DNA of 64,000 nucleotides from an uncultured bacterium. GTDB taxonomy: Bacteria > Babelota > Babeliae > Babelales > Babelaceae. The notes below the pieces were generated by a model. That model saw nothing but the letters and a program-made list of their open reading frames with translations, was not told where the DNA came from and searched no databases. The stretch lies in assembly GCA_963713855.1 (NCBI GenBank), contig OY970209.1, positions 256,001 through 320,000 of the forward strand, read 5' to 3'. Positions 1 through 64,000 of this stretch are shown piece after piece (the first letter of the stretch is position 1; every line of letters begins with the position of its first letter). Made by a program: the position numbers and the translations under genes.

Positions 1-299
1 GTTGTTTCCTTTGACTCAAGTATGAGCGGATGAGCGGGGGTTGGTGTTGCTTTTGGGCCAGTGATAGGCTTTACTTCCTGGACTTGTGGCTCAGACGTTA
101 CAATTTTTGTCTTATCAGATGGTGTTGCCGGGGTTTCCTGCGCGCTTGTAATAGGTTGAAGAATAGGCGTGCTTGAAGCAAGAGGCTTTGAAACTACAGT
201 CTCTGCTGCTTTATTCGCTAAAGGAACACCCATCAAAAGAAGGGTCAAGCACGCGCGTGATAGCTTTATGAGTAATGTAAGCAATATGTTCATAATCAT
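1..299 (-). CDS. N-terminal part of a hypothetical exported protein with a Pro/Thr-rich region, running off the window edge
   Basis: Own translation: ATG at 299 (ATGA overlap with the upstream stop) or 293 gives MNILLTLLIKLSRACLTLLLMGVPLANKAAETVVSKPLASSTPILQP..., open to position 1. Hydrophobic N-terminus. Last visible gene of the gsp-like operon. Confidence 0.7.
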   Translation of the reverse strand, partial: MIMNILLTLLIKLSRACLTLLLMGVPLANKAAETVVSKPLASSTPILQPITSAQETPATPSDKTKIVTSEPQVQEVKPITGPKATPTPAHPLILESKET

Positions 300-850
300 T
301 CTGGGGCTAATTTTGGTTGTAAAGTAGCTATAACTAACGTTACATCAACTTTATCTACTTTTGGTTGCTTAATAACAACAACTTCTTTCGTATAGACACG
401 ATCATTTTTTTCGATCTTATACAAAAGTTCTGAAAGTTGTTTAGTGTCAATATCTCTAAAACTCGTATCAAGTTGTACTTCCTCATACCCATTATTAAGG
501 TCGTTTTCGGTAATTGTGGGCGTTTTACTCATCTTATTTGCTAAACCAACTTCTTTTAGAAGGAGCTCAAAATACTGGGGAATTTTAAAATTCTTGTCTC
601 GATTTAAAATAGTGTCTACGGCTGCTCTTTGTTCTACGATGCTCATGTGTTCTTGTAAAATACCTTTAACGACTTCTCGCTGCTTATTGACGCGATTCAT
701 ACGTAAAACAAAACCATTAATACGTCGCCTTTGCCAGTAAGCAAGCAGTCCCACTAAAGCAATGACTATTATAGAAAAAAGCGCAATGTACCGATAAAAG
801 GTTTTTATATCAAGCTCACGTATGGCATTTCTTATGTCTGCAATAGTCAT
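296..850 (-). CDS. gspM: Type II secretion protein M-like (GspM/PilO family)
   Basis: One N-terminal TM helix, a coiled coil, then a ferredoxin-like C-terminus (QLSELLYKIE...VDVTLVIATL). Directly downstream of the GspL-like gene with a 4-bp overlap. Confidence 0.7.
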   Translation of the reverse strand: MTIADIRNAIRELDIKTFYRYIALFSIIVIALVGLLAYWQRRRINGFVLRMNRVNKQREVVKGILQEHMSIVEQRAAVDTILNRDKNFKIPQYFELLLKEVGLANKMSKTPTITENDLNNGYEEVQLDTSFRDIDTKQLSELLYKIEKNDRVYTKEVVVIKQPKVDKVDVTLVIATLQPKLAPE

Positions 851-2427
851 GAGCTATCTCCTACTTTTTTATCAAGCGGAAGTTTTACGGAAAATTTAAG
901 CTCTTGCAATCGTGGCACGACGGTAAAAAGTTGCGATCGACGTAAGTCTTCTTCTAATTTTTTTAAAGCTTCATAGTCACGCACTTGGCCTTCAAGGTCT
1001 AAAGAGTCTTCTGTCAAGGTCAAGCGATCAAGGATGAGTCCAAGTCCATCAGGATCTAAGCGTGTGCTTAATTCCTGTAAATAATGCAAAAAAGAAGCCC
1101 TATTTTGAGTTGAAAGAGCAAACCATATGGCGCGCTCTCGAGCAACTTCTGTCTGAGCTGCTTTAACAACGACGTCAAGCGCATTGCTTTTAACGCGCGT
1201 TGCCATGGCAGGAAAAGCCTTTTTAAGCTTCACAACAGCTTCTTGCTCAGCGCCTTTAATAGCTTGGCCAAATCGGCGTGTCGTCAAAAAACCATTAGCT
1301 AAAACAGTAATAACAAGAAGTGCAATACCTGCAAGTATCGCAATAAACTGACGATTCATGCGAACATCTTCTAAAGCAAGCTCATGACCGCCATAAAGGT
1401 TAAACCGTGCGCTGCCTGGTAGTGCTAGAGCTGAGCTTACGACAATAATAGCTCGGTTAGGAATGCCATGATTCCCCTTAAGATCAGCAATACCATTCTG
1501 TATGATAAGCGAAGTGGTTATCGTTTTACATGGGATACCTATCACACGTTCAATAACCTCCGGTAAACCAGCAATATCAGCTGCGGCACCCATTAAAAAA
1601 CTTGTTTCAAACGCCATACCTTCAGGCAAATAAGCCTGAAAGGCTTGTAGCGTAAAACGTAAGTCGGTAAAAAAGCCTAAAACAGACTTCGGCACATCAT
1701 GTGCACTAAGTCGCGTATGCATAAATTGATCAAGGTCGGCATCATAAGCTCGAGCAAGCTTTGAAAGTCCCTCATTAATAAGACGAGCACCTTTAAGTGC
1801 CTCATTAACAACTGCACCGATACGCATCGTAGTGTTGCCGATATAAAGCAACAAAGCATTCGGCGCTGTTTTATGTAACCCGAGTGCTTTATAGATTGTA
1901 TAAAGTTCAATCACGTCAAGGGTCACGCGTGTTGGCTCGATACCTGCGTTTTGATACATACTAAGCTGATCTGCTAAAAGATCATTCCTAACAGCGACTG
2001 CAAGAACAGAAGCCTTGTCTTCATAAGTCCTTGTTACAAGTCCATCTACAGAAGCTTGCCCAACGGGAAATGGAAGCAGTGGCTCAAGCTCAAACGGAAG
2101 TGTGAGCTTAATCTTTTCAAGACTAGCAAAAGGAAACGTAAGCTCTTTAATAAAGGCAAAATTAGTCGGCAATACAACGTAAAATTCATCCCACTTTTTA
2201 AGCGTTGAAAGAGCTTGTGTAAGGGCTTTAGTAGCTCGTTCTGCTTGGCTTCCTCCTTCTTGGGGTAACGGCACCTCGACAACAGTCTCAAGTGTACGCT
2301 TTATTCCTTGGGCTTTTACAAGCGCAATTCTCACAACACTTTGCGTAATTTCGCATGCTGCTATTGAGTGTTCAAAAAGGTAATATCCATTACCAATGAC
2401 CTCAGGAAGAAAAAGAGAACGTATCAT
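847..2427 (-). CDS. gspL: Type II secretion protein L-like (PilM-type cytoplasmic domain, TM, PilN-like periplasmic domain)
   Basis: LTFPF...LPFELEPLLPFP motif typical of GspL/PilM; TM near residues 360-380; C-terminal LDLEGQV..YEALKKLEEDL; position after the secretin. Confidence 0.75.
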   Translation of the reverse strand: MIRSLFLPEVIGNGYYLFEHSIAACEITQSVVRIALVKAQGIKRTLETVVEVPLPQEGGSQAERATKALTQALSTLKKWDEFYVVLPTNFAFIKELTFPFASLEKIKLTLPFELEPLLPFPVGQASVDGLVTRTYEDKASVLAVAVRNDLLADQLSMYQNAGIEPTRVTLDVIELYTIYKALGLHKTAPNALLLYIGNTTMRIGAVVNEALKGARLINEGLSKLARAYDADLDQFMHTRLSAHDVPKSVLGFFTDLRFTLQAFQAYLPEGMAFETSFLMGAAADIAGLPEVIERVIGIPCKTITTSLIIQNGIADLKGNHGIPNRAIIVVSSALALPGSARFNLYGGHELALEDVRMNRQFIAILAGIALLVITVLANGFLTTRRFGQAIKGAEQEAVVKLKKAFPAMATRVKSNALDVVVKAAQTEVARERAIWFALSTQNRASFLHYLQELSTRLDPDGLGLILDRLTLTEDSLDLEGQVRDYEALKKLEEDLRRSQLFTVVPRLQELKFSVKLPLDKKVGDSS

Positions 2428-2429
2428 GC

Positions 2430-5393
2430 TTAATCTCCATCAACAAAATCACTCAAAGCTGGGCCGTACGCCGTAGGAGGTGGCGGCTGTTGAGCCAAAA
2501 AGTTAAACACCTCAGGACCATTAGTTACCTCAGCAATCGATTCTTTTCCAGCTTGAGGCACCATAGGCCTCGGTGGCGGATAACCGTTTGGCGGAGGCTC
2601 TATAAAACCCTGTTCTGCAGCTGAAAGCATCGGCAGTTCTCCTGGCGGTATACCCGGAGGCGGCATTGGCATAGCCATCATCTCGCCTTTTTCTATAAAT
2701 CCTCCCGGTCCTTGTGGTCCCAAAGGTGGTTCTTCTTGCCCTCTGACAGATCTACGACCACGAGACCTCCTAACTGGAGGAAGTGGAGGCTCAGGTGGCA
2801 TAGCGCCCTCTGGCGGTGCCCGGCGTCGAACACTGCGTCGGCCTCTTCGCTGGGCTCGAGCTACCTTTTCAGCAGAAGGGTTGGTGTTAAATGCCCTCAT
2901 GCGGTCAGCGATTGGATCGCGCTTATCACCAAAGAACCAAGTATTAACAGGATCTTTCAGTTGTTCATCGCAGGTCATTTTATCAAGCAAGTCGTGGGCT
3001 TCAGTCATTTGGGTATTGGTAAATGCCTCAATTCTTCGGCGCGAATGTGGGTTAATAATCTCGGCCGATATAAGAACAAGTAAGCTCGACTTAGCTTGAT
3101 CTTTACGTTTACTTTTGAAAAACCAGCCTAAGATAGGAACATCTCCCAATATCGGCACTTTAAATTCTGTCTCCGTGACAACGTCTTGAGTTATTCCTCC
3201 GAGCGCTAGCACTTGATTATCTTCAACGATAACTGAGGTATCTATTCTTTTCTCGTTACGGTTACCCTGCGCTGGATCAGTTGAGGGGTTGGAGCTATTT
3301 TGTGCCAACGTTGTAAAAGCACTGCTTCTCACAGAAACGACAAGCGTTACAAGACCGTCGGGGCTTATTTGGGGAGTAATTTCAAGAGTCAAGCCCGCCG
3401 TCAAATCCCCAAACGTCGAAACAGGTTGAGTATTTCCGCCTTGTATCGTCGATGTTACAACGTGGCGCACTTCTTCAATCGTTATCTGGGCACGGTATTT
3501 GTGTGTTGTTATAAGAAACGGCTTTGCAACAACTGAAACGTTGCTTATCGATGAAAGAATTTTAAAGATGCCCCAGACTCCAAAAGCATCAGCCCCAAGA
3601 GTTACAACGGTAGATCCAGGAACGTTTGCACTTGCTAAACTTACTAAATTTGCAAGTAATCGTTGCGAACCAGGACCTTTCGGGTTTAATTGTAAGCCAG
3701 CAAAAGCTCCATTAAACGGAAGTCCCGAAGTCTGAAAGTTAATGCCGGGTAAGCCTGTTGCAGCATTAGCAGGCGTATCAGCTCCCAAAACTCCGTTCAA
3801 CTGCGGTATCGCGTTACGAAATTGTATACCGAGTGAGCGCGTATTCGCCCATGTTATGTTAAGGACCAGTGTCCTTATGGCCACCTGCGGCTGCTCTGTA
3901 TCTATTTTTTCTAAAAGATCATAAATCTGCAAATAGTCATCGTACTCAGCGTTAACTATGAGGCTGTTTGTGGACTTTTCAGCCGTTACCGTTACGGTAG
4001 GCTTTAAGAACTTAATGCCACCAATGACACCTCCAAATTGTGTAGCACCTATGGCGCTTTCGGGCTGGAAGCCTTTTAACTCATTAATAATTTGGGCAGT
4101 CGCTTCAGCGTCAATGTATTTTAGGGGATATACGTGCAATGGCGAATAAGGCAAATCAATATCTCTGTCTACCTCTCGACGAATGAACTGCTCAATTTTT
4201 TCAACATTAACGCGGGGTCCTAAGAGAACTAATGAATTAGTGCGTGGATCAGCTATAACTCGAACATTCTCAGTAAAATAGGCGATAGTAGATTGCTTTC
4301 TGCCGCCCGGGCTTAAGCGCGCAAGTAAACTTGATTCCTCTTTGACAAGTGAATCATATAACGCTTTAACCTTTGTTGCATCGGCATTAATAAGCTTAAT
4401 AATAGTTAATGTTTCAGGCAAAATAGGCTTATCTAGCTCCTTAAGAATAGCCAAAATAGAGCGAATATTTGATGCTTTGTCCGTAAGTATTAGAGCATTT
4501 AAATCTTCAATAATAATTGGTGTGCCCGCAATTGTACTTTTAAGGTTATCAGCAACCGTCTTAATAACATTAGGCGTCGTATTCTGGATAAAATAGATAT
4601 AGCGGATTCTAATATCGCTATCAGGCAACATGCCGTAATCGATACCAATAAATAACGGCACAGGATCCCGAGCCGTGCTAAATGCAGAATTACGGGCACT
4701 ATTGGTAACAAGAAACATGCGCTCAACGGGACCTGGTATCACCATAAGCCCAGCCATATCGAGGAACTTAAGAAAAACGTTCCAAGCTTCTTTTCTGTTA
4801 AGAGCACGCTCTGTTTTAAAAGTGAACTTAACTCCCGCAATTTGCCGAGCACCCGGTTCCGGTGGTTTTATAATATCATCCAAAACGAGGCTTAATCCGT
4901 ATTGCTGCTCAAAATAGCGAATGAGGTTAATAAGCTCAGCATTTTCAAAATTTATCTCAATAAAGCGATCAGGCGGTAAGTACTCCCAAGGGTTTAAAAA
5001 TTGTCCTAGATACGCATAATTAGGAAGAGCCTGCTCAGTTCGAGATTCTCCTATAAAAAATGATTTTTCCAAAAAACCTGATGAGCCTGGACCCGGTTTT
5101 ATAATAACAGGCACCGCTTCTTCTTTTTTTACATCAGCCTTGATAGCTTGTTTTAATTTCTCGCTAAATTGCGGCGAGAAAATAGGTGGAAAAAGGTTTT
5201 CGACAAGCGATTTTTCAATAGTTTTTATAGGATCAGCAACAAAAGGCGAGTATTCAGCCGCTACATGATCAAAAGAGCCCAGCATGTTCTCTTTTTGAAA
5301 GAGCGGTACACCAAAAGATTGGCCATAAAGAGTGCTTGATAGAATGATGCTCACCACATAACATCTTACAAAAAAGCTTTTTACAAATCCCAT
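2430..5393 (-). CDS. gspD: Type II secretion secretin GspD with long N- and C-terminal extensions
   Basis: N0 motif INFENAEL, N-domain repeats (ADPRTNSLVLLG; AEKSTNSLIV), secretin motifs LEITPQISPDG and KVPILGDVPILGWFFKS. The track start is 5441; ATG 5393 is more plausible. Confidence 0.92.
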   Translation of the reverse strand: MGFVKSFFVRCYVVSIILSSTLYGQSFGVPLFQKENMLGSFDHVAAEYSPFVADPIKTIEKSLVENLFPPIFSPQFSEKLKQAIKADVKKEEAVPVIIKPGPGSSGFLEKSFFIGESRTEQALPNYAYLGQFLNPWEYLPPDRFIEINFENAELINLIRYFEQQYGLSLVLDDIIKPPEPGARQIAGVKFTFKTERALNRKEAWNVFLKFLDMAGLMVIPGPVERMFLVTNSARNSAFSTARDPVPLFIGIDYGMLPDSDIRIRYIYFIQNTTPNVIKTVADNLKSTIAGTPIIIEDLNALILTDKASNIRSILAILKELDKPILPETLTIIKLINADATKVKALYDSLVKEESSLLARLSPGGRKQSTIAYFTENVRVIADPRTNSLVLLGPRVNVEKIEQFIRREVDRDIDLPYSPLHVYPLKYIDAEATAQIINELKGFQPESAIGATQFGGVIGGIKFLKPTVTVTAEKSTNSLIVNAEYDDYLQIYDLLEKIDTEQPQVAIRTLVLNITWANTRSLGIQFRNAIPQLNGVLGADTPANAATGLPGINFQTSGLPFNGAFAGLQLNPKGPGSQRLLANLVSLASANVPGSTVVTLGADAFGVWGIFKILSSISNVSVVAKPFLITTHKYRAQITIEEVRHVVTSTIQGGNTQPVSTFGDLTAGLTLEITPQISPDGLVTLVVSVRSSAFTTLAQNSSNPSTDPAQGNRNEKRIDTSVIVEDNQVLALGGITQDVVTETEFKVPILGDVPILGWFFKSKRKDQAKSSLLVLISAEIINPHSRRRIEAFTNTQMTEAHDLLDKMTCDEQLKDPVNTWFFGDKRDPIADRMRAFNTNPSAEKVARAQRRGRRSVRRRAPPEGAMPPEPPLPPVRRSRGRRSVRGQEEPPLGPQGPGGFIEKGEMMAMPMPPPGIPPGELPMLSAAEQGFIEPPPNGYPPPRPMVPQAGKESIAEVTNGPEVFNFLAQQPPPPTAYGPALSDFVDGD

Positions 5394-5406
5394 ATAGTTT
5401 ATGCTC

Positions 5407-6459
5407 TTATGTTCGTTGCAACCATGCAGAACGACCTCCATTGTGAGTTCTTCTTGGTTGATTAGTTATTGCGATGCTTTTGTCTAACTGTTGGCCTTGA
5501 ATCTCTTCTCCTTCAGTGACCTTTTGCGGCTGCATAACTTCTTGAGTGAGTGGCTTTAGCACATACAAAAGTTCGTAAGTCCGCTTATTGCGAGTTAATT
5601 TAACACGTATCGACCCGTCAAAGGAAAGATTTTTCACGGATTGATATGCAGCAACACGTTCCTGTGTCGTAAAAAGTGGCATATCGTTAATTGCAGTAAC
5701 AAGGTCTCCACTTTGCAAACCTAAAGCAATACCAAGCGAGTCTGGTGCTATTCTCCCGATACGGCAACCAACGCTTATGCCTTTGTCGAAGGCACCCGTA
5801 ATATCTAGCATATCAACAAACTGGGCGAGGCTCTTTAAACGATTTTTAATTGCCTGTGGATCAACTGCAAACGACCACGTTGTAATTTTTCTGGCAACTT
5901 TATCCCAGCCAGTCTCATGCATAAAAATAGGATCCTCTGAGGCAGCACGAACATTTAAAAAGATAGTTTCTTGCTGACCATTCGATCGAATAAAGACCAC
6001 TTTTTCCCGTTCAATCCGGATAATTTCCGCGTCTTCAAGTATATCACCAACAGAATAAATATCCTCTTTTTTTGTTTTTTCATCAGCCACAATTGCTCGA
6101 TTGATCTTCTCGTCATTGCTTGTAATAATACCTTTTAGGGACACTAAAAGAGGGTCAAGAAATTGAACCTGCGGGATGCGTACGCTTGGTGGTGGTAAAG
6201 CGGAAGGCAAGGGTGGCGGTGTAAGGTTGAAGGTTTCTGGTACGACCGGTTTTAAAGGTTTACGGTACGTTCTAAAAAGATCATTTTCGTAAATACGACT
6301 TAGATCAATTGGTACGCTTTTAAAAGGTAGCGCTATGGTCGCAGAGGGCGTTAAAGATTTACGTGCCGGTGGAACTTTACGTGTTATGAGAATAACACCC
6401 AGAGTCATCAAAAAAAGAAGAGCAAGGCCCAAAACAAGCACCCACAAAGGATTTCTCAT
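5407..6459 (-). CDS. gspC: Type II secretion protein C with PDZ domain
   Basis: N-terminal TM, HR domain (LKGII...AIVAD...YSVGDIL.DAEIIRIEREKVV), PDZ-like LGLQSGDLVTAIN; immediately upstream of the secretin. Confidence 0.85.
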   Translation of the reverse strand: MRNPLWVLVLGLALLFLMTLGVILITRKVPPARKSLTPSATIALPFKSVPIDLSRIYENDLFRTYRKPLKPVVPETFNLTPPPLPSALPPPSVRIPQVQFLDPLLVSLKGIITSNDEKINRAIVADEKTKKEDIYSVGDILEDAEIIRIEREKVVFIRSNGQQETIFLNVRAASEDPIFMHETGWDKVARKITTWSFAVDPQAIKNRLKSLAQFVDMLDITGAFDKGISVGCRIGRIAPDSLGIALGLQSGDLVTAINDMPLFTTQERVAAYQSVKNLSFDGSIRVKLTRNKRTYELLYVLKPLTQEVMQPQKVTEGEEIQGQQLDKSIAITNQPRRTHNGGRSAWLQRT

Positions 6460-6579
6460 ACTCCGCCCTAATTAAGCTTTTATTTACACGTACGCATTAG
6501 AACAATACTCTCGTTTCACAACGAATTTGTCAAGACATAACGCATTTTTAATGCAAAAAATGCGCTCATTTGTTTATTC

Positions 6580-7329
6580 TCAAATGACATCAGTGGTGAT
6601 TGGCCCTTGCTGCACACCGCGGATAAATTGATAGATGTAAGGATTATCCTCGTGCCAAATGCTTTTTGCAGGGCCAAAAAATTTAATAACTCCCTCGTGT
6701 AAAAGTGCCACGTAGTCAGCATACTTAAAGATTTCTGGATCATGCGAAATGACCAAAGATGTAACATCGTAGTCAAGCTGCATTTTATGCATAAGCTCAT
6801 GCACTATGCGGGCGTTAATGGGATCGAGGCCTGCTGTAGGCTCATCATACAGAATGATCTTTGGATTACGAACTAAAGCTCGCGTAATACCAACGCGCTT
6901 ACGCATACCCCCTGATAGCTCACACGGATAACGATCAAGCATAGCAGGATCAAGATTTACAAGTGCGGCCTTTTCCTGAACACATGGTAGAACTGATGAA
7001 AGTGAATAACCTTGCTCAATGAGTGGCAGTGCTATATTTTCCGCTACGGTTAAAGAATCAAGAAGTGCAGCAAACTGAAAGACGTAGCTAACTGTGCTAA
7101 AAATAGCTTCAACAGCTCGAGACGGCGAAGAAATAATTGATCTTTGGTCAATAAGAATATCACCAGACGTAGGCTTTAATAAACCCATAATTTGCTTTAA
7201 TAAGACGGATTTACCTTCACCTGAACGGCCCACGATGCAGGTCATTTTCCCCGCCGGAAAAAAGGCGCTAATACCTGCAGCCACCCACCGATCACCAAAC
7301 TTTTTACGAACATCTACTAATTCAATCAT
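6580..7329 (-). CDS. mlaF: ABC transporter ATP-binding protein, MlaF/Mkl family
   Basis: Walker A GRSGEGKS, signature LSGGMRKRVG, Walker B ILYDEPTAGLDP; adjacent to the MlaE-type permease. Confidence 0.9.
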   Translation of the reverse strand: MIELVDVRKKFGDRWVAAGISAFFPAGKMTCIVGRSGEGKSVLLKQIMGLLKPTSGDILIDQRSIISSPSRAVEAIFSTVSYVFQFAALLDSLTVAENIALPLIEQGYSLSSVLPCVQEKAALVNLDPAMLDRYPCELSGGMRKRVGITRALVRNPKIILYDEPTAGLDPINARIVHELMHKMQLDYDVTSLVISHDPEIFKYADYVALLHEGVIKFFGPAKSIWHEDNPYIYQFIRGVQQGPITTDVI

Positions 7330-8114
7330 CCAAGGCCTGCCTGGAAGAGAAAGGTACTAATAAGGTAGTTAGCAATCAATATAAGAAGACAGCCTATAAT
7401 AACACAGCGTGTCGTGGCTTTACCGATACCCTCAGCGCCACCTTCAGCCGTGTATCCACAATAGGAGCCCGCAATAGCAATAATGATACCAAAAAAAATA
7501 GATTTAATAATACCAACAAGCATGTCAGAAAACTCTGCGATGTTTCTTATGCTCGTAATGTAATGCTCAGCATTAAGCTCGAGAACACGCCCATAAAAAA
7601 AGTAGCCAGCACCAATACCGCAAAACATGGAAAGAATAGTAAGGCAGGGAACAGCGATGACGCTTGCAACTAAGCGTGGAACGATAAGATATTGAACGGG
7701 GTTTATTGCTAATGTTTTTAGAGCATCTATCTGCTCAGTCGCTCTCATGGTTGCTAATTCTGCCGCCATGGCTGATCCCGCACGTGCAGTTACCATAAGC
7801 CCGGTAAGGACCGGCCCTAGCTCACGCATCATACCCATAGCAACAACAGCACCCATAAAACCATGTGCACCAAAACGGCTAAACCCAACGTATGACTGTA
7901 AAGCTAATGCAAGACCCGTAAAAGAACCAGTCAGCAGAATAATGGGCACAGACTCAATACCAATCTTCATGATTTGCGACCGCATCTGGTGAACCTTCAA
8001 GGAGCTTGTACACAAAGCATAGGTCGTCGCTCCAAAAAAAGTTATAAATTGAGTTAGAGCAATAACACTAGAAAGCGTATAGGAGCCTAATTGGGTAACA
8101 AGCCTTAAAGACAT
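7326..8114 (-). CDS. mlaE: ABC transporter permease, MlaE family
   Basis: RELGPVLTGLMVTARAGSAMAAELATMRATEQIDAL signature and GGAEGIGKATT. Confidence 0.92.
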   Translation of the reverse strand: MSLRLVTQLGSYTLSSVIALTQFITFFGATTYALCTSSLKVHQMRSQIMKIGIESVPIILLTGSFTGLALALQSYVGFSRFGAHGFMGAVVAMGMMRELGPVLTGLMVTARAGSAMAAELATMRATEQIDALKTLAINPVQYLIVPRLVASVIAVPCLTILSMFCGIGAGYFFYGRVLELNAEHYITSIRNIAEFSDMLVGIIKSIFFGIIIAIAGSYCGYTAEGGAEGIGKATTRCVIIGCLLILIANYLISTFLFQAGLG

Positions 8115-8116
8115 AC

Positions 8117-8464
8117 CTACGAAGCTTGTACAGGGGGAGGTGTAACAGCTTTTGTCTCAGGAGCAACTTCTTTAGCCGCAGGCTTTGGCTCATTAACTTT
8201 AATGTAGCGTATGTCATGCAGATAAGAAGATTTTAATAGACCAAGACCCACCGAGCCAAACATAAATGCAGCTCCTAAGACCCAGGTTATCTTTTGAAAG
8301 AGGTCTTGTCCTCCTGAGCCACCAAAAAGCATCTGGGTACCACCACCCAAATTACCAAGCCCCATGCTCCCTTTACCCTTCTGGACAAGCACAAGAGTGA
8401 TCAAGGATACGCATACAATAATAAAAAGCGTTAATAAGATTCCATAAAGCATCGAATACCTCAC
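8117..8464 (-). CDS. secG: Preprotein translocase subunit SecG
   Basis: LVLVQKGKG..GLG.LGGG...LFGGSG...LFQKITWVL and two TM helices. The true start may be ATG 8452. Confidence 0.9.
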   Translation of the reverse strand: MRYSMLYGILLTLFIIVCVSLITLVLVQKGKGSMGLGNLGGGTQMLFGGSGGQDLFQKITWVLGAAFMFGSVGLGLLKSSYLHDIRYIKVNEPKPAAKEVAPETKAVTPPPVQAS

Positions 8465-8719
8465 ATACGTAGTTTCTTATTAGAATAACGCTTTTTTAGC
8501 GATCTTGCAAAAGCATATGAGCGTAAAGCCCTTACGTACCTCAAAAGACGTAGAGCACCTTTAAAAAGCGGTACCACAAGATCAGATTTTAACACTTGAT
8601 TGGGCCCTCAGTCACCATTATCTCGGCTTGTATAATCGTTCATTAATCGGTAGAATTTTAAAAGACAAATTGCTCATAGTGTCTGCACAAGCATCATATT
8701 TACTAATAAAAGGCATATT

Positions 8720-9220
8720 ATGAAAAATACTCTAGTACTGTGTGCACTGCTCTTTATCGGAGCATATTCTTCGGGTAACGAAAATGTGGCCGAACTTAAA
8801 AAAGCTGTACAGCGGCAAAACGAGATGCAGGTTAAAAATGCTCTTGCAAAAGTAGGCAAATTAAGCCTATTTAATAAGCGTGAAATTGAAGAGGCCGCTC
8901 GAGTCATCCTTGATCATCTCGTAAAGGAAGAATCTAACTCGGGAACCATTTCATACCTTATACCAAGTATCGCAACTACGATCATTACAGGAATCATCAC
9001 AGCCGCAATACTGAACACCAACTACAACATAGACGATTGTCAATGTTATACAGCGATCACCACGGCGATTGTAGCCTTATCAGCAACTATTGCTTCACTA
9101 GCTATTATTATTAGCGCTGCAAAAGGCAACACCAGCTTGAAGTATGACAAAGAACTGCCGTTAAAAGTCGAGAATGCACGCACTATTCTTGAGCTCATAC
9201 AAGAAATACCTACAACGTAA
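8720..9220 (+). CDS. Exported hydrophobic-hairpin family protein, paralogue 1
   Basis: Signal peptide, ELKKAV...VKNAL helical segment, two TM helices with a Cys-containing loop, C-terminal amphipathic helix; similar to the four neighbouring ORFs. Confidence 0.75.
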   Translation: MKNTLVLCALLFIGAYSSGNENVAELKKAVQRQNEMQVKNALAKVGKLSLFNKREIEEAARVILDHLVKEESNSGTISYLIPSIATTIITGIITAAILNTNYNIDDCQCYTAITTAIVALSATIASLAIIISAAKGNTSLKYDKELPLKVENARTILELIQEIPTT

Positions 9221-9268
9221 CCGTTAAAGTTCCTAGAACATAATCATCTTAAAAAATAAGGATTTCTT

Positions 9269-9739
9269 ATGAAAAACTTTTTTCTCGTGGTCGCATTTCT
9301 TCTTAACTGCGCTCTTTGCTTTGGCGATACTGCCCAATTAGAAAAAGCTATTACTGCACAGGATCTAAACCAAGTAAAGCAGATTCTCAAAACCCTTGGC
9401 ACCCTCAGCTTATATAATAAGCGCGTTGCGGAAGAGATGGCTTTAACGAAATTCGACAATTTGCAAAAAGCAGACAATGATAATAGTGATCACAGCAGCT
9501 TAGTAACGATTATATCAACGATGCTTACCATAGCTGCAGGAGTTGGAGTTCAAAATGTAGCAAAATGCAGAGACGAATGTTTATGCGTTAGCGGCGTTTT
9601 AGTTTTAGGTGGAATAGGTATAGCAAGTGCGATTAGCGCTATGAGAAGCTTTCTCAGCATTAATGATCCTAAATTTAAGCAACTTCTAGATAATGCCGAA
9701 AAGATTCTTCAAGCAATTAAAGATACCCCAACAGCTTAA
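9269..9739 (+). CDS. Exported hydrophobic-hairpin family protein, paralogue 2
   Basis: Shares LEKAI...VKQIL..LG.LSLYNKR and NAEKILQAIKDTPT with paralogue 1; AAGGA RBS. Confidence 0.75.
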   Translation: MKNFFLVVAFLLNCALCFGDTAQLEKAITAQDLNQVKQILKTLGTLSLYNKRVAEEMALTKFDNLQKADNDNSDHSSLVTIISTMLTIAAGVGVQNVAKCRDECLCVSGVLVLGGIGIASAISAMRSFLSINDPKFKQLLDNAEKILQAIKDTPTA

Positions 9740-9750
9740 GTCTTATTTTT

Positions 9751-9774
9751 GAGGAGGATTTTACAATCCTCCTC
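9751..9774. terminator. Stem-loop after paralogue 2 (terminator or processing hairpin)
   Basis: GAGGAGGATT-TTAC-AATCCTCCTC perfect 10-bp stem; no clear U-tract. Confidence 0.45.
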
Positions 9775-9848
9775 TGCCATCCCAACTTTAACGATATCCA
9801 CAAAAAATTCACTCGCGTTCAAAAGTTATCTCTAAAATAAGAGAACGG

Positions 9849-9877
9849 TTGAGCAGTTTTTAAATAAGAGCTATATT
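9849..9877 (+). promoter_or_regulatory. Sigma70-like promoter of paralogue 3
   Basis: TTGAGC-N17-TATATT upstream of ATG 9929. Confidence 0.5.
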
Positions 9878-9928
9878 AAAAAGTCAAATAGCTACTAGTT
9901 ACATATATTCACAAAAAAAAGGCTTTTT

Positions 9929-10399
9929 ATGAAGAACATTTTAATGACTCTTATAGTACTTCTTTCAAGCACTATTTGCTCCTGCCAGGTGAGTGAGTTA
10001 AAAGTAGCTATAAAAGAGCACAACGCTCAAGAAGTAAGAATACTACTCACCGTGCTTGATCACCTTAGTGTACATGACAAAATGACTACTCAAGTTCTTG
10101 CCAAAGAATCGCTCAATGAAGCATTAAATGACCTCACGGACGAACAATTAAACATATTTGCACAGATTCTTTTAATAGCAGCCACCTTTTCCCTTCCTAT
10201 TGCCACTTGCATCGCCGGGTGGTTCCAATGCGAACAATGCCATCCTAACTGTGGACTGGTACTACCGCTGATACTTGTAATGTTCTTGGGTATTTCAAAG
10301 CTCTGCGAAAACGTTAGCAAATCTGCTGAGCCCGAACAACTAAAAGTAGAAGCTGCAGAAGCGATTGTTCAAATGATTAAAGGCGCAAAAATAGCTTAA
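9929..10399 (+). CDS. Exported hydrophobic-hairpin family protein, paralogue 3
   Basis: Signal peptide, ELKVAIKEHNAQEVR, two TMs with a CEQCHPNC loop; near-identical ends to 11156-11614. Confidence 0.8.
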   Translation: MKNILMTLIVLLSSTICSCQVSELKVAIKEHNAQEVRILLTVLDHLSVHDKMTTQVLAKESLNEALNDLTDEQLNIFAQILLIAATFSLPIATCIAGWFQCEQCHPNCGLVLPLILVMFLGISKLCENVSKSAEPEQLKVEAAEAIVQMIKGAKIA

Positions 10400-10490
10400 T
10401 TAAACTTACCATCTTGCACTTGCTTTTTAAATAGATACCCTGAGAAGGACCTATGATATGACTGACTCATCTTAAGCGAGAAGGATTTTT

Positions 10491-11006
10491 ATGAGGAAGA
10501 TGTTCTTTCTAGGGTTGCTGCTGATTACAAACACCTTTTGCTCTGGCACCTTAGAAAAACTACAAAAAGCCATTAAGTCTCAAGATCAAAATCTTGTAAA
10601 CCAGGCTCTTCAAGAGCTCGGTCAGATTAGTTTAGACGAAAAACGCATTGCTATGAAAATCGCCAAAGAGGCTTTTAACGAGGTAAAAGAAAAGTTTTTC
10701 GCCAAACTTATGAATCAATCTCTTCAATTGTTAGGATGGATGGTAATTATAGGTGTAGCAGGACTAGCTATTAAATATCAAAGATACTTAATACCATTAG
10801 GACCCGTTCGTTATTTGGCTGTATTTGCAGCCATCTGGTCAATAGTGACAGCACTTCTTGCGATAGTGATAACAGCCTACGTTCTTGTTAAAACTCATAC
10901 GTCTGGAATGAACGCACTAGATAAGGCCAAAAGAATTAGAAAAATGATTACAAACCGCCACCTTGCAAATTTTGTTCAAAGTCAAAATGGCAAAGATGAA
11001 TTGTAG
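10491..11006 (+). CDS. Exported hydrophobic-hairpin family protein, paralogue 4
   Basis: LQKAIKSQD...V.QAL.ELG.ISL.EKR motif shared with paralogues 1-3; two TMs. Confidence 0.75.
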   Translation: MRKMFFLGLLLITNTFCSGTLEKLQKAIKSQDQNLVNQALQELGQISLDEKRIAMKIAKEAFNEVKEKFFAKLMNQSLQLLGWMVIIGVAGLAIKYQRYLIPLGPVRYLAVFAAIWSIVTALLAIVITAYVLVKTHTSGMNALDKAKRIRKMITNRHLANFVQSQNGKDEL

Positions 11007-11018
11007 CCGCTTTTTCTA

Positions 11019-11048
11019 GAATTAGGGGAGGGTAACCTCCCCTAATTC
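11019..11048. terminator. Intrinsic terminator hairpin between convergent genes
   Basis: GAATTAGGGGAGG-GTAA-CCTCCCCTAATTC, 13-bp stem with a GNRA-type loop, followed by ATTTTT. Confidence 0.75.
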
Positions 11049-11155
11049 ATTTTTATAAAGATTCCTTACAATTGAATAGATTGATTACTGATGAACGAGT
11101 CATATGACCTCTAATGGCATCTATTTAAAAAGCAAGTACAAGAAGTTAAGTTTGA

Positions 11156-11614
11156 TTAAGCTATTTTTGCGCCTTTAATCATTTGAACAATCGCTTCTGC
11201 AGCATGTACTTTTAGGTGTTCGGGGGTAGAAAATCCCATAGCAGTTTCATAGAGCCTTGAAATACTCAACGATAGTGCTAATATTACCATTATATAAGTT
11301 CCACAGCATAGAGACTGTGGGCGAAACCACAGGGCGATGAAAGTAACAGGAAGTAAAATGGCAATCGGTAATAAAGCCGGTGCTAATTTATCGAACTGTT
11401 CACCGCTGAGTTCGTTTAAAGCTTCTTCGAACGATTCTTTGGCAAGGTCTTGAGCAATCCTTTTGTCATATCTACTAAGGTGATCAAGCTCAGCAAGGAT
11501 TTTTCTTACAGCTTGAGCATTGTGCTCTTTTATGGCTACTTTTAACGCACCCACATCGCAAGAACAAATAGTGCTTGCAAGAAGTACTATAAGAGTCATT
11601 AAAATGTTCTTCAT
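11156..11614 (-). CDS. Exported hydrophobic-hairpin family protein, paralogue 5 (inverted copy of paralogue 3)
   Basis: Start set at ATG 11614 (MKNILMTLIVLL) by match to 9929; identical C-terminus AAEAIVQMIKGAKIA. Confidence 0.8.
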   Translation of the reverse strand: MKNILMTLIVLLASTICSCDVGALKVAIKEHNAQAVRKILAELDHLSRYDKRIAQDLAKESFEEALNELSGEQFDKLAPALLPIAILLPVTFIALWFRPQSLCCGTYIMVILALSLSISRLYETAMGFSTPEHLKVHAAEAIVQMIKGAKIA

Positions 11615-11686
11615 AAAAAGCCTTTTTTGTGAATATGTGTAACTAGTAGCCATTTGACTTTTTAATATAGCTCTTTAAAAACCGCT

Positions 11687-12115
11687 TTATAATGATTCTT
11701 TGAATGCTTCAAACTCGTGTTTGTTTTGCTTATAAATCCTCATAGCTTCTTTATCTCTAGCTTTAAACATGCGACGCCACTCTTCAACTTGGCGTTCGTG
11801 CAATTTCATCATGTGATGCAGCTTTTTATCGAGTAAACGATCACTAAAACCATGCTGCTTGAGCATTGCTAAGCCGTGGATATGAAAATCAGCCTTTTCA
11901 TCATGCTGCTTTTTAATAAGCGCTATTTCTGTATCATTAAAATGACGCTTCAGGTCAAACCAACGATCCATATGACCTTTTTCCATCTCAGTATACGCTC
12001 TCATAGCATCAAGAGGATCCATTCTGTGCATATGCCTCATACGTTTCATGGGACAATCGTCAGCGAATGCCATGCCTGTAAGAGTAAGCGTAAGCGCGAA
12101 AAATAACTTCTTCAT
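11687..12115 (-). CDS. Exported His/Met/Lys-rich helical protein
   Basis: GGAGG RBS before ATG 12115; signal peptide ending AMAFA-like (GMAFA|DD); highly charged helical mature part. Confidence 0.75.
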   Translation of the reverse strand: MKKLFFALTLTLTGMAFADDCPMKRMRHMHRMDPLDAMRAYTEMEKGHMDRWFDLKRHFNDTEIALIKKQHDEKADFHIHGLAMLKQHGFSDRLLDKKLHHMMKLHERQVEEWRRMFKARDKEAMRIYKQNKHEFEAFKESL

Positions 12116-12353
12116 AAAAACCTCCAACTACTAAATTGATTCCTTTAAAAGTAGTTCCAGCGTAACAGTTCGGGCCACAATATTTCAATAGAATACTTTT
12201 ATTAAAAAATAAATGCGGTTTCTATTCATCAGGGTACTTGATGGAAAATGGCTTAAATTTAACCTTTTTTACCCATTTTTCATGAAAAAACTCTTGTTGG
12301 ACCTATTTAAAAAATGCTATTTTGATTTTATATATATGAAAAGAAAATCACAA

Positions 12354-12617
12354 ATGATGACCAAATGTACTGCAGCTTTACTCTTCATTTTTTTATCTTC
12401 GACGCTCTTATATGCTGGTTTTTATCCCAGCTTTAAACCCATTGTTGGGCGCACAGTACAAGAGCGCGAATTGAATGCGCACAGCCAATGCACAACCATC
12501 TGCGCATCGCGCAAAGGCTGGAATGGTAAATATAGCTGCTCGGAAAAGGCATTTGTTGATGCATACCATATAATGCGCTACCAAGTTTTCGGGTGTCAGT
12601 GTGAATGCCTGGACTAA
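12354..12617 (+). CDS. Small exported Cys-rich protein with one MVL-like (mannan-binding lectin-like) repeat
   Basis: Signal peptide, then C-x3-C...GWNGKY...CQCEC. Start moved from 12213 to ATG 12354 (12336 also possible). Confidence 0.55.
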   Translation: MMTKCTAALLFIFLSSTLLYAGFYPSFKPIVGRTVQERELNAHSQCTTICASRKGWNGKYSCSEKAFVDAYHIMRYQVFGCQCECLD

Positions 12618-12645
12618 TAAAATTATTGACGTATAAAGGAGACTT

Positions 12646-13086
12646 ATGAACACATTCTATAAAATAGCTGCCGCGCTTCTTGTGGCAACATGCACACTGC
12701 AATTGCAGCCAGCTGAAACGCCAAAACCCGAAAGAAATTCAACGTGGAGACGTCCCCATTTTGCCTATTCCAATACCGAGATGAATAGAAATTGTAATGA
12801 TATTTGTAGGCGAAGGGGACAAGATTGGACAACCAATTGGTCAGATAAATGGTTTGAAGGCCAAAAATGCGAATGCAAGAACCGTCCAAAATGGTCGTTC
12901 TTAGGGCCCGCACAGGAGACAAAGCGGGTTGATATCGAATACAGACCAGCTGGTGCGATTACAAACTCGCATGACCTACACGAAGCTTGCACAAAAAAAT
13001 GTGAAGATTACGCCGAAAAATACACGGGTAATTGGGTCCGCCAATCTTTTCTTGGCTATAAGTGCGAATGCCAAAAACTAAGTTAA
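12646..13086 (+). CDS. Exported protein with two tandem MVL-like Cys-rich repeats
   Basis: AAGGAG RBS; signal peptide; repeats CNDIC...WTTNW...KCEC and AGAITNSHDLHEACTKKC...YTGNW...KCEC. Confidence 0.65.
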   Translation: MNTFYKIAAALLVATCTLQLQPAETPKPERNSTWRRPHFAYSNTEMNRNCNDICRRRGQDWTTNWSDKWFEGQKCECKNRPKWSFLGPAQETKRVDIEYRPAGAITNSHDLHEACTKKCEDYAEKYTGNWVRQSFLGYKCECQKLS

Positions 13087-13092
13087 GTTTTT

Positions 13093-13124
13093 AAAAAGGG
13101 AAGGTGCATGCCTTCCCTTTTTTT
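13093..13124. terminator. Bidirectional intrinsic terminator
   Basis: AAAAAGGGAAGG-TGCATG-CCTTCCCTTTTTTT between convergent genes, with T-tracts on both strands. Confidence 0.85.
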
Positions 13125-15681
13125 ATGCAAACACAAACCTATCCCCTTCAACACTTATCGTAATATGTTTAAGACCGGGATGCTTGAGCATAAATTCTGC
13201 CATCGGTCCTGTCAGGTACTGCTGTATAGCCCGTCGTAAAGGTCGAGCACCAAAAACTGGATCATAGCCAAGTGTCGCAATTTTATCTGCTACCGCGGGC
13301 ATGCTTGTCAATACAATATGCTGCTCTAAAAGCCTATGTTTAAGATCACCAATCTGGATTTCAGCAATACGCTTTACATCCTCATGTGTAAGAGTCTTGA
13401 AGAACACGATAGAATCAATACGATTGAGAAACTCGGGCTTAAAGGTCTTTCTTAAAAGCTCATGTATATGTTCTTTAACCGCATTTGTAAGACTACCTGC
13501 TTCCAAAATTGCATCTGAGCCAACGTTCGAGGTCATAATGATAATGGTATTTTTAAAAGAGACCCTATTTCCCTGGCCATCGGTCAAATGCCCTTCATCA
13601 AGTATTTGAAGAAAGACGTTAAATACATCTGGATGGGCTTTTTCAATTTCGTCAAACAACACAACGCTATACGGGTGTCTACGAACCGCTTCAGTAAGCT
13701 GACCACCCTCTTCATAGCCGACATATCCTGGAGGTGCACCAATAAGACGCGCTACCGTGTGCTTTTCCATATACTCTGACATATCAATTCGGATAAGCCT
13801 TTTTGGGTCATTGAATAGAAAATCAGCCAATGTTTTTGCAACTTCGGTCTTACCAACACCGGTGGGACCTAAAAACAAGAACGAACCGATAGGTCTATTA
13901 GGATCAGTAAGTCCGGTCCTATGCATCTGGATAGCGTGCGTGATCTCGTCAATCGCTTCATCTTGGCCAATAACTCGTTTTGTAAGTATTGAGCGCATAT
14001 TTATGAGTTTTTCAGCCTCACTGACTTGCAGCTTTTCAGCCGGTATACCAGTCCAACGCGATAGAACGGTAGCAACATCGTTTTCATCAACTTCTTCTTT
14101 TATAAGCGTGTGTGGCAGGTGCTTAATAGCATCCTGCTCTTTTGCAAGATCTTGTTGCAACTTAGCAAGCTTTCCATACTTAAGCTCGGAGGCTTTTGCA
14201 TAATCGCCTTCCCGCTCAGCCTGTTGGAACTTGGTTTGTACAGTTTCAATCTCTTCTTTAATTTTTTGAATACGCTGAAGGGGCTCTTTTTCAGCCTTCC
14301 ATTGCGCAAGAAGCGCCATATGTTTTTCTTTAAGCTGCGAAAGCTCTTTTTCAAGCTCTGAAAGTCGCGTTTTAGATACCTCATCCGTTTCTTTTGTCAG
14401 AGCCACTTTTTCGATTTCAAGTTGGCGTATCGTACGCTCTAGTGCATCAATTTCAGCTGGATGTGATTCAATCTCCATCTTTACCATGGAGGCAGCCTCA
14501 TCAACTAAGTCAATCGCTTTATCGGGCAAGAATCGATCAGGAATATATTTACTCGAAAGCAGCACAGCATCAACAAGCGCCTGGTCTTTAATACGAATAC
14601 CATGATGTAACTCATAGCGCTCTTTAAGCCCGCGCAAAATAGAAACTGCGTCTTCTATCGACGGCTCTTCTACAAGCACGCGCTGAAACCGGCGCTCCAG
14701 CGCTGCGTCCTTTTCAATATACTTTTTGTATTCTTTAACCGTTGTTGCCCCAATACAATGGAGAGTTCCTCGAGCAAGGGCAGGCTTTAGAAGGTTTGAT
14801 GCGTCCATGCCACCTCCGTGACCTCCAGCACCGATGAGCATGTGAAGCTCATCAATAAAGAGAATGACGTGATCATGCGTGTCTTCAATCTCTTTAAGAA
14901 TTCCTTTTAAACGCTCTTCAAACTCGCCCTGGTACTTGGTGCCCGCTATTAAAAGTCCTAGGTCCAGCGAGTAAAGCGTGCTTCCACGTAAACTTTCAGG
15001 AACGTCGTTATTGACGATACGTTGAGCGATACCTTCAGCAATAGCCGTTTTTCCAACACCCGGTTGACCTATAAGCACCGGGTTATTCTTTGTTCTACGA
15101 GAAAGAATCTGTATAACTCGCCGCACTTCCTCATGACGCCCTATGACAGGATCTAATTTGCCCTGACGAGCAGCCTCAGTAAGGTTTTGGCAAAATTTTT
15201 CAAGCATCTGGTAGTGCCTTTCGGCATTACGTGAATCCACTTTTTTGCCTTTACGCATTGTCTGCATCGTTGCTAAAAGAGCCGATGCTGTAAAACCACT
15301 CGCTTTGAAAATATCCCTTATGGAAGATGGTAGGTCCTTACTTTCTGAAAGAGCTATGAGGATATGCTCTATACTTACGTATTCATCATGTAAGCGGGAA
15401 GCTTCTTCTTCAGCTCGATTTATAACGTTTTGTAAAGCGTGGTCAGCAGCTAGTTGACCGCCTGAACTACGTGGAAGAGCCGCTAACTCACGGTCTGCCA
15501 ACACCTTCAACTGCTCAACAGGCACATTCATAAGCCTATATATCGAAAGGCAGAATTCATCGTCAAGCGTTACACGAAAAAGATGAAGCGGTGTCAAAAC
15601 AGGATTTTTAAGCTGTGTCGCTTTCTCAATTGCCGCATTAAAAAGCTCTTGTGTAAGCGTGGTAAATTTTTCAGGCTTCAT
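13123..15681 (-). CDS. clpB: ATP-dependent chaperone ClpB
   Basis: Clp N domain; two AAA+ modules ([16 protein letters not shown]); middle coiled-coil domain (ASELKYGKL); [24 protein letters not shown]. Confidence 0.97.
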
Positions 15682-16967
15682 GCGCGGATCCCTTTAATTC
15701 GTAAAAGCTTATGATAGCTTATCGCAAAATGGTGAGCGTAGTCACGTAAAGCTATAAGAAGCTGACCTAAAGCTGATTTATTATCTAATACAAACCCTTC
15801 TGGTATAGTTGAGGCAAAAAGACGCTCCTCGCGCTTTGCTAAGCTTATAAGGCACGCATTTGGAACAATACTGAGCACCGCACCTAGTTGCCCTTTACCC
15901 CCGTCAATCAAAACGACGTCAGGCATATCCCCTGCGCGGTAGCGTCGAAGCACCGCTTCTTGCAACGCCGCGTAATCATTTTGCTCATCTATGGTACGAA
16001 TTTTAAAACGACGGCAGCTTTGCTTATCTGGGCCTTTCTGGTTATAACGGACACATGAAGCGACCATGTCCCTACCTTGAAAGTGCGAAACATCAAAACA
16101 ATCTATGCTGCGAGGAATAGCAGCAAGCCCTAATAGGGACTTTAATTCCTCTAACCCACGAGCGTACGTATCTTGACTGCATGAGGTAGTTCCTTGCGCG
16201 CTAAAAACGTCAGTGCCTTCCTTGTTCCTTCGAGCATCCGCTATATGCGCACGCAATGTTGCAAAAATAGTAGGCAGATTTTCAAGATAGCTCACTAAAT
16301 TTCGCGCTTTTTCGTAATCGCGCTCAGAGCTATAACGCGCTATGTCTGTCCGCACAGAACGTTCAATACTTTCATACTTGCCCTCTAGAGCTTCTTTTGC
16401 AAGCTCAACTCGTTTTGTATACTCTTCTGAGTCAAATGTTTTTAAACAGCTACCAGCACAGTTACCTAAGTGGTAATCAAGGCATCCACTTTCCATGCGT
16501 TTTGCACATATTCTTAACCTAAAAGTTCGCATAAGGTATGCGTACGCGACGCGCGCTTGTTTTTTGTGAATAAAGGGACCGAAATAAACGCCCTTTTCTT
16601 TCTTATTGCGCACTAGTTTTACTTCAGGCAAGGTACCACTCGTAAAAAGTATGTAAAAGAATGGGTCACCATGCTTTAAGAGCACGTTAAACTTGGGCTT
16701 ATATTCTTTAATAAGCTGGGCTTCTAAAAGCAAAGCCTCAAGCTCGGTACCCGTTAATATGTAGTCAAGTGCAGCGTATTCAGCTATAAGCGATTCGATT
16801 TTCCAGTCCTCATAACGATTCTTAAAGTAAGAACGTATACGAGCACGAAGACACTTCGCCTTTCCTATGTAAATAACACCTAAGTCCTTATCTTTAAAAA
16901 GATACACTCCTGGAAGCTCAGGTATAGCGCGAATAAAATCTGGTACGCCCATAACGTAATGTTCCAA
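15678..16967 (-). CDS. uvrC: Excinuclease ABC subunit C, short form
   Basis: GIY-YIG domain (PGVYLFKD...IYIGKAKCLRARIRSYF), Cys cluster, UVR helix, RNase H-like domain (IDCFDVSH; LIDGGKGQL; LRDYAHHFAISYH). No C-terminal HhH. Confidence 0.9.
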   Translation of the reverse strand: MEHYVMGVPDFIRAIPELPGVYLFKDKDLGVIYIGKAKCLRARIRSYFKNRYEDWKIESLIAEYAALDYILTGTELEALLLEAQLIKEYKPKFNVLLKHGDPFFYILFTSGTLPEVKLVRNKKEKGVYFGPFIHKKQARVAYAYLMRTFRLRICAKRMESGCLDYHLGNCAGSCLKTFDSEEYTKRVELAKEALEGKYESIERSVRTDIARYSSERDYEKARNLVSYLENLPTIFATLRAHIADARRNKEGTDVFSAQGTTSCSQDTYARGLEELKSLLGLAAIPRSIDCFDVSHFQGRDMVASCVRYNQKGPDKQSCRRFKIRTIDEQNDYAALQEAVLRRYRAGDMPDVVLIDGGKGQLGAVLSIVPNACLISLAKREERLFASTIPEGFVLDNKSALGQLLIALRDYAHHFAISYHKLLRIKGIRA

Positions 16968-17029
16968 CCTAAAAAAACTCGTTTATAACTTAGTGTACAA
17001 AATATGCAAATAATTTCAATAAGAATAGA

Positions 17030-17055
17030 AAAGCTTTCCCTGGTGGGAAAGCTTT
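17030..17055. terminator. Terminator-like hairpin
   Basis: AAAGCTTTCCC-TGGT-GGGAAAGCTTT, downstream of 17080-17385 on the minus strand. Confidence 0.65.
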
Positions 17056-17079
17056 AAGTCTCTTTATGCGATGAGCTAT

Positions 17080-17385
17080 TTACGGACAACGACCGCATGG
17101 ATGGCACGTTTCATCATTTTCAAACTCATCTTCGTCATCGTCATCATCTTCAAAGCCCTCTTCTTCTTCTGAAGGCCCTGCTAGATTTTGTATTTTTCTC
17201 AACTTGCTTTCAAGAAGCTCCATCTCTTCATAAAGGTCATCAAGGCGATCTTCGATGGCTTCAAATTCCTCTTCAATTTCATCAAAACGATCTTCGAGCG
17301 TTTCTACAATATGATCGAGCATTTTTTTTATTTCATCATGCTCAGCGCGTTCCTGAGCATCACGATTTGATTTATAAGCGCACAT
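17080..17385 (-). CDS. Highly acidic coiled-coil protein with terminal CxxCxxC motif
   Basis: AAAGGAGG RBS before ATG 17385; Asp/Glu-rich; ends CHPCGRCP. Confidence 0.7.
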   Translation of the reverse strand: MCAYKSNRDAQERAEHDEIKKMLDHIVETLEDRFDEIEEEFEAIEDRLDDLYEEMELLESKLRKIQNLAGPSEEEEGFEDDDDDEDEFENDETCHPCGRCP

Positions 17386-17686
17386 ATGGCCTCCTTTTTC
17401 AAATCTACAAAACCGGCACATCTTACCAGTCAAAATCCGGTAGGCAAAATTTTGCCCTTAGTTTGATTTATATCAAATTACAGTGACTAGTTGCAATAAT
17501 AAAATCAAGAAAACTGGGCTCTTGTCGGGCATTTTCTTTCTCTTGTCCAACACCCCCAAAGGACTCCAGGAGAGACTGAGCATTTTTTGTCCTATATTTA
17601 TTTTCAGTTTATAAATTATTGAAATAAAGCGTCGAAATATGCTAGGTTAATAAGTGTGATTAAATTTCTACAAGTAGGAAAACCTT

Positions 17687-17878
17687 ATGACAGAGCAAAA
17701 AAAAGAGCATGTTGACGGCTTATTTGAGGTGCATTCTGAAGGTGCAGGCTCAAACGAACGTAAAGAAAAGCGCAAGGGCATGACCCCTCAAGAAGCGGGT
17801 CGTTTGGGAGGAAAAGCTCCTCACCGCTGCCGTGGGTTTGCATGCCAAAAGCAAGAAAAGAAAGAAGAAAATAGTTAG
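17687..17878 (+). CDS. KGG-motif (GsiB/YciG-like) small stress protein 1
   Basis: KGMTPQEAGRLGG matches the MT..EAGRKGG motif; AGGA RBS. Confidence 0.7.
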   Translation: MTEQKKEHVDGLFEVHSEGAGSNERKEKRKGMTPQEAGRLGGKAPHRCRGFACQKQEKKEENS

Positions 17879-17923
17879 ATTTTTTCTATCCATGTATCTG
17901 TATCTTTTATAAAGGAGAATATT

Positions 17924-18088
17924 ATGACAGATCGTAAAAAAGAAGGGCACCATGCCGGAGAACACAAAGGAACAATGACTCACAAAGAAGCTGGCCACAT
18001 GGGTGGCGAAGCTCACCACAAGTGCCGTGGTGCCGAGTGCCATGAAAAAGCACACGAAGCAAAATCAGAAAAGAAAGAAGCTGAGTAA
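17924..18088 (+). CDS. His-rich KGG-motif microprotein 2 (54 aa, absent from the ORF track)
   Basis: Own translation MTDRKKEGHHAGEHKGTMTHKEAGHMGGEAHHKCRGAECHEKAHEAKSEKKEAE; strong AAAGGAG RBS; paralogue of 17687-17878; terminator follows. Confidence 0.8.
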   Translation: MTDRKKEGHHAGEHKGTMTHKEAGHMGGEAHHKCRGAECHEKAHEAKSEKKEAE

Positions 18089-18108
18089 TATCAGAGCTTT
18101 TTTTAAGA

Positions 18109-18134
18109 TAAGGGTCCCCAAGGACCCTTTTTTA
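18109..18134 (+). terminator. Intrinsic terminator
   Basis: AAGGGTCC-CCAA-GGACCCTT followed by a T-run. Confidence 0.8.
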
Positions 18135-18316
18135 TTGCCCTTCAAGCCTCAAACCCCAATCCGAACCTCATAAATTATAACTGAAAATAATATTGATTTT
18201 TAAATATTAAATCAGCTACTATTGTAAGTAAATATGCAGTAGGGCTTAAGCTGTATGCAGAGCCCTCGAGAACCATAGAGATATGTGTAACGGTCTACCT
18301 TTAAAGGAGAGTTCAG

Positions 18317-19114
18317 ATGAAAAAATATATGTTATTTACTTTATTGTTATCGGGTTTTGCTGTACAGCAGACAATGCCACAAACCAAAAACCCTTTGAGT
18401 ACTGAGTATTCGGGATTTGAAACATTAGTTCAAACGCTGCCTATAAATGACGCAATGAGGGTTACGTTGGCTGTTTTCTGGGACCAGCTTCCTGATGTCA
18501 CACAAGCGCAACAAGACCGTAAAGCACAGCTAGCAAAGGTGTATAAAGCACGGTTTGGTGACTTAGACCTTGCAGACTTCAAGCTCATTACCCCGTATAA
18601 AGAGTATTTTGACAAAACAGAGGCAATGAAAGTTCGTTATAGAGCTGATGCAATGCGTCTTAATCAAACGCTTAAAACACTGCAAACTTCACTTAAAGAA
18701 CTGCAAGCGAGTGAAGCAGATACGTCTGGAAAATTGCAAGGTCTTCAAAATGCAATCGGCGTTCTCTCATCAACATTGAATAATCTCGGTACATTACTGA
18801 GCGAGAGAGATACCTACTTGACATCAGGTGAAAGCATTTCAAGCGAAGATGTAGTCGATGTAACCAAAAAAATAGCTGATGCTCAGAGAAAATATAAAGA
18901 AGCATTAAATGAGTTACGAAAACAAGGTAATAAGTTAAATCTTTCTATCAAGTTAGACAACAGCTACCTCAATATCGTAACCAAGGCTGCTCTTGCTGAG
19001 TCTGGCGTTGAAGAACAACAAGTTAAAGCATTTGAAGAAGAAGAGCAGGGCATCAACGTTCCTGAAGAGGAAACCGAAGAAACGGGACCATCCGCAGGCG
19101 AGATGAACCCTTAA
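18317..19114 (+). CDS. Exported coiled-coil protein with acidic tail
   Basis: AAAGGAG RBS, signal peptide, heptad-rich middle, Glu-rich C-terminus. Confidence 0.75.
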   Translation: MKKYMLFTLLLSGFAVQQTMPQTKNPLSTEYSGFETLVQTLPINDAMRVTLAVFWDQLPDVTQAQQDRKAQLAKVYKARFGDLDLADFKLITPYKEYFDKTEAMKVRYRADAMRLNQTLKTLQTSLKELQASEADTSGKLQGLQNAIGVLSSTLNNLGTLLSERDTYLTSGESISSEDVVDVTKKIADAQRKYKEALNELRKQGNKLNLSIKLDNSYLNIVTKAALAESGVEEQQVKAFEEEEQGINVPEEETEETGPSAGEMNP

Positions 19115-19125
19115 AGTAATTAACA

Positions 19126-19156
19126 GCCAGGAAAGAAGATAAACTTCTTTCCTGGT
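19126..19156 (+). terminator. Terminator-like hairpin
   Basis: GCCAGGAAAGAAG-ATAAA-CTTCTTTCCTGGT right after the 18317-19114 stop. Confidence 0.65.
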
Positions 19157-19207
19157 TACACAAATTGCACTCGACCTAATTGAGTAAGAACTAAATAAAA
19201 GGAAACC

Positions 19208-19564
19208 ATGCTATTAATGCATAAAATATTCGTAGCATTTGCAGTATTGTTATCATCCGTCTTTCAAGGCTTGCTCGCACAGCCGCCTGCTGAGCAGATG
19301 GCAGCCATGAAAGAGCTTGGGGCAGGTACGGTTAAGCTCTGCGACTCTATAATCGAATGGCAACTAAGCAACAAAGCTAACACGAAAACCGATGAAAACC
19401 TTTCACAGAAGATCAAAGAGGCATTTAATAACTACGATGCAGCTTTAAAGAAAGCAAATTCCGCGGGTATGAGAGTTCCTCCAAATCGCTGCTTAGAAGA
19501 GCTTGCAAGAAACATAGAGGGCACAATCCCGACATCAACCGGACAAACGGTTATAGTGCAGTAG
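19208..19564 (+). CDS. Exported hypothetical helical protein
   Basis: Signal peptide ending LLA|Q; AAAGGA RBS; two Cys. Confidence 0.7.
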   Translation: MLLMHKIFVAFAVLLSSVFQGLLAQPPAEQMAAMKELGAGTVKLCDSIIEWQLSNKANTKTDENLSQKIKEAFNNYDAALKKANSAGMRVPPNRCLEELARNIEGTIPTSTGQTVIVQ

Positions 19565-19573
19565 GAGTTTTAG

Positions 19574-20476
19574 ATGAAAAAGGAGAAAACCATGCTTACA
19601 CGTTTTAACGCCTGGTTACTCCTAGCATGCATAAGTGTACTAGGGATAACAGATGCAAGAACTACAAAAGTGCATGTCCCTATACGCGTTGACGTTGTTG
19701 TAAGCGCAGGAAAACCCCGCACCATAAGGGGAAGAACTACAGCCAGAAGATCACCCAAAAGATCCTCAAGGGCTAAAGCGCCGTCAAAGCCAAAAGCTAG
19801 ACCATCAAAGCCTTCTAAGCCTTCAAAAAAACCGGCAGAGACTAAAAAACCTAAGGCACCAACAAAGCTAACGCCGAATGAAGAAGCCGGTTTAAGAATT
19901 CAATTAGCGGCTGTGACACAGCAACTTAACAACTTGACCGTCCAGTATCGACTTATTTCGACTAAGGCAAACGAAGCTGAAAAACTGAGCGCCGAACTTC
20001 TTGCAACAAAACGTTTGCTTGACGCAGCAAATCTTGCACTTATGCAGCACAAGCCAGCCGGAACTGTTTTAGAATCGATTAAAAATCTCAATAAAGAAAT
20101 TGATATTCTTACTTTCCAGCTCGCAGAACAGCGCAAGGAAACTGAACATCATAAAAGTAAATCCAAATCGCAAGAGCACGATATTGAGCTTTATAAAACA
20201 GCAATGGCAAAACATATCAGCAGTGATGAAAAATTCCTCGAAGCTTACGAAGCTTATCAAAACTTATTTTCAGGAATACTTGAACATACTCCCCGAGCAG
20301 TTCGAGAAGCTCGGCAAAATCTTTTTGATAGCTGGAAAGTGTATGTCGATGCCATAGAAAGACTCAATCGCATATTAACACAAGTAGGTATGCTTGTGCG
20401 TCCAGTAAAAGTTAACCCTCTCTATCAAAACCTTTTTGAAGGCGCACTTAAAGAAAGTGAAGTTAGCTCCAGCTAG
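19574..20476 (+). CDS. Exported protein with a Lys/Pro/Ser/Arg-rich basic segment and a coiled coil
   Basis: Signal peptide; RTTARRSPKRSSRAKAPSKPKARPSKPSKPSKKP; heptad repeats. Confidence 0.75.
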   Translation: MKKEKTMLTRFNAWLLLACISVLGITDARTTKVHVPIRVDVVVSAGKPRTIRGRTTARRSPKRSSRAKAPSKPKARPSKPSKPSKKPAETKKPKAPTKLTPNEEAGLRIQLAAVTQQLNNLTVQYRLISTKANEAEKLSAELLATKRLLDAANLALMQHKPAGTVLESIKNLNKEIDILTFQLAEQRKETEHHKSKSKSQEHDIELYKTAMAKHISSDEKFLEAYEAYQNLFSGILEHTPRAVREARQNLFDSWKVYVDAIERLNRILTQVGMLVRPVKVNPLYQNLFEGALKESEVSSS

Positions 20477-23400
20477 CACCTGATTCCGCCGCTTCAGATT
20501 GCTGCGATGAAAGACTTGCTGTAGTGCCTCCAGAAAGATTAGGTACCGACACTCCTTGTTGTGCCTGACCACCAGTAGTTGAGATTGATGATCCTGAAGC
20601 AGTTTGACTGCTTGAACTAGCACTTTCTGAGGTTTGGGTAGGTGATGTTGCTTGTCCAAGTTTTGCAAAAAGCTTTTGCGAGGCTTTAATTTTAGTGAGC
20701 AACGCTGCTGGCAGTGTTCCTGTGGCCGACTGGTAAAGGCTCAAGATGCGCGGATCAAGTGTTTGAAGAACCTGGCCACTTTGCCCATACACGTTAAAGC
20801 TTACAAGGCTTATAAGAGCATCAGGTTGAGATCCCGAAAACGGCATGCCATAATTAAGCACCGAGCCATCAGTCTTTACGGTTGCTACAATAACATAATC
20901 TGTATAGCCTTTCTGGGAAAGCGTATATATAAAGTGCCCAGCTAAGATATCGTCAATACTTGTAGCTGAAAGTTTAAACGGACCGAATGTGTACGCTGCC
21001 ATACTTTCTTTAGCATATGAAGTTCTTGCCGCAGCAATAGCATCAGAAACGGCGGTGTTTATATAACTATTAAGCGCAGCATTTTGTGCAACATACGTTG
21101 GCCAAACATTTGCTTGGTACGCTACAGGTGCACCATTTGCATTATAAACCGTACCGCTTACAAGACTTACAAGAAGGGACGGAGCTACTGTACTTGTAGG
21201 GCTTATGCCCATGCTTATTTGAAATGGTGGCACATTAGACATGCTATTGGCTAACACAACCCAATCCTTCTTGCCCGTTTTAGATGTTGTATATATGTAA
21301 TGCCCTTTAAGAATTTCGAATGCGTCAGCAGCCTCTAAATCTTTATAAGCACCAAGCGTCGGCCTTAAAAGCTTCTCATAAAGTGCTTGGTAACTAGCCG
21401 AGCGCTGGATTTCGGTAGTTGTAGGCCCAGAAATTGAAGTACTTGCTGATGTCGGTTCGATTGCAACGGCTGGAGTTACCATAGTAAATTCGATAGATGC
21501 TCCAGAATAAATGATACTCAAAGGAACCTTCGTAATCGCTTTTCCGTCAGCATCTGTCGCAGGAATTGGCACAACGGTGACAGCTGTAGCGGAAGGTGGT
21601 GTCTGGCCTTCTTGCCATACTTGAACAGAAAGTGAGCTACCAGAAAGCGTACCACGCATTCTATAAAAGACACCTTCGATAAAGTCGGGAGCTTTTATAG
21701 TTTGAGCAGCCCAACCTTCAGATTGTGCGCCCGTACTTACTTCGTGCTGGTAGACACCAAGGCCACTTTGCCCAGGCGCATTTTTAAATACGATCATTTT
21801 AGCATGGTTATAACGATCAAGCGTTGACCGGTGATCTTTAAGAATGCTTGCGGCATCCAAAGGCAATCCTCCCAATCCAATACCCACGTAATAGGATCCA
21901 AGAAGATATATAGGTCTTATACGCGCTTCAAATACTAGCGGCTGATTTGGAAAATAGGGCACGTCCTTACTAATGCTTTGCAAGAACCAAAAACGCTCTA
22001 CGGCATTTCCTTGAGAGTCTTTGAACGTTGCAGGAAGCTGGGCTACTTCTTGAGCAAAAATGCCACGAGCAGGCTCATAAAGTACCATACCCTGTGACGG
22101 GTTCAAATTCACAAGTCCCGTTTTATAACCATACAAGTCTCCAACATCACCCACTTGAACACCCTGAGCATTCGTCTGTAACAATTGGCCCTGATATCCA
22201 CCTAAAGCGTACTCCTGCTGAGTCACAAAAAGCTGTAAGAGTTGGTTATAAAAGTTTTGATAAAATCCTAAACCTATTTTTCTATTGCCTATTTCTGAAC
22301 TTAATTCCTCTTTGACTTCTTTTATAAGCGCATTCTGCATGCCCTGGCCCACGACTTCTTGGTTTTGTGTCCAGATGGTAAAGTTTTCAAGGTAGTCATT
22401 GATTTCTTTATCGACTGCTGCTACCTCCTCATCTTGTTGCTCACCGCTCATAATCATAAAAGCTCCGAAAGCAAGCGTTGCTCCTAGGCCAACTGCAAGC
22501 CAAATACCGCTGCCGCCAGTTACTATAGCAACACCAAGCAAAAGTCCAACAGTAACTACTTCTGATATAAGGCGCCTATGGGATTCAAGCTCGCTATGCA
22601 CCTCATTATAGAAGTTACTAATACCTCCCGCATTAATCCAGTCCTCAGGGTTAAGAACAGCAGCAAGAGCGGAGCCTACATCTATAACGACATCGGTTAT
22701 AAACTTAATAAGATAACCAACGGCCTGGATGAGACCTTTAATAACGTCTTTAATGATACCTATACCAACAACGATAGTCTCTAGAATGGAAGCTACGATA
22801 TCACGACCTAGAATTTTCCAATTATTTAAGAAAGCAGCTCCCTCTCCCCCACCGGTAGCAACAGCTATGATTGCACTTGTCAATATGGAGACAGCATCTC
22901 CAGTAAGTTTTGTCGCTACATCACCGATAAGCCCAGCAGCTGAACCTATAACCGTTCCGAGAGAATCTGCGACCGTATCGAGCATACCTTCGTAGTCTGA
23001 TGCAAGATTCGGGTCATTCATAATCTCACCGACGCCTTCCAATACAAGGTCAAGCGGTGCGCTACTAATCGATTGGCCAGCTTTTATTACGTTGCTAACT
23101 ACGTCTTTTACGTCACTGCCGAAATTCTTAATGTCTCCATCGACTGCATCTCTATAAGCTTCAGCCATATGTAAAGCCTGCGAAGGTGGAATATGCTGAA
23201 TGAGGGTTGCAAGCCCTGATTGATAGTAAATCACAGCTCCTTCGTCTTTTATAACATCGATGACATCCTTGGCAGTCGCAAATATGGCCTCTCCCACATT
23301 TTCGAATGCATTGGCAATGCGTTCTCCTACGTGCTCAATCCAATCTACAAAGCCCTGCTGAGTTATACGTTCGTTGTCATAAGCACCGGCTGACGGAGGT

Positions 23401-24782
23401 ACAGTTAGATTATTAGCTTGCTGGGCAGCGACGTTTTGACGAGCGGCTTTTGGCAACTCTTGCCCTAAAGCCACCCAATCATCAAGGTAGATAGCATCAG
23501 CAGCAGTATAAGGCAGTAAAGATGGCATTGGAGAGCGATGTGCCTGGAGTAATACCTGTATACTCTTTTCTAAATGTGTTTGGTCAAATAGGTAATAGGT
23601 CAAAGTTTGAAGCGTGATAGCCATACTTAAAAAAAGCATCTCATGTTTATATGGTGCCGGTAACGTGATGTGCTGAAAACTTATCTTTCCGTCTTTTTTA
23701 ACAAATGGGCTATCAGTACAGCCAATCTTGGCTTTCGGATCTTTACACAATGGATCACATGATGGGTCACAAGGCTTAAACATGGTTGGATCACATGCGG
23801 GATGGCTCAATGTTTGAAGTACTTGGTAAAAAGTTGATTGCTCAAAGCATTCTGCCCCTTTTAGAATCGAAGCAAAATCAAATTCAGTGCTTCCTGTTTT
23901 ATGCATACTTCCCCATTCGATAGACTGATCAAGTAAACCGCGGCGCGTACGCTCGTTAAGAAGTAGTGCTAATTCGCTTAATTCAGCCGTGTAGCGTTGT
24001 TGAGTAAAATTGGGAAGGTAATAAGCCGTTTCAAGGTATGGTATATACCTAAAAAGTTGTTGCTCATTTTGATGGCGCGTTGAAAGCAATTCATTATCCA
24101 AAATAAAGCTCTTAGTGATCATAACTTTAAGGTAGTCTTGCCAAAAGAGTGAGGTTTGCAAATCTTGCTGTGTTAAAGGCAAAGAAGACCAGAATGATGT
24201 CCCTGAAATAAGAGACCAAAATTGAGTAAGATTTTTACGCTCGCTTGTAAACGTTGCTTGAAGCGCGCTATTCACGCCATCCCAGCCATCTTGTGTGTGT
24301 TCAAGCTTTGTGAATTCGATAGGCCCACCGTGCTTTTTTGAAAGCGTTCTTATAAGATCAAACCATGTACCTTTTTGCAAAATCGATTCATAGTCAATGC
24401 CGTATTTTTTAGAAAGTGTTAAGAGTTTTGCAGCGCGTTCACGCTTTACGCAGTACTCAAAATAAAAGTAAAAAATCTTTATATACGTTAGTAATTGTGC
24501 ATCAACGTCGAAGCCTGACGGACCAAAAAAAGCATCCACCGCGGACTCGTTGATAGAGGATGTAGGATATAGAGGCACTTTTGAAAGAGATGTATCCTGC
24601 GGAAACTCTGGCCAGGCTACAAAAATAAACCTTTGAGCAATTTCGTTTAGCGAGCTTTGCTGACTCGCTACGTTTTGTTTGGTCTCTTTTATCTTCTCTG
24701 CTAAACTAGTCGCTTTTTCTGCCGCGTACATTGTTACCGAGGAAAAAAGAAGGAGTAAAAAGTGTGCTATAAAGAACTTCAT
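20463..24782 (-). CDS. Large exported protein (1439 aa) with a long amphipathic/hydrophobic helical core and a beta-rich C-terminal region
   Basis: Long uninterrupted ORF; signal peptide; Gly/Ala/Val/Ile-rich region of about 300 aa ending in a TM hairpin; two C-terminal repeats; Ser-rich tail. Confidence 0.85.
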   Translation of the reverse strand: MKFFIAHFLLLLFSSVTMYAAEKATSLAEKIKETKQNVASQQSSLNEIAQRFIFVAWPEFPQDTSLSKVPLYPTSSINESAVDAFFGPSGFDVDAQLLTYIKIFYFYFEYCVKRERAAKLLTLSKKYGIDYESILQKGTWFDLIRTLSKKHGGPIEFTKLEHTQDGWDGVNSALQATFTSERKNLTQFWSLISGTSFWSSLPLTQQDLQTSLFWQDYLKVMITKSFILDNELLSTRHQNEQQLFRYIPYLETAYYLPNFTQQRYTAELSELALLLNERTRRGLLDQSIEWGSMHKTGSTEFDFASILKGAECFEQSTFYQVLQTLSHPACDPTMFKPCDPSCDPLCKDPKAKIGCTDSPFVKKDGKISFQHITLPAPYKHEMLFLSMAITLQTLTYYLFDQTHLEKSIQVLLQAHRSPMPSLLPYTAADAIYLDDWVALGQELPKAARQNVAAQQANNLTVPPSAGAYDNERITQQGFVDWIEHVGERIANAFENVGEAIFATAKDVIDVIKDEGAVIYYQSGLATLIQHIPPSQALHMAEAYRDAVDGDIKNFGSDVKDVVSNVIKAGQSISSAPLDLVLEGVGEIMNDPNLASDYEGMLDTVADSLGTVIGSAAGLIGDVATKLTGDAVSILTSAIIAVATGGGEGAAFLNNWKILGRDIVASILETIVVGIGIIKDVIKGLIQAVGYLIKFITDVVIDVGSALAAVLNPEDWINAGGISNFYNEVHSELESHRRLISEVVTVGLLLGVAIVTGGSGIWLAVGLGATLAFGAFMIMSGEQQDEEVAAVDKEINDYLENFTIWTQNQEVVGQGMQNALIKEVKEELSSEIGNRKIGLGFYQNFYNQLLQLFVTQQEYALGGYQGQLLQTNAQGVQVGDVGDLYGYKTGLVNLNPSQGMVLYEPARGIFAQEVAQLPATFKDSQGNAVERFWFLQSISKDVPYFPNQPLVFEARIRPIYLLGSYYVGIGLGGLPLDAASILKDHRSTLDRYNHAKMIVFKNAPGQSGLGVYQHEVSTGAQSEGWAAQTIKAPDFIEGVFYRMRGTLSGSSLSVQVWQEGQTPPSATAVTVVPIPATDADGKAITKVPLSIIYSGASIEFTMVTPAVAIEPTSASTSISGPTTTEIQRSASYQALYEKLLRPTLGAYKDLEAADAFEILKGHYIYTTSKTGKKDWVVLANSMSNVPPFQISMGISPTSTVAPSLLVSLVSGTVYNANGAPVAYQANVWPTYVAQNAALNSYINTAVSDAIAAARTSYAKESMAAYTFGPFKLSATSIDDILAGHFIYTLSQKGYTDYVIVATVKTDGSVLNYGMPFSGSQPDALISLVSFNVYGQSGQVLQTLDPRILSLYQSATGTLPAALLTKIKASQKLFAKLGQATSPTQTSESASSSSQTASGSSISTTGGQAQQGVSVPNLSGGTTASLSSQQSEAAESGASWS

Positions 24783-26317
24783 GCCTTCCCCCCTCTACCT
24801 GATGCAAGATCTTTAGGCTGCAGAATCTTGAACGCTGCCTGACAGCCCGGGGACATGAATCCGACACCGTGATACCAAAAAAGAAAGGTGCTCTCAGCAG
24901 GATCCAATGTACTGACCGAACCGGCGTAGAGCTCTTTAAAACTCGAGCCTTCTTTCTTTTCAAGCGTAACCGATACTGACGACTCTTGGGTAAGAACTGT
25001 TAATCTAAATGTACTAGGATCTTTACCCAAAGCCCGCACATCAGCATCCTCTAACGTATAAAGTACCGGCAACTTGCCCGAAGCTATTTGCTGCAAAGGT
25101 GTTGTAGTTGTATATAATCCGCCCAATGATGTCATCTGTGTTTGCCCAAGGTAGAGGCCAATGGTAGGCTTTCCATTGCTCATAGACCCGTAAAGTCCCA
25201 CTAAGCGATACCCAAACATGCGGTCGGGACTACCTGAGAGCCAACGCGCTCTATTAAAGAGCATCCCAGCAAAAAAGGGATAGACGTTTTGGATGAGCGT
25301 TATTTCGGTCTGTACCTGATAAGCACTCTGACTCGTAAAATAGTCAGTAAAAATCTGGTTTTGATCCGCAAGATCCGTATCAGCGCCGGGACTTGAAGAC
25401 CATGGTTTTTGAAGACCTTTTTTTACTAAATCTGGCTGGGCACCTATATTTAAGCCACGTTGGACAAAAAAGCCGCCCATATCGTCAAACTGCCAGTCTC
25501 CAACGGGAAAAATGTTATACCAATTACTTGTACTGTTAGGCACCGGCATTGAAGATGCTTTAAACCAGTGTTCAGTTTCGACGGGCAAAATAACAAATAG
25601 TTGGGGAGGTATGCTCAGGTTTATAAGCCTTTGAATGTAAGAGACCTCTTGCCCAAAAAGCGCTTGCGTATAAGAAAGGCTCTTTTGTATAGCACCAACA
25701 GCCTCAACAAAATTTTGATTGATACTTTTCAACGAAGAACCGGTCCTTAGTTGCATCTTTGTTTCAGTCGCTTTATAGGACTCTGCAATTTTTTTTACGC
25801 GATCCATGAGCTTTTGTTGCTCTACTTTATCATCTGCGGAAAAAAGCTCTTGAGCGAACTGTTCACCTGAGACGATGACGACGTTTAAAAGAAGATCAAA
25901 TAAAATATTTTGTGGCTGAACCTTTTGTGCGGATTCCTCAACGATCAGTTCAAATGATGTCCAAAAAGCTATACCTTCTCCCGTTTGAGCTCCCTCAGAA
26001 AGTAATGCACTCTCAAGCAACTGCTTTAGCATGCGTCCCTCTTTACAGATAATCTTAGGTTCTTGCTCTTTAAGCTCAGGATGTTGAAATTCATAAAGAC
26101 GCATCAATTTTTCTAAACCTTTTTTGTGCGCATGCATTGCATCTTGGGACGGTATCAAGTTTTGATGCACCTCTTTAAGGGCAGCATATTGATCATTAAT
26201 CGGAATGGCAACAACAAGAGAAGTTAAGCGATGCTCCATTGCAGGGCTTAAAGCCGCGACTACACCGTAAGCCATACTGCACGCGAGAGCTATGAGTATT
26301 TGCAATAGGAAGACCAT
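24779..26317 (-). CDS. Exported protein (512 aa) with a coiled coil and a beta-domain paralogous to the 1439-aa protein
   Basis: Signal peptide; 4-bp overlap with the downstream gene; colinear motif similarity (see findings). Confidence 0.8.
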   Translation of the reverse strand: MVFLLQILIALACSMAYGVVAALSPAMEHRLTSLVVAIPINDQYAALKEVHQNLIPSQDAMHAHKKGLEKLMRLYEFQHPELKEQEPKIICKEGRMLKQLLESALLSEGAQTGEGIAFWTSFELIVEESAQKVQPQNILFDLLLNVVIVSGEQFAQELFSADDKVEQQKLMDRVKKIAESYKATETKMQLRTGSSLKSINQNFVEAVGAIQKSLSYTQALFGQEVSYIQRLINLSIPPQLFVILPVETEHWFKASSMPVPNSTSNWYNIFPVGDWQFDDMGGFFVQRGLNIGAQPDLVKKGLQKPWSSSPGADTDLADQNQIFTDYFTSQSAYQVQTEITLIQNVYPFFAGMLFNRARWLSGSPDRMFGYRLVGLYGSMSNGKPTIGLYLGQTQMTSLGGLYTTTTPLQQIASGKLPVLYTLEDADVRALGKDPSTFRLTVLTQESSVSVTLEKKEGSSFKELYAGSVSTLDPAESTFLFWYHGVGFMSPGCQAAFKILQPKDLASGRGGKA

Positions 26318-28076
26318 TTATGAGCCTCCTTGTTGAGCGTTATCAGATGCATATTGACCAATTCCTGCATATCCTCCTTCTGGAGACTCAGGAGGACTTA
26401 CTGGGGGAGGTTGTTCCTTCTTTGTACTTCCGCTAGGCTTTGTAACTGCTTTCATGTATTCGTTATGCGTTGATTGCATCAAATCTAGCTCTTCCTGACA
26501 TGCCGAAAGAACGCTTCCGGTGCACGATACATTTTGCGATGCGCAGATGATGCGTTCGACACAGGGGCTTAAGATATTCATGCCAACAAGTCGTGTATAA
26601 TCGCCCAAGGCTGCACCAAGCATATTTATAATACCGCCAACCGAGTTAAGCCAAGCTGGCTGCTTTTAAAATTTCCTGAGCGTATGGCCCGTTAACGGTA
26701 GGTAAATTAATAAAGAGCTTAACAGCGCTTTCTAGATTTCTTGTAACTTGTCGTTGAGCATCTTCAAAGTAAGCTACAACGTACCCTAATGGAACACCTG
26801 GAAGGTAGGCACCTTTTTTATCGGGATTGGGTTGTCCACGACTTGTCGCTTGAGTACCTGCTTGTGCACTTTTTACAAGCTGCGCTGGCCAGCCGAGAAG
26901 CAGAGTATCTTTTGGTAAATCTAAAGCCAGGCGTGGGATTATACGCAGAGCTCGCAAAACGGTTGGGTCATAATGAAAAAGAGGTGGATTAATAGGTTTA
27001 GCTTTAGCTCTCAGTTGGCGCAAAGCATTTACCTTGGCCTTCGTTTCATCATTATTGGTATTAGGCATAGCAGCAATGGCACTTGCTTGACGCTTAAACG
27101 GATTTTGCTCCATAACAGATGCTATGTGCGTAGCATAACGAACAAAGAGCGAAGAGCCAGGAATAGGGCTTTTAGTATCTGGTTGATTTAAAGAAGAGGT
27201 GTACTGCTTAAAAAAGTTTAGCACTGTACTCAGGGCATCCAGGTATGTTTTTTGTATTTCTTGCAGACTTTTGTGAGCAATTTTTTGTGCTGGCAATTCT
27301 AAATCACCCTGAAAAAAAGGTTTTGAAAAATCTCTTACCAAAAAGAGCGGATCTGCCGTCAAATCATGTTGTAACATGAGGGCGCCCACCTTAAGCCCAA
27401 AATGTTGGGGTATTAAGGGCTGATGGTGTGAGCACACAAAAAAGAGCTGCGCTTGAATGACGTTAAGTAAATGAGCAACAATGAGTGATTTTTTATTAAA
27501 AGCTTCAATAGGCTCATCAACCAAGTAATCATAGACCGTATTTTTGTGCATGAGCGTAAAAGTACTGTATAAGCTCGTCAAATAGCGATAGATATCGCTT
27601 AAAGCCATAAACTGAAACTTGCGGAATATCGGTATAAAATAACTGAGGTCTATATCTTTTTTTGTAAATGCTCCAGCATTTTTTAGCGCTGCTAATACAG
27701 CATCAAAAGCGCTCGAAAGCCCGGAAGCATCTGGAAATAATGCGCTACCACCCGGATGATAGACTTGAGCATGTGCTCTAAGGGTCGTGCTAATTTGACC
27801 CCGTTGAGCAGCTAAAACTGGTGCAAAAGCAATGTTGTTTTTCGTCGTGGCGGAATCTTTAATAATCAAATTTCCCGCGGGAGTCAGCCGAGCTGTAGCA
27901 TATTGCGTACAGGTTAAATCGCCTACTCGGCTTTGCGGATTTGAGACAGGTATCCGGCACACCTCGCCTGTATCTACAGATGATGGAACTTTTTGAGCAA
28001 CTGCTTTAGAAAAAAAGACGGTAATTAAGAGAATAATTTTTAAAAAAGGAGACTTTGCAAATAGCATGCCATGCAA
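26318..28076 (-). pseudogene. Exported hypothetical protein (about 585 aa) split by a 1-nt frameshift (track ORFs 26646-28076 and 26318-26623)
   Basis: Removing one base from minus-strand ATTTTAAAAG (plus 26663-26672) joins ...AQEILK to QPAWLNSVGGIINMLGAALGDY... with no stop; no RBS before ATG 26623. Confidence 0.65.
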
Positions 28077-28244
28077 CCCTTGTATACTTCATCAACGTGT
28101 TCGCGGTTTTATACTAAACCAGGGATAGCTTATGGCTGGCAAACAAGCTTTGTCAATGAATGGCAAAAAAAGGAAGATTGTGCAAAGAAATTGTCGCCTA
28201 AGTTTCTCGTATCACGTAACCCAACTATCTTTGGTATTTGAGAT

Positions 28245-30731
28245 TTAATCCTGCTTATTGGCGGGATGAAATGCCATGTCTAAAATAAGAGCTAGCACTT
28301 CAGCGGGAATTGCGGCAGCAAATTCATTTCCTGTAGCTGCCAGAACGCCGCCAAGTGAGTTTATCACTGATTGATTATTTGCTTGCGTGTTTGTCTGTCG
28401 CATATGCCCAATGAGAGCAAGACTTTTAAATATGCGATCTAAGGCAGCTTTATATTCTTCTGACAGGCCTTCCTCAGATAACCGTGATCTTGCAAGCCTT
28501 CCTGACCTACCTATATCAAGCCCCAGTTGCCCGTGGTCAGTATCAGTAAACGCGTGTTGTAATATATACGCGACTATCTCTTCTGAGCCTCCTAAAACAG
28601 CGTTTTCTAAAGCGTCATTTAACGCGCTTAAAAAAATATCTGGAGTTAAAGTAGCTTGCGCAAGCTGATACACGTTCTCAAAAAAGGAAAGATTTCGAGG
28701 GTCAGTTGCAGAAACACGCAAGGCATCTTGCATTATGTGTTGCATTCTTTCCTCAATTTTCTCGTCTACTAAAGGACACATTTTTTCAAAATCGTCCCAG
28801 TTACCTTCAACCGCAGCGTTATGCATATCTTCTTCTAAGCTTTCGGGCGTTACATAGGCACCAACCAGATCCTCGCCTAAGACAACCGAAAGGTCATGAA
28901 GACGGCTAGCGGTTCTAAATTCTCGCGGCATATCTTCATGATCAAGAAATACTCTTAAACGTTCTAGTAATTCAACCAATTCAAAATCAACATGACGTTC
29001 AGGATAACGCATCTTGCGATCATGTTCATGAAACAGTTCTGGAACATTTTCAACTATACAAGCAATAATTTTGTCACGACCCAGTCGAGCAGAGCGAAGT
29101 ACAGTTTTTTTTGAAATATCTAAAAGCCTCGCTCCCAAGACATCAAATGCTAATGGGCAGAATTCTTTTACAAAACGGGCGTTACCGGCTAGTAAAAAGG
29201 CGCGCTCAACCTCTCGGTCAAACAATTTCTTTTTTAAGAGGTTTTTTATTTTTATAAACGTGCTCCAATTTCCACGAATGGCCGCACTGATTAAAGCCTT
29301 CTGTAAAGCTCCATCTCTATAATCTCTCAATCCTACACTGTCCAGATTCGTAACCAAATATGTTTTGAAATTATCAATTATTGTATCAACCAATTCTTTA
29401 TATCCAAGCGCGATAGCAAGTTGTAAGCCACGACCCAATTGCCGAGCGTCCAACAATTCATCACCATAATAATAACGGCCTGAGATGACATTTGCCTCTG
29501 CAAAAAACCCGCCTATAATAGCGCTTAGCAGCGTTTTTCCTTCGGCATTATACAATGTTACGAGTGCATGCCTATTTGCATCACTCATCTCTGCCCCATG
29601 AATGACTAACCATTCGGCTAACTCTTTATGCCCATATATGAGCGCGATATCAAGCAGACTTTTTTGCTTACCATGGGACGTACCACTAATAGGAACACCC
29701 CATTCTAAAAGTCTTTCTATAGAAAGTTCGTCACCAAAATGGGCCGCTAGGTCAAGAGCATTGTAAGGTCTCGAGGTGGAAGTTAAAGCAAATGGATTTG
29801 CCCCGTGGTCCAACAGCTTTGAGAGCATCCTAGGATTTCTATTTGCAACAGCAACATGTATAGGGGCATAACCTTTATCGTTTCTGACGTTGACATCAAT
29901 GGGACGTTTTAAAAGAAGATCAACCACATGCGGATTACATTCCAAAACTGCCATGTTAAGCATTAAAATGAGAGAATCAGCATGATAATTTGAATCATCT
30001 TTTAAGAAAAGTTTTAAATTTTTAAGACAATGCTCTGAATCTAACGCAGAAGCAAACAGCGCCAATGATAGCATGTGAGGATCAAGGCAACTTAATATTA
30101 ATACCGAAATATCGTGATACCCCCGTCTATTTGCAATTCGAATGGGAGATTCGTTATTATTTACTATATTTACGTCTGCGCCACTTTCAATGAGAAATCG
30201 AGCAACATTGGTGTGACCTCCAAGCAGTGCATCAATTAAAGCAGTGTTTCCTTGACTATTAACGGCATTTAGATCCGAGTTCTCGCCTATGAGCCATCGC
30301 ACCACTTCCTCATGGCCAAACTGAGCTGCAAACTGCAAAGCGGTACCCCCTAAGTCCGTTCGAGAATTGACCGAAGCACCGTTTTTTACAAGCATTTTTA
30401 CCACGTCAAGATGGCCTTCTTCTGCTGCTAAGTGTATGGGCTGGATTCCTTGACGCCTACTGCGAGCATCCGGTCGCGCACCAAGACTTATGAGCAATTC
30501 AACCATAGAATGACGACCTTCGAATGCGGCCACGTGAATAGCTTCATAGCCCTCGACAGTATTGGGAGCATCTATCCTCGCTTGACGCCCTGTAAGCACT
30601 ATAATGCTATCATCCTGGCCTTCCTGCGCTGCTATATATAAAGAATCGTTTTCCTCAACCTCGCTTTGCTTCTCCATGCCCATTAAGCTAGAAGTTGCAA
30701 CCAAAAGTAAGAAAATGTATGTCCTCATCAA
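28245..30731 (-). CDS. Exported ankyrin-repeat protein with C-terminal F-box-like motif
   Basis: Signal peptide; many G.T(A/P)LH.AA..G...V..L repeats; ends IPAEVLALILDMAF. Confidence 0.9.
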   Translation of the reverse strand: MMRTYIFLLLVATSSLMGMEKQSEVEENDSLYIAAQEGQDDSIIVLTGRQARIDAPNTVEGYEAIHVAAFEGRHSMVELLISLGARPDARSRRQGIQPIHLAAEEGHLDVVKMLVKNGASVNSRTDLGGTALQFAAQFGHEEVVRWLIGENSDLNAVNSQGNTALIDALLGGHTNVARFLIESGADVNIVNNNESPIRIANRRGYHDISVLILSCLDPHMLSLALFASALDSEHCLKNLKLFLKDDSNYHADSLILMLNMAVLECNPHVVDLLLKRPIDVNVRNDKGYAPIHVAVANRNPRMLSKLLDHGANPFALTSTSRPYNALDLAAHFGDELSIERLLEWGVPISGTSHGKQKSLLDIALIYGHKELAEWLVIHGAEMSDANRHALVTLYNAEGKTLLSAIIGGFFAEANVISGRYYYGDELLDARQLGRGLQLAIALGYKELVDTIIDNFKTYLVTNLDSVGLRDYRDGALQKALISAAIRGNWSTFIKIKNLLKKKLFDREVERAFLLAGNARFVKEFCPLAFDVLGARLLDISKKTVLRSARLGRDKIIACIVENVPELFHEHDRKMRYPERHVDFELVELLERLRVFLDHEDMPREFRTASRLHDLSVVLGEDLVGAYVTPESLEEDMHNAAVEGNWDDFEKMCPLVDEKIEERMQHIMQDALRVSATDPRNLSFFENVYQLAQATLTPDIFLSALNDALENAVLGGSEEIVAYILQHAFTDTDHGQLGLDIGRSGRLARSRLSEEGLSEEYKAALDRIFKSLALIGHMRQTNTQANNQSVINSLGGVLAATGNEFAAAIPAEVLALILDMAFHPANKQD

Positions 30732-30766
30732 ATACCTAAAAAATAGACGAATAAAATAACCTATTT

Positions 30767-32938
30767 TTAACCATGCTTATTGGCAGGCCTAAAAGCCATG
30801 TATAAAATAATGGCTCGCACTTCAGCGGGAATTGCGGCAGCAAATTCATTTCCTGTAGCTGCCAGAATTCCTCCTAGAGAATTTACCACTGACCTATTAT
30901 TTGCTTGTCTGTTTGTCCGTCGCATGCGCCCAATAAGAGCAAGATTCTCATGTATGCGTATCAAAGAGGCTCTGTATTCTTCAGGTAATCTTTCTTCACC
31001 TAACCTCAATCTAGCAAGACTTCCGGCCCTACCAACATCAAGCCTAAGGTCACCACGCACGGTATCGGTAAATGCGCTTGCTAGTATAAAAGATACAATT
31101 TCTTCGCTGCCTTGAAGCGTTGCGCGAGCAAGAGAGTCATTTAAAGCCAATTCTAATTCTTCTCGGCTTAATAAGCCACTAGCTGAGCGATAGAGTTCTT
31201 GAAAAAGAGAAACGTCGCCCGAAAGTGTTGCGCACCATAATAAAGCACTGCTCAAGATTTCACGAAGCGTTTTAGCGCCTGAAGTCGGCGCTTCGGACGA
31301 AGATAAAACATTGCACAACATGTCAGAAAGTGTTTCATTACAACGATCTTCTACTAAAGCGTAAAGTTTTTGAAAAAGTTTCCAATTGCTTCGAGCAACC
31401 GCGCTTATTAAAGCTTGTTTTAAACTGTCAAGCGTTAGGTGTTCTTTATATTCCGTAATCATTGTTTCAATAACCTCTTCACGCCCTAAAGCAACTGCGA
31501 GAGGCAATCCAAGGTTTAATTCAAACTCTTCCAATATTTCGCCGCTATTACGTTCTTGATCCAAATATTTTTTTGCATACTCCGTATCGTCGCCTATAAT
31601 TGCAGAAAGAAGACATTTTCCAAGTGTGCCATAATAAAGTGTCAGCGCCAATCTGCTCACTTCATTCAAGTGTGCACCATGCGTAAGTAGCCATTCAATG
31701 AGTCCAGGATTCTTTTGCTCTAAAGCAAGACGAATCGCATCTTTCGTTTCAATAACGGAAACGCTATTAACCGAACCTCCCCACGCTAAGAGGGTCTCTA
31801 GAGCTGTTAGCTGACCTTTTAAAATTGCTATACCAACCGGATTAAGCATATCTAGGGTAAATGCTTCCGGAACATGCACGCTCGCTCCAGCTTCTAAGAG
31901 CCGCAAAAGAATTTCAGGAACTTCATGTGAGGCTGCTATATGTATAGGAGCAAAACCTTCTTTATTTCTTAAGTTAACATTAGCTTTATGATTTAACGCC
32001 AATCTAACGATATTGGACTTTTTCTCTTTAACCGCAAAACAGAGCAATGTGCGGTCTTTTTCATCCGGAAGATCGATAGGAATCCCATTTTTGAGAAGTA
32101 ACTCTAGTTGAGTCGCTGGTTCATTTACATCTAAAATTCTCTGTAATGCTTTTATCTTCGAATTTGCATCAAGACCTTTTAAGATAAGATCTATTATGAC
32201 AGCACCCAAATTGCGGTATTGAGCAATTGCCATTGGTGTGGTTCCACTCGCATTAGAAGCATTTATCTCAGCGCCATTCTCAAGCAAATATTGAGCAACG
32301 TCTTGATGACCCTCTAGAAGAGCGTTGATCAAAGCAGTATTTTGCTCATTATCTGCTGCATTAATATCCGCCCCTTGACCTAGAAGCCATCTTACCATTT
32401 GTAGATGACCTCCTTGAGCAGCAAGTATTAGGGGAGTTGCTCCTAAGTCTGTTCGAGCATGTACTGAAGCTCCACGTTCTACAAGATACTCGGCAACTTC
32501 ATAGCGTCCCGCTCTAGCTGCAAAGTGTAGAGGATGGATGCCAAATTTGGTGCTTCGAGCTGTGGGACTCGCGCCAAATCCAATGAGAAGTTTTAGCGCA
32601 TTAAGATTACCTGTTGACGCTGCTACATGAACAGCCTGATAACCCTCAGACCCATTAACAGCATCAATAACGGCTCCTTTCATTTTAAGCATCGTCACAA
32701 TACGAATATGCCCATATTGCGCAGCAGTATATAAGGGAAAAACGCCTGCGTCATTTGGCTCATTAACATCAGCGCCCATTGCAATAGCAATCGCAAATGT
32801 CTCTTCGTCACCATTATTTGCAGCGCCAAAAAGCAAACCTTTGACCACGATCTTTATATTGTCTTTTTTAGTCTCCATGCTTTGCAAGCTAAAAACAGCG
32901 CTTAATGCCAAGAAAAAAAAATGGTACGGTTTTATCAT
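30767..32938 (-). CDS. Exported ankyrin-repeat protein with C-terminal F-box-like motif (tandem paralogue)
   Basis: Start reassigned to ATG 32938 (MIKPYHFFFLALSAVFSLQSME); ankyrin repeats; C-terminal about 100 aa closely similar to 28245-30731. Confidence 0.9.
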   Translation of the reverse strand: MIKPYHFFFLALSAVFSLQSMETKKDNIKIVVKGLLFGAANNGDEETFAIAIAMGADVNEPNDAGVFPLYTAAQYGHIRIVTMLKMKGAVIDAVNGSEGYQAVHVAASTGNLNALKLLIGFGASPTARSTKFGIHPLHFAARAGRYEVAEYLVERGASVHARTDLGATPLILAAQGGHLQMVRWLLGQGADINAADNEQNTALINALLEGHQDVAQYLLENGAEINASNASGTTPMAIAQYRNLGAVIIDLILKGLDANSKIKALQRILDVNEPATQLELLLKNGIPIDLPDEKDRTLLCFAVKEKKSNIVRLALNHKANVNLRNKEGFAPIHIAASHEVPEILLRLLEAGASVHVPEAFTLDMLNPVGIAILKGQLTALETLLAWGGSVNSVSVIETKDAIRLALEQKNPGLIEWLLTHGAHLNEVSRLALTLYYGTLGKCLLSAIIGDDTEYAKKYLDQERNSGEILEEFELNLGLPLAVALGREEVIETMITEYKEHLTLDSLKQALISAVARSNWKLFQKLYALVEDRCNETLSDMLCNVLSSSEAPTSGAKTLREILSSALLWCATLSGDVSLFQELYRSASGLLSREELELALNDSLARATLQGSEEIVSFILASAFTDTVRGDLRLDVGRAGSLARLRLGEERLPEEYRASLIRIHENLALIGRMRRTNRQANNRSVVNSLGGILAATGNEFAAAIPAEVRAIILYMAFRPANKHG

Positions 32939-33124
32939 GATATCTACACATCTCTGCTTAAAAATAATACAATTATCATACGTAAATGAATTTCTGTCAA
33001 AAAGGCGACATAAAAACACGCCTATCTTAAAAAAAACAGACTTACTGGGTTGCATTCCTAAGAGTTTATTTTAAGCTATTTAAAAGTTCGCCGTTTTTTG
33101 ACCATTATTAAGGAAAGTATTTTT

Positions 33125-33745
33125 ATGAATTACGCTTTCAAAATGATTTTTTTAACAATCACGCTCTTACCTATCTTCTCGTTTTCTTCTGAGCTGCGAG
33201 ATAGCACCGCTCAAGAGTTAGACAACATCTTTTTTTCCAAGTCTGTCATGGACACCACTAAAGTTCAATTCGACTTCACTAATTTCGAAGAAATAATGAA
33301 ATATATGGGATGGTTTTTCAATCTTCATGCATCGCATCAAAAATATGTAGTTAACATCTTGAAGCATCAAATAGCGATTCGGGAAAGTAAAGCATTAGAA
33401 ATATTTAGCATTGACGAACTAAAAGCGTATGCGGTTTACTTACAGGAACTTCTACAAGACAAATTGAAAGAGCACGTCTTATTATTGGCAAATAGAAAAA
33501 ACGCAAGTACATTTTTAGCGCATTCTCTGGTTGTTATGCTTTTTTCCGCAGCGTTACTCGCGCATGGCATGAAAGCAAAGATCGGCGTAGCTTCTGTAGC
33601 TGCGGTGCTTGCGGCTTATAAAGCCTTTGATGCTATGGGCCTTCAAGACAAAGATATAACCGCAACGCTTACGGAAAACCTCTACGAAGAAACAATGGCC
33701 TTTATATACGAAACAATAGAAAAACGCTCAAAGAAACTTTCTTAA
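33125..33745 (+). CDS. Exported protein with a C-terminal hydrophobic hairpin
   Basis: AAGGA RBS before ATG 33125; signal peptide; two adjacent TM segments near the C-terminus. Confidence 0.7.
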   Translation: MNYAFKMIFLTITLLPIFSFSSELRDSTAQELDNIFFSKSVMDTTKVQFDFTNFEEIMKYMGWFFNLHASHQKYVVNILKHQIAIRESKALEIFSIDELKAYAVYLQELLQDKLKEHVLLLANRKNASTFLAHSLVVMLFSAALLAHGMKAKIGVASVAAVLAAYKAFDAMGLQDKDITATLTENLYEETMAFIYETIEKRSKKLS

Positions 33746-33852
33746 AATAGCCATCTAGGCAGTACATGCATAAGCAAAGAGCGATTTGCGTTAAGCACAA
33801 AAAACGCTATGATACTTAATAAACTTAATAACTATTTTGTGAAAGAAAGCAC

Positions 33853-35070
33853 ATGCTTGGGCGTCTTCCATCTTTTATAGTATTACCTCTTTTGGGGCTA
33901 GCAAGCCTAGGCGGCTTTTATTACGCACGCTCGGCTTTTGATACCACGGCGCCAACCATAGCACTCAGCGGATTAGAAGCTGATCGTCATTACGCTGGCA
34001 CCGTACCCTGCTACATCAGATGCAAAGACCTGTGCAAAATACACGACATATCTATAATGCTTGACGATAAGCCATTAGTAAGCAATTACAAAGTTAACCG
34101 CTCAGAATGCGATTACCATTTCACTATCGCTTCAGAATCACTCCCCCAAGGCAAGCACAAGTTAAGAATCCATGTAACTGATAATTCACGCAATAAGAAT
34201 GAAGCGCTCAAAGAAGTTATTTTTTTTATCGATAACTTGCCTTTAGAAGCTGCAATTATAAAGCCTGATAAGGACTACAAAGTATTCCAAGGTCACGCTT
34301 TACACGTGCAATTTCAAGCTAATAAAGATATTCAAGAAGCTTACTTAGAAGCACTTTCTCAAAAGTATCCTTGCTTTCGTGAATCAATTCACGGTCCCAT
34401 TTACGAATGCTTTCTCCCGATAAAATGCGAAGAAGCTCCGAACGAGTATATTTTCTACCTCGTTATTGTCGATAAAGTTGGCAATAAAATTGTTTTGGAA
34501 AATAAGTTCCAGGTCATTATGTACCCATTTAAAAAACAATCCTTGACCATACCGGAAGAAAAAGTGAAAGAGGCAAAAGCTCAAGGGCTTCCTCAAAAAG
34601 ATCTTGAAAGCGAAGTAGAAAAAGCAACCGCTAGTTCTCCGGGAAAAAAATTGTGGCATGGAGCCTTTGATGTACCCATTGACATGAAGGGAATGTCGAC
34701 TGACTTTGGTACCTTGCGAACAACGCAAGATAGAGGTAGGTATAGGCACAATGCTCTTGATCTTCTTGGTGTTCCTCGCTCGGTTGTCTGGGCACCACAA
34801 GATGGTATTGTCGTCATCAAAGGGCTCTATGAACACAGCGGAAACACCGTCGTGTTAGATCATGGGTATGGCCTTTTAAGCTTATACTTTCATCTAGATG
34901 ATTTAGGTCCCGTTAACGTTGGCGATCTTGTCAAAAAAGGCAAAAACATAGGCAAAATAGGTAAAACTGGTTATGCAAGTGGCTATCACCTTCATTGGGA
35001 AATACGCTTAAATAACATTCAGGTCAATCCTACGCAATGGACTAAATACGACTTTATGAATCAAGTATGA
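33853..35070 (+). CDS. M23 family metallopeptidase with N-terminal anchor and Ig-like region
   Basis: HxxxD (HNALD), GNTVVLDHG.GLLSLYFHL and HLH (GYHLHWE) M23 motifs. Confidence 0.9.
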   Translation: MLGRLPSFIVLPLLGLASLGGFYYARSAFDTTAPTIALSGLEADRHYAGTVPCYIRCKDLCKIHDISIMLDDKPLVSNYKVNRSECDYHFTIASESLPQGKHKLRIHVTDNSRNKNEALKEVIFFIDNLPLEAAIIKPDKDYKVFQGHALHVQFQANKDIQEAYLEALSQKYPCFRESIHGPIYECFLPIKCEEAPNEYIFYLVIVDKVGNKIVLENKFQVIMYPFKKQSLTIPEEKVKEAKAQGLPQKDLESEVEKATASSPGKKLWHGAFDVPIDMKGMSTDFGTLRTTQDRGRYRHNALDLLGVPRSVVWAPQDGIVVIKGLYEHSGNTVVLDHGYGLLSLYFHLDDLGPVNVGDLVKKGKNIGKIGKTGYASGYHLHWEIRLNNIQVNPTQWTKYDFMNQV

Positions 35071-35600
35071 TTTCTAGGCAACAGAGTATTCCTGACGAAA
35101 CATCGTGGATAAAGGCGATAGCTTTTACCTGGTCTTCAAAAAAAAGATACGCTGCAACAGTTTCTGCTACGTTTATGCTTATCTTCGTCTCTTGGCTTAT
35201 AGCTTTTAAACAATTGGATGTTCGAAAGAAAAATGTACGCATATTAGAGCAAGAATGCATCATGCTAGAGCATGAAATGAGCGCTTTGAAAGAAGAAACA
35301 TCCCACCTTAAAAAATCCGCCCCTATTACTTGTCAAAGCGCGAGCACACTCCTTACGTGCTTAACGCACCTTTTAGAAAGTGCCGGAATTACCCTTGAGT
35401 CATATACTACCACCCAACGCAAAAAGGGATCTTGCTCCATAAAGCTTACAGTGACAGGAACGTTTGAATCATTTATGGATTTTTTAGAATCACTCAAAAA
35501 TGAAGTACAAAAGCTACAACTTAAAAATATTACGCTTACCCGTCAACACACGCTGCGTTTACAAGCACACATAGAGCTTCAATCGACGCCACTTATGTAA
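35067..35600 (+). CDS. PilO/GspM-like membrane protein
   Basis: One TM, coiled coil, then IKLTVTGTFESFMDFLESL, typical of the PilO fold. Confidence 0.6.
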   Translation: MISRQQSIPDETSWIKAIAFTWSSKKRYAATVSATFMLIFVSWLIAFKQLDVRKKNVRILEQECIMLEHEMSALKEETSHLKKSAPITCQSASTLLTCLTHLLESAGITLESYTTTQRKKGSCSIKLTVTGTFESFMDFLESLKNEVQKLQLKNITLTRQHTLRLQAHIELQSTPLM

Positions 35601-35611
35601 AGAGGTACCGC

Positions 35612-35815
35612 ATGAAAGTGCTTTTCTTTTTGATATTCGCCGCATGGACTTTGCCATTGAGTGGTATACGAAACCCCTTTTATTTTGGCAGCCAAGAAAA
35701 GGGCGAGCTTGTCGCCCGCGCATTCTTACATAAAAAGAAACTTGGACTTCGTATGTACGCCCAAAGTGAGGAAATTTGCGCCGAGACCTATCCAATAAAA
35801 AGCCCTTCAACTTAG
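35612..35815 (+). CDS. Small exported protein, possibly a PilP-like remnant
   Basis: AGAGG RBS; signal peptide; RNPF motif recalls PilP RDPF; follows the PilO-like gene. Confidence 0.4.
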   Translation: MKVLFFLIFAAWTLPLSGIRNPFYFGSQEKGELVARAFLHKKKLGLRMYAQSEEICAETYPIKSPST

Positions 35816-35958
35816 AAAGCTGAAGGGTTAGGGGGTGAACAGTACTGCCGTACTGTTCTTTAGGGACATTGTAGAAATCACTTTCTGTATCTGGAAGATA
35901 CTGTCTTTCTTAACACCTTGAGCGTAACAACCAATTATTTCGTTGTCAAGCACACAGC

Positions 35959-36744
35959 CTATTGTGCAATCGTTATGTTATGCAATAATTTTTTTTCATA
36001 GACCATAAAACCTACGTTGTAGTAGGGCATACGATAATGGGGGTTAGCATGAATACACTCGTAGAGGAGCTTGAGGGCATCGTTCACTTGTCCATTACTG
36101 TACATTGCGCATGCTAAACTATTTATTGTTGCTGCATTTGGGGATACCGCGTGTGCTTTTTGCAACCACTCGATAGCTTTTTTAGCATCCTTTTTTTCAA
36201 AAGCCATCATTCCTAAGTTGTGTGCAGCAGGAGCAAAATCGGCATGCTCTTGGAAAGCTTTTTCAAACATTTCTTGCGCTTTATCTTCGTGATGCATTTG
36301 GTATTCAAGAAGAGCCAAATTATTAATGATGTGGGGATTAGACGGTTCAAGTGCAAGTGCTCTTTCAAGGTAATCCTTAGCAGCTTCGAATGCCCCGTAC
36401 CCAAACATAAGTGTTCCGAGGTTGTAAAAAGCAACAGCATTTTTGCCTTCATCGCGCTTAACTGCTGCTTCAAGCTGCTCAATACCTTCCTTGGCCATGC
36501 CCTGCTCCGCAAGTAACGTGCCCAGATTTACCATTATAAGCGTAGAGGTAGGGTGAAGACCGAGAGCCTTTTTATACAATTCAATAGCTTTTATCGGTTC
36601 GTTATTGGACATCGCACCTTCCGCGCTTTCTAGATACTGCGCTGCTTGCGGCTTTACATGAGCCACCAATGCTTCTTTTGTATAGTAGAAGCATGGTGAT
36701 TTTATTGGAGTGGTCATCAATTCCGGCTGTTGTGTAGTATTCAT
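35959..36744 (-). CDS. Tetratricopeptide repeat protein
   Basis: About six TPR units (NLG...A...Y.KAL...P). Confidence 0.88.
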   Translation of the reverse strand: MNTTQQPELMTTPIKSPCFYYTKEALVAHVKPQAAQYLESAEGAMSNNEPIKAIELYKKALGLHPTSTLIMVNLGTLLAEQGMAKEGIEQLEAAVKRDEGKNAVAFYNLGTLMFGYGAFEAAKDYLERALALEPSNPHIINNLALLEYQMHHEDKAQEMFEKAFQEHADFAPAAHNLGMMAFEKKDAKKAIEWLQKAHAVSPNAATINSLACAMYSNGQVNDALKLLYECIHANPHYRMPYYNVGFMVYEKKLLHNITIAQ

Positions 36745-36778
36745 GAAAAAAAATCCTTCCTAGAAAGCTCTTAAATAT

Positions 36779-38373
36779 TTAAAAGAGCTCATTAATAACG
36801 TGGGCAACGTCTCTATGCTCAAAGCTCGTTACGGCTTTATAAAATGCTTCATCGTATGAGCGAGTCTCAATAACAACGGGCATCGCTACAGCGTGTCCAA
36901 TAATCAGAACCTGTTTTTTACTATCAAGCGCTGACAACACAGACCGTAATTGGGCTGCATTGCTTACACCCGTAATTACCGCAGCAATATCGCGTTCATC
37001 ATTCAATTGAGCAACAATTTTTGTACCTAGCTGTGATAAAATTTCAGCATCGATTCCCGAGGGCCGCTGATCCACAATAAGCAGTGAAACATAGTACTTA
37101 CGCATCTCTCGAGCAATCGTTGCAAAAATAGTTTGACGCGCTGCTGCAGGGTTTAAAAATTTGTGAGCTTCCTCAATAACAATCATGAGCTTTTTAGGCT
37201 CATCCTGAGGTGCATGGCTACCTAAAAACTTTTCAGTCTTTTGCGTATAAAGCGTATGTAAACGCCTTGTAATAATATTGGCTATAAGCAAATAGCAGAA
37301 GGTAGATGTATAATTGCCAAACTCAATGATAATAGATATACCCTGATTTATGTATGAAAGCATATCCTCAACAACATCAACGCCTTCCTGCTGTGGCACA
37401 AAAAAAGGAAGTCGTTCGATTTGGCGAAGTTTTCGGTATAAAGCCGCTATGGATTCAGGGTGCGCTCCAAGCTCTTGCGCAAATTCTTTAAGCCGTTCTC
37501 CCTGGCTTAATAGCACCGCTAACCAATCACGTTTATACCGAGCAGCCACTAAGTAGGCCGCTTCACATGCCGTTGCATGAAGATTGAGCTCATCTTGTAA
37601 AGAGAGCACATCTTCCACAGCAACCGATTGGTAGCTTAAGTTAAGAACAACATCTGGAGCACCTCCGCGTCTTCGCGTTGAAGCAGGGTCGAGCGAAAAA
37701 AGAGCAACACGGTTTCCAAAAAGCGTCTTTAACCCTTTTACAAAAGATTGCTTGGTCGATTCTTTGCGCGCCTGAAGGCCATACTCACTATGCATGTCGA
37801 AAATAAGTGTTACAGCTTTATCATTATGTATAAGGCCGGCAAGCAGTAACCGAGTTAAAAAAGTTTTACCGGTACCAGTTTTTCCAAAAACGCCTGTGCT
37901 CCTTTCTGTAAGCTTTTCAAGATTTATGCATACCGGCGTATCCATATCTATCGGGGTACCGAAATTAAAGTAACGCTTGCTTTCATCACGGTCATCACCA
38001 AAAATAAGCGCAATGTCACGCTGGTCAACCTCGCAAACTGGAGCAAAATGGAATGGTATCGTTTTTACGGGGCTTGGCTTTTGGTGTGCAGAAAGCATTA
38101 ACAGAGGCCTTAAAACCGCAAGGGCGTAAATATCTTTAAGGGGCAAAAACTGCTTTAAAAGTCGTTCATGCTCAGTCGGTGGAAAGAGCAAGATATCCGG
38201 ATTACTAACATCGAGCTTAAGATCGGTAATAAGCGAAAAAAATTTTCCCTGAGGAGTTACAATTGCCACAAACTTGCCAGCTTTAAGCTCTTGCATGTCG
38301 ACGTGCGGATCAATCCGCATCGTAAAACCTTCTTGCAAAGAACCGCTCAAAATGTGCCCAAGCACTTTATTCG

Positions 38374-38377
<4 letters not shown>
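36779..38377 (-). CDS. HerA/FtsK-family ATPase (HAS barrel plus DUF87-type domain)
   Basis: GVFGKTGTGKTF Walker A, IFDMHSEYG, IVIEEAHKFL, IAREMRKY.VSLLIVDQRPSGID. Confidence 0.88.
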
Positions 38378-40079
<1,702 letters not shown>

Positions 40080-40269
40080 TCAATTTTTTTAGTAAGGTAT
40101 TACTTTCTAAGCTTGAGTATAGGCAAATGAAAACTGTTTGGCAACGATCTAAGCGCTCGAAGCTACTCTAATTTCATGCTTTTACCAAAAGTTCAAGGTA
40201 CCCACCTCACTTGACGCTCATAAAACCCTCGATTATAATTCGCTAAAACCGCTTAACAAAGGAAATATC

Positions 40270-41370
40270 ATGAAGTACTTGTTAACGTGCTTACTACTTA
40301 CGATAAGCATCCATAGTCTCCATTGCATGCAAGAGGGCGAAGATAAGAAAGACCAACATAAGAGTGATTTCAATTATATTCCACCTGATGCTCCTAAGCA
40401 AAAAGGTATGTGGTTATCAAATGAAGATTTTCCAAAGGTATTAGCTGCAACACCGCGCGTATGTGTTGACGTTATTCTGTTAAGAATTAACGAAAAAACC
40501 GGCAAGCTCGAATACTTCATCGTCAAGAGAAAAAATAGGCCCGCCAAGGGTTTTTGGTGGCTTCCTGGTGGTGGAATGAATCCTTGTGAAGAGATATTCG
40601 ATGCTGCTGAAAGAAAGTGTAACGTAGAAGGTGGTTTACTGGCTGCTTCATTCCGCACTGTCAATTTTTTTAGAACGAGATTTCCAGACTCTGATCACGA
40701 CCATCCTTTAACCCGCCAAATGCTACGAACCGACTCATTTAACTTCGTTGTTATAGCGTTTTATGACCCCGAAAGCCCTCGAACCGACCTTTACGAGGAT
40801 GCCGAAGCCGTTCAATGGGTTGATTTTGACAGACTCCCATCATCTTTACCTATGCCCTCAGAACAAGAACGCCAAGGCGTCGATGTAGCATACTTAGATG
40901 AAGCCCATAGGCAGGCACACGACATCTTAGATCCGCAAAGAGAAAATATAAGCAGTTTGATAGACCAAACTTTAATAGAACGCCGACTACTTCGAGAAGC
41001 TCAAACTATAACTGCAAATCAGCCAGAACCGCATGAAGAAGATCAAGAACTTAGACAATTTTCATTTGATGAAGAGCTCACATCGCAACCTAATGCTCAA
41101 GCTCGTCAAAATGCAACTCCATCCCCGCATGCGGCAGAAGTGACGTCACCACGTGCTATAAGGCCAGCTTCACCCACTCCACCAGTTCAAGCACGCATTT
41201 CACTTCGCCAAAGCCCCGCGGGTCAAGGATCCCCGCGAGTAGTAAGTCAAAATTACTCGTCACCCACCTGGTCCTCGGGAAGAAATAGAGGCATCGATCC
41301 AGCGCTGCTATTCGATAGGCTGACTGATCAAAATGCGTCAGGGCAAAACGCGGGCGAAAAGTCAAACTAA
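40270..41370 (+). CDS. Exported Nudix hydrolase (GDP-mannose mannosyl hydrolase-like) with a disordered C-terminal tail
   Basis: Signal peptide; PRVCVDVIL...KRKNRPAKGFWWLPGGG..E.IFDAAER; Ser/Pro/Gln-rich tail. Confidence 0.8.
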   Translation: MKYLLTCLLLTISIHSLHCMQEGEDKKDQHKSDFNYIPPDAPKQKGMWLSNEDFPKVLAATPRVCVDVILLRINEKTGKLEYFIVKRKNRPAKGFWWLPGGGMNPCEEIFDAAERKCNVEGGLLAASFRTVNFFRTRFPDSDHDHPLTRQMLRTDSFNFVVIAFYDPESPRTDLYEDAEAVQWVDFDRLPSSLPMPSEQERQGVDVAYLDEAHRQAHDILDPQRENISSLIDQTLIERRLLREAQTITANQPEPHEEDQELRQFSFDEELTSQPNAQARQNATPSPHAAEVTSPRAIRPASPTPPVQARISLRQSPAGQGSPRVVSQNYSSPTWSSGRNRGIDPALLFDRLTDQNASGQNAGEKSN

Positions 41371-41375
41371 TAACG

Positions 41376-41411
41376 TAAGAGAGAGGGTGGTTAAAACCAC
41401 CCTCTCTCTTA
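41376..41411. terminator. Bidirectional terminator hairpin between the Nudix gene and lon
   Basis: TAAGAGAGAGGGTGGT-TAAA-ACCACCCTCTCTCTTA, 16-bp perfect stem. Confidence 0.8.
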
Positions 41412-41415
41412 TAAC

Positions 41416-43785
41416 TTAATGAGGATTTTTCTTTTCTAAAACAGTCGATGGAGGCATGAGTACATGGTGAATTACTTCATCAGCGTGGTTAACCCAAATA
41501 ACATCCATATCTTTTGCAAGCTCTTCTAGACCTGCAAAATCGTGAAAGTTCTTGACCGGCAAGATAACGTGATTGATGCGATTTCTTTTTGCTACAAGAA
41601 GCTTTTCTTTAAGGCCTCCGATAGCCATAACATTTCCGCGCAAATTAAGCTCTCCCGTCATTGCGTAATCGCCACTTATTGGCCGCTGAGTTAACGCGGA
41701 AAGTATTGAAGTAAGCATGGTAATACCAGCTGAAGGTCCGTCTTTTTGAACACCTCCTGCTGGAACGTGTAAGTGAATGTCATAATTTGAAAACATGCGT
41801 TGCGATATATCAAATTCTTGTGCATGGGCGCGTATATAGCTTAAGGCTGCGTGGGCAGATTCTTGCATAACGCTTCCAAGTTGTCCTGTCAGGATAAGTT
41901 TTCCGGTTCCTGGAACCACAACGGCTTCAATTTTTACAAGCTCACCCCCACACGAAGTCCATGCAAGTCCATTGGTAACACCAACATGCGATATTTTATC
42001 TGTATCATCTTCGGGAAACTTTTTAGGTCCAAGGTACTCTGAGAGCGTTCCGGGCTTAAAAACGATCATCTTGTCTTGCTCAACTAGAGCGCGTGCTGCC
42101 TTGCAGCAAAGCTTTTTAATGATACGTTCAAGCTCACGAACACCAGCCTCACGTGTATAGTAAGAGATTACCTCGTTAATAAGTTCTGGAGTAAATTCAA
42201 GCGTCTGATCTGCAAGACCTGTCTCTTCTATTGCCCGGCGAATAAGGTGGCGTTGCGCGATGGCACATTTTTCCTCAAGCGTGTAGCCAGAAAGCTGAAT
42301 AATCTCCATACGGTCTCTTAAAGGCTCTGATATTGTTTCTAAGCTATTAGCAGTAGCTATAAAAATCGCTTTTGAAAAATCAAAAGAGACTCCTAAATAG
42401 TTATCATAAAAAGTCTTATTCTGCTGAGGGTCAAGTACTTCAAGCATCGCAGCTGCAGGATCCCCCCTAAAATCGGCGCCTATTTTATCAAGCTCATCAA
42501 TGATGATAACAGGATTTAAAGAACCTGCCTTGCGAATACCTTGAACAAAACGACCAGGCATTGCACCCACATAGGTACGCCGATGGCCCCGTATTTCAGC
42601 TTCATCTTTTACACCACCAAGCGACACTCTAAAATAGGATCTTCCAAGACTTCGCGCAATCGATTTTCCAAGCGACGTTTTTCCCGTACCAGGAGGACCA
42701 ACAAAGCATAAAATAGGTGTATACCCATCCTGCTTAAGCCTACGCACAGAAATAAAGTCAAGAATCCGCTCCTTGATATCTTTAAGCCCGTAATGATCCT
42801 CATCAAGCACCATATAGGCTTTTTGAAGATCAAGGTTGTCTTCGGTTTCGGTATTCCACGGTAAAGCTAAAAACCACTCAATATAGGTACGTATGACCGA
42901 TGCCTCCATCGAATCAGGAGAAGTTTTTTCTAAACGATTAATTTGCCTTGTTATTTCAGCGCGCGCCTCATCGGCAAGAGTAAGTGCAGCCGTTTTTAAA
43001 CGCATACGCTCAATCTCGTCTAAGTCATCCTCGCCGAGCTCCTTCTTAATAGCTTTAAGCTGTTCACGTAAATAAAACTCTTTTTGAGATTTATTCATCG
43101 ATTCTCGAGCTCTGATCTTCACTCGTTCTTGCACCTCAGACACTTCTACCTCGCGTATAAGATGAGCGTGCAAGCCAGCAAGGAGGTCGCCGTACGTTTC
43201 AGCTTCAAGAAGAGTTTGTGATTGTTCAACGCTGAGTGTTAAATGGGAAAAGATAAAATCTGCGATTTTTTCTGGATCATGCATTTTAGAAAGTATGAGG
43301 TAAAAATCAGGGCTTAAAGATTGACCAGCTGCCGACATCTTTTCAGCTACGGCTTTAATGTCCTTAATACGCTGCGCAAGTATGGCACCATCTTCCGGCT
43401 TTGGTGGAAGGCGCTCTCCCTGTGCAGAAAGCATGTCCGTATCAGCAAGAATATCAAGTACCCGTGCCTTACACATGCCCTGGACGAGGATTTTTACGCC
43501 GCCTTCAGGTAATTTTATGAGCCTAATAATAGAAGCTATGGTACCAATGTCGTAGAGATCTTTTGTGCCAATAACTCCTTGTGGATTAAGCGTTTGCTTT
43601 TTTGAAGCAAGAAGAAAAACAAGCTTAGATTCGCTCTGGATGGCTTCGTTGATGCCGCGTATGATCCGCTCATCAAGTACCAACAATGGAACTATCATGT
43701 TAGGAAAAACCACTACATCCATTGTTGGTATAATCGGGAGCAGTTCTGTTACTGCCTCATGACTGTGCTTGGTAAGCGTCTTCAT
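41416..43785 (-). CDS. lon: ATP-dependent Lon protease
   Basis: LON N domain, GPPGTGKT, RGHRRTYVGAMPGR, KDGPSAG catalytic Ser and IGGLKEK Lys. Confidence 0.97.
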   Translation of the reverse strand: MKTLTKHSHEAVTELLPIIPTMDVVVFPNMIVPLLVLDERIIRGINEAIQSESKLVFLLASKKQTLNPQGVIGTKDLYDIGTIASIIRLIKLPEGGVKILVQGMCKARVLDILADTDMLSAQGERLPPKPEDGAILAQRIKDIKAVAEKMSAAGQSLSPDFYLILSKMHDPEKIADFIFSHLTLSVEQSQTLLEAETYGDLLAGLHAHLIREVEVSEVQERVKIRARESMNKSQKEFYLREQLKAIKKELGEDDLDEIERMRLKTAALTLADEARAEITRQINRLEKTSPDSMEASVIRTYIEWFLALPWNTETEDNLDLQKAYMVLDEDHYGLKDIKERILDFISVRRLKQDGYTPILCFVGPPGTGKTSLGKSIARSLGRSYFRVSLGGVKDEAEIRGHRRTYVGAMPGRFVQGIRKAGSLNPVIIIDELDKIGADFRGDPAAAMLEVLDPQQNKTFYDNYLGVSFDFSKAIFIATANSLETISEPLRDRMEIIQLSGYTLEEKCAIAQRHLIRRAIEETGLADQTLEFTPELINEVISYYTREAGVRELERIIKKLCCKAARALVEQDKMIVFKPGTLSEYLGPKKFPEDDTDKISHVGVTNGLAWTSCGGELVKIEAVVVPGTGKLILTGQLGSVMQESAHAALSYIRAHAQEFDISQRMFSNYDIHLHVPAGGVQKDGPSAGITMLTSILSALTQRPISGDYAMTGELNLRGNVMAIGGLKEKLLVAKRNRINHVILPVKNFHDFAGLEELAKDMDVIWVNHADEVIHHVLMPPSTVLEKKNPH

Positions 43786-44018
43786 TCGTCTACCCCCCTT
43801 GTGTCCCTACTACTACAGGTTGCGTCCCTATCTCCTTTATGTTCTTCCCTGAGTGTAACGGAACGAATACTACCAAAACAACACTTGGCTATTTTTTCTT
43901 GCAAAATAGAAAATGCATTATAAAAGAATTAGGTTCTATAGGCATAGCAGCTCTCATAGCTTGAGCCTAAAAAGCTTTCCAAAAACAAAAGAGCCTATTA
44001 AATTTGACAGACAGAAAT

Positions 44019-45212
44019 TTAAACTACTTTGTAGAACCGGTGCTTACCAATTTTGATATGCATCCCGACAGTAAGGTCTATGTGTGCCTTGGGGTCGGTT
44101 ACTTTTATACCATCTACGCTTACAGCTCCTTCGCTAATAAGTGTGCGCGCTTGCGAGGAAGATGGCACAGCACCGAGCTTTTTAAGAAGTTCCACAATCC
44201 AGATTCGAGGTTCTTTAGATATGTCAGCCAATACAACTGGTTGAGCAAACTCAAAATCGCGCTTTTGAAAAAGATGCTCAAAAGCTTCTTGGGCTCTGTC
44301 AGCTTCGGCAGTACCTTGCCAGTACCGAGAAATAAGAGTATGGGCGAGAGCTTTTTTAAGCTCCATGGGATGCGCTTTTCCAGATGCTACCTCTTTACGC
44401 ATACGCTCAATAGTGTAAGCTGGGGTGCTTAAAAGTATCTCGTAATATGTCCACATAAGCTCATCTGAAATTGACATAATTTTTCCGTAAGCCTCAGAAG
44501 CCGGCTCAGAAAGACTAATGGCATTACCTAGAGACTTAGACATTTTAAGAGTGCCATCAAGTCCCGGAAGTAACGGAACGGTCATGACCACTTGAGGTTC
44601 TTGGCCATATTGCTCCTGCAAAAAGCGGCCCATAAGAAGATTAAATGTCTGATCGGTTCCACCTAGTTCAACGTCAGCGTGCAATGCAATCGAATCGTAG
44701 CCTTGTAACAGGGGGTAAACGAGCTCATGAAACCCAATGGGCTGATGATCAGCTATTCTAGCCGAAAAATCTTCTCGTTCAGTGAGTCGAGCAAGCGTTA
44801 CTTTAGAACAAAGCCCAAGCCACTCCTTACCCGTAAGCCCAGAAAGCCACTCAGCATTATAACGAATGGTAATATTATTAATATCAAGTACTTTTCCGAC
44901 TTGTTCTATATACGTCCTGAAGTTGTGAGCAATTTGCTCTTCGGTAAGCGGCGGGCGCGTTTTAGATCTTCCAGTAGGATCACCGATGCGTGCAGTAAAA
45001 TCCCCGATCAGAAAAATGACCTGGTGGCCCATGTCCTGGAAAGCTTTAAGCTTTGAAAGTACAACGGTATGACCAAGATGCAAATCCTGGGATGTTGGAT
45101 CGACGCCGAGCTTAATGATAAGTTTTTTTCCGGAAAGTAGCTTTTTTCTAAGCTCTTCCTGAGGAACAACGGTTGCCGTTCCCGCTAATAAATGCTCAAG
45201 TTTTTGCTCCAT
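44019..45212 (-). CDS. tyrS: Tyrosyl-tRNA synthetase
   Basis: GVDPT..DLHLGH, ELGGTDQ.FN, KMSKS, C-terminal S4 domain. Confidence 0.97.
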   Translation of the reverse strand: MEQKLEHLLAGTATVVPQEELRKKLLSGKKLIIKLGVDPTSQDLHLGHTVVLSKLKAFQDMGHQVIFLIGDFTARIGDPTGRSKTRPPLTEEQIAHNFRTYIEQVGKVLDINNITIRYNAEWLSGLTGKEWLGLCSKVTLARLTEREDFSARIADHQPIGFHELVYPLLQGYDSIALHADVELGGTDQTFNLLMGRFLQEQYGQEPQVVMTVPLLPGLDGTLKMSKSLGNAISLSEPASEAYGKIMSISDELMWTYYEILLSTPAYTIERMRKEVASGKAHPMELKKALAHTLISRYWQGTAEADRAQEAFEHLFQKRDFEFAQPVVLADISKEPRIWIVELLKKLGAVPSSSQARTLISEGAVSVDGIKVTDPKAHIDLTVGMHIKIGKHRFYKVV

Positions 45213-45216
45213 ACTT

Positions 45217-45963
45217 TTATGCTACCCCTATAAGATGGCCTATGAACGTTATGCTGTTAAGAATAACGTAGAGAAAGAAATAGCGCAAAGGCCCACTAAA
45301 ATAATAACAACCTATAAAGATCGCAATAAAAATCGCAAACCTCTTTTCATGGGGATCTGTAAGAAATCCCCAATCAAGCTTTTCAGCAATATAAGAAATG
45401 ATACCAGATAGAATAGACATTGCAGCAATAATAAGGCTGGCGAATGTACAAGAAGTAAGAAACAATGTACCAAGAACAGCAAGGGACGTCATACTTGGGT
45501 AAAGCGATACCATCGCCGTATATGCCTGGTTACTTAATATGAAATACATAAATGATGAATGCAAAGGCGCTATGCCAAACAAGGGTACTAATACCATGAT
45601 GACAAGGGTTGCTAGTCCTATACCCATAAAGCTTGGCGCCCATTCTATCAAAAACGAACGAAAACCACCGAGTGGCTCGCCTAAACGAGCTTTGTTAAGA
45701 GGTACATTGCGTGTCCATAAAAGACCAACAAAAAGGAGTATAACAAAATCGATCAGTTGTATATGGTCGATAGGATTGTAGCTTCGCCATCCTTCACGAG
45801 TAGGCGTATCATCACCCCACATATGTGCAAGCCAAGCTTGACCAGCTTCAATCAAGGTGATACAAAAGACATACGCAGTAGTGAAAATTACTGAATTAAG
45901 AATAAGATTAACAAGTTTTAAAGTAAGCATAGAATTTAAACAACTCAAAGAAAAAATTTCCAC
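45217..45963 (-). CDS. Degenerate site-2 protease (M50) family membrane protein
   Basis: AWLAHMWGDDTP..EG..SYNPIDHI matches the M50 A..LGD.TP...GR.TLNP..H segment, but HExxH reads IEAGQ. Confidence 0.6.
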   Translation of the reverse strand: MEIFSLSCLNSMLTLKLVNLILNSVIFTTAYVFCITLIEAGQAWLAHMWGDDTPTREGWRSYNPIDHIQLIDFVILLFVGLLWTRNVPLNKARLGEPLGGFRSFLIEWAPSFMGIGLATLVIMVLVPLFGIAPLHSSFMYFILSNQAYTAMVSLYPSMTSLAVLGTLFLTSCTFASLIIAAMSILSGIISYIAEKLDWGFLTDPHEKRFAIFIAIFIGCYYFSGPLRYFFLYVILNSITFIGHLIGVA

Positions 45964-46023
45964 AAGGAATACTTTTATAGTCTATAAAAAATCTGCCATA
46001 ACGTCAAAATAATAAGGGGCTCT

Positions 46024-48261
46024 ATGAGGCTTACAGGTGTGCACAAAAGACTTTTAAAAGTAGCTGGTGTTAGCGTACTGGTCCTTTTAACGGTACTTGT
46101 TTACTATCAATCGCTTTTTTATGGATTTATTTTTGATGACTATCCTAATATTGTTAACAGTGTAGGCATTAGAAATGATACTTTTAGAAACCTGTTTTTT
46201 GCCCATTCTCGATGGATCGTTTCCTGGCTTAATGCGCTTTACTATGGCGCTGTTGGTTTTGATCCTTTCTTTTACCGAGCCGGAAACCTCATGCTTCACC
46301 TTGTAAACGGCCTTCTGCTGTTTGCTCTTTTAAGTATACTAGGCCGATCCTCTCAAAACTCTTTTATGGGCCGCTATTCTTATCCGCTTTCCCTTTTGAC
46401 CACGGGACTCTTTTTGCTCCACCCTGTGCAAACTCAAACCATTTGTTACACGATCCAGGGACAGCTTGAGGGCTCTGCGCTTCTTTGTATACTCCTCATT
46501 CTTCTTAGTTATACACTATACGCCGTATCAAGCGGCATTGTGCGCTTTTGGGCTGCCTCGATTACCCTTCTACTTGGTATTATAAGCTGTGGAACCAAAG
46601 AAATAATTATTATTACTCCATTTCTGGTGCTGTTAATTGATTGGTTTTTTCTCTCTAAAGGCGACTGGAAGGAGCTTAAAACAAGGATACTCCTTCTATT
46701 CGCTTTAACTGTTAGCATGCTTAGTTGCTTTTGTGTTCTTGTAAGGCCCTCATACTTTATAGAACTTGTAACCCTTAATACCAAGTATCTTAATAACGCG
46801 GGAAATATGCTCACGGCCCAACCTGAAACTATTATTACGCCAGCACATTTTTTCATCTCTCAGTTTAAAGTGATACTCCATTATCTGGGAATTTTTGCCT
46901 GGCCGGCCGGATTGAGCATCGATTATGGCTGGAAGCTATCTGAAAGTTTTTGGTCTGCAGATAGCTTTTTCCCATTTTGTTTTTTGTGTCTCATGTGGTC
47001 CTACTTTTTAAAAAGATGGTATAACGATAAAACTGATCTTACCGTTTTTGCATTCTTGTGGTTTTTTATAAGCATTCTGCCTCGAGCAAGCGTTATTCCT
47101 TCATCTGAGCTCGTCGTTGATTATAAAACATACCAAGCATCAATAGGGCTTTCTTTCATACTGGCATATCTCTTCCTTCAAAGCACCGAAAGACTAGCCC
47201 TTTGGTATTCTTCTAGACTTTACAGACTCCATCCTGCTGTTTGGCCGGCCTTAAGCCTCATACTATTGACCGAGAGCCTCATAGCAAAAAGAAGAACAAG
47301 AGTATGGGCTTCAAAAAAGGACTTTTGGAAGGACGCTCTTGAACATAAACAAGATAAAGCCAGACCCTATAACAATTACGCGTTTGCCCTTTTAGAAGAA
47401 AAAAAGCCCACAGAAGCGCTACCCTACCTTAAAAAGGCTCTTGAAATAGACCCACATTACTCGGATGCGTGGAATAATCTTGCTTTAGCAGAAGGTGCTT
47501 TAGGCAATGTGGATAAGGCCATAGAGTGCTTACAAAGAGCTATACACTTAAACCCGGGACATGCTGAAAGCTATAACAATCTCGCTGCTTATTATATGGG
47601 CAAAAAAGATTTTACCAGTGCTCAAAATCTTCTTAAAAAGGCGTTACTTATAAGAAAACATTACGGAACAGCGCTCTTTCAGCTAGGGCAAATAAGCTTT
47701 TTTAATGAGAAAGTTGAAGAAGCCAACGAGTACTTTAAAGAGGCTTGTACGCGTTCTGACCGTTTGACGGCTGAAGCACACTCTTGCTGGGGTATGACAA
47801 GCATGCTTCTTCATCGTTATAATGACGCTCTAAAAGCCTATGCGATGGCAGTAAAACTTAAGCCTGAGGATGAAGAACTTCAAGTGCATTTGGGGTATGC
47901 CAACCTTTATACTAAAAAATATCCGGAAGCTGAAAAAATATTTAGAGAGCTTTCCGAAAAGCACAATGACCATGTACATGCTCTATTAGGCCTTGCTGAT
48001 GTATTTATAGCTTGTCAGCAATACCAGAATGCCCTCGATATCTACAAAAAAGTTGAACAGCATGCATCTAAAGAGCCACTTATATTTTTACGCATGGCGG
48101 GCTGTTACTACAAGCTTAAAGATTTGAAGATGGCACGTGTCTATATAGATTGCGTATTAGCAGCAAATCCTTCACCTGAGCTGCAAGCAACGCTTGAAGA
48201 AATATGCGCTGCAATCGAACGAGGCGATGACCAAGCTAAGATATTAAACTGGTTTAAATAA
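46024..48261 (+). CDS. TMTC-like GT-C glycosyltransferase (protein O-mannosyltransferase-like) with TPR repeats
   Basis: FIFDD after TM1, NLMLHLVN, LFLLHPVQTQ, WP..LSIDY, multiple TMs, C-terminal TPR array. Confidence 0.8.
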   Translation: MRLTGVHKRLLKVAGVSVLVLLTVLVYYQSLFYGFIFDDYPNIVNSVGIRNDTFRNLFFAHSRWIVSWLNALYYGAVGFDPFFYRAGNLMLHLVNGLLLFALLSILGRSSQNSFMGRYSYPLSLLTTGLFLLHPVQTQTICYTIQGQLEGSALLCILLILLSYTLYAVSSGIVRFWAASITLLLGIISCGTKEIIIITPFLVLLIDWFFLSKGDWKELKTRILLLFALTVSMLSCFCVLVRPSYFIELVTLNTKYLNNAGNMLTAQPETIITPAHFFISQFKVILHYLGIFAWPAGLSIDYGWKLSESFWSADSFFPFCFLCLMWSYFLKRWYNDKTDLTVFAFLWFFISILPRASVIPSSELVVDYKTYQASIGLSFILAYLFLQSTERLALWYSSRLYRLHPAVWPALSLILLTESLIAKRRTRVWASKKDFWKDALEHKQDKARPYNNYAFALLEEKKPTEALPYLKKALEIDPHYSDAWNNLALAEGALGNVDKAIECLQRAIHLNPGHAESYNNLAAYYMGKKDFTSAQNLLKKALLIRKHYGTALFQLGQISFFNEKVEEANEYFKEACTRSDRLTAEAHSCWGMTSMLLHRYNDALKAYAMAVKLKPEDEELQVHLGYANLYTKKYPEAEKIFRELSEKHNDHVHALLGLADVFIACQQYQNALDIYKKVEQHASKEPLIFLRMAGCYYKLKDLKMARVYIDCVLAANPSPELQATLEEICAAIERGDDQAKILNWFK

Positions 48262-49095
48262 TTTTTTAGCTTTCTTACGCTTTAAAGGTCGGTCAGATGC
48301 AGTTTCAAGTCGACTAGGATTTCGATACAAAAGAAACTCATCTAACTCTTTAATAAAACAGCGTGGACTAAACTTGCGGGCAAAAAGATAGCCGTGCTTT
48401 ATTACCTTAAGTACAAGTTCCTTTTCATTAGCTAATTTAAGGTTGCTAAAGGTAAAAGGGGCTCTACCGTTAGGCCCTTTGCGATCCCAATTGACATAAG
48501 TCGTATCATAAGGAGAAACTTCATCGCGTAAAGCTCTTTTAAATGCTATAACTGTGCCGGGATAATGCTCATTATCGCAGTAGACAGGCCTCTTTTTGAG
48601 GTATTTAGCAGAAGCTACTAAAAGAGCTGCATGCTTTCTATTAAGCACAATCCACTGAGAATGTTTTTGTTGATATTTTAACTGAATACCGGGCACCATT
48701 CGACTGTGCGGGGCATCTTTAGGTGTATATATATTTAAATGAGGGTTAGGCTGTGTCTTAAAAATGCTCTTTGGTGTCGAGAATAAAACCCTGTAGACTT
48801 TCGCAAAATTTTGTAAGGGTATGGTACTTTCTGACAAGAAAACAAATTTGCCATTTTGTGGGTCCTTTAAAGCTTCTTTAAGAAGCGCTATCTGGGCTTT
48901 CATAGTATGCGACCACGAAGTTTGAACAGTTTCAGGAATGACATAAGGCTTTAAAAATGGCGATGTTACATTTTTTTTATTTTTAGCGTGCACATAGAGC
49001 GAATACTGATGTTCATACCCATTTAAAAAATCTTTCCAATGCTCTTCATGGTTTAGGTTTCCTATAGTCAAGAATAGAAAAGCGAGCTTGAGCAT
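48244..49095 (-). CDS. Core-2/I-branching (GT14, DUF266/BC10-like) glycosyltransferase
   Basis: KLAFLFLT...W..FL.G.E..YSLYVH, ALKDP.N.KFVFLSES.IPL, SQWIVLNRKHA, DNEHY, YLFARKF. Start reassigned to ATG 49095. Confidence 0.82.
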   Translation of the reverse strand: MLKLAFLFLTIGNLNHEEHWKDFLNGYEHQYSLYVHAKNKKNVTSPFLKPYVIPETVQTSWSHTMKAQIALLKEALKDPQNGKFVFLSESTIPLQNFAKVYRVLFSTPKSIFKTQPNPHLNIYTPKDAPHSRMVPGIQLKYQQKHSQWIVLNRKHAALLVASAKYLKKRPVYCDNEHYPGTVIAFKRALRDEVSPYDTTYVNWDRKGPNGRAPFTFSNLKLANEKELVLKVIKHGYLFARKFSPRCFIKELDEFLLYRNPSRLETASDRPLKRKKAKKLFKPV

Positions 49096-49187
49096 GTGTA
49101 CCTCTAACGTTATTTTACGAATGTTATTTGCTGCTGCACCCATTTGGTGTACATTTTTATAAATGCTTAAAAATGGTGCCAATTTGT

Positions 49188-50363
49188 ATGAACCCTTTTA
49201 CATGCTTTTCCTATAAACTCTCTATCATTCTGCTATTACCTCCTCTTGCATATGGTAAGGCTTTGCCCGAAGGCATTGTCCTCGAGACAATAATAAGCCC
49301 CTGTGTACTTTATTGTATAACAATCGACCCTCAAAAAAGAAGTATTATTTTAGAGACCACGACTCATGGTGACCGTGAAAATACATCATGTATCGCAATG
49401 AGAAAAAAAGCGCTCGGAGGCATCAATGCGAATAATTATAGAAGGGGAGGTGCTTTTAATGGAAACGCCGTCGATTTTCTTAAAATACATAAGCTCTACA
49501 CCGATCCTGGCATTAGAAGATCAGCTTTAGCGTGGAATAAAGGCGATGCAAGGCCGCTTATAGGACGTCTGGAAGTCGAACATACACTTACGATAGGAAA
49601 GCAGACCTTTGCCATAGACGCAGTTAATCAGCCGTGCGATGCTAATAAAGCTATACTCTATACAAGAACGTTTGGTACAGGAACGAAAGACTTACAAATA
49701 GGCCATGAGTGCGTTATAGAAAAAAATCGTGTACGAAGTGTACTCACCAATCAAGCTAATACGGTAATACCTAAAAACGGGTATATTTATTCTATAGGAA
49801 CCAACCGCGCTATCGATACCACACTGCTCAAAAAAGGCCTGATTGCATCATATAAAAGGAAAGTATTTTTAAAAAACAAGCAGGGTACTTTTGATATAAC
49901 GGATAAAGATTACATCGTAAGCGGCGCCGGCCTTCTTATACAAGATGGTATTATCGTCGACAATTTTGAAGCAGACTTTATGCATGACTCACCAATTACC
50001 CATTGCCAAGATGAGATAGCGGCGGATTTTTCGATTCCTAGAGAACGGGAGTGGCTTATAAATCAACAACATCCACGCACTGCGGTTGGTATATTGCCCG
50101 ATGGTAAATGGCTTTTTGTTATCGCCGATGGCCGGCAACCAGGTTATAGCATGGGCGTGAACTTTCAAGAATTAGCTCATTTCATGCTCAAAAAGGGGTG
50201 CATCTACGCGCTAAATATGGGAGGAGGTGGCTGTAGCACGCTTTTTTTAGAAGACGCTATCATCAATAGTCCTTGCGGCACAAAGGAGCATGGAAAAAGT
50301 ATAAGCCAAGAAGAAAAAAGAGCCCGTGAGCGGCCTGTATGCTCAGCCTTTCTTATAAGGTGA
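49188..50363 (+). CDS. Phosphodiester glycosidase (NAGPA/DUF2233) family protein
   Basis: GINAN, HPRTAVG, VIADGRQPGYSMG, ALNMGGGGCST (canonical NLDGGGST with the Asp altered). Confidence 0.8.
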   Translation: MNPFTCFSYKLSIILLLPPLAYGKALPEGIVLETIISPCVLYCITIDPQKRSIILETTTHGDRENTSCIAMRKKALGGINANNYRRGGAFNGNAVDFLKIHKLYTDPGIRRSALAWNKGDARPLIGRLEVEHTLTIGKQTFAIDAVNQPCDANKAILYTRTFGTGTKDLQIGHECVIEKNRVRSVLTNQANTVIPKNGYIYSIGTNRAIDTTLLKKGLIASYKRKVFLKNKQGTFDITDKDYIVSGAGLLIQDGIIVDNFEADFMHDSPITHCQDEIAADFSIPREREWLINQQHPRTAVGILPDGKWLFVIADGRQPGYSMGVNFQELAHFMLKKGCIYALNMGGGGCSTLFLEDAIINSPCGTKEHGKSISQEEKRARERPVCSAFLIR

Positions 50364-50390
50364 TAGAAAAATCCCGACCTTGAAAGAATC

Positions 50391-50463
50391 TTGCAGTTCC
50401 GACCAAAATGCATTAAAATGGGAAAAAGTCGAGACTATTCTCCATTTCGAGAAGGTTTGGTCG
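50391..50463 (+). promoter_or_regulatory. Sigma70 promoter overlapped by a 64-bp imperfect palindrome
   Basis: TTGCAG-N17-TAAAAT (50391-50419). Arms CGACCAAA/TTTGGTCG and AAATGGGAAAAAGTC/GACTATTCTCCATTT share the centre 50431/50432. Confidence 0.6.
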
Positions 50464-50464
50464 A

Positions 50465-51586
50465 ATGAAAAGAGTACAAAAAGAGAGAATTCTTAAAGAT
50501 CTAGGAAAAAAAATGGTCCTTCTGGTCGGACCGCGGCAGGCGGGAAAGACATGGCTTGCTAAAGAAATTGCGAGTGAGTTTCGCAATAGTGTCTATCTTA
50601 ATTATGATCAAGTACTAGATCGCAAAATAATGCTTGCGCAAACTTGGCTTCCAACCACGGAGATTCTTGTTTTAGATGAACTTCATAAGATGGATGATTG
50701 GAAGAACTATCTTAAGGGGATCTATGATACCAAAGAGCCGTCTATGAAAATCTTAGTAACTGGAAGCGCCCGACTAGAGATATACGATCAGTTGGGTGAT
50801 TCATTAGCCGGCAGATACTTTCGGCAACGGTTGTTACCCCTTTCTTTAGCTGAGCTTTCTCAAGTCGGTATGAGTCCAGATATTGATAGGTTAATTGAAC
50901 GGGGTGGCTTTCCAGAGCCTTATCTAGATGAAAGTACTATTGAAGCAAATAGGTGGCGATTACTATATGTTAATAGCATGTTAAGTACTGATATCTTTGA
51001 GTTTGATAAAATCTATAACGTCAAAGCAATGCAGCTTTTGTTTAATTTGCTAAGAAATCGTGTAGGTTCTCCCGCCTCATATCAATCTCTAGCTGAAGAT
51101 TTAGCTGTTTCACCTACAACTGTTAAAAAATATATTGAGATTTTAGAGGCCTTATATATTGTTTTTAGAGTTACACCGTATTCCCGAAATATAGCAAGAA
51201 GTCTATTAAAAGAGCCAAAGCTGTATTTTTTTGATACAGGGCTTGTTCAGGGGGATGAAGGAGCAAAATTTGAAAATCTTGTTGCCATAAGCCTCCTTAA
51301 GGATATCTATGCAAGAACAGATTACTTTGGCGAAGAAAGAACCTTGCATTATCTAAGAACAAAAGACGGCATTGAAGTTAATTTTGCTATAGCGCATGGT
51401 GAAAATATCGAAAAGATCATAGAGTCGAAATTATCAAATCACACAGTAAATAAATCGCTGCTATACTTTCACAACAAATACAAATACCCCGCAATTCAGT
51501 TGGTTAAATACCTGCGGCATGAAATTCAACAAAATGAGATCCAGGTTTTAAAAGCTGAGAAATTTTTATCAGAATTGTTTTTATAG
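50465..51586 (+). CDS. AAA_14 ATPase with DUF4143 domain (copy 1)
   Basis: GPRQAGKT, VLDELH, VTGSA, GGFPE, HTH-like SYQSLAEDLAVSPTTVKKYIE, KLYFFDTG, FENLV. Confidence 0.9.
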   Translation: MKRVQKERILKDLGKKMVLLVGPRQAGKTWLAKEIASEFRNSVYLNYDQVLDRKIMLAQTWLPTTEILVLDELHKMDDWKNYLKGIYDTKEPSMKILVTGSARLEIYDQLGDSLAGRYFRQRLLPLSLAELSQVGMSPDIDRLIERGGFPEPYLDESTIEANRWRLLYVNSMLSTDIFEFDKIYNVKAMQLLFNLLRNRVGSPASYQSLAEDLAVSPTTVKKYIEILEALYIVFRVTPYSRNIARSLLKEPKLYFFDTGLVQGDEGAKFENLVAISLLKDIYARTDYFGEERTLHYLRTKDGIEVNFAIAHGENIEKIIESKLSNHTVNKSLLYFHNKYKYPAIQLVKYLRHEIQQNEIQVLKAEKFLSELFL

Positions 51587-51640
51587 GAAACGCTAATTGC
51601 GCATAGCGAGAGAATCAGTACTTAAAAAAATAGTTTACGC

Positions 51641-51952
51641 TTAAATTTTTTGCGGATTATCCCAAATTCTCCATGCCTCGTAAGGTACACGAAGTCGACC
51701 TACTTCAATTATCTCGGCGCTTTTGGGCAACATTAGTGGCTCATATACTTTGGTAAAAAAAGTAAATCCTTTATAAGTAGTCAAATAGCGGTAATGTTTT
51801 CTTATAAAACCACCCTTCGCCGTAAGCACCATAGGAGCTTCATTTTTCTCCAAAAGAGAGAGAAACGCTTGCGGCTTTAGCTGGACGACGATACTCATTG
51901 AGTAAATTGCTTGTAACAAAGCAAAATGAGCAGCATGACTTCCTGACATCAT
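51641..51952 (-). CDS. Hypothetical protein
   Basis: AAAGGAG RBS; globular-looking sequence with the motif GGF...YRYLTTYKGFTFFT. Confidence 0.65.
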   Translation of the reverse strand: MMSGSHAAHFALLQAIYSMSIVVQLKPQAFLSLLEKNEAPMVLTAKGGFIRKHYRYLTTYKGFTFFTKVYEPLMLPKSAEIIEVGRLRVPYEAWRIWDNPQKI

Positions 51953-52095
51953 TTTCTCCTTTACGTTTTGCTTGAGACATATTCAAGCTAGATTCTAAAG
52001 CTTTAAGCACTTTTTTGTCCATATGTTTACGGGTTCACGAAAAGTTTGCATTAGCCCTCAGCCAAAACTGAGGGCGTAGCTAAAGTCGTGATGAA

Positions 52096-52947
52096 TTACT
52101 CACTAAATACTTCATTGATCAAAGCAACGACCCATGAACCAAACCATGAATCTTTATATTGTGCGCGTAGCTCTTTAACATACATTACTGTTGCATAATC
52201 TGCAGGATGTGAGCCTTGCTCACTTTGAGAATGTTTCTTCGTTTGCTCAAGAGCTTTTCTGAGCATGGCTTTGAGCACTGTTCGCTCTTCTGGTTCCCCC
52301 CAGCGTAAGCTACTCTCATTTTTTTCATATTCTCGACAAGCGTTTATAAGAAAAAAGATAAGTGAAGCATCGGGCAGCAGTCCATCAGCATTTGTTACAC
52401 CGCCAATCGTAAAAAACCCCGGAGACACAAGCCTAATTTCCATTTCATAAAGCAAATGATCCAAAGCAACTTGAGCATCGTAGACTGTGACTTCTCGATC
52501 GCCTGAAAAAAATCTTACTAAGGTCTCTATTTCGCTATAAGCATTTTGTCTAACGCTGTTTTCATCAGGAGCACCCATTGGACCTTGAGGGAGTTGGCTT
52601 TCTAAATATGAAGGCGGATTTTCTTGCCATGCCTGATGCGTAACCGTCATTTGTTGCCATTGAGGTTGCGGCTGATTCCACTGGTTACCATAGCCAGCAT
52701 TTTCCGGGTACATAGCTGGTTGAGGCGGATAATACCCTGGCCATTGCGTTGAATGAGTTTGGGTTTGATGGAAATACGTTTGCTGTGCCTGCTGATAATT
52801 TCCCTGTACGTAGTTATGCAAAGCTTGATCAGGATGTGTTGGCGCACCATGATAATACGGATCCCCCATACCTAGCGTGTTGAAAGTTTGACCACAGACA
52901 ATAAGAACTAAAAATCCGATGAGAAAGCGATGCGCTTTTAAAAGCAT
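52096..52947 (-). CDS. Exported protein with a Gln/Tyr/Pro/Gly-rich low-complexity N-terminal region
   Basis: Signal peptide, about 100 aa rich in Q/Y/P/G/N, helical C-terminal domain; GCCCTCAG...CTGAGGGC hairpin downstream. Confidence 0.75.
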   Translation of the reverse strand: MLLKAHRFLIGFLVLIVCGQTFNTLGMGDPYYHGAPTHPDQALHNYVQGNYQQAQQTYFHQTQTHSTQWPGYYPPQPAMYPENAGYGNQWNQPQPQWQQMTVTHQAWQENPPSYLESQLPQGPMGAPDENSVRQNAYSEIETLVRFFSGDREVTVYDAQVALDHLLYEMEIRLVSPGFFTIGGVTNADGLLPDASLIFFLINACREYEKNESSLRWGEPEERTVLKAMLRKALEQTKKHSQSEQGSHPADYATVMYVKELRAQYKDSWFGSWVVALINEVFSE

Positions 52948-53167
52948 ATGATGTCCCTTTATTTAATTAAATACCATGTATCAAGCGTAAACGATTTTTT
53001 TCACATTGTCACGATAACCGCAAAGCAAAAAATAGTACGTGCTGCCTCTAGATTGGTATTTCGATAAAAAATGACCAATTTCGTCTTACGGAAAGTATTT
53101 GAGTATTTACTTATTTACGTACTTCTAATAGATTATTAATTACTTCACCCCTGATGAAGGATTAAGT

Positions 53168-53432
53168 ATGAGTGAAAAAGCAGGTACAACTCGAGTATCT
53201 CTGGATATTCCCGTCGACTATCATAAGCAACTCAAGGCTGTAGCCGCTTTGCGTGGCAAGACTCTACGACAAATTATTCTTGCATCTCGATCAATGCATT
53301 TCTAAGCAGATCGCCGATTTATCAGCCAAAAGAACTGACAAAGCTCATGAAATTCCAGAACACGAACTTTGGGTTTACGAGCCTGCCAACAAAAACCTTG
53401 TGGGCCATATAAAAAAGGGGCCACATATATAG
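53168..53432 (+). pseudogene. Frameshifted ribbon-helix-helix antitoxin/CopG-like gene (absent from the ORF track)
   Basis: 53168-53305 gives MSEKAGTTRVSLDIPVDYHKQLKAVAALRGKTLRQIILAS...; the +1 frame from about 53289 continues DQCISKQIAD...EIPEHELWVYEPANKNLVGHIKKG to a stop at 53432; GAAGGA RBS. Confidence 0.6.
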
Positions 53433-53513
53433 AGGCTCGTTTTGCAAGCCTGAGAAGTAACGATGTTAATAAGAAAAATAAAATTTATTTCACAGGGCCA
53501 GACTACAGTTTTC

Positions 53514-54845
53514 TTATAGCTTTAATAGCTCAATTTTTTTATCAGAGCTAAGACAAAAAAACTTGTACGCGGGCACAACTACTATGGTTTTGTCGTCCTC
53601 AGTAAGTCGTTCTTCGTGGTTCTGAGTGATAATAATGCCAGAGCTCAGTTTTAACTCATGAAGCCCTCGAATAAGAGCTCTTTTTTCTCTTTCAAAAGTC
53701 ATGTGACTTTCTAGATTCCAGGCAACTTGTATGAGCGCCAATTTCAGATTTTTTTTGGCTACGAAATCAATTTCTAGGTTGTTTTCAGTCTTATAATAGT
53801 ACATCTCAAAACCGATTCTTCTCAGCTCTAAAAAAACAAGATTTTCCAGAAGTCTGCCCTTGTTTTCTGTAAAATGAAAGGCTATACCATTTATTTGTCC
53901 GGTATCGATCGAAAAAATCTTTTTAGGATTTTTTATCTGCTTTTTTAAAGAGTAATCAAACACTTCGAGCTCGAAGAGAAGATATGATTCTACAAACGCA
54001 CCGATATATTCTTTTATAGCCTTATCTGACAAATCAAATAGAATGGATAGATTTGAATAGGAAAATGGCTTGCCAACATGAGAAATAAGATAGACGAACA
54101 GTCTTTCAAGCTCTAAAGGTTTTCGAGCTTGAAGCCGAGGTGCCACATCTTGATAAAGGATTGTTTTAGCATATGAGTTTAGAATGTCATACGCTACTGT
54201 GGGTAGAAGGTTTAAAGCGACTTCGGGAAATCCGCCATACTCAAGCATTTGATCTAAGAGTTTATTCAGCTTGTTACGATTTTTAGATAGATGCACGGGG
54301 TCTTTTACATCTATTTTGTTAGCTAAGACAAGCTCTGTAAATGAAAGCGGAAAGATTTCCAGTGACAGCGTTCGTCCAGATAGTAGGGTCATAAGCTCTA
54401 CTGAAAGAAGTGAAGAATTGGATCCTGTCAGAAAAAATTGTACTTTTTTTTGCTCATAATGGGACTTTACAAAAATAGGCCATTCATGAAAAAATTGAAC
54501 TTCGTCAAGGAAAATATAAACCTTGCCTTCGGGACTAGCAAGGCGCAGATATTCTTCATAGATTCTTTGTAAATTTCCGATTTCCGTCGCGAAGAATGCA
54601 AAATAAGGATGTTCGAGATTTAAGAAAAGAATATTCTTGGGAGGCACATTTTTATTGAGCATAAGATGATTGATCATCTGCTTTAAAAGAGTGCTTTTCC
54701 CTGCTCTTCGCACCCCCATGAGCGAAATAATCATTCCTGTGGCAAGATACTCGAGAAGCTTAGTCAAATATGATCTTTCGATCCCATGCTCGTAGGGCTC
54801 GCCACTCCAATGGGGATTTTGCTCGATAATAACATCTTGAAACAT
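53514..54845 (-). CDS. AAA_14 ATPase with DUF4143 domain (copy 2)
   Basis: QNPHW, GVRRAGKS, FLDEVQ, LTGSNS, GGFPE, KIFSIDTG, LLENLVF.EL, EIDFV...IQV. Confidence 0.9.
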   Translation of the reverse strand: MFQDVIIEQNPHWSGEPYEHGIERSYLTKLLEYLATGMIISLMGVRRAGKSTLLKQMINHLMLNKNVPPKNILFLNLEHPYFAFFATEIGNLQRIYEEYLRLASPEGKVYIFLDEVQFFHEWPIFVKSHYEQKKVQFFLTGSNSSLLSVELMTLLSGRTLSLEIFPLSFTELVLANKIDVKDPVHLSKNRNKLNKLLDQMLEYGGFPEVALNLLPTVAYDILNSYAKTILYQDVAPRLQARKPLELERLFVYLISHVGKPFSYSNLSILFDLSDKAIKEYIGAFVESYLLFELEVFDYSLKKQIKNPKKIFSIDTGQINGIAFHFTENKGRLLENLVFLELRRIGFEMYYYKTENNLEIDFVAKKNLKLALIQVAWNLESHMTFEREKRALIRGLHELKLSSGIIITQNHEERLTEDDKTIVVVPAYKFFCLSSDKKIELLKL

Positions 54846-54855
54846 ACTAAATCCT

Positions 54856-55009
54856 CGGAATATATTCCGGATAAAGCTTATTTATTCCGGAGTATATTCC
54901 GGAAGTTGGTAAAAAGTCAATACTGAATACAGGTACAAGGTACACATCATATCAGATGTCTTTCGGAGTGTATTCCGGACTATTTGTCATAGATTCGGAT
55001 TATATTCCG
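54856..55009. promoter_or_regulatory. Four-copy palindromic operator-like array (CGGANTRTATTCCG) over the promoter of the AAA/DUF4143 gene
   Basis: Copies start at 54856, 54888, 54964 and 54996. A minus-strand TTGACT-N18-TATACT promoter (54920-54891) overlaps copy 2. Confidence 0.75.
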
Positions 55010-55068
55010 AACTTTAAGAAATCTCGTTGACTTAAATTACTTGTTTTACGTAAGAGAAAGCATCGGTC

Positions 55069-56310
55069 TCAGGCGATTTCCTTTTTCTTTTCTCCTGCCG
55101 TAGTGATATTAGCATCCAAAGACCTAAGCCAATTTTTATCCATTTTTTTATATGAGCTGACCGTTGGCAGCTTCGCATTTTCCCTTAAAAAATTATAGGC
55201 AAACAATGCCTGGCGCTCAAAAAAATCGTTACATTTGTCACTCACATCAGCTTTCAACCCTCTTAGGGCATCTATAAGATGCTCAAAGGCTTCAGGAATT
55301 TGGTCTTCAGGTTTTAACAGAGCTGCTTTTTCCTTCCAAAAGAGGTACCCATCTTTTTCAATGTCAAGACCATGGATCTCTAAAAGTTCGATAAGCTCTT
55401 TTAAATCGCAGCTTTGAGATAATAATGATAACGGGTCTTTCAAAGTAGCTATAACCCCTCTTAGCGCAATGTGCGGCAGCTTTTGCCTAAGAAGATATCT
55501 TACCGGATAAATGCTTAGCTCATCCTTAAGCGCTTCATTATAGTTCCACGAAAATGGATAATAAAGCAGCGAATAAAGGCTAAAAGAAGTAAATAGAGCT
55601 CCAAGAAGAGGCATGGATTGACAAAAAGCTATTTCGTTTTTAAATGCCCAAACTGCAAGAAAGAGAAATGGGATAAGCGAATAATAAATAACGTGCGTTG
55701 CTACAAAATTCCTTGGCAGTTGATCCTTCGTTAAAATTGTTGCAACTTTGTAAAGCTCAAATAAAAGAGCTTCCCTGCTTTCATCATCAAACCCGGTTAT
55801 CCTGGGCATTATGACGCGAAAATCAGAAAAAATGCCTTCAGTTTTAACTGTATTTTTATCTGACTCAAGGACGGTGACCGGATCATGAAACTGAAGTCGT
55901 TTTAGAATTGTTTTAACGAGTTCCTTACTGAAATGTGCGGCTATGACCTCTTTAGAAGAAATCATTTGCGTATTCCCATTTTCAATAAAATCTTTACGTT
56001 TTTCAAAAAAGCCCCCCAACGTATCAACTAGCCTCTTTGACTCTTCAAGCAGATTTTCAGGCGCACCTTTTACGTGAAAAAGGTTAATTGCTTTACGCTT
56101 GAGCTTATGAAATAAAAATTCAAAGGCTTCGCGATCATTGATAAACGCATCTGCTGGCATCTTATTAACAAGATATTCCTTAATGCGCTTAACTGCTTTT
56201 TCAAGCTTTTCTATCTGATCGCGCTTTTTCGATTTATGTAAATGAACTTCCGATTGAGCACTTGTAAAAAACATGCTCAAAAATAGAATACATAGTACTA
56301 TATGCTGCAT
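55069..56310 (-). CDS. Exported/membrane hypothetical protein
   Basis: Start reassigned to ATG 56310 (MQHIVLCILFLSMFFTSAQS), which removes the overlap with the upstream gene; two internal TMs. Confidence 0.7.
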   Translation of the reverse strand: MQHIVLCILFLSMFFTSAQSEVHLHKSKKRDQIEKLEKAVKRIKEYLVNKMPADAFINDREAFEFLFHKLKRKAINLFHVKGAPENLLEESKRLVDTLGGFFEKRKDFIENGNTQMISSKEVIAAHFSKELVKTILKRLQFHDPVTVLESDKNTVKTEGIFSDFRVIMPRITGFDDESREALLFELYKVATILTKDQLPRNFVATHVIYYSLIPFLFLAVWAFKNEIAFCQSMPLLGALFTSFSLYSLLYYPFSWNYNEALKDELSIYPVRYLLRQKLPHIALRGVIATLKDPLSLLSQSCDLKELIELLEIHGLDIEKDGYLFWKEKAALLKPEDQIPEAFEHLIDALRGLKADVSDKCNDFFERQALFAYNFLRENAKLPTVSSYKKMDKNWLRSLDANITTAGEKKKEIA

Positions 56311-56365
56311 GTCGACCCCACTAAATAATAAAAAGCCCGCAGGTGATTCCCCCGGGCTGATAGGT

Positions 56366-57400
56366 TTAATCTTTCTTAGGCTTTGGATCGTAAATCTTAT
56401 CACGGTAATCTTGTGATGTGACTCTCTTACCAACCTCATCATGGATCTCCATGTCAAGCCGCGTTCCGCGCCAATTGCGCAAATTGCTAAACACATCGCT
56501 GATAACGTAAGCAGAATCCTCACCAAACTGATAAGTAGCTTTGCACGCGCGACAGCCTTCAAGAAGACCCGTCGCTTCACCTAGCTCAAATAGAATACGA
56601 CTACTAGAAGCGGCGATAATGATGCCCACATCAAAAACAGTAGTCACGAAGGCAAAGTTTTTCAAAAGTCTTTGAAAAAACGTTTTTTCAGCCCATGATT
56701 TTGTAATGGCGCCAGCAAGCGGAACGCTCATAAGGTTAAAGCTCACATAACCAATGAGTACGCCCGCAAAAAACATTCCCCCTGCTAGTGCTTGTTGCTG
56801 AATATCTTCCGTGACAGGAGCTAAGGCCATCAAAGCTGCATTAAAAGATCCAAGAGTAATCCATACCCAATACAAATCCATGCCACACAAGTGAATAAGC
56901 CTTAAAAGTTTAGCTAAAGGAACACCTTCGACCTCAAATGGAAGCTTTGCCCCAGTTATTTTTGCTCTTGCTTGTTCATAAGCAAAAAGTCCAAGAGTCC
57001 ACAAGAAAATGGCCAGATTAAGCGATGCTAAATTAGGTGTCAGATCAATAACAAGATTTTTAGCTCCTTCAAAAAGTGCTTTGAGAATCACAGCTATTTT
57101 CTGCTCTTCTTCCGACCCCATTACTTTCGCAGCATTATCAATAGCTGCATGTGCATTTTCAGTTATTTCTTCACTCAAAGCATAAAGTGAGTCTTTAACT
57201 TCTTGAGGAATAGCTTGAGTGGTTATATTCTGGGCAATAGATCCTACGTGGTGAGCGCCCCAACGGCTTGCAAAACCAAAACCGCATAAGAAAGCTTGTT
57301 CGAGCGCAGAAGCTTGAGCATTCAGTATAGAGGAACTTTGTAGACCACATACAAAAAATCCTAGAAATATCACTCGAACTAAAAAGGACCTGAAAAACAT
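56366..57400 (-). CDS. Multi-pass membrane hypothetical protein with signal peptide
   Basis: Signal peptide plus about four hydrophobic helices; AAGGTG RBS. Confidence 0.7.
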   Translation of the reverse strand: MFFRSFLVRVIFLGFFVCGLQSSSILNAQASALEQAFLCGFGFASRWGAHHVGSIAQNITTQAIPQEVKDSLYALSEEITENAHAAIDNAAKVMGSEEEQKIAVILKALFEGAKNLVIDLTPNLASLNLAIFLWTLGLFAYEQARAKITGAKLPFEVEGVPLAKLLRLIHLCGMDLYWVWITLGSFNAALMALAPVTEDIQQQALAGGMFFAGVLIGYVSFNLMSVPLAGAITKSWAEKTFFQRLLKNFAFVTTVFDVGIIIAASSSRILFELGEATGLLEGCRACKATYQFGEDSAYVISDVFSNLRNWRGTRLDMEIHDEVGKRVTSQDYRDKIYDPKPKKD

Positions 57401-57532
57401 TGTTCACCTTCTTAAAAACAGCTTGTCATATTACCCGTGAGGCTCATAACTACGATGCAGCTAAATGAAAACCTTTATAGCTGTAGTCTAACAGATAAAG
57501 CCGCTCTGTAAAGGCTTTTTATCAGCGTTAAT

Positions 57533-57925
57533 TCACACTTTTTCTGGAATGAGCTCAACGGTATCTTCGTCATGCCTTCTGGTAAAAGTTATAAACCGTG
57601 GTCGGTCAAGCATAAAAAGATCCCAGGCATCGATAAGATCGTCAAGATTGTCTGAATCCACGTCGATGATAAGGGGATTGTCCTCATCCAACGCTTCATC
57701 ATTTTTATAGAAGAGAATTCGAACTATATTTGCACCTTTTTTTGTAAAGTAAAAACGAGGCACTTTGGCGTTATTACGAGCTATGCTTTCAATGAGGCTT
57801 CGAGCAACTTTAAGCGCTTTAGGATCAAGAAATAGCTCGGCTAAAACATAGAGCTCTTCATCGGTAATGTGGTCAATCAAATAAGCGCGAGAAGCTGTAT
57901 CTTGTACAAGCCTTACAAGTCCCAT
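57533..57925 (-). CDS. Hypothetical protein
   Basis: GAGGT RBS; 130-aa acidic globular ORF. Confidence 0.65.
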   Translation of the reverse strand: MGLVRLVQDTASRAYLIDHITDEELYVLAELFLDPKALKVARSLIESIARNNAKVPRFYFTKKGANIVRILFYKNDEALDEDNPLIIDVDSDNLDDLIDAWDLFMLDRPRFITFTRRHDEDTVELIPEKV

Positions 57926-58092
57926 TGTCTACCTCATAACGTAAAAAAAGATCACCTGCTTTGACAAGCATTGCATAAGCACAAGCATCGAGGCAAGGGA
58001 CAGGAAAAATAAGCGGTACTATCATAAAATTGGCTTGACTGGCTAAAATGGGAAAATATACTCAGTACTATACATAAACCACCGGAGAGTTC

Positions 58093-60843
58093 ATGGTCAA
58101 ACGGCATATTTTTTTATTAGTTCTTATAGCAATGCAAATGAGCTTTCTTGCGTTCTCAAACCCGCAAGCACCAGTGCTTATAAAGACCCTCGAAAACGGC
58201 TTTACTATTTTAGTTAAAGAGACCAATAACACTCAAAAAGTTTCCTTTCGTCTCTACTATAAAGTAGGTTCAAAAGATGAGGTTGACGGGCAAAGAGGCA
58301 TCGCTCACTTACTTGAACACATGATCTTTTTAGGTACATACAAACTCTCTGCAACTGATATCGACCTTATATGTCGTAAATTTGGTGCCAACAATAATGC
58401 TCATACGACCACAGATCATACGTATATGGAATTTGACGTACCCATAAAGCACTGGCACATTCTCATACCAATTCTTGCAGATTGCATGAACAATTGCACG
58501 CTTAAGCAAGAACACTTAAACAGTGAATTTAAAGTAGTTTTGGCCGAGTTTAAAAAAGCAAGAGATAACTATGAAGCTGAGCTTGGTCGAAAGATGACAA
58601 AAAGTCTTTTTCCGCTCCATCCTTACTCTCATCCGGTGATAGGATATAAAAACGATATTTGCACCATAAATAGCCCAGAACTAAAAGCTTTTTATACAAA
58701 ATTTTACGTACCTAACAATGCTGTTCTTATAGTCGTTGGTAACGTTAATTCCGATGAAGTTTTTGCAGCTTGTGAAAGAGAATTTGGTATTCTAGAAGCA
58801 AAACCTGTAACAACTCAATCACATCCAACAATTGCGCCCGGATCACCTCACACAATTGAGTTACATAGAGATATCATGCAGCCATACGTTCAAATTGATT
58901 TTAAAATACCACCATTTTTAAAGGATCCTCGCGTCAAATTACTCACCCTGATAGACAGTATCCTCTTCAATCAAGAAAGCGGAAGAATCGTAAAGAAATT
59001 GCGTGACGAGTTTCAGGTTGTTAATAGCATATATAGCTATCACGATGATCTTTTAGATAACAGTGTATATTCTGTGGCTTTTTACCCAAAAAACCATGAG
59101 AAATCAACCTTTCAGTCAATTATAAACAGCATTCAAGAAGAACTGGATCGTTTAGCTGATGACGGGTACACGACAGAAGAAATGAAAATGGCTTGCGAGT
59201 TATTTGAACAGGGGCGCAATGATTGTTTAGCTTATAATCGTTGCCAAGCCGAAATGATTGCAAAAGGCTACTTTCATGTAAATGATCCGAATTTTGCGTA
59301 TACGTTCACCTTTAAGCCTGAAGAAGACTACAAGAAAGACATGCAAACGTTTATCAAAACATTTTTTCAAAAAACCAACTCTTGCATCGGTTATTTACTT
59401 CCTGCAAGCGAAGAAGAAAAAAAGGCGTGGCGATCTCAACAAGAGGCCGAGGATCTTCTTGATGCAAAAATTCTTGCAGAACGGCCCCATGAAAAAACGC
59501 GGGAAGAAGGAAAGTATGTTCACATGCTCACTTTAACCAAAGATTCAGCCACCAATTTCCCTGAACCTAATACATATATTTTAAGCAATGGCCTACAAGT
59601 ACTCTATTATCGTAACGATGATGTCCCAACAATCGAATGTGGCTTAGATTTTAAAATAACCGGAGAACATAAGATTGAAAGCTCGAGAGGTACGTTGAAT
59701 ATGATGAGCCTTATGATGAAAGAGGGTGGAACGAAAACGCATAGCGGCAAAGAACTTAAAAAGATATTAGCTCATAACGCTTTTTCTTTAGATATCGGAC
59801 CAGGACTTATACGAAGCTCAGTACCAAGCAAATCTTTACCGCAGTTTCTTGACCTTCTTTACGAGTTACTTGCAACCGCTCGTTTTGAAGAACAAGAGCT
59901 TTCAAAGATAAAAGAATGGGGTAAAACGAATTATAAATCTATTTTCGAAAGTGGAAGCAAGCTTGCTAACCTTCTCCACCGCGGCTTATTAATGAACGAC
60001 AAGGCGCTTAAGAACTTAAGCGAAACTGCTATTACCTCCGTTAAACGTCAATCGCTTATAGATGCTTACCAAACTTACATTTCGCCTTCTGGGGCAGTCC
60101 TTGCAATTGTTGGTGATTTGAGCGCGTATCCAGAACTTCCAACGCTATTAGAAAAAGCACTTGGAAAATGGAGCAAAAATGAGCTAAAAGATTATGCTCG
60201 CTATCAAGCTCAAGACACGCCCGATTCGCATACGATGTATCATTATTTAGATAGAGACCAAGCGTTCTTGTCTATGGCAAAAACATCAGTAAGCCCTAAA
60301 GAACCAGCTGCTATCGCTTTAGCACTCTACGGTATACTGCTTCACGAAGCGCTTTTAAGACTGAGAGAAAAAACGGGCATATTTTATTCTGCAAGCGCTC
60401 AATTCAATGAACCTTTCGTGCAAATCATGACACGAGTCTCTCCAGAAAACCTTGATGTTGTGCGCCATCGCATCTTTCAAACGCTCGATTCGTCTATTGA
60501 GACCTGCACAGAAGAAGAGCTTAGTGAAGCAAAAAACTCCGTCCTTGAATCAGTACAAAGCCAATACGGCAGTAACATTGGTATTTTAGAGTACTTTTTG
60601 TATCTTCATAAACACGCTCTTCCTTTTAACCAATCCTACCTTCTCGACGGGATTGAAAACCTTACGCTCAGTACCTTTAAAGAGCAAGTAAAAAAAGTAA
60701 TTGATCCTGCCTCCTTTAATACTGTTCTCGTGGGACGTGTTTGCAAGCCCAACACCTGCGATCATCTTATTAACAGAGAACAGTGTGGTTTACTCTTTTA
60801 CAACACTACCAAAGGCTCTTTTGACCGCCACAAGCGTGTCTGA
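58093..60843 (+). CDS. M16 family (insulinase-like) zinc peptidase, fused two-half form
   Basis: YKVGSKDE..G..GIAHLLEHMIF (HxxEH), NAHTT.DHT, FY.PNNAVLIVVGN; inactive second half; signal peptide. Confidence 0.92.
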   Translation: MVKRHIFLLVLIAMQMSFLAFSNPQAPVLIKTLENGFTILVKETNNTQKVSFRLYYKVGSKDEVDGQRGIAHLLEHMIFLGTYKLSATDIDLICRKFGANNNAHTTTDHTYMEFDVPIKHWHILIPILADCMNNCTLKQEHLNSEFKVVLAEFKKARDNYEAELGRKMTKSLFPLHPYSHPVIGYKNDICTINSPELKAFYTKFYVPNNAVLIVVGNVNSDEVFAACEREFGILEAKPVTTQSHPTIAPGSPHTIELHRDIMQPYVQIDFKIPPFLKDPRVKLLTLIDSILFNQESGRIVKKLRDEFQVVNSIYSYHDDLLDNSVYSVAFYPKNHEKSTFQSIINSIQEELDRLADDGYTTEEMKMACELFEQGRNDCLAYNRCQAEMIAKGYFHVNDPNFAYTFTFKPEEDYKKDMQTFIKTFFQKTNSCIGYLLPASEEEKKAWRSQQEAEDLLDAKILAERPHEKTREEGKYVHMLTLTKDSATNFPEPNTYILSNGLQVLYYRNDDVPTIECGLDFKITGEHKIESSRGTLNMMSLMMKEGGTKTHSGKELKKILAHNAFSLDIGPGLIRSSVPSKSLPQFLDLLYELLATARFEEQELSKIKEWGKTNYKSIFESGSKLANLLHRGLLMNDKALKNLSETAITSVKRQSLIDAYQTYISPSGAVLAIVGDLSAYPELPTLLEKALGKWSKNELKDYARYQAQDTPDSHTMYHYLDRDQAFLSMAKTSVSPKEPAAIALALYGILLHEALLRLREKTGIFYSASAQFNEPFVQIMTRVSPENLDVVRHRIFQTLDSSIETCTEEELSEAKNSVLESVQSQYGSNIGILEYFLYLHKHALPFNQSYLLDGIENLTLSTFKEQVKKVIDPASFNTVLVGRVCKPNTCDHLINREQCGLLFYNTTKGSFDRHKRV

Positions 60844-60891
60844 TAGACTTATTGAAGCTTATTTTTTTTAAAGACTCTAACATGTGTAAGT

Positions 60892-63336
60892 ATGGAAAAC
60901 ACGTATAATCCGCTTCAATCAGAAAAAGCAGCTCAAGAATTTTGGAAAACCCACGATGTCTATGCTGTAAGCAATAACCCAGGGACTTTTTTTAGCATAG
61001 ATACGCCACCACCAACCGTATCTGGGTCTTTGCATATCGGGCACGTATTTTCCTATACTCAGGCCGACATTGTCGCTCGTTACAAGCGTATGAACGGATT
61101 TTCGGTCTTCTATCCTTTTGGCTTTGATGATAATGGGCTTCCTACGGAAAGATTTGTTGAGAAAAAAACTGGACTTAACGCTTTAACCGTTGGGCGGTCG
61201 GCTTTCATCGAGCTGTGCCTTAAAGAAACTGCTTTGGCTGAAAAATCGTTCGAAGAGCTTTGGAAAAGCATGGGGCTTTCAATAGACTGGTCTAAAAGCT
61301 ACTCGACCATTAGTGCGCAAGCACGACGCATATCCCAACAATCATTCATTGAGCTTTACGATAAAGGGTTTATATACCGAAAAGAAGAGGTAGCTCCTTA
61401 TTGTACTACCTGTAGAACATCAGTAGCCCAAGCAGAGCTTGAAGATGCTCAAAAGCACTCTTTTATGAACGAAGTTGCCTTTACGTCGGAAAATGGAAAG
61501 GCTTTCTATATTGCCACAACGCGTCCAGAGCTTTTAGCTTCATGCGTTGCCGTACTTTATAACCCAAAAGACACGCGATACCAGGAACTTAAAGGAAAGA
61601 GCCTTAAAACTCCTTTATACAACAAGCTTGTTCCCGTTTTTGCGGACGAACGAGCACTTATTGAAAAAGGTACTGGCCTTGTCATGTGCAGCACGTTTGG
61701 TGATAAGACCGACGTTGAATGGGTCAAAACATTTAACCTGCCCTATAGCCCTTGCTTAGGCCGTGATGGCCGTATGACGGCGGTATCGGGTTTTCTTGAA
61801 GGTAAAAAAGTACCTGAAGCACGAACTTTAATTATTGAACGCTTAAAACAAGAAGGGCTTTTGCGCGCGCAGCAACCAATAACCCATGCTGTCAACGTGC
61901 ACGAACGTTGTAAAAATGAGATTGAATATTTCTCGATGCAACAGTGGTTTTTAAAACTCCTCCCTTATAAAGAAACGTTCTTGAAATTAGGTGAAGAAGT
62001 CACCTGGTATCCAACTCACATGAAAATGCGCTATTTCCACTGGGTTGAAAATATACAGTGGGACTGGTGCCTATCCCGTCAACGCTTTTATGGAATACCC
62101 TTTCCTGTTTGGTATTGTAAGCAGTGCGGGACGATGATTTTTGCTTCAAAAAACGAGCTACCAGTCGATCCTCAGGAAACAATTCCCAAGAATGCTTGTA
62201 CTGAGTGTGGTTCTAAAGAGTTTGTACCTGATACCGACGTTATGGATACGTGGAATACTTCATCTTTGACACCGTATATTTGCAAAGAACTTTACGGCAA
62301 AGACGGTTCTTTTATACCGATGAGCATGCGGCCTCAGGCGCACGACATCATACGCACGTGGGCTTTTGATACGATTGTAAAAGTATGGATGCACGATCAA
62401 ACTATTCCCTGGAAAGAGCTCATGATATCGGGGCATGTCCAGACTCCCCAAGGTGAGAAAATTTCAAAGTCACAAGGAAATAGTCCGCTCGTTCCTGAAA
62501 ATCTCCTTAAAATGTACCCTGCAGACGTCATACGCTATTGGACCGCATCAGCAGCACTTGGAACTGATGTAGCATTTTCTGAGACTCAGCTTAAGATAGG
62601 GCAGCGCCTTCTTATTAAGCTATGGAACGCGTTTCGATTTATTGAGCAGTATGCTCAAAACACCGATTGCACAGAATATAGTCTTCTTGATAAGTGGATA
62701 ACAAAACGTTGTCAGGATACGCTACTTGAATATCAACGCTCTTTTGACGCCTATGAATTCAACCTAGCTCTTGAAAAAGTCGAACGCTTTTTCTGGCATG
62801 ATTTTTGTGATAACTATCTTGAACTTATTAAAGACCGTTTGTTTAATCCTCAGCTTTACAGTGCATCAGAAGTTGCATCCACACGCAGTACATTATCCCG
62901 TGTTGGTATGCGTATACTCCAGCTTTTTGCTCCATACATGCCACATATTACCGAAACTATTTATGGACAGCTTTTTAAGAATGCTTATGAAAGTATTTCG
63001 CTTCACCAGACACGATTCAAAGCCATCCCTTTGCTTGACGTTCGCCTTGATCAAATAGCAGCGATAGAACCTTTACTTGAAGTGATCAACCAAGTCCGAA
63101 AACTTAAAAGCGATCACCACCTGTCTCTTAAAACGGGCTTAAAAGTTATTCATATACACATACAAAAGGAGAAATTAACTATTGTGCGCGACCTTCTTTT
63201 ACCGCTCGAACAAATTATCAAAGGCATTACACGGGCTGAAATGATCGATTATGAAGCTACCTATGAGCAGTCTCTAGAAGGAGCTCTTTTACAAGAAAAG
63301 ACTGATGGTTTTCATGTTTGGGTAAAGCTCTCGTGA
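60892..63336 (+). CDS. valS: Valyl-tRNA synthetase (short, archaeal-type architecture)
   Basis: IDTPPPTVSGSLHIGH, GFDDNGLPTER, DWCLSRQR, RPQAHDIIRTW, KISKS. Confidence 0.95.
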   Translation: MENTYNPLQSEKAAQEFWKTHDVYAVSNNPGTFFSIDTPPPTVSGSLHIGHVFSYTQADIVARYKRMNGFSVFYPFGFDDNGLPTERFVEKKTGLNALTVGRSAFIELCLKETALAEKSFEELWKSMGLSIDWSKSYSTISAQARRISQQSFIELYDKGFIYRKEEVAPYCTTCRTSVAQAELEDAQKHSFMNEVAFTSENGKAFYIATTRPELLASCVAVLYNPKDTRYQELKGKSLKTPLYNKLVPVFADERALIEKGTGLVMCSTFGDKTDVEWVKTFNLPYSPCLGRDGRMTAVSGFLEGKKVPEARTLIIERLKQEGLLRAQQPITHAVNVHERCKNEIEYFSMQQWFLKLLPYKETFLKLGEEVTWYPTHMKMRYFHWVENIQWDWCLSRQRFYGIPFPVWYCKQCGTMIFASKNELPVDPQETIPKNACTECGSKEFVPDTDVMDTWNTSSLTPYICKELYGKDGSFIPMSMRPQAHDIIRTWAFDTIVKVWMHDQTIPWKELMISGHVQTPQGEKISKSQGNSPLVPENLLKMYPADVIRYWTASAALGTDVAFSETQLKIGQRLLIKLWNAFRFIEQYAQNTDCTEYSLLDKWITKRCQDTLLEYQRSFDAYEFNLALEKVERFFWHDFCDNYLELIKDRLFNPQLYSASEVASTRSTLSRVGMRILQLFAPYMPHITETIYGQLFKNAYESISLHQTRFKAIPLLDVRLDQIAAIEPLLEVINQVRKLKSDHHLSLKTGLKVIHIHIQKEKLTIVRDLLLPLEQIIKGITRAEMIDYEATYEQSLEGALLQEKTDGFHVWVKLS

Positions 63337-63794
63337 TAACACTTCGTAACACACAGCGTTCCATCCGCATTGATACTAAGGTCTTAAAAAAAGATGCGCA
63401 AAAAGTGCTAGAAATCCTTAACTACGAAGACTATGACTTAGGCATTTGGATTACCAACGATCGAACGATACGAAGGTACAACAAAGCGTATCGGCATAAA
63501 GATGTACCGACTGATATTCTTTCTTTCCCGTTTTACAAAGACCTTAATCCGGAAAAACGGATTAAGGCAAAAAGCGCCGAGGAAAAAAATATAGGGGATC
63601 TTATTATTTCAGCACCTTACGTTGCGGCAAGGCTTTCGGAGTACGGTACTTCATTGTCTGAAAGATTGCGCGTTCTTTTAGTTCATGGCATTTGCCATTT
63701 GTTAGGCTATGATCACGAAACAGACGCAGATTATCGCCGCATGAAAGCAAAAGAAAATTCCATACTTAAAAAACTTTGTAGAGTCACTAAATAG
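63333..63794 (+). CDS. ybeY: rRNA maturation RNase YbeY
   Basis: N..YR.KD.PTDILSF, GDLIIS, HGICHLLGYDH; GTG 63333 overlaps the valS stop. Confidence 0.95.
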   Translation: MITLRNTQRSIRIDTKVLKKDAQKVLEILNYEDYDLGIWITNDRTIRRYNKAYRHKDVPTDILSFPFYKDLNPEKRIKAKSAEEKNIGDLIISAPYVAARLSEYGTSLSERLRVLLVHGICHLLGYDHETDADYRRMKAKENSILKKLCRVTK

Positions 63795-63895
63795 TAAGCC
63801 AAAGAGTAATGGGCGCCTACGCGGCGAGCGCTCATGAGCCTGTGCACAGGCTTTATGACCCTTGACCCTGTGCTTAAACTTTTTATGGTTATTTA

Positions 63896-63968
63896 ATATA
63901 CCAGAAAGGGAATCCCTTTCTGGTATATGTGCTAATGAGATAGGCCGGGTTTACCGGTCTATCTCATA
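63896..63968. terminator. Two tandem stem-loops downstream of ybeY
   Basis: ATATACCAGAAAGGG-AAT-CCCTTTCTGGTATAT and ATGAGATAGGCCGG-GTTTA-CCGGTCTATCTCAT. Confidence 0.55.
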
Positions 63969-64000
63969 CACAATAAGTATGTAACATGCAAAACAAGCAA

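Follow-up and report, generated by a model that had tools for sequence, protein, structure and literature searches.

A gene pair in inverted orientation, with nearly identical ends and a strongly diverged middle, flanks a third paralogue in an uncultured member of the Babelaceae, and raises the question of whether the locus is a switch that swaps protein variants or the trace of a single duplication. The pair lies in a window of 64,000 nt (256001-320000 of the source genome, a single contig of 1,521,901 nt that contains no N) and belongs to a cluster of five paralogues encoding small predicted membrane proteins: p1 (8720..9220, 166 aa), p2 (9269..9739, 156 aa), p3 (9929..10399, 156 aa) and p4 (10491..11006, 171 aa), all on the + strand, and p5 (11156..11614, 152 aa), an inverted duplicate of p3 on the − strand with its frame intact. 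The five form one clade in the tree with a support of 0.90; p1, p2, which is its sister, and p4 share 21-24% identity with p3 and are older paralogues. For p3 a signal peptide, a helix pair, a long helical hairpin and a C-terminal helix are predicted. The cluster neighbours are secG, clpB and gene X (11687..12115, − strand, 142 aa), an unrelated His/Met-rich gene with a predicted signal peptide, and no toxin-like neighbour gene was recognised in the window. A type II secretin and GspC are encoded 2-6 kb upstream, a proximity that by itself shows no link to the cluster. Three more distant family members, one of them two-domain, occur elsewhere in the source genome, and a genome of the same genus (G001) carries a different gene beside secG and one or two lone family members elsewhere.

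The inverted duplication described in the original prediction is real, and both reading frames were confirmed. The left arm (9852..10472, + strand) comprises upstream DNA, p3 and the p3-p4 spacer, and the right arm (11090..11686, − strand) contains p5 with copies of the same upstream DNA and spacer; aligned at 9852-10456 and 11100-11686, they are 78.2% identical over 606 nt, while the two proteins are 60-61% identical. Identical runs of 24, 50, 49 and 19 nt start at 9866, 9915, 10352 and 10418. The 50-nt run (9915..9964, identical to 11579-11628 on the − strand) covers the ribosome-binding region and the first 12 codons and so includes the 36 identical coding nucleotides noted earlier, and the 49-nt run (10352..10400, identical to 11155-11203 on the − strand) covers the last 15 codons and the stop, as had been reported. 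The common upstream DNA, put at about 75 bp, matches at 69/77 positions. The homology also continues for some 70 nt past the stop codons (40/48, then 14/18), a feature that had been overlooked. Counted per 30 columns, identity is 29-30/30 at the ends and only 11-16/30 at 10157-10276, within the variable core of p3 (codons 71-135, 10139..10333), the hydrophobic tip of the hairpin; the diverged middle is therefore as described, and the peptides and indels quoted for it were correct.

Such a pair could in principle have been made by the assembler, an explanation that we regard as having practically no chance of being right. The copies differ at 22% of sites with both reading frames intact, the longest identical run (50 nt) is too short to mislead an assembler, the genome is a single contig without gaps, and a decayed relic of p4 (see below) marks the arrangement as old. 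No third copy of the arms was found in the 1.52-Mb genome by blastn, and scans of metagenomes (with p3 and with a 35-nt pattern) and of contigs (with a neighbour gene) did not turn up the locus a second time.

The geometry of a crossover between the arms had been described correctly: it would exchange cores and promoters and flip p4. A sigma-70-like site, TTGAGC-17-TATATT, precedes p3 (9849..9877, + strand); it is a consensus match only, and the region holds 12 such sites against 13.3 in shuffles, so there is no excess. The inverted copy retains the −10 box of this site and lacks its −35 box; since the copied DNA carries a −10-like without a −35-like box, a flip would change the promoter context. 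Programmed inversion, in which a site-specific recombinase flips the middle segment and so swaps the core that sits behind a promoter, draws on this geometry, on the differences upstream of the −10 box, through which a crossover in the 5' part would swap promoters, and on two recombinases encoded elsewhere in the genome. We nevertheless consider it very improbable. As originally stated, the window contains no recombinase gene: neither Resolvase, Phage_integrase nor IS110/Piv matched there, and IS110/Piv was absent from the whole genome. The only Phage_integrase match, a tyrosine recombinase, is at genome position 409347, about 140 kb away, and the only Resolvase match (1495442) belongs to a large serine recombinase at about 1495440, split over three frames among island-like genes. 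The split may be a sequencing error.

The arms themselves also look unlike crossover sites. Between 5000 and 17000 no family of short repeated inverted sites was present, just one pair of gene-length arms of 600 nt, and each of p3 and p5 is a complete gene that has its own start region, with no partial cassette among them. The inversion is moreover absent from the arrays examined in relatives, of which 24/24 (139 genes in 18 other genomes) were single-stranded and 0/24 mixed-strand. Finally, the p4 relic accounts for the geometry as a single past event. These observations speak against the suggested shufflon-like variation and against reading the inverted pair as an invertible cassette. A shufflon, as portrayed in the portion of PMC11852207 available to us, combines several short crossover sites with an invertase gene next to them. 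The R64 shufflon (Rci, sfx) described there resembles this locus in that inverted repeats flank a gene segment and a crossover would exchange coding parts; here, in contrast to that account, an invertase beside the segment, multiple 31-bp sites and silent partial cassettes are all missing, and the arrangement is not conserved in relatives. The flagged switch is thus most likely absent, and this locus does not warrant listing as a new shufflon. Homologous recombination is another matter. The genome encodes RecA, and identical tracts of 49-50 nt are long enough for RecA crossovers; rare RecA flips through these tracts would be expected, and both orientations may coexist.

What explains the inversion is a second overlooked feature. 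A 24-nt stretch behind p5 (11063..11086, − strand) matches p4 (10713..10736, + strand) at 22/24 positions and is the relic of a deleted inverted copy of p4. Its score against p4 was reached by 0/4985 random 47-mers from the genome and 0/5000 shuffles, its scores against p1-p3 were at background level, and the 24-mer, with up to 4 mismatches allowed, occurs at only two places genome-wide, the relic itself and its p4 source. A neighbouring 9/10 match at 11049-11058 is too short to be used as a further trace of p4. An antisense role for the relic was rejected, because it is p4 sense on the p5 strand and would not pair with p4 mRNA. As the relic sits behind p5, the inverted segment must have comprised p3, part of p4 and the spacer between the two genes, and since 11063-11086 matches 10713-10736, the duplicated segment spanned 9852 to at least 10736; by this reckoning about 240 nt of the p4 copy would have been lost by a later deletion. 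The inversion is thus likely to be one past event. Near its centre lies a perfect 13-bp hairpin (11019..11048) that resembles a terminator on the + strand (−24.8 kcal/mol). Between this hairpin and the inner end of the copy there are 14 nt, and on its outer side the copy directly adjoins the gene X stop codon. In G001, the gene X homologue is followed 22 nt after its stop by a 14-bp hairpin with a T tail on the same side.

Taken together, these features lead us to conclude that p5 probably arose once, by a replication template switch and with no programmed switch, in a five-gene cluster that is likely of the babelin family (see below). In the simplest history, the ancestral order was p3-p4-hairpin-gene X, and a template switch would have laid the inverted copy between the hairpin and gene X. 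A fold-back at the hairpin together with two deletions is also compatible with the data; given their age, the junctions can no longer reveal microhomology. After the insertion, the deletion of about 240 nt would have removed most of the p4 copy and broken the near-palindrome. p5 would then have survived, probably via read-through from gene X, whose stop codon abuts the right arm with no terminator between it and p5, and its hairpin may have diverged under relaxed and probably partly positive selection, while occasional RecA-type conversion would have homogenised the ends. A comparable course is known from tandem inversion duplications in Salmonella, which reportedly arise as inverted duplications that later undergo asymmetric deletion. 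Asymmetric deletion of palindromic junctions is also described in PMC4689423, as far as that source was available. ODIRA (PMC4689423, same portion) and the Salmonella-type events share with the present locus an inverted copy beside a short palindrome and a symmetry broken by loss of the inner part of one arm; unlike those cases, no third copy is left here, the inner end lies 14 nt off the hairpin and the event is old. Read in this way, the locus is a legible fossil of a tandem gene family gaining an inverted member.

A single duplication leaves open how the core came to differ so much from the ends, for which the original prediction offered either diversifying selection on a host-facing segment or gene conversion of the ends. 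The whole-gene dN/dS of p3/p5 is 0.82-0.89 (dS 0.29-0.35), which does not fit the low and uniform dN/dS proposed as the sign of an ordinary duplication. The core, in addition, takes far more replacements: when dS is shared between regions, its dN/dS is 2.4-3.0 (p 0.006 and 0.001 against 1). When dS is left free, the values from start to end are 0.20, 0.34, 0.53 and 0, and the dN/dS differences are not significant. dS itself is heterogeneous between the regions, which were chosen after the data had been seen (p 0.014; 0.04 without codons near indels), and is lower at the ends than in the core (0.17 vs 0.76, p 0.002). A model with one dN/dS and region-specific dS fitted better (lnL −931.9) than one with shared dS and region-specific dN/dS (−935.1), implying that conversion or core replacement may outweigh selection in this pair. 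A free-boundary scan of third positions gave p ~0.01. On the other hand, restricting the comparison to codons with identical first two bases, and thus excluding multi-hit codons, left a silent contrast of 3/39 vs 11/56 (p 0.14), and run tests gave p 0.30 and 0.34. Homogenisation of the ends is therefore plausible and the excess of replacements in the core stands, but with silent tests at p 0.14-0.34 the silent-site evidence for end conversion appears modest. Two sequences cannot tell selection from conversion.

The family as a whole provides the wider comparison. A profile search returned 259 representatives at E up to 0.001, and matches were found in at least 55/251 genomes of the phylum (Babelota/Dependentiae), including at least 22/39 in the same family, with at most 14 candidates scored per genome. 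For the analysis of arrays (two or more members under a 3-kb cluster rule) we used 32 loci from 23 matching genomes, and a comparable inverted repeat at a family gene was present at none of them. At one locus (L078), two members are encoded in opposite directions; they are 4.5 kb apart, beyond the 3-kb rule, and lack a DNA-level repeat. Clusters hold 1 to 19 genes with genome-specific clades, and gltX, a common neighbour elsewhere, adjoins 9/36 of them. In 13/14 independent paralogue pairs, dN/dS was higher in the core (residues 63-135) than in the ends, and in four other clades it was 0.38-0.54 in the hairpin, about twice the 0.18-0.27 of the N-terminal part (4/4); as these hairpin averages in relatives are below 1, they do not show positive selection family-wide. 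Because the contrast between ends and core is also seen in single-strand arrays, conserved ends around a variable core are a family trait that needs no inversion.

An explanation built on homology-block cassettes (of the esaG/tipC or lpl type) would have the ends kept as RecA crossover blocks, the cores exchanged or imported and the inverted pair serving low-frequency swaps. The lower end dS of p3/p5 is in line with it, as are three more of the 14 pairs, all in that direction and all single-strand, which together make up the 4/14 with significantly higher core dS; so are the third-position scan, the flanks that young pairs have in common and the mosaic members in two genomes (G041/G048), whose N-terminal parts are 0.04-0.06 apart and whose cores are 0.39 apart. 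Set against these are the silent-codon and run tests given above, the inflation of core dS by poor alignment and the lack of a donor core in the source genome. Conversion has moreover been almost nil since the split of two sister species: their orthologues keep their cores (core dN 0.00-0.16 in 8 pairs), and seven quartets contain 0-2 codons that group by genome vs 46-94 that group by orthologue. N-terminal and hairpin trees are, in addition, the same or nearly congruent in 4 clades, although some members are mosaic. We therefore judge the cassette explanation improbable. To us, the family pattern looks like birth-and-death evolution at a slow pace, in which the hairpin changes faster and exchange happens now and then, rather than fast antigenic switching.

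The known systems show the same balance. The tipC/esaG arrays, in the available part of PMC9484751, are, like the present ones, tandem paralogues that combine homology blocks with variable parts; in tipC, a variable centre is framed by conserved blocks on its 5' and 3' sides. Staphylococcus aureus lpl arrays, in the available part of PMC2568036, are also tandem paralogues and have the reverse pattern, a conserved centre with variable ends. By this analogy, the family pattern recalls tipC (PMC9484751) more than lpl (PMC2568036). Unlike tipC, esaG and lpl as those portions present them, the family here has no cognate toxin, carries a lipobox in 2/144 members only and appears to recombine rarely. 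A lipoprotein assignment was dropped on the same lipobox count.

The named organisms among the family matches are Candidatus Dependentiae, which places the family in the phylum Babelota, and a supplement published in 2015 names an expanded family from the same phylum 'babelins', with proteins of 176-181 aa for which one signal peptide and 2-3 membrane segments are predicted. Babela genes 103 and 105 have the size and layout of the genes studied here and likewise share common ends around a differing middle. A strict N-terminal motif occurs in 30/144 members and 0/1359 other ORFs of the genome; genes 103 and 105 match it by eye (this match was not computed, and the pattern was written after the Babela sequences had been seen). 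A relaxed form covers all five window genes, 67/144 members and 3/1359 other ORFs. No named Babela protein was among the matches of the homologue search. On this comparison of motifs by eye, the family is likely that of the babelins, with which it shares a signal peptide (predicted from a hydrophobic N-terminus), two predicted membrane segments and a length of about 150-190 aa.

The setting of the genes differs. In Babela, babelin genes alternate with Ulp1-like peptidase-AAA genes according to the 2015 supplement, in contrast to the head-to-tail arrays here, which often lie beside gltX (9/36 clusters). Peptidase_C48 (PF02902) had no match in the source genome; the Babela Ulp1-like family is a derived one that Pfam may overlook. 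One member in another genome (G043) adjoins an 833-aa AAA protein. A term search in the available text of PMC6561590, PMC4776705 and PMC12172432 returned no account of these arrays, and a literature search for 'babelin' gave only unrelated papers. The arrangement of the genes is ordinary and the family under-described, its name having come up in these searches in one supplementary table only.

No entry of Pfam (144 members), NCBIfam (5) or PADLOC (11) matched above cut-off. Together with the lack of a PDB name, this leaves a family without a label in any of these resources that has been repeatedly amplified in a phylum of protist parasites. Two other candidates were discarded, an Rfam hit that was a single chance-level match (E 0.22) and a link to ATAD3-like ATPases that was found in 1/144 members (E 5.7e-4), the long weak matches in the source genome being ankyrin proteins or the two-domain member. 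An AlphaFold2 model built with 144 sequences (pLDDT 91, pTM 0.73) has helices at residues 2-29, 33-43, 48-100 and 106-151, together with strand bridges near residues 46 and 155 through which the ends would be joined. In this model the variable core forms the hydrophobic tip of the long hairpin, with column entropy peaking at residues 91-110; the hydrophobic segments of p3 lie at about 77-95 and 108-126. A hydrophobic N-terminus and two internal segments were seen in p3, p5 and p2, and two internal segments in p1 and p4. With alpha-helical pore-forming hairpin proteins as a candidate kind, Foldseek (best E 0.36-0.47) and VIA-align (best Z 9.9) retrieved only generic long helical hairpins, and the ESM Atlas gave no usable match by features, the highest TM being 0.61 against an unnamed cluster.

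Across the family, the hairpin helices contain 38% Gly/Ala/Ser and are marginally hydrophobic (median scores +2.1 and +2.6, 0/144 with both below 0, on a crude scale with three control proteins). Basic residues follow the second helix (K/R 0.18, D/E 0.04), with no basic enrichment in the loop (0.16, 0.14). A marginal hairpin with basic residues in this position leans towards insertion after export, from the side of the cap. It is a reasonable possibility, a little short of an even chance, that these proteins would be exported by Sec and would insert the hydrophobic hairpin into a host-interface membrane; the hairpin would then determine partner or membrane specificity, and the helices at the two termini would together form one conserved soluble cap. 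If host membranes are indeed where the proteins reside, they would be leading candidates for factors by which Babelota remodel the host cell.

These could also be ordinary two-helix inner-membrane proteins with a periplasmic cap and a cytoplasmic loop, having no host-facing role, whose core drifts because transmembrane helices tolerate substitution. Hairpin dN/dS averages below 1 and the 2-3 segments given by TMHMM for the two Babela genes are consistent with such proteins, as are the hairpins of the window's five proteins, which are more hydrophobic than the family median and hydrophobic enough to stop transfer. We nonetheless hold this to be less likely, though far from negligible, as the family hairpins are marginal, the basic residues follow the second helix and are not enriched in the loop, the reverse of the positive-inside rule for that topology, copy number ranges between 1 and 19 per cluster and clades are genome-specific, and the shared-dS estimate for the p3/p5 core exceeds 1. 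The inner-membrane alternative concerns the role of the proteins and is compatible with a one-time inversion.

Host-interface insertion has a parallel in the chlamydial Incs (PMC3048545, PMC3290821, both available in part), which are likewise lineage-specific, clustered and fast-evolving, with a two-lobed hydrophobic region, in an intracellular bacterium. As those sources present them, Incs use a type III system, whereas the proteins here carry predicted Sec signal peptides. In the source genome (91% complete) SctV/FlhA (FHIPEP) had no match, and type II is the sole secretion system reported for B. massiliensis in the available part of PMC4378268. It is tempting to go further and picture the babelins as a phylum-wide polymorphic coat, exported by Sec and type II and acting as a type-III-independent counterpart of the Incs, in which a single ankyrin-derived cap would carry a Gly/Ala/Ser-rich hairpin into host vacuole or mitochondrial membranes, a repertoire of 1-19 copies would help set host range, and the present locus would in addition let two hairpins trade promoters by a RecA-driven, recombinase-free route; as a whole, this picture is speculative and we would not expect it to hold in full.

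The ankyrin element of that picture comes from the N-terminal helix pair. No ankyrin Pfam match occurred in the 144 members, and the model contains one helix pair only, with no tandem 33-residue repeats. Comparison of the pair with 120 ankyrin repeats of the genome by hhalign gave a weak match (E 9.4e-4, probability 22%); its score of 16.4 compares with a maximum of 10.8 among 30 column shuffles, and 0/144 single members passed. Weak PDB sequence matches fell on the same helix pair, to Bd3460 (E 0.021, the best) and RNase L (E 0.49), both of which we take to be ankyrin proteins.

Family arrays repeatedly occupy the site beside gltX in other Babelota genomes, where this location was found in nine loci, but the array of the genome studied here (G000) does not lie at gltX, and two gltX-like genes are present in G000. 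One array adjoining gltX comprises 19 members on a single strand (L060:4898-19434, G042:C26), and the genome that carries it contributes 29 members to the family tree, 14 of which fall into one pure clade. The first members of another array appear to be truncated or broken (L016:5964-6724, G016:C16), as would be expected under birth-and-death turnover. We also observed a 418-nt self-inverted match of 68% identity at L028:13413-13818 (G004:C4), with a family array 5 kb away. A 420-aa protein encoded on the minus strand of G000 consists of two family-like domains in tandem (L090, G000:C1:860212-861474), and two-domain forms of 328-335 aa are found among the family representatives (P0036 and P0101).

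Two or three Cys residues are positioned in or beside the hairpin loop in four of the five window paralogues (window 10208-10243 and the loops of p1, p2 and p5), whereas an automatic count detected at least two in 7 of the 144 family members. These residues possibly form a local disulfide or metal site. The neighbouring gene X (11687-12115, minus strand) encodes a His/Met-rich helical protein with a predicted signal peptide, which gave no family match above the cut-off; of 40 other genomes in the same taxonomic family, 8 encode a homologue. On impression alone, gene X resembles a periplasmic protein that binds metal or acts as a chaperone. Two small Cys-rich proteins with repeated C-x-C motifs, both predicted to be exported, are encoded on the plus strand at 12348-12617 and 12646-13086; the former matches the mannan-binding lectin MVL family, though below the threshold (E = 0.0015). 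On the minus strand, the region 2430-6459 carries a type II secretion secretin (1003 aa, with a long Pro-rich tail) and GspC; an ABC ATPase/permease pair and secG come next.

Elsewhere in G000, a large serine recombinase (Resolvase, Recombinase and Zn ribbon) is split over three reading frames (L076:5437-6741, about 1495436-1496740 of C1), reflecting either a broken gene or a sequencing error. It occupies one edge of an island-like region that includes a toxin-antitoxin-like pair. Using a profile built from G000 itself, ankyrin-like repeats were identified in at least 53 ORFs across the whole genome.

Follow-up and report, generated by a model that had tools for sequence, protein, structure and literature searches.

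The window, a 64,000-nt stretch of contig OY970209.1 (assembly GCA_963713855.1) from an uncultured bacterium of the Babelaceae, carries a minus-strand operon of three genes, here called A, B, and C; the coordinates of all their features refer to that strand. Gene C (20463..24782), delimited from its ORF, the family alignment, and a structural model, encodes a large multidomain subunit of 1439 aa, and gene B (24779..26317), delimited from its ORF and the family alignment, encodes a protein of 512 aa. Gene A is a single 587-aa ORF in a sister genome but is broken by a frameshift in the window, which therefore contains four ORFs rather than the three of an earlier note on this DNA, although the operon described there stands as a conserved unit. 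The 5′ part of A is a listed 476-aa ORF (26646..28076) that corresponds to residues 53-479 of the sister-genome protein, while the 3′ part (26318..26665 as a stop-to-stop frame matching sister-genome A, with a listed 101-aa ORF at 26623..26318) corresponds to residues 493-583 (E 1e-19). Aligning sister-genome A to the window with tblastn places the frameshift in a T3A4 run (26663..26670), where frame +1 stops matching at ...QEILK and frame +2 resumes at KQPAWLNS.... The 3′ part shares the frame of B, with a single TAA between them. The 0-bp gap reported previously is thus real but lies between the 101-aa A fragment and B, and the 4-bp overlap of B and C is as described. The A ORF opens with a TTG at 28076, and the true start may be an ATG three codons downstream.

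The order A-B-C on one strand is retained in 40/40 related loci fetched, with A seen in 37 of them and the remaining 3 contigs stopping short of it, which is the outcome of the synteny comparison across the phylum that the earlier note had proposed. Junctions of at most 15 nt separate A from B in 33/36 loci and B from C in 36/39, the three genes share one set of 48-50 genomes among the 261 of the phylum, and A and B are fused as one ORF in one genome (L038), so that the proposal of a tightly coupled, conserved unit is well founded. Carried by 50/261 genomes of the phylum, the operon family occurs once per genome, keeps to a fixed site in the core, and evolves vertically. Its conserved neighbors in relatives are a divergent M23 peptidase gene beside A (PF01551; 33853..35070, plus strand), found in 11/12 loci with annotated flanks, and a UvrC-like gene with GIY-YIG and RNase H domains downstream of C (15678..16967, minus strand), which is followed by ClpB (13123-15681); a PilO-like gene also lies near the operon in this core region. 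Two ankyrin genes stand between the M23 peptidase and A in the window, an insertion specific to this genome rather than conserved neighbors.

The operon was not found in 211/261 phylum genomes, in 35/40 other genomes of the window's own family, or in whole sister families. It is cleanly gone between adjacent M23 and UvrC-like genes in two of the five operon-less relatives examined, and C carries 4 in-frame stops in one relative. The operon is therefore accessory, lifestyle-linked, and dispensable, and most members of the window genome's own family have either lost it cleanly or show it in decay. None of A, B, and C has a sequence relative in Pfam, NCBIfam, or PDB; judged by sequence, the cluster encodes three predicted exported proteins of no known family and is restricted to some small-genome, host-dependent bacteria.

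A, B, and C of the window each begin with an N-terminal hydrophobic segment, as do 31/37 A, 32/40 B, and 32/45 C homologues, where a segment was scored as signal-like by hydrophobicity if a 12-aa window reached a KD of at least 2.0. By this threshold the signal peptides previously assigned to all three proteins are supported as putative export signals. The B N-terminus lacks a canonical lipobox on sequence inspection. The window genome encodes three TLC nucleotide transporters and looks host-dependent; it contains T2SS/T4P parts, and neither the T3SS marker FHIPEP nor the T4SS marker VirB4 was found in it (91% complete), in keeping with the suggested Sec/T2SS setting. Signal peptides are given for 44% of the CDS in the published account of one Dependentiae genome (PMC6561590).

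Protein A is not a relative of B or C. The model of its sister-genome orthologue has a pLDDT of 82 and a pTM of 0.79, and a fold search with it returned no PDB match; A is thus predicted to be a partner with a novel fold.

Protein C opens with an all-helical N-terminal domain (aa ~75-455; 23418..24560) that is modeled confidently, with pLDDT mostly 85-94 over model residues 50-430, and contains conserved residues W214, Q215, K219, E240, E251, Y255, R263, W290, Y319, and D429; the fold-search matches of C are saturated by its lectin domain rather than by this one. A stretch of acidic, Gly/Ala-rich amphipathic helices follows (aa ~460-735; 22578..23405), recognized by the acidic, Gly/Ala/Val/Ile/Leu-rich composition and strong 3.6-residue hydrophobic periodicity of residues 470-735. 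AlphaFold models this region at pLDDT ~30. Outside the family it matches only helical repeat proteins of the apolipoprotein/ApoLp-III/Baculo_PEP_C/tape-measure-like kind, the resemblance being to lipid-binding repeats of the apolipoprotein/ApoLp-III type. The helices lead into two hydrophobic helices (aa 738-756 and 760-778; 22449..22571) joined by a GGSG turn, with KD values of 2.1 and 2.0 over 19 aa, a pair that occupies a conserved position in 46/46 homologues. Composition, periodicity, and conservation of the pair thus agree with the original description of Gly/Ala/Val/Ile-rich amphipathic helices ending in a hydrophobic hairpin.

Beyond the hairpin lies a length-conserved helical spacer (aa 781-892; 22107..22442), within a region that AlphaFold renders as one ~100-residue helix, mostly at low confidence (model helix 742-844). 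The alignment-averaged periodicity of the spacer is 3.6-3.67, with no heptad periodicity (3.5), so that it is better described as a long amphipathic helix than as the canonical coiled coil originally read here. The β-rich domain that comes next (aa ~893-1110; 21453..22106) is confirmed and is, by fold search, a ConA-like lectin/glucanase jelly roll, as had been guessed. Two small β domains, at aa 1142-1217 (21132..21359; confident strands at model 1139-1198) and aa 1265-1336 (20775..20990), are internal duplicates with 38% identity (E 4e-12). The protein ends in a Ser/Thr/Gln-rich tail (20466..20630), recognized in the C-terminal 70 residues of 46 homologues, whose end motif across the family, S-[IL]-x-[ED]-R-[QT]-x-x-A-[AS]-G ... 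aromatic ... GG, is degenerate in the window.

Protein B comprises a signal-like N-terminus, a variable helical part, a hydrophobic helix, a ~115-aa helical spacer, and a ConA-like lectin domain. Its Gly-containing hydrophobic helix (aa 135-157; 25847..25915; family alignment columns 705-727) matches the second hydrophobic helix of C in position, and in part of the B family it comes directly after the signal peptide. The lectin-type β domain (aa 266-505; 24803..25522), placed by hhalign to the β domain of C, has W266, W275, Q286, G351, N355, W359, R371, G486, G491, and P501 as invariants of the family alignment. Pairwise BLASTP of B against C gave nothing significant (best E 0.92); hhalign gave 74% (E 2.8e-5) with 20 B versus 21 C sequences and 91% (E 9.8e-7) with 40 versus 46, aligning B219-503 with C836-1106. 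This profile comparison, suggested in the earlier note as a check on its claim of paralogy, is significant and colinear and recovers all five motif pairs listed there, which at the level of sequence profiles shows B and the C-terminal half of C to be paralogous. Spacer lengths are 112-123 aa in 40/40 C proteins and 114-116 aa in 28/40 B proteins. B and C share one plan, in which a Gly-rich hydrophobic helix is followed by a ~113-residue rigid helical spacer and a ConA-like lectin head.

The three proteins probably act together at a membrane. Our tentative preference, at a probability of roughly 0.35, is that they form a clade-specific, Sec-exported, lectin-guided complex that engages membranes during host interaction. 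The lectin heads, possibly joined by the two small β domains, would bind glycans of a host-derived membrane, the amphipathic helices of C would unfold onto the bilayer, and the marginal hydrophobic helices of C and B may enter, perturb, or permeabilize it in entry, vacuole remodeling, or egress. The data show directly that the operon is conserved and coupled, that B and C are paralogues with a lectin fold and spacers of equal length, and that hydrophobic and amphipathic segments are present; assembly of the three proteins, the target membrane, and any pore activity are inferred. Marginal hydrophobicity is what allows soluble-to-membrane proteins to pass Sec, and the hydrophobic helices of C and B are marginal on a crude biological hydrophobicity scale, with median insertion scores of +2.2 kcal/mol for the first helix of C (TM1), +4.3 kcal/mol for its second, and +7.5 kcal/mol for the B helix. 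TM1 scores above 0 kcal/mol in 34/46 homologues and below 0 in 12/46, and the second helix scores above 0 in 44/46. Several homologues have Asp in the first helix, which there scores +4 to +8 kcal/mol, so that the hairpin is not uniformly membrane-competent. In 12/46 homologues, all of one family, a charged insert of 112-504 aa, acidic and Ala/Glu/Lys-rich, lies between the two helices, which would fit poorly with spontaneous hairpin insertion; so large an insert could not cross the target bilayer after secretion, and this argues against the host-interaction complex.

The same loop favors a complex resident in the bacterium's own envelope, which is nearly as likely as the host-interaction complex. 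C would then be anchored in the inner membrane by its helix pair, with the loop cytoplasmic and both large parts periplasmic, B would pack beside it, and the equal spacers would set the distance of lectin heads whose ligand is peptidoglycan, LPS, or a partner in the outer membrane, in a role of envelope tethering, spacing, or assembly rather than host attack. Like the cytoplasmic loops of membrane proteins, the loop accepts large inserts; in insert-bearing forms the 20 residues ahead of the second helix are basic (45 K/R versus 25 D/E), and the first helix, where it scores below 0, could stop transfer in Sec. Further support comes from the strictly conserved spacer length, the conserved C-terminal peptide motif after a disordered linker, and the single-copy, vertically inherited operon at a fixed core position near the M23 peptidase and PilO-like genes; the housekeeping neighborhood (M23, UvrC-like, ClpB) and vertical evolution fit a cell-envelope role too. 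However, on the crude scale most of these helices are marginal or poor spans, and no consistent topology emerges from the charges on either side, with a conserved H-R-R before TM1 and, over the 20 residues following TM1, 0 K/R versus 35 D/E. Clean deletion of the operon, and its absence from 35/40 own-family genomes and whole sister families, likewise mark it as dispensable.

Such a loss pattern is typical of host-range factors and is one of the points in favor of a surface adhesin or fiber, which we consider unlikely, in which B and C would form a stalked lectin for host glycans in attachment or uptake, the hydrophobic helices would merely anchor or pack the stalk base, and A would aid assembly. 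A long helix tipped by lectin heads and two small β domains, together with export signals on A, B, and C, would suit this arrangement, and predatory bacteria, which recognize prey by stalked fibers with lectin-like tips, offer a precedent. Against it stand the lack of a recognizable outer-membrane anchor (β-barrel or lipobox, the B N-terminus being non-canonical), the missing heptad periodicity of the C spacer, and two parts of C that it leaves unexplained, the conserved N-domain and the ~270-residue stretch of conserved amphipathic helices. Finally, a dedicated translocon passing Sec/T2SS-exported effectors, ankyrin proteins among others, through the host vacuole membrane to the host cytosol is very improbable, for although T3SS and T4SS markers were not found in the 91% complete genome, exported ankyrin proteins adjoin the operon, and the design is multi-subunit with hydrophobic helices, there is no channel indication, the ankyrin genes are specific to this genome, and the operon was not found in 211/261 genomes that appear similarly host-dependent and signal-peptide-rich, which also makes the general route for signal-peptide effectors suggested earlier unlikely for the phylum.

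By fold, the lectin domain belongs with the ConA-like superfamily members CBM66, the L-type lectins ERGIC-53/Emp46p, DUF1349-like 3mep/3o12, and PL7 lyases, from which it is set apart by 7-15% identity, no matched Pfam family, and a unique domain context. Toxins that combine helical and lectin domains include three-domain Cry, Vip3, and the HN+HCN of clostridial neurotoxins; here the likeness lies only in the common ConA-like fold, in which they are outscored by many unrelated lectins and glycoside hydrolases, and the present system differs in having three proteins, in lacking a protease or other enzymatic moiety, and in showing no relation to these toxins by sequence.

The ClyA-family bi- and tripartite toxins (XaxAB/YaxAB, Hbl, Nhe, AhlABC) are exported through Sec in their hosts and consist of tightly coupled, co-encoded subunits, two of them paralogous, with long helices and a mid-sequence hydrophobic segment. 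A-B-C is similar in co-encoding, in B/C paralogy, in its long helices with a mid-sequence hydrophobic segment, and in Sec-type export. Unlike these toxins, A, B, and C have no sequence match in Pfam or PDB, C is 3-4-fold larger than their subunits, A stands apart from the B/C pair as an unrelated protein, and the B/C paralogy sits in a spacer and a ConA-like lectin domain that the toxins lack. Kinship with ClyA/Hbl/Nhe/XaxAB or T3SS translocators, as first proposed, is not supported, as A, B, and C show no fold or sequence link to known pore formers or translocators and no ClyA-type chain is among the fold matches listed for C, whose relevant helical part is poorly modeled (pLDDT ~30).

Chlamydial Inc proteins and hairpin proteins of the mitofusin/atlastin type have two adjacent hydrophobic helices (bilobed) with long helical flanks. 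Inc proteins are T3SS substrates that carry neither a Sec signal peptide nor a lectin domain, whereas C has a signal-like N-terminus and a lectin domain, and FHIPEP was not detected in the window genome. C nevertheless resembles the Inc and mitofusin/atlastin types in placing an adjacent hydrophobic helix pair between long helical regions, an arrangement in which both flanks would share one side of the membrane.

The minus strand between positions 20463 and 28076 of the window contains four open reading frames (28076..26646, 26623..26318, 26317..24779 and 24782..20463), the first two of which derive from one gene, A. The 5' part of A is called as a 476-aa ORF (28076..26646), and the 101-aa ORF that follows (26623..26318) is part of A and not a separate gene, because it matches residues 493-583 of the A protein of a sister genome, in which A is a single 587-aa ORF. 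Comparison of sister-genome A with the window by tblastn places the change of reading frame at ~26663-26670, at a T3A4 run, and this frameshift may reflect a genuine mutation, slippage or an error of the assembly. The family therefore consists of three genes, of which A is interrupted here, so that the three-gene operon described in the earlier note holds for the family, whereas the window itself carries four ORFs with a frameshifted A. Downstream, the ORF calls for B (512 aa, 26317..24779) and C (1439 aa, 24782..20463) overlap by 4 bp, while the A fragment meets B with a 0-bp gap, in the same frame and with one TAA between them. The arrangement of A and B in frame and one stop codon apart is also seen in several relatives, and in another relative, G072, A and B form one fused ORF of 977 aa (L038:9834-12767). 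A promoter and terminator scan predicted fewer sites than in shuffled sequence and is thus uninformative.

Within a phylum set of 261 genomes, C is present in 49 (single-protein query) or 50 (profile), B in 49 and A in 48; these are the same genomes for all three genes, which always occur in one copy. Among the 189 genomes with a completeness of 90% or more and a contamination of 5% or less, 41-42 have the operon genes. The carriers are spread over eight families, all within a single order, namely f2 (14/16), f4 (14/14), f7 (2/4), f9 (1/1), f10 (1/1), f11 (8/10), f13 (5/5) and the source genome's own family, f1 (4/40 besides this genome), and the operon was not found in the remaining families of the set (e.g. 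f17, 0/35; f21, 0/80). Identity within the operon family is 20-25%, a deep divergence; a related-locus search with the single C protein returned the sister genome only, and a homologous-protein search returned six relatives.

Linkage was counted over 40 carrier loci, leaving out G008, G017, G044, G047, G062, G067, G082, G094 and G095, where contigs are fragmented or the copy is broken. In 40/40 loci B directly precedes C on one strand, and A lies upstream of B in 37, the contig ending first in the other three; junctions are 15 nt or shorter in 33/36 cases for A-B and 36/39 for B-C, with frequent 4-bp and 1-bp overlaps. The same-strand order A-B-C is thus conserved across relatives, as the earlier note's operon would lead one to expect. 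The chromosomal site is fixed as well: in relatives, an M23 peptidase gene, often with a PilO-like gene next to it, diverges from A, and a UvrC-like gene and clpB follow C, the same neighbours that lie in the window at 33853-35070 (M23) and 13123-16967 (UvrC-like and clpB). Five relatives without the operon were examined, and in two of them the M23 gene abuts the UvrC-like gene at a distance of 233 and 323 bp, which indicates clean absence of the operon from the same site. In G008, a genome of the source genome's family (G008:C1:38062-45958 and 60617-63776), C contains four in-frame stops (three TGA, one TAA), and both A and B occur as duplicated fragments; given an assembly contamination of 7%, either decay or an assembly artefact may apply. 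The simplest reading of this distribution is an ancestral, vertically inherited and dispensable operon that is being lost in the source genome's family.

All three proteins begin with signal-like hydrophobic segments. C was modelled over residues 25-1224 with AlphaFold2 (46 sequences; mean pLDDT 68.5, pTM 0.49), and behind its signal-like segment, placed by hydrophobicity, the model has an all-helical N-domain (~75-455, pLDDT ~90) with conserved residues W214-Q215, K219, E240, E251, Y255, R263 and D429; ESM Atlas look-ups with residues 60-460 gave no usable match. An acidic amphipathic region rich in Gly, Ala, Val, Ile and Leu (460-735) follows, with strong 3.6-residue periodicity and modelled as helical at pLDDT ~30, and leads into a pair of hydrophobic helices (738-756, 760-778) with a GGSG link. 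This pair is kept in 46/46 homologues, and in 12 of them, all from one family (L034-L038 and L055-L061), the two helices are separated by an insert of 112-504 aa that is acidic, of low complexity and rich in Ala, Glu and Lys, which explains why C can reach ~2000 aa. Beyond the pair, the model continues with a helix of ~100 residues and a β sandwich (~869-1110, pLDDT ~90), the lectin domain whose matches dominated the fold-search lists for the 1200-residue model. Two small β domains (1142-1217 and 1265-1336) are homologous to each other (38% identity, E 4e-12), and a Ser/Thr/Gln-rich tail (window 20466-20630) closes the protein. Among the 46 homologues the tail ends, after a Pro/Ser/Thr/Gln-rich linker, in a conserved motif, S-[IL]-x-[ED]-R-[QT]-x-x-A-[AS]-G followed by an aromatic residue and GG, which is degenerate in the window's copy and possibly serves in docking or sorting.

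B, as delineated from the alignment, starts with a signal-like N-terminus and a variable helical part; a hydrophobic helix that contains Gly (135-157) and a helical spacer then lead to a lectin domain (266-505). The variable part is missing in one family, where mature B would consequently begin with the hydrophobic helix, the positional equivalent of the second hydrophobic helix of C. Pairwise BLASTP between B and C found nothing significant, so their relation is visible in profiles only: hhalign aligned them at 74% probability (E 2.8e-5) with 20 and 21 sequences and at 91% (E 9.8e-7) with 40 and 46, matching B219-503 colinearly to C836-1106. The paralogy proposed in the earlier note is borne out by this alignment, which recovers all five of its motif pairs, while its coiled coil does not stand in the heptad sense, since the spacer between hydrophobic helix and lectin domain has a periodicity of 3.6-3.67 and not 3.5, that of a long amphipathic helix. 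The spacer measures 112-123 residues in all 40 C proteins (112-114 in 30) and 114-116 in 28 of 40 B proteins; the 12 longer B spacers all come from one family and carry an insert adjoining the lectin domain. Such equal and rigidly kept lengths at 20-25% identity argue that B and C may act side by side. A showed no relation to either B or C by hhalign.

Database searches place the family by itself. Pfam, NCBIfam and PHROGs hold no family for A, B or C, and profile searches of PDB sequences gave compositional matches only (alpha-synuclein and designed helical bundles). The lone PHROG match, an Rz-like spanin (E 0.009, residues 5-48), was discarded because it is confined to the signal region. An ESM Atlas look-up with A gave no usable match, and A is, on its predicted structure, a confidently modelled protein without known fold. 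A profile of C residues 60-1130, searched against 1.84 billion representatives, yielded 498 matches at E≤0.001, 146 at ≤1e-10 and 126 at ≤1e-30. The strong matches are full-length relatives, without a Pfam domain in the 4/4 scanned, and the weak ones cover the amphipathic region only; seven of eight weak matches were scanned, and all are giant helical-repeat proteins with Baculo_PEP_C, together with ApoLp-III in 6/7 and tape-measure models in 4/7. To judge from these sequences, the weak matches resemble C in composition and type of repeat, which does not argue for a common function. No description of the operon was found in the available parts of the Dependentiae literature, PMC6561590 included.

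The genomic surroundings point to a bacterium that looks host-dependent. Outside the window (G000:C1:915360-919525, the window's own genome), three genes for TLC-type nucleotide transporters stand in tandem, as is typical of energy parasites. Neither FHIPEP (PF00771), for which the same search was positive in four control genomes, nor VirB4 was found in this genome, which is 91% complete. It does have two GspF/PilC genes and, inside the window, a minus-strand cluster around a 1003-aa secretin (296-8114; best match GspD at 243 bits, below the curated cut-off, and also PilQ-like), probably the outer-membrane machinery of a T2SS or type IV pilus. Two minus-strand ankyrin-repeat genes (28245-30731, 828 aa; 30767-33055, 762 aa) and three plus-strand ORFs (18317-20476; 265, 118 and 300 aa) are insertions peculiar to the source genome. 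The ankyrin genes represent a lineage-specific insertion or duplication, since the M23 gene directly adjoins A in most relatives; both products have signal-like N-termini, and their C-terminal ~60 residues are nearly identical. The three small ORFs, which encode helical, Lys/Pro-rich proteins with signal-like N-termini and no Pfam family above cut-off, occupy the interval from C to the UvrC-like gene, which is empty in relatives, and the 300-aa ORF overlaps the 3' end of C convergently by 14 bp. The operon flanks of four relatives (L022, L027, L028 and L041) encode eukaryote-like proteins that differ by relative: WD40/β-propeller (829 and 1103 aa), C2H2 zinc-finger, ubiquitin C-terminal hydrolase and SET-domain proteins.

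There is good ground for holding that the operon encodes a conserved, exported complex of several subunits, in which paralogous subunits bear lectin heads and the helices look membrane-active; a pore or translocon activity of this complex is conjectural. Helices of marginal hydrophobicity that are rich in Gly and Ala and follow a long amphipathic run are a hallmark of proteins that switch from a soluble to a membrane-bound state. On a crude biological hydrophobicity scale, the first helix of C falls below 0 kcal/mol in 12/46 homologues (median +2.2), the second in 2/46 (median +4.3) and the B helix in 0/40. We tentatively favor, at a probability of about 0.35, a complex guided by its lectin heads to a host-derived membrane, which it would engage and perturb.

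An alternative that we hold nearly as likely is a resident envelope complex anchored in the bacterium's own inner membrane, which, if true, would be a novel type of periplasmic spacer, with lectin domains as its building blocks. The acidic inserts between the hydrophobic helices in 12/46 homologues would suit such an anchor, as would the basic character, in these insert-bearing proteins, of the 20 residues preceding the second helix. However, the marginal values on this crude scale weaken the view that the inner membrane necessarily traps the helix pair, Asp occurs in several first helices, and flanking charges read by the positive-inside rule give a topology that is inconsistent among homologues. 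Dispensability of the operon and its decay in close relatives also speak more for a factor in host interaction than for a core part of the envelope. A non-inserting surface adhesin is unlikely. A dedicated effector translocon is highly improbable, and absence of the operon from 211/261 genomes makes the earlier note's passage of effectors unlikely as a general conduit for the phylum.

The earlier note takes this host-dependent, poorly known phylum to be Dependentiae, and the small genomes, nucleotide transporters and eukaryote-like proteins agree with that; its members have numerous proteins with Sec signals and neither a T3SS nor a T4SS. The operon makes a concrete candidate for a machine at the interface with the protist hosts, with a clear modular anatomy that joins a recognisable glycan-binding-type head to membrane-active-looking helices, and its clean loss in many lineages provides natural knock-outs for comparison. 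A bolder and distinctly speculative version of the host-membrane reading, to which we give rather little credence, is a previously undescribed lectin-guided multi-subunit membrane-insertion machine, unrelated to ClyA-type proteins, MACPF/CDC proteins and secretion-system translocators, by which a branch without T3SS or T4SS would breach or remodel a host-derived membrane, with A, as a new fold, chaperoning or priming the insertion subunits.

The earlier note had likened the operon to T3SS translocators and ClyA-family toxins, and membership in either group is not supported. Translocators of the SctE/SctB type lack a Sec signal peptide, whereas A, B and C start with Sec-like segments in a genome in which no FHIPEP was found. 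The same two features separate the operon from chlamydial Inc-like proteins, which are delivered by T3SS, although their bilobed hydrophobic domain has a counterpart in C 738-778. As for ClyA-family α-PFTs, A, B and C have no Pfam, NCBIfam or PDB sequence match to them, and scans of 21 C and 38 A homologues gave no ClyA-family Pfam or NCBIfam match. C 460-825, considered as a possible ClyA-type elongated helical bundle with a hydrophobic head or foot, is helical but modelled at pLDDT ~30, and lectin-domain matches took up the fold-search lists. The operon does share with ClyA, Hbl, Nhe, XaxAB/YaxAB and AhlABC the co-encoding of paralogous subunits, here B and C 836-1106, with A not a paralogue. 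Carbohydrate binding by the lectin domain is a prediction, and assignment of binding-site residues failed at an identity of 7-15%. With the ConA-like lectin/glucanase superfamily the operon shares the fold of this domain, predicted in both B and C as a ConA-type, two-sheet jelly-roll β sandwich.
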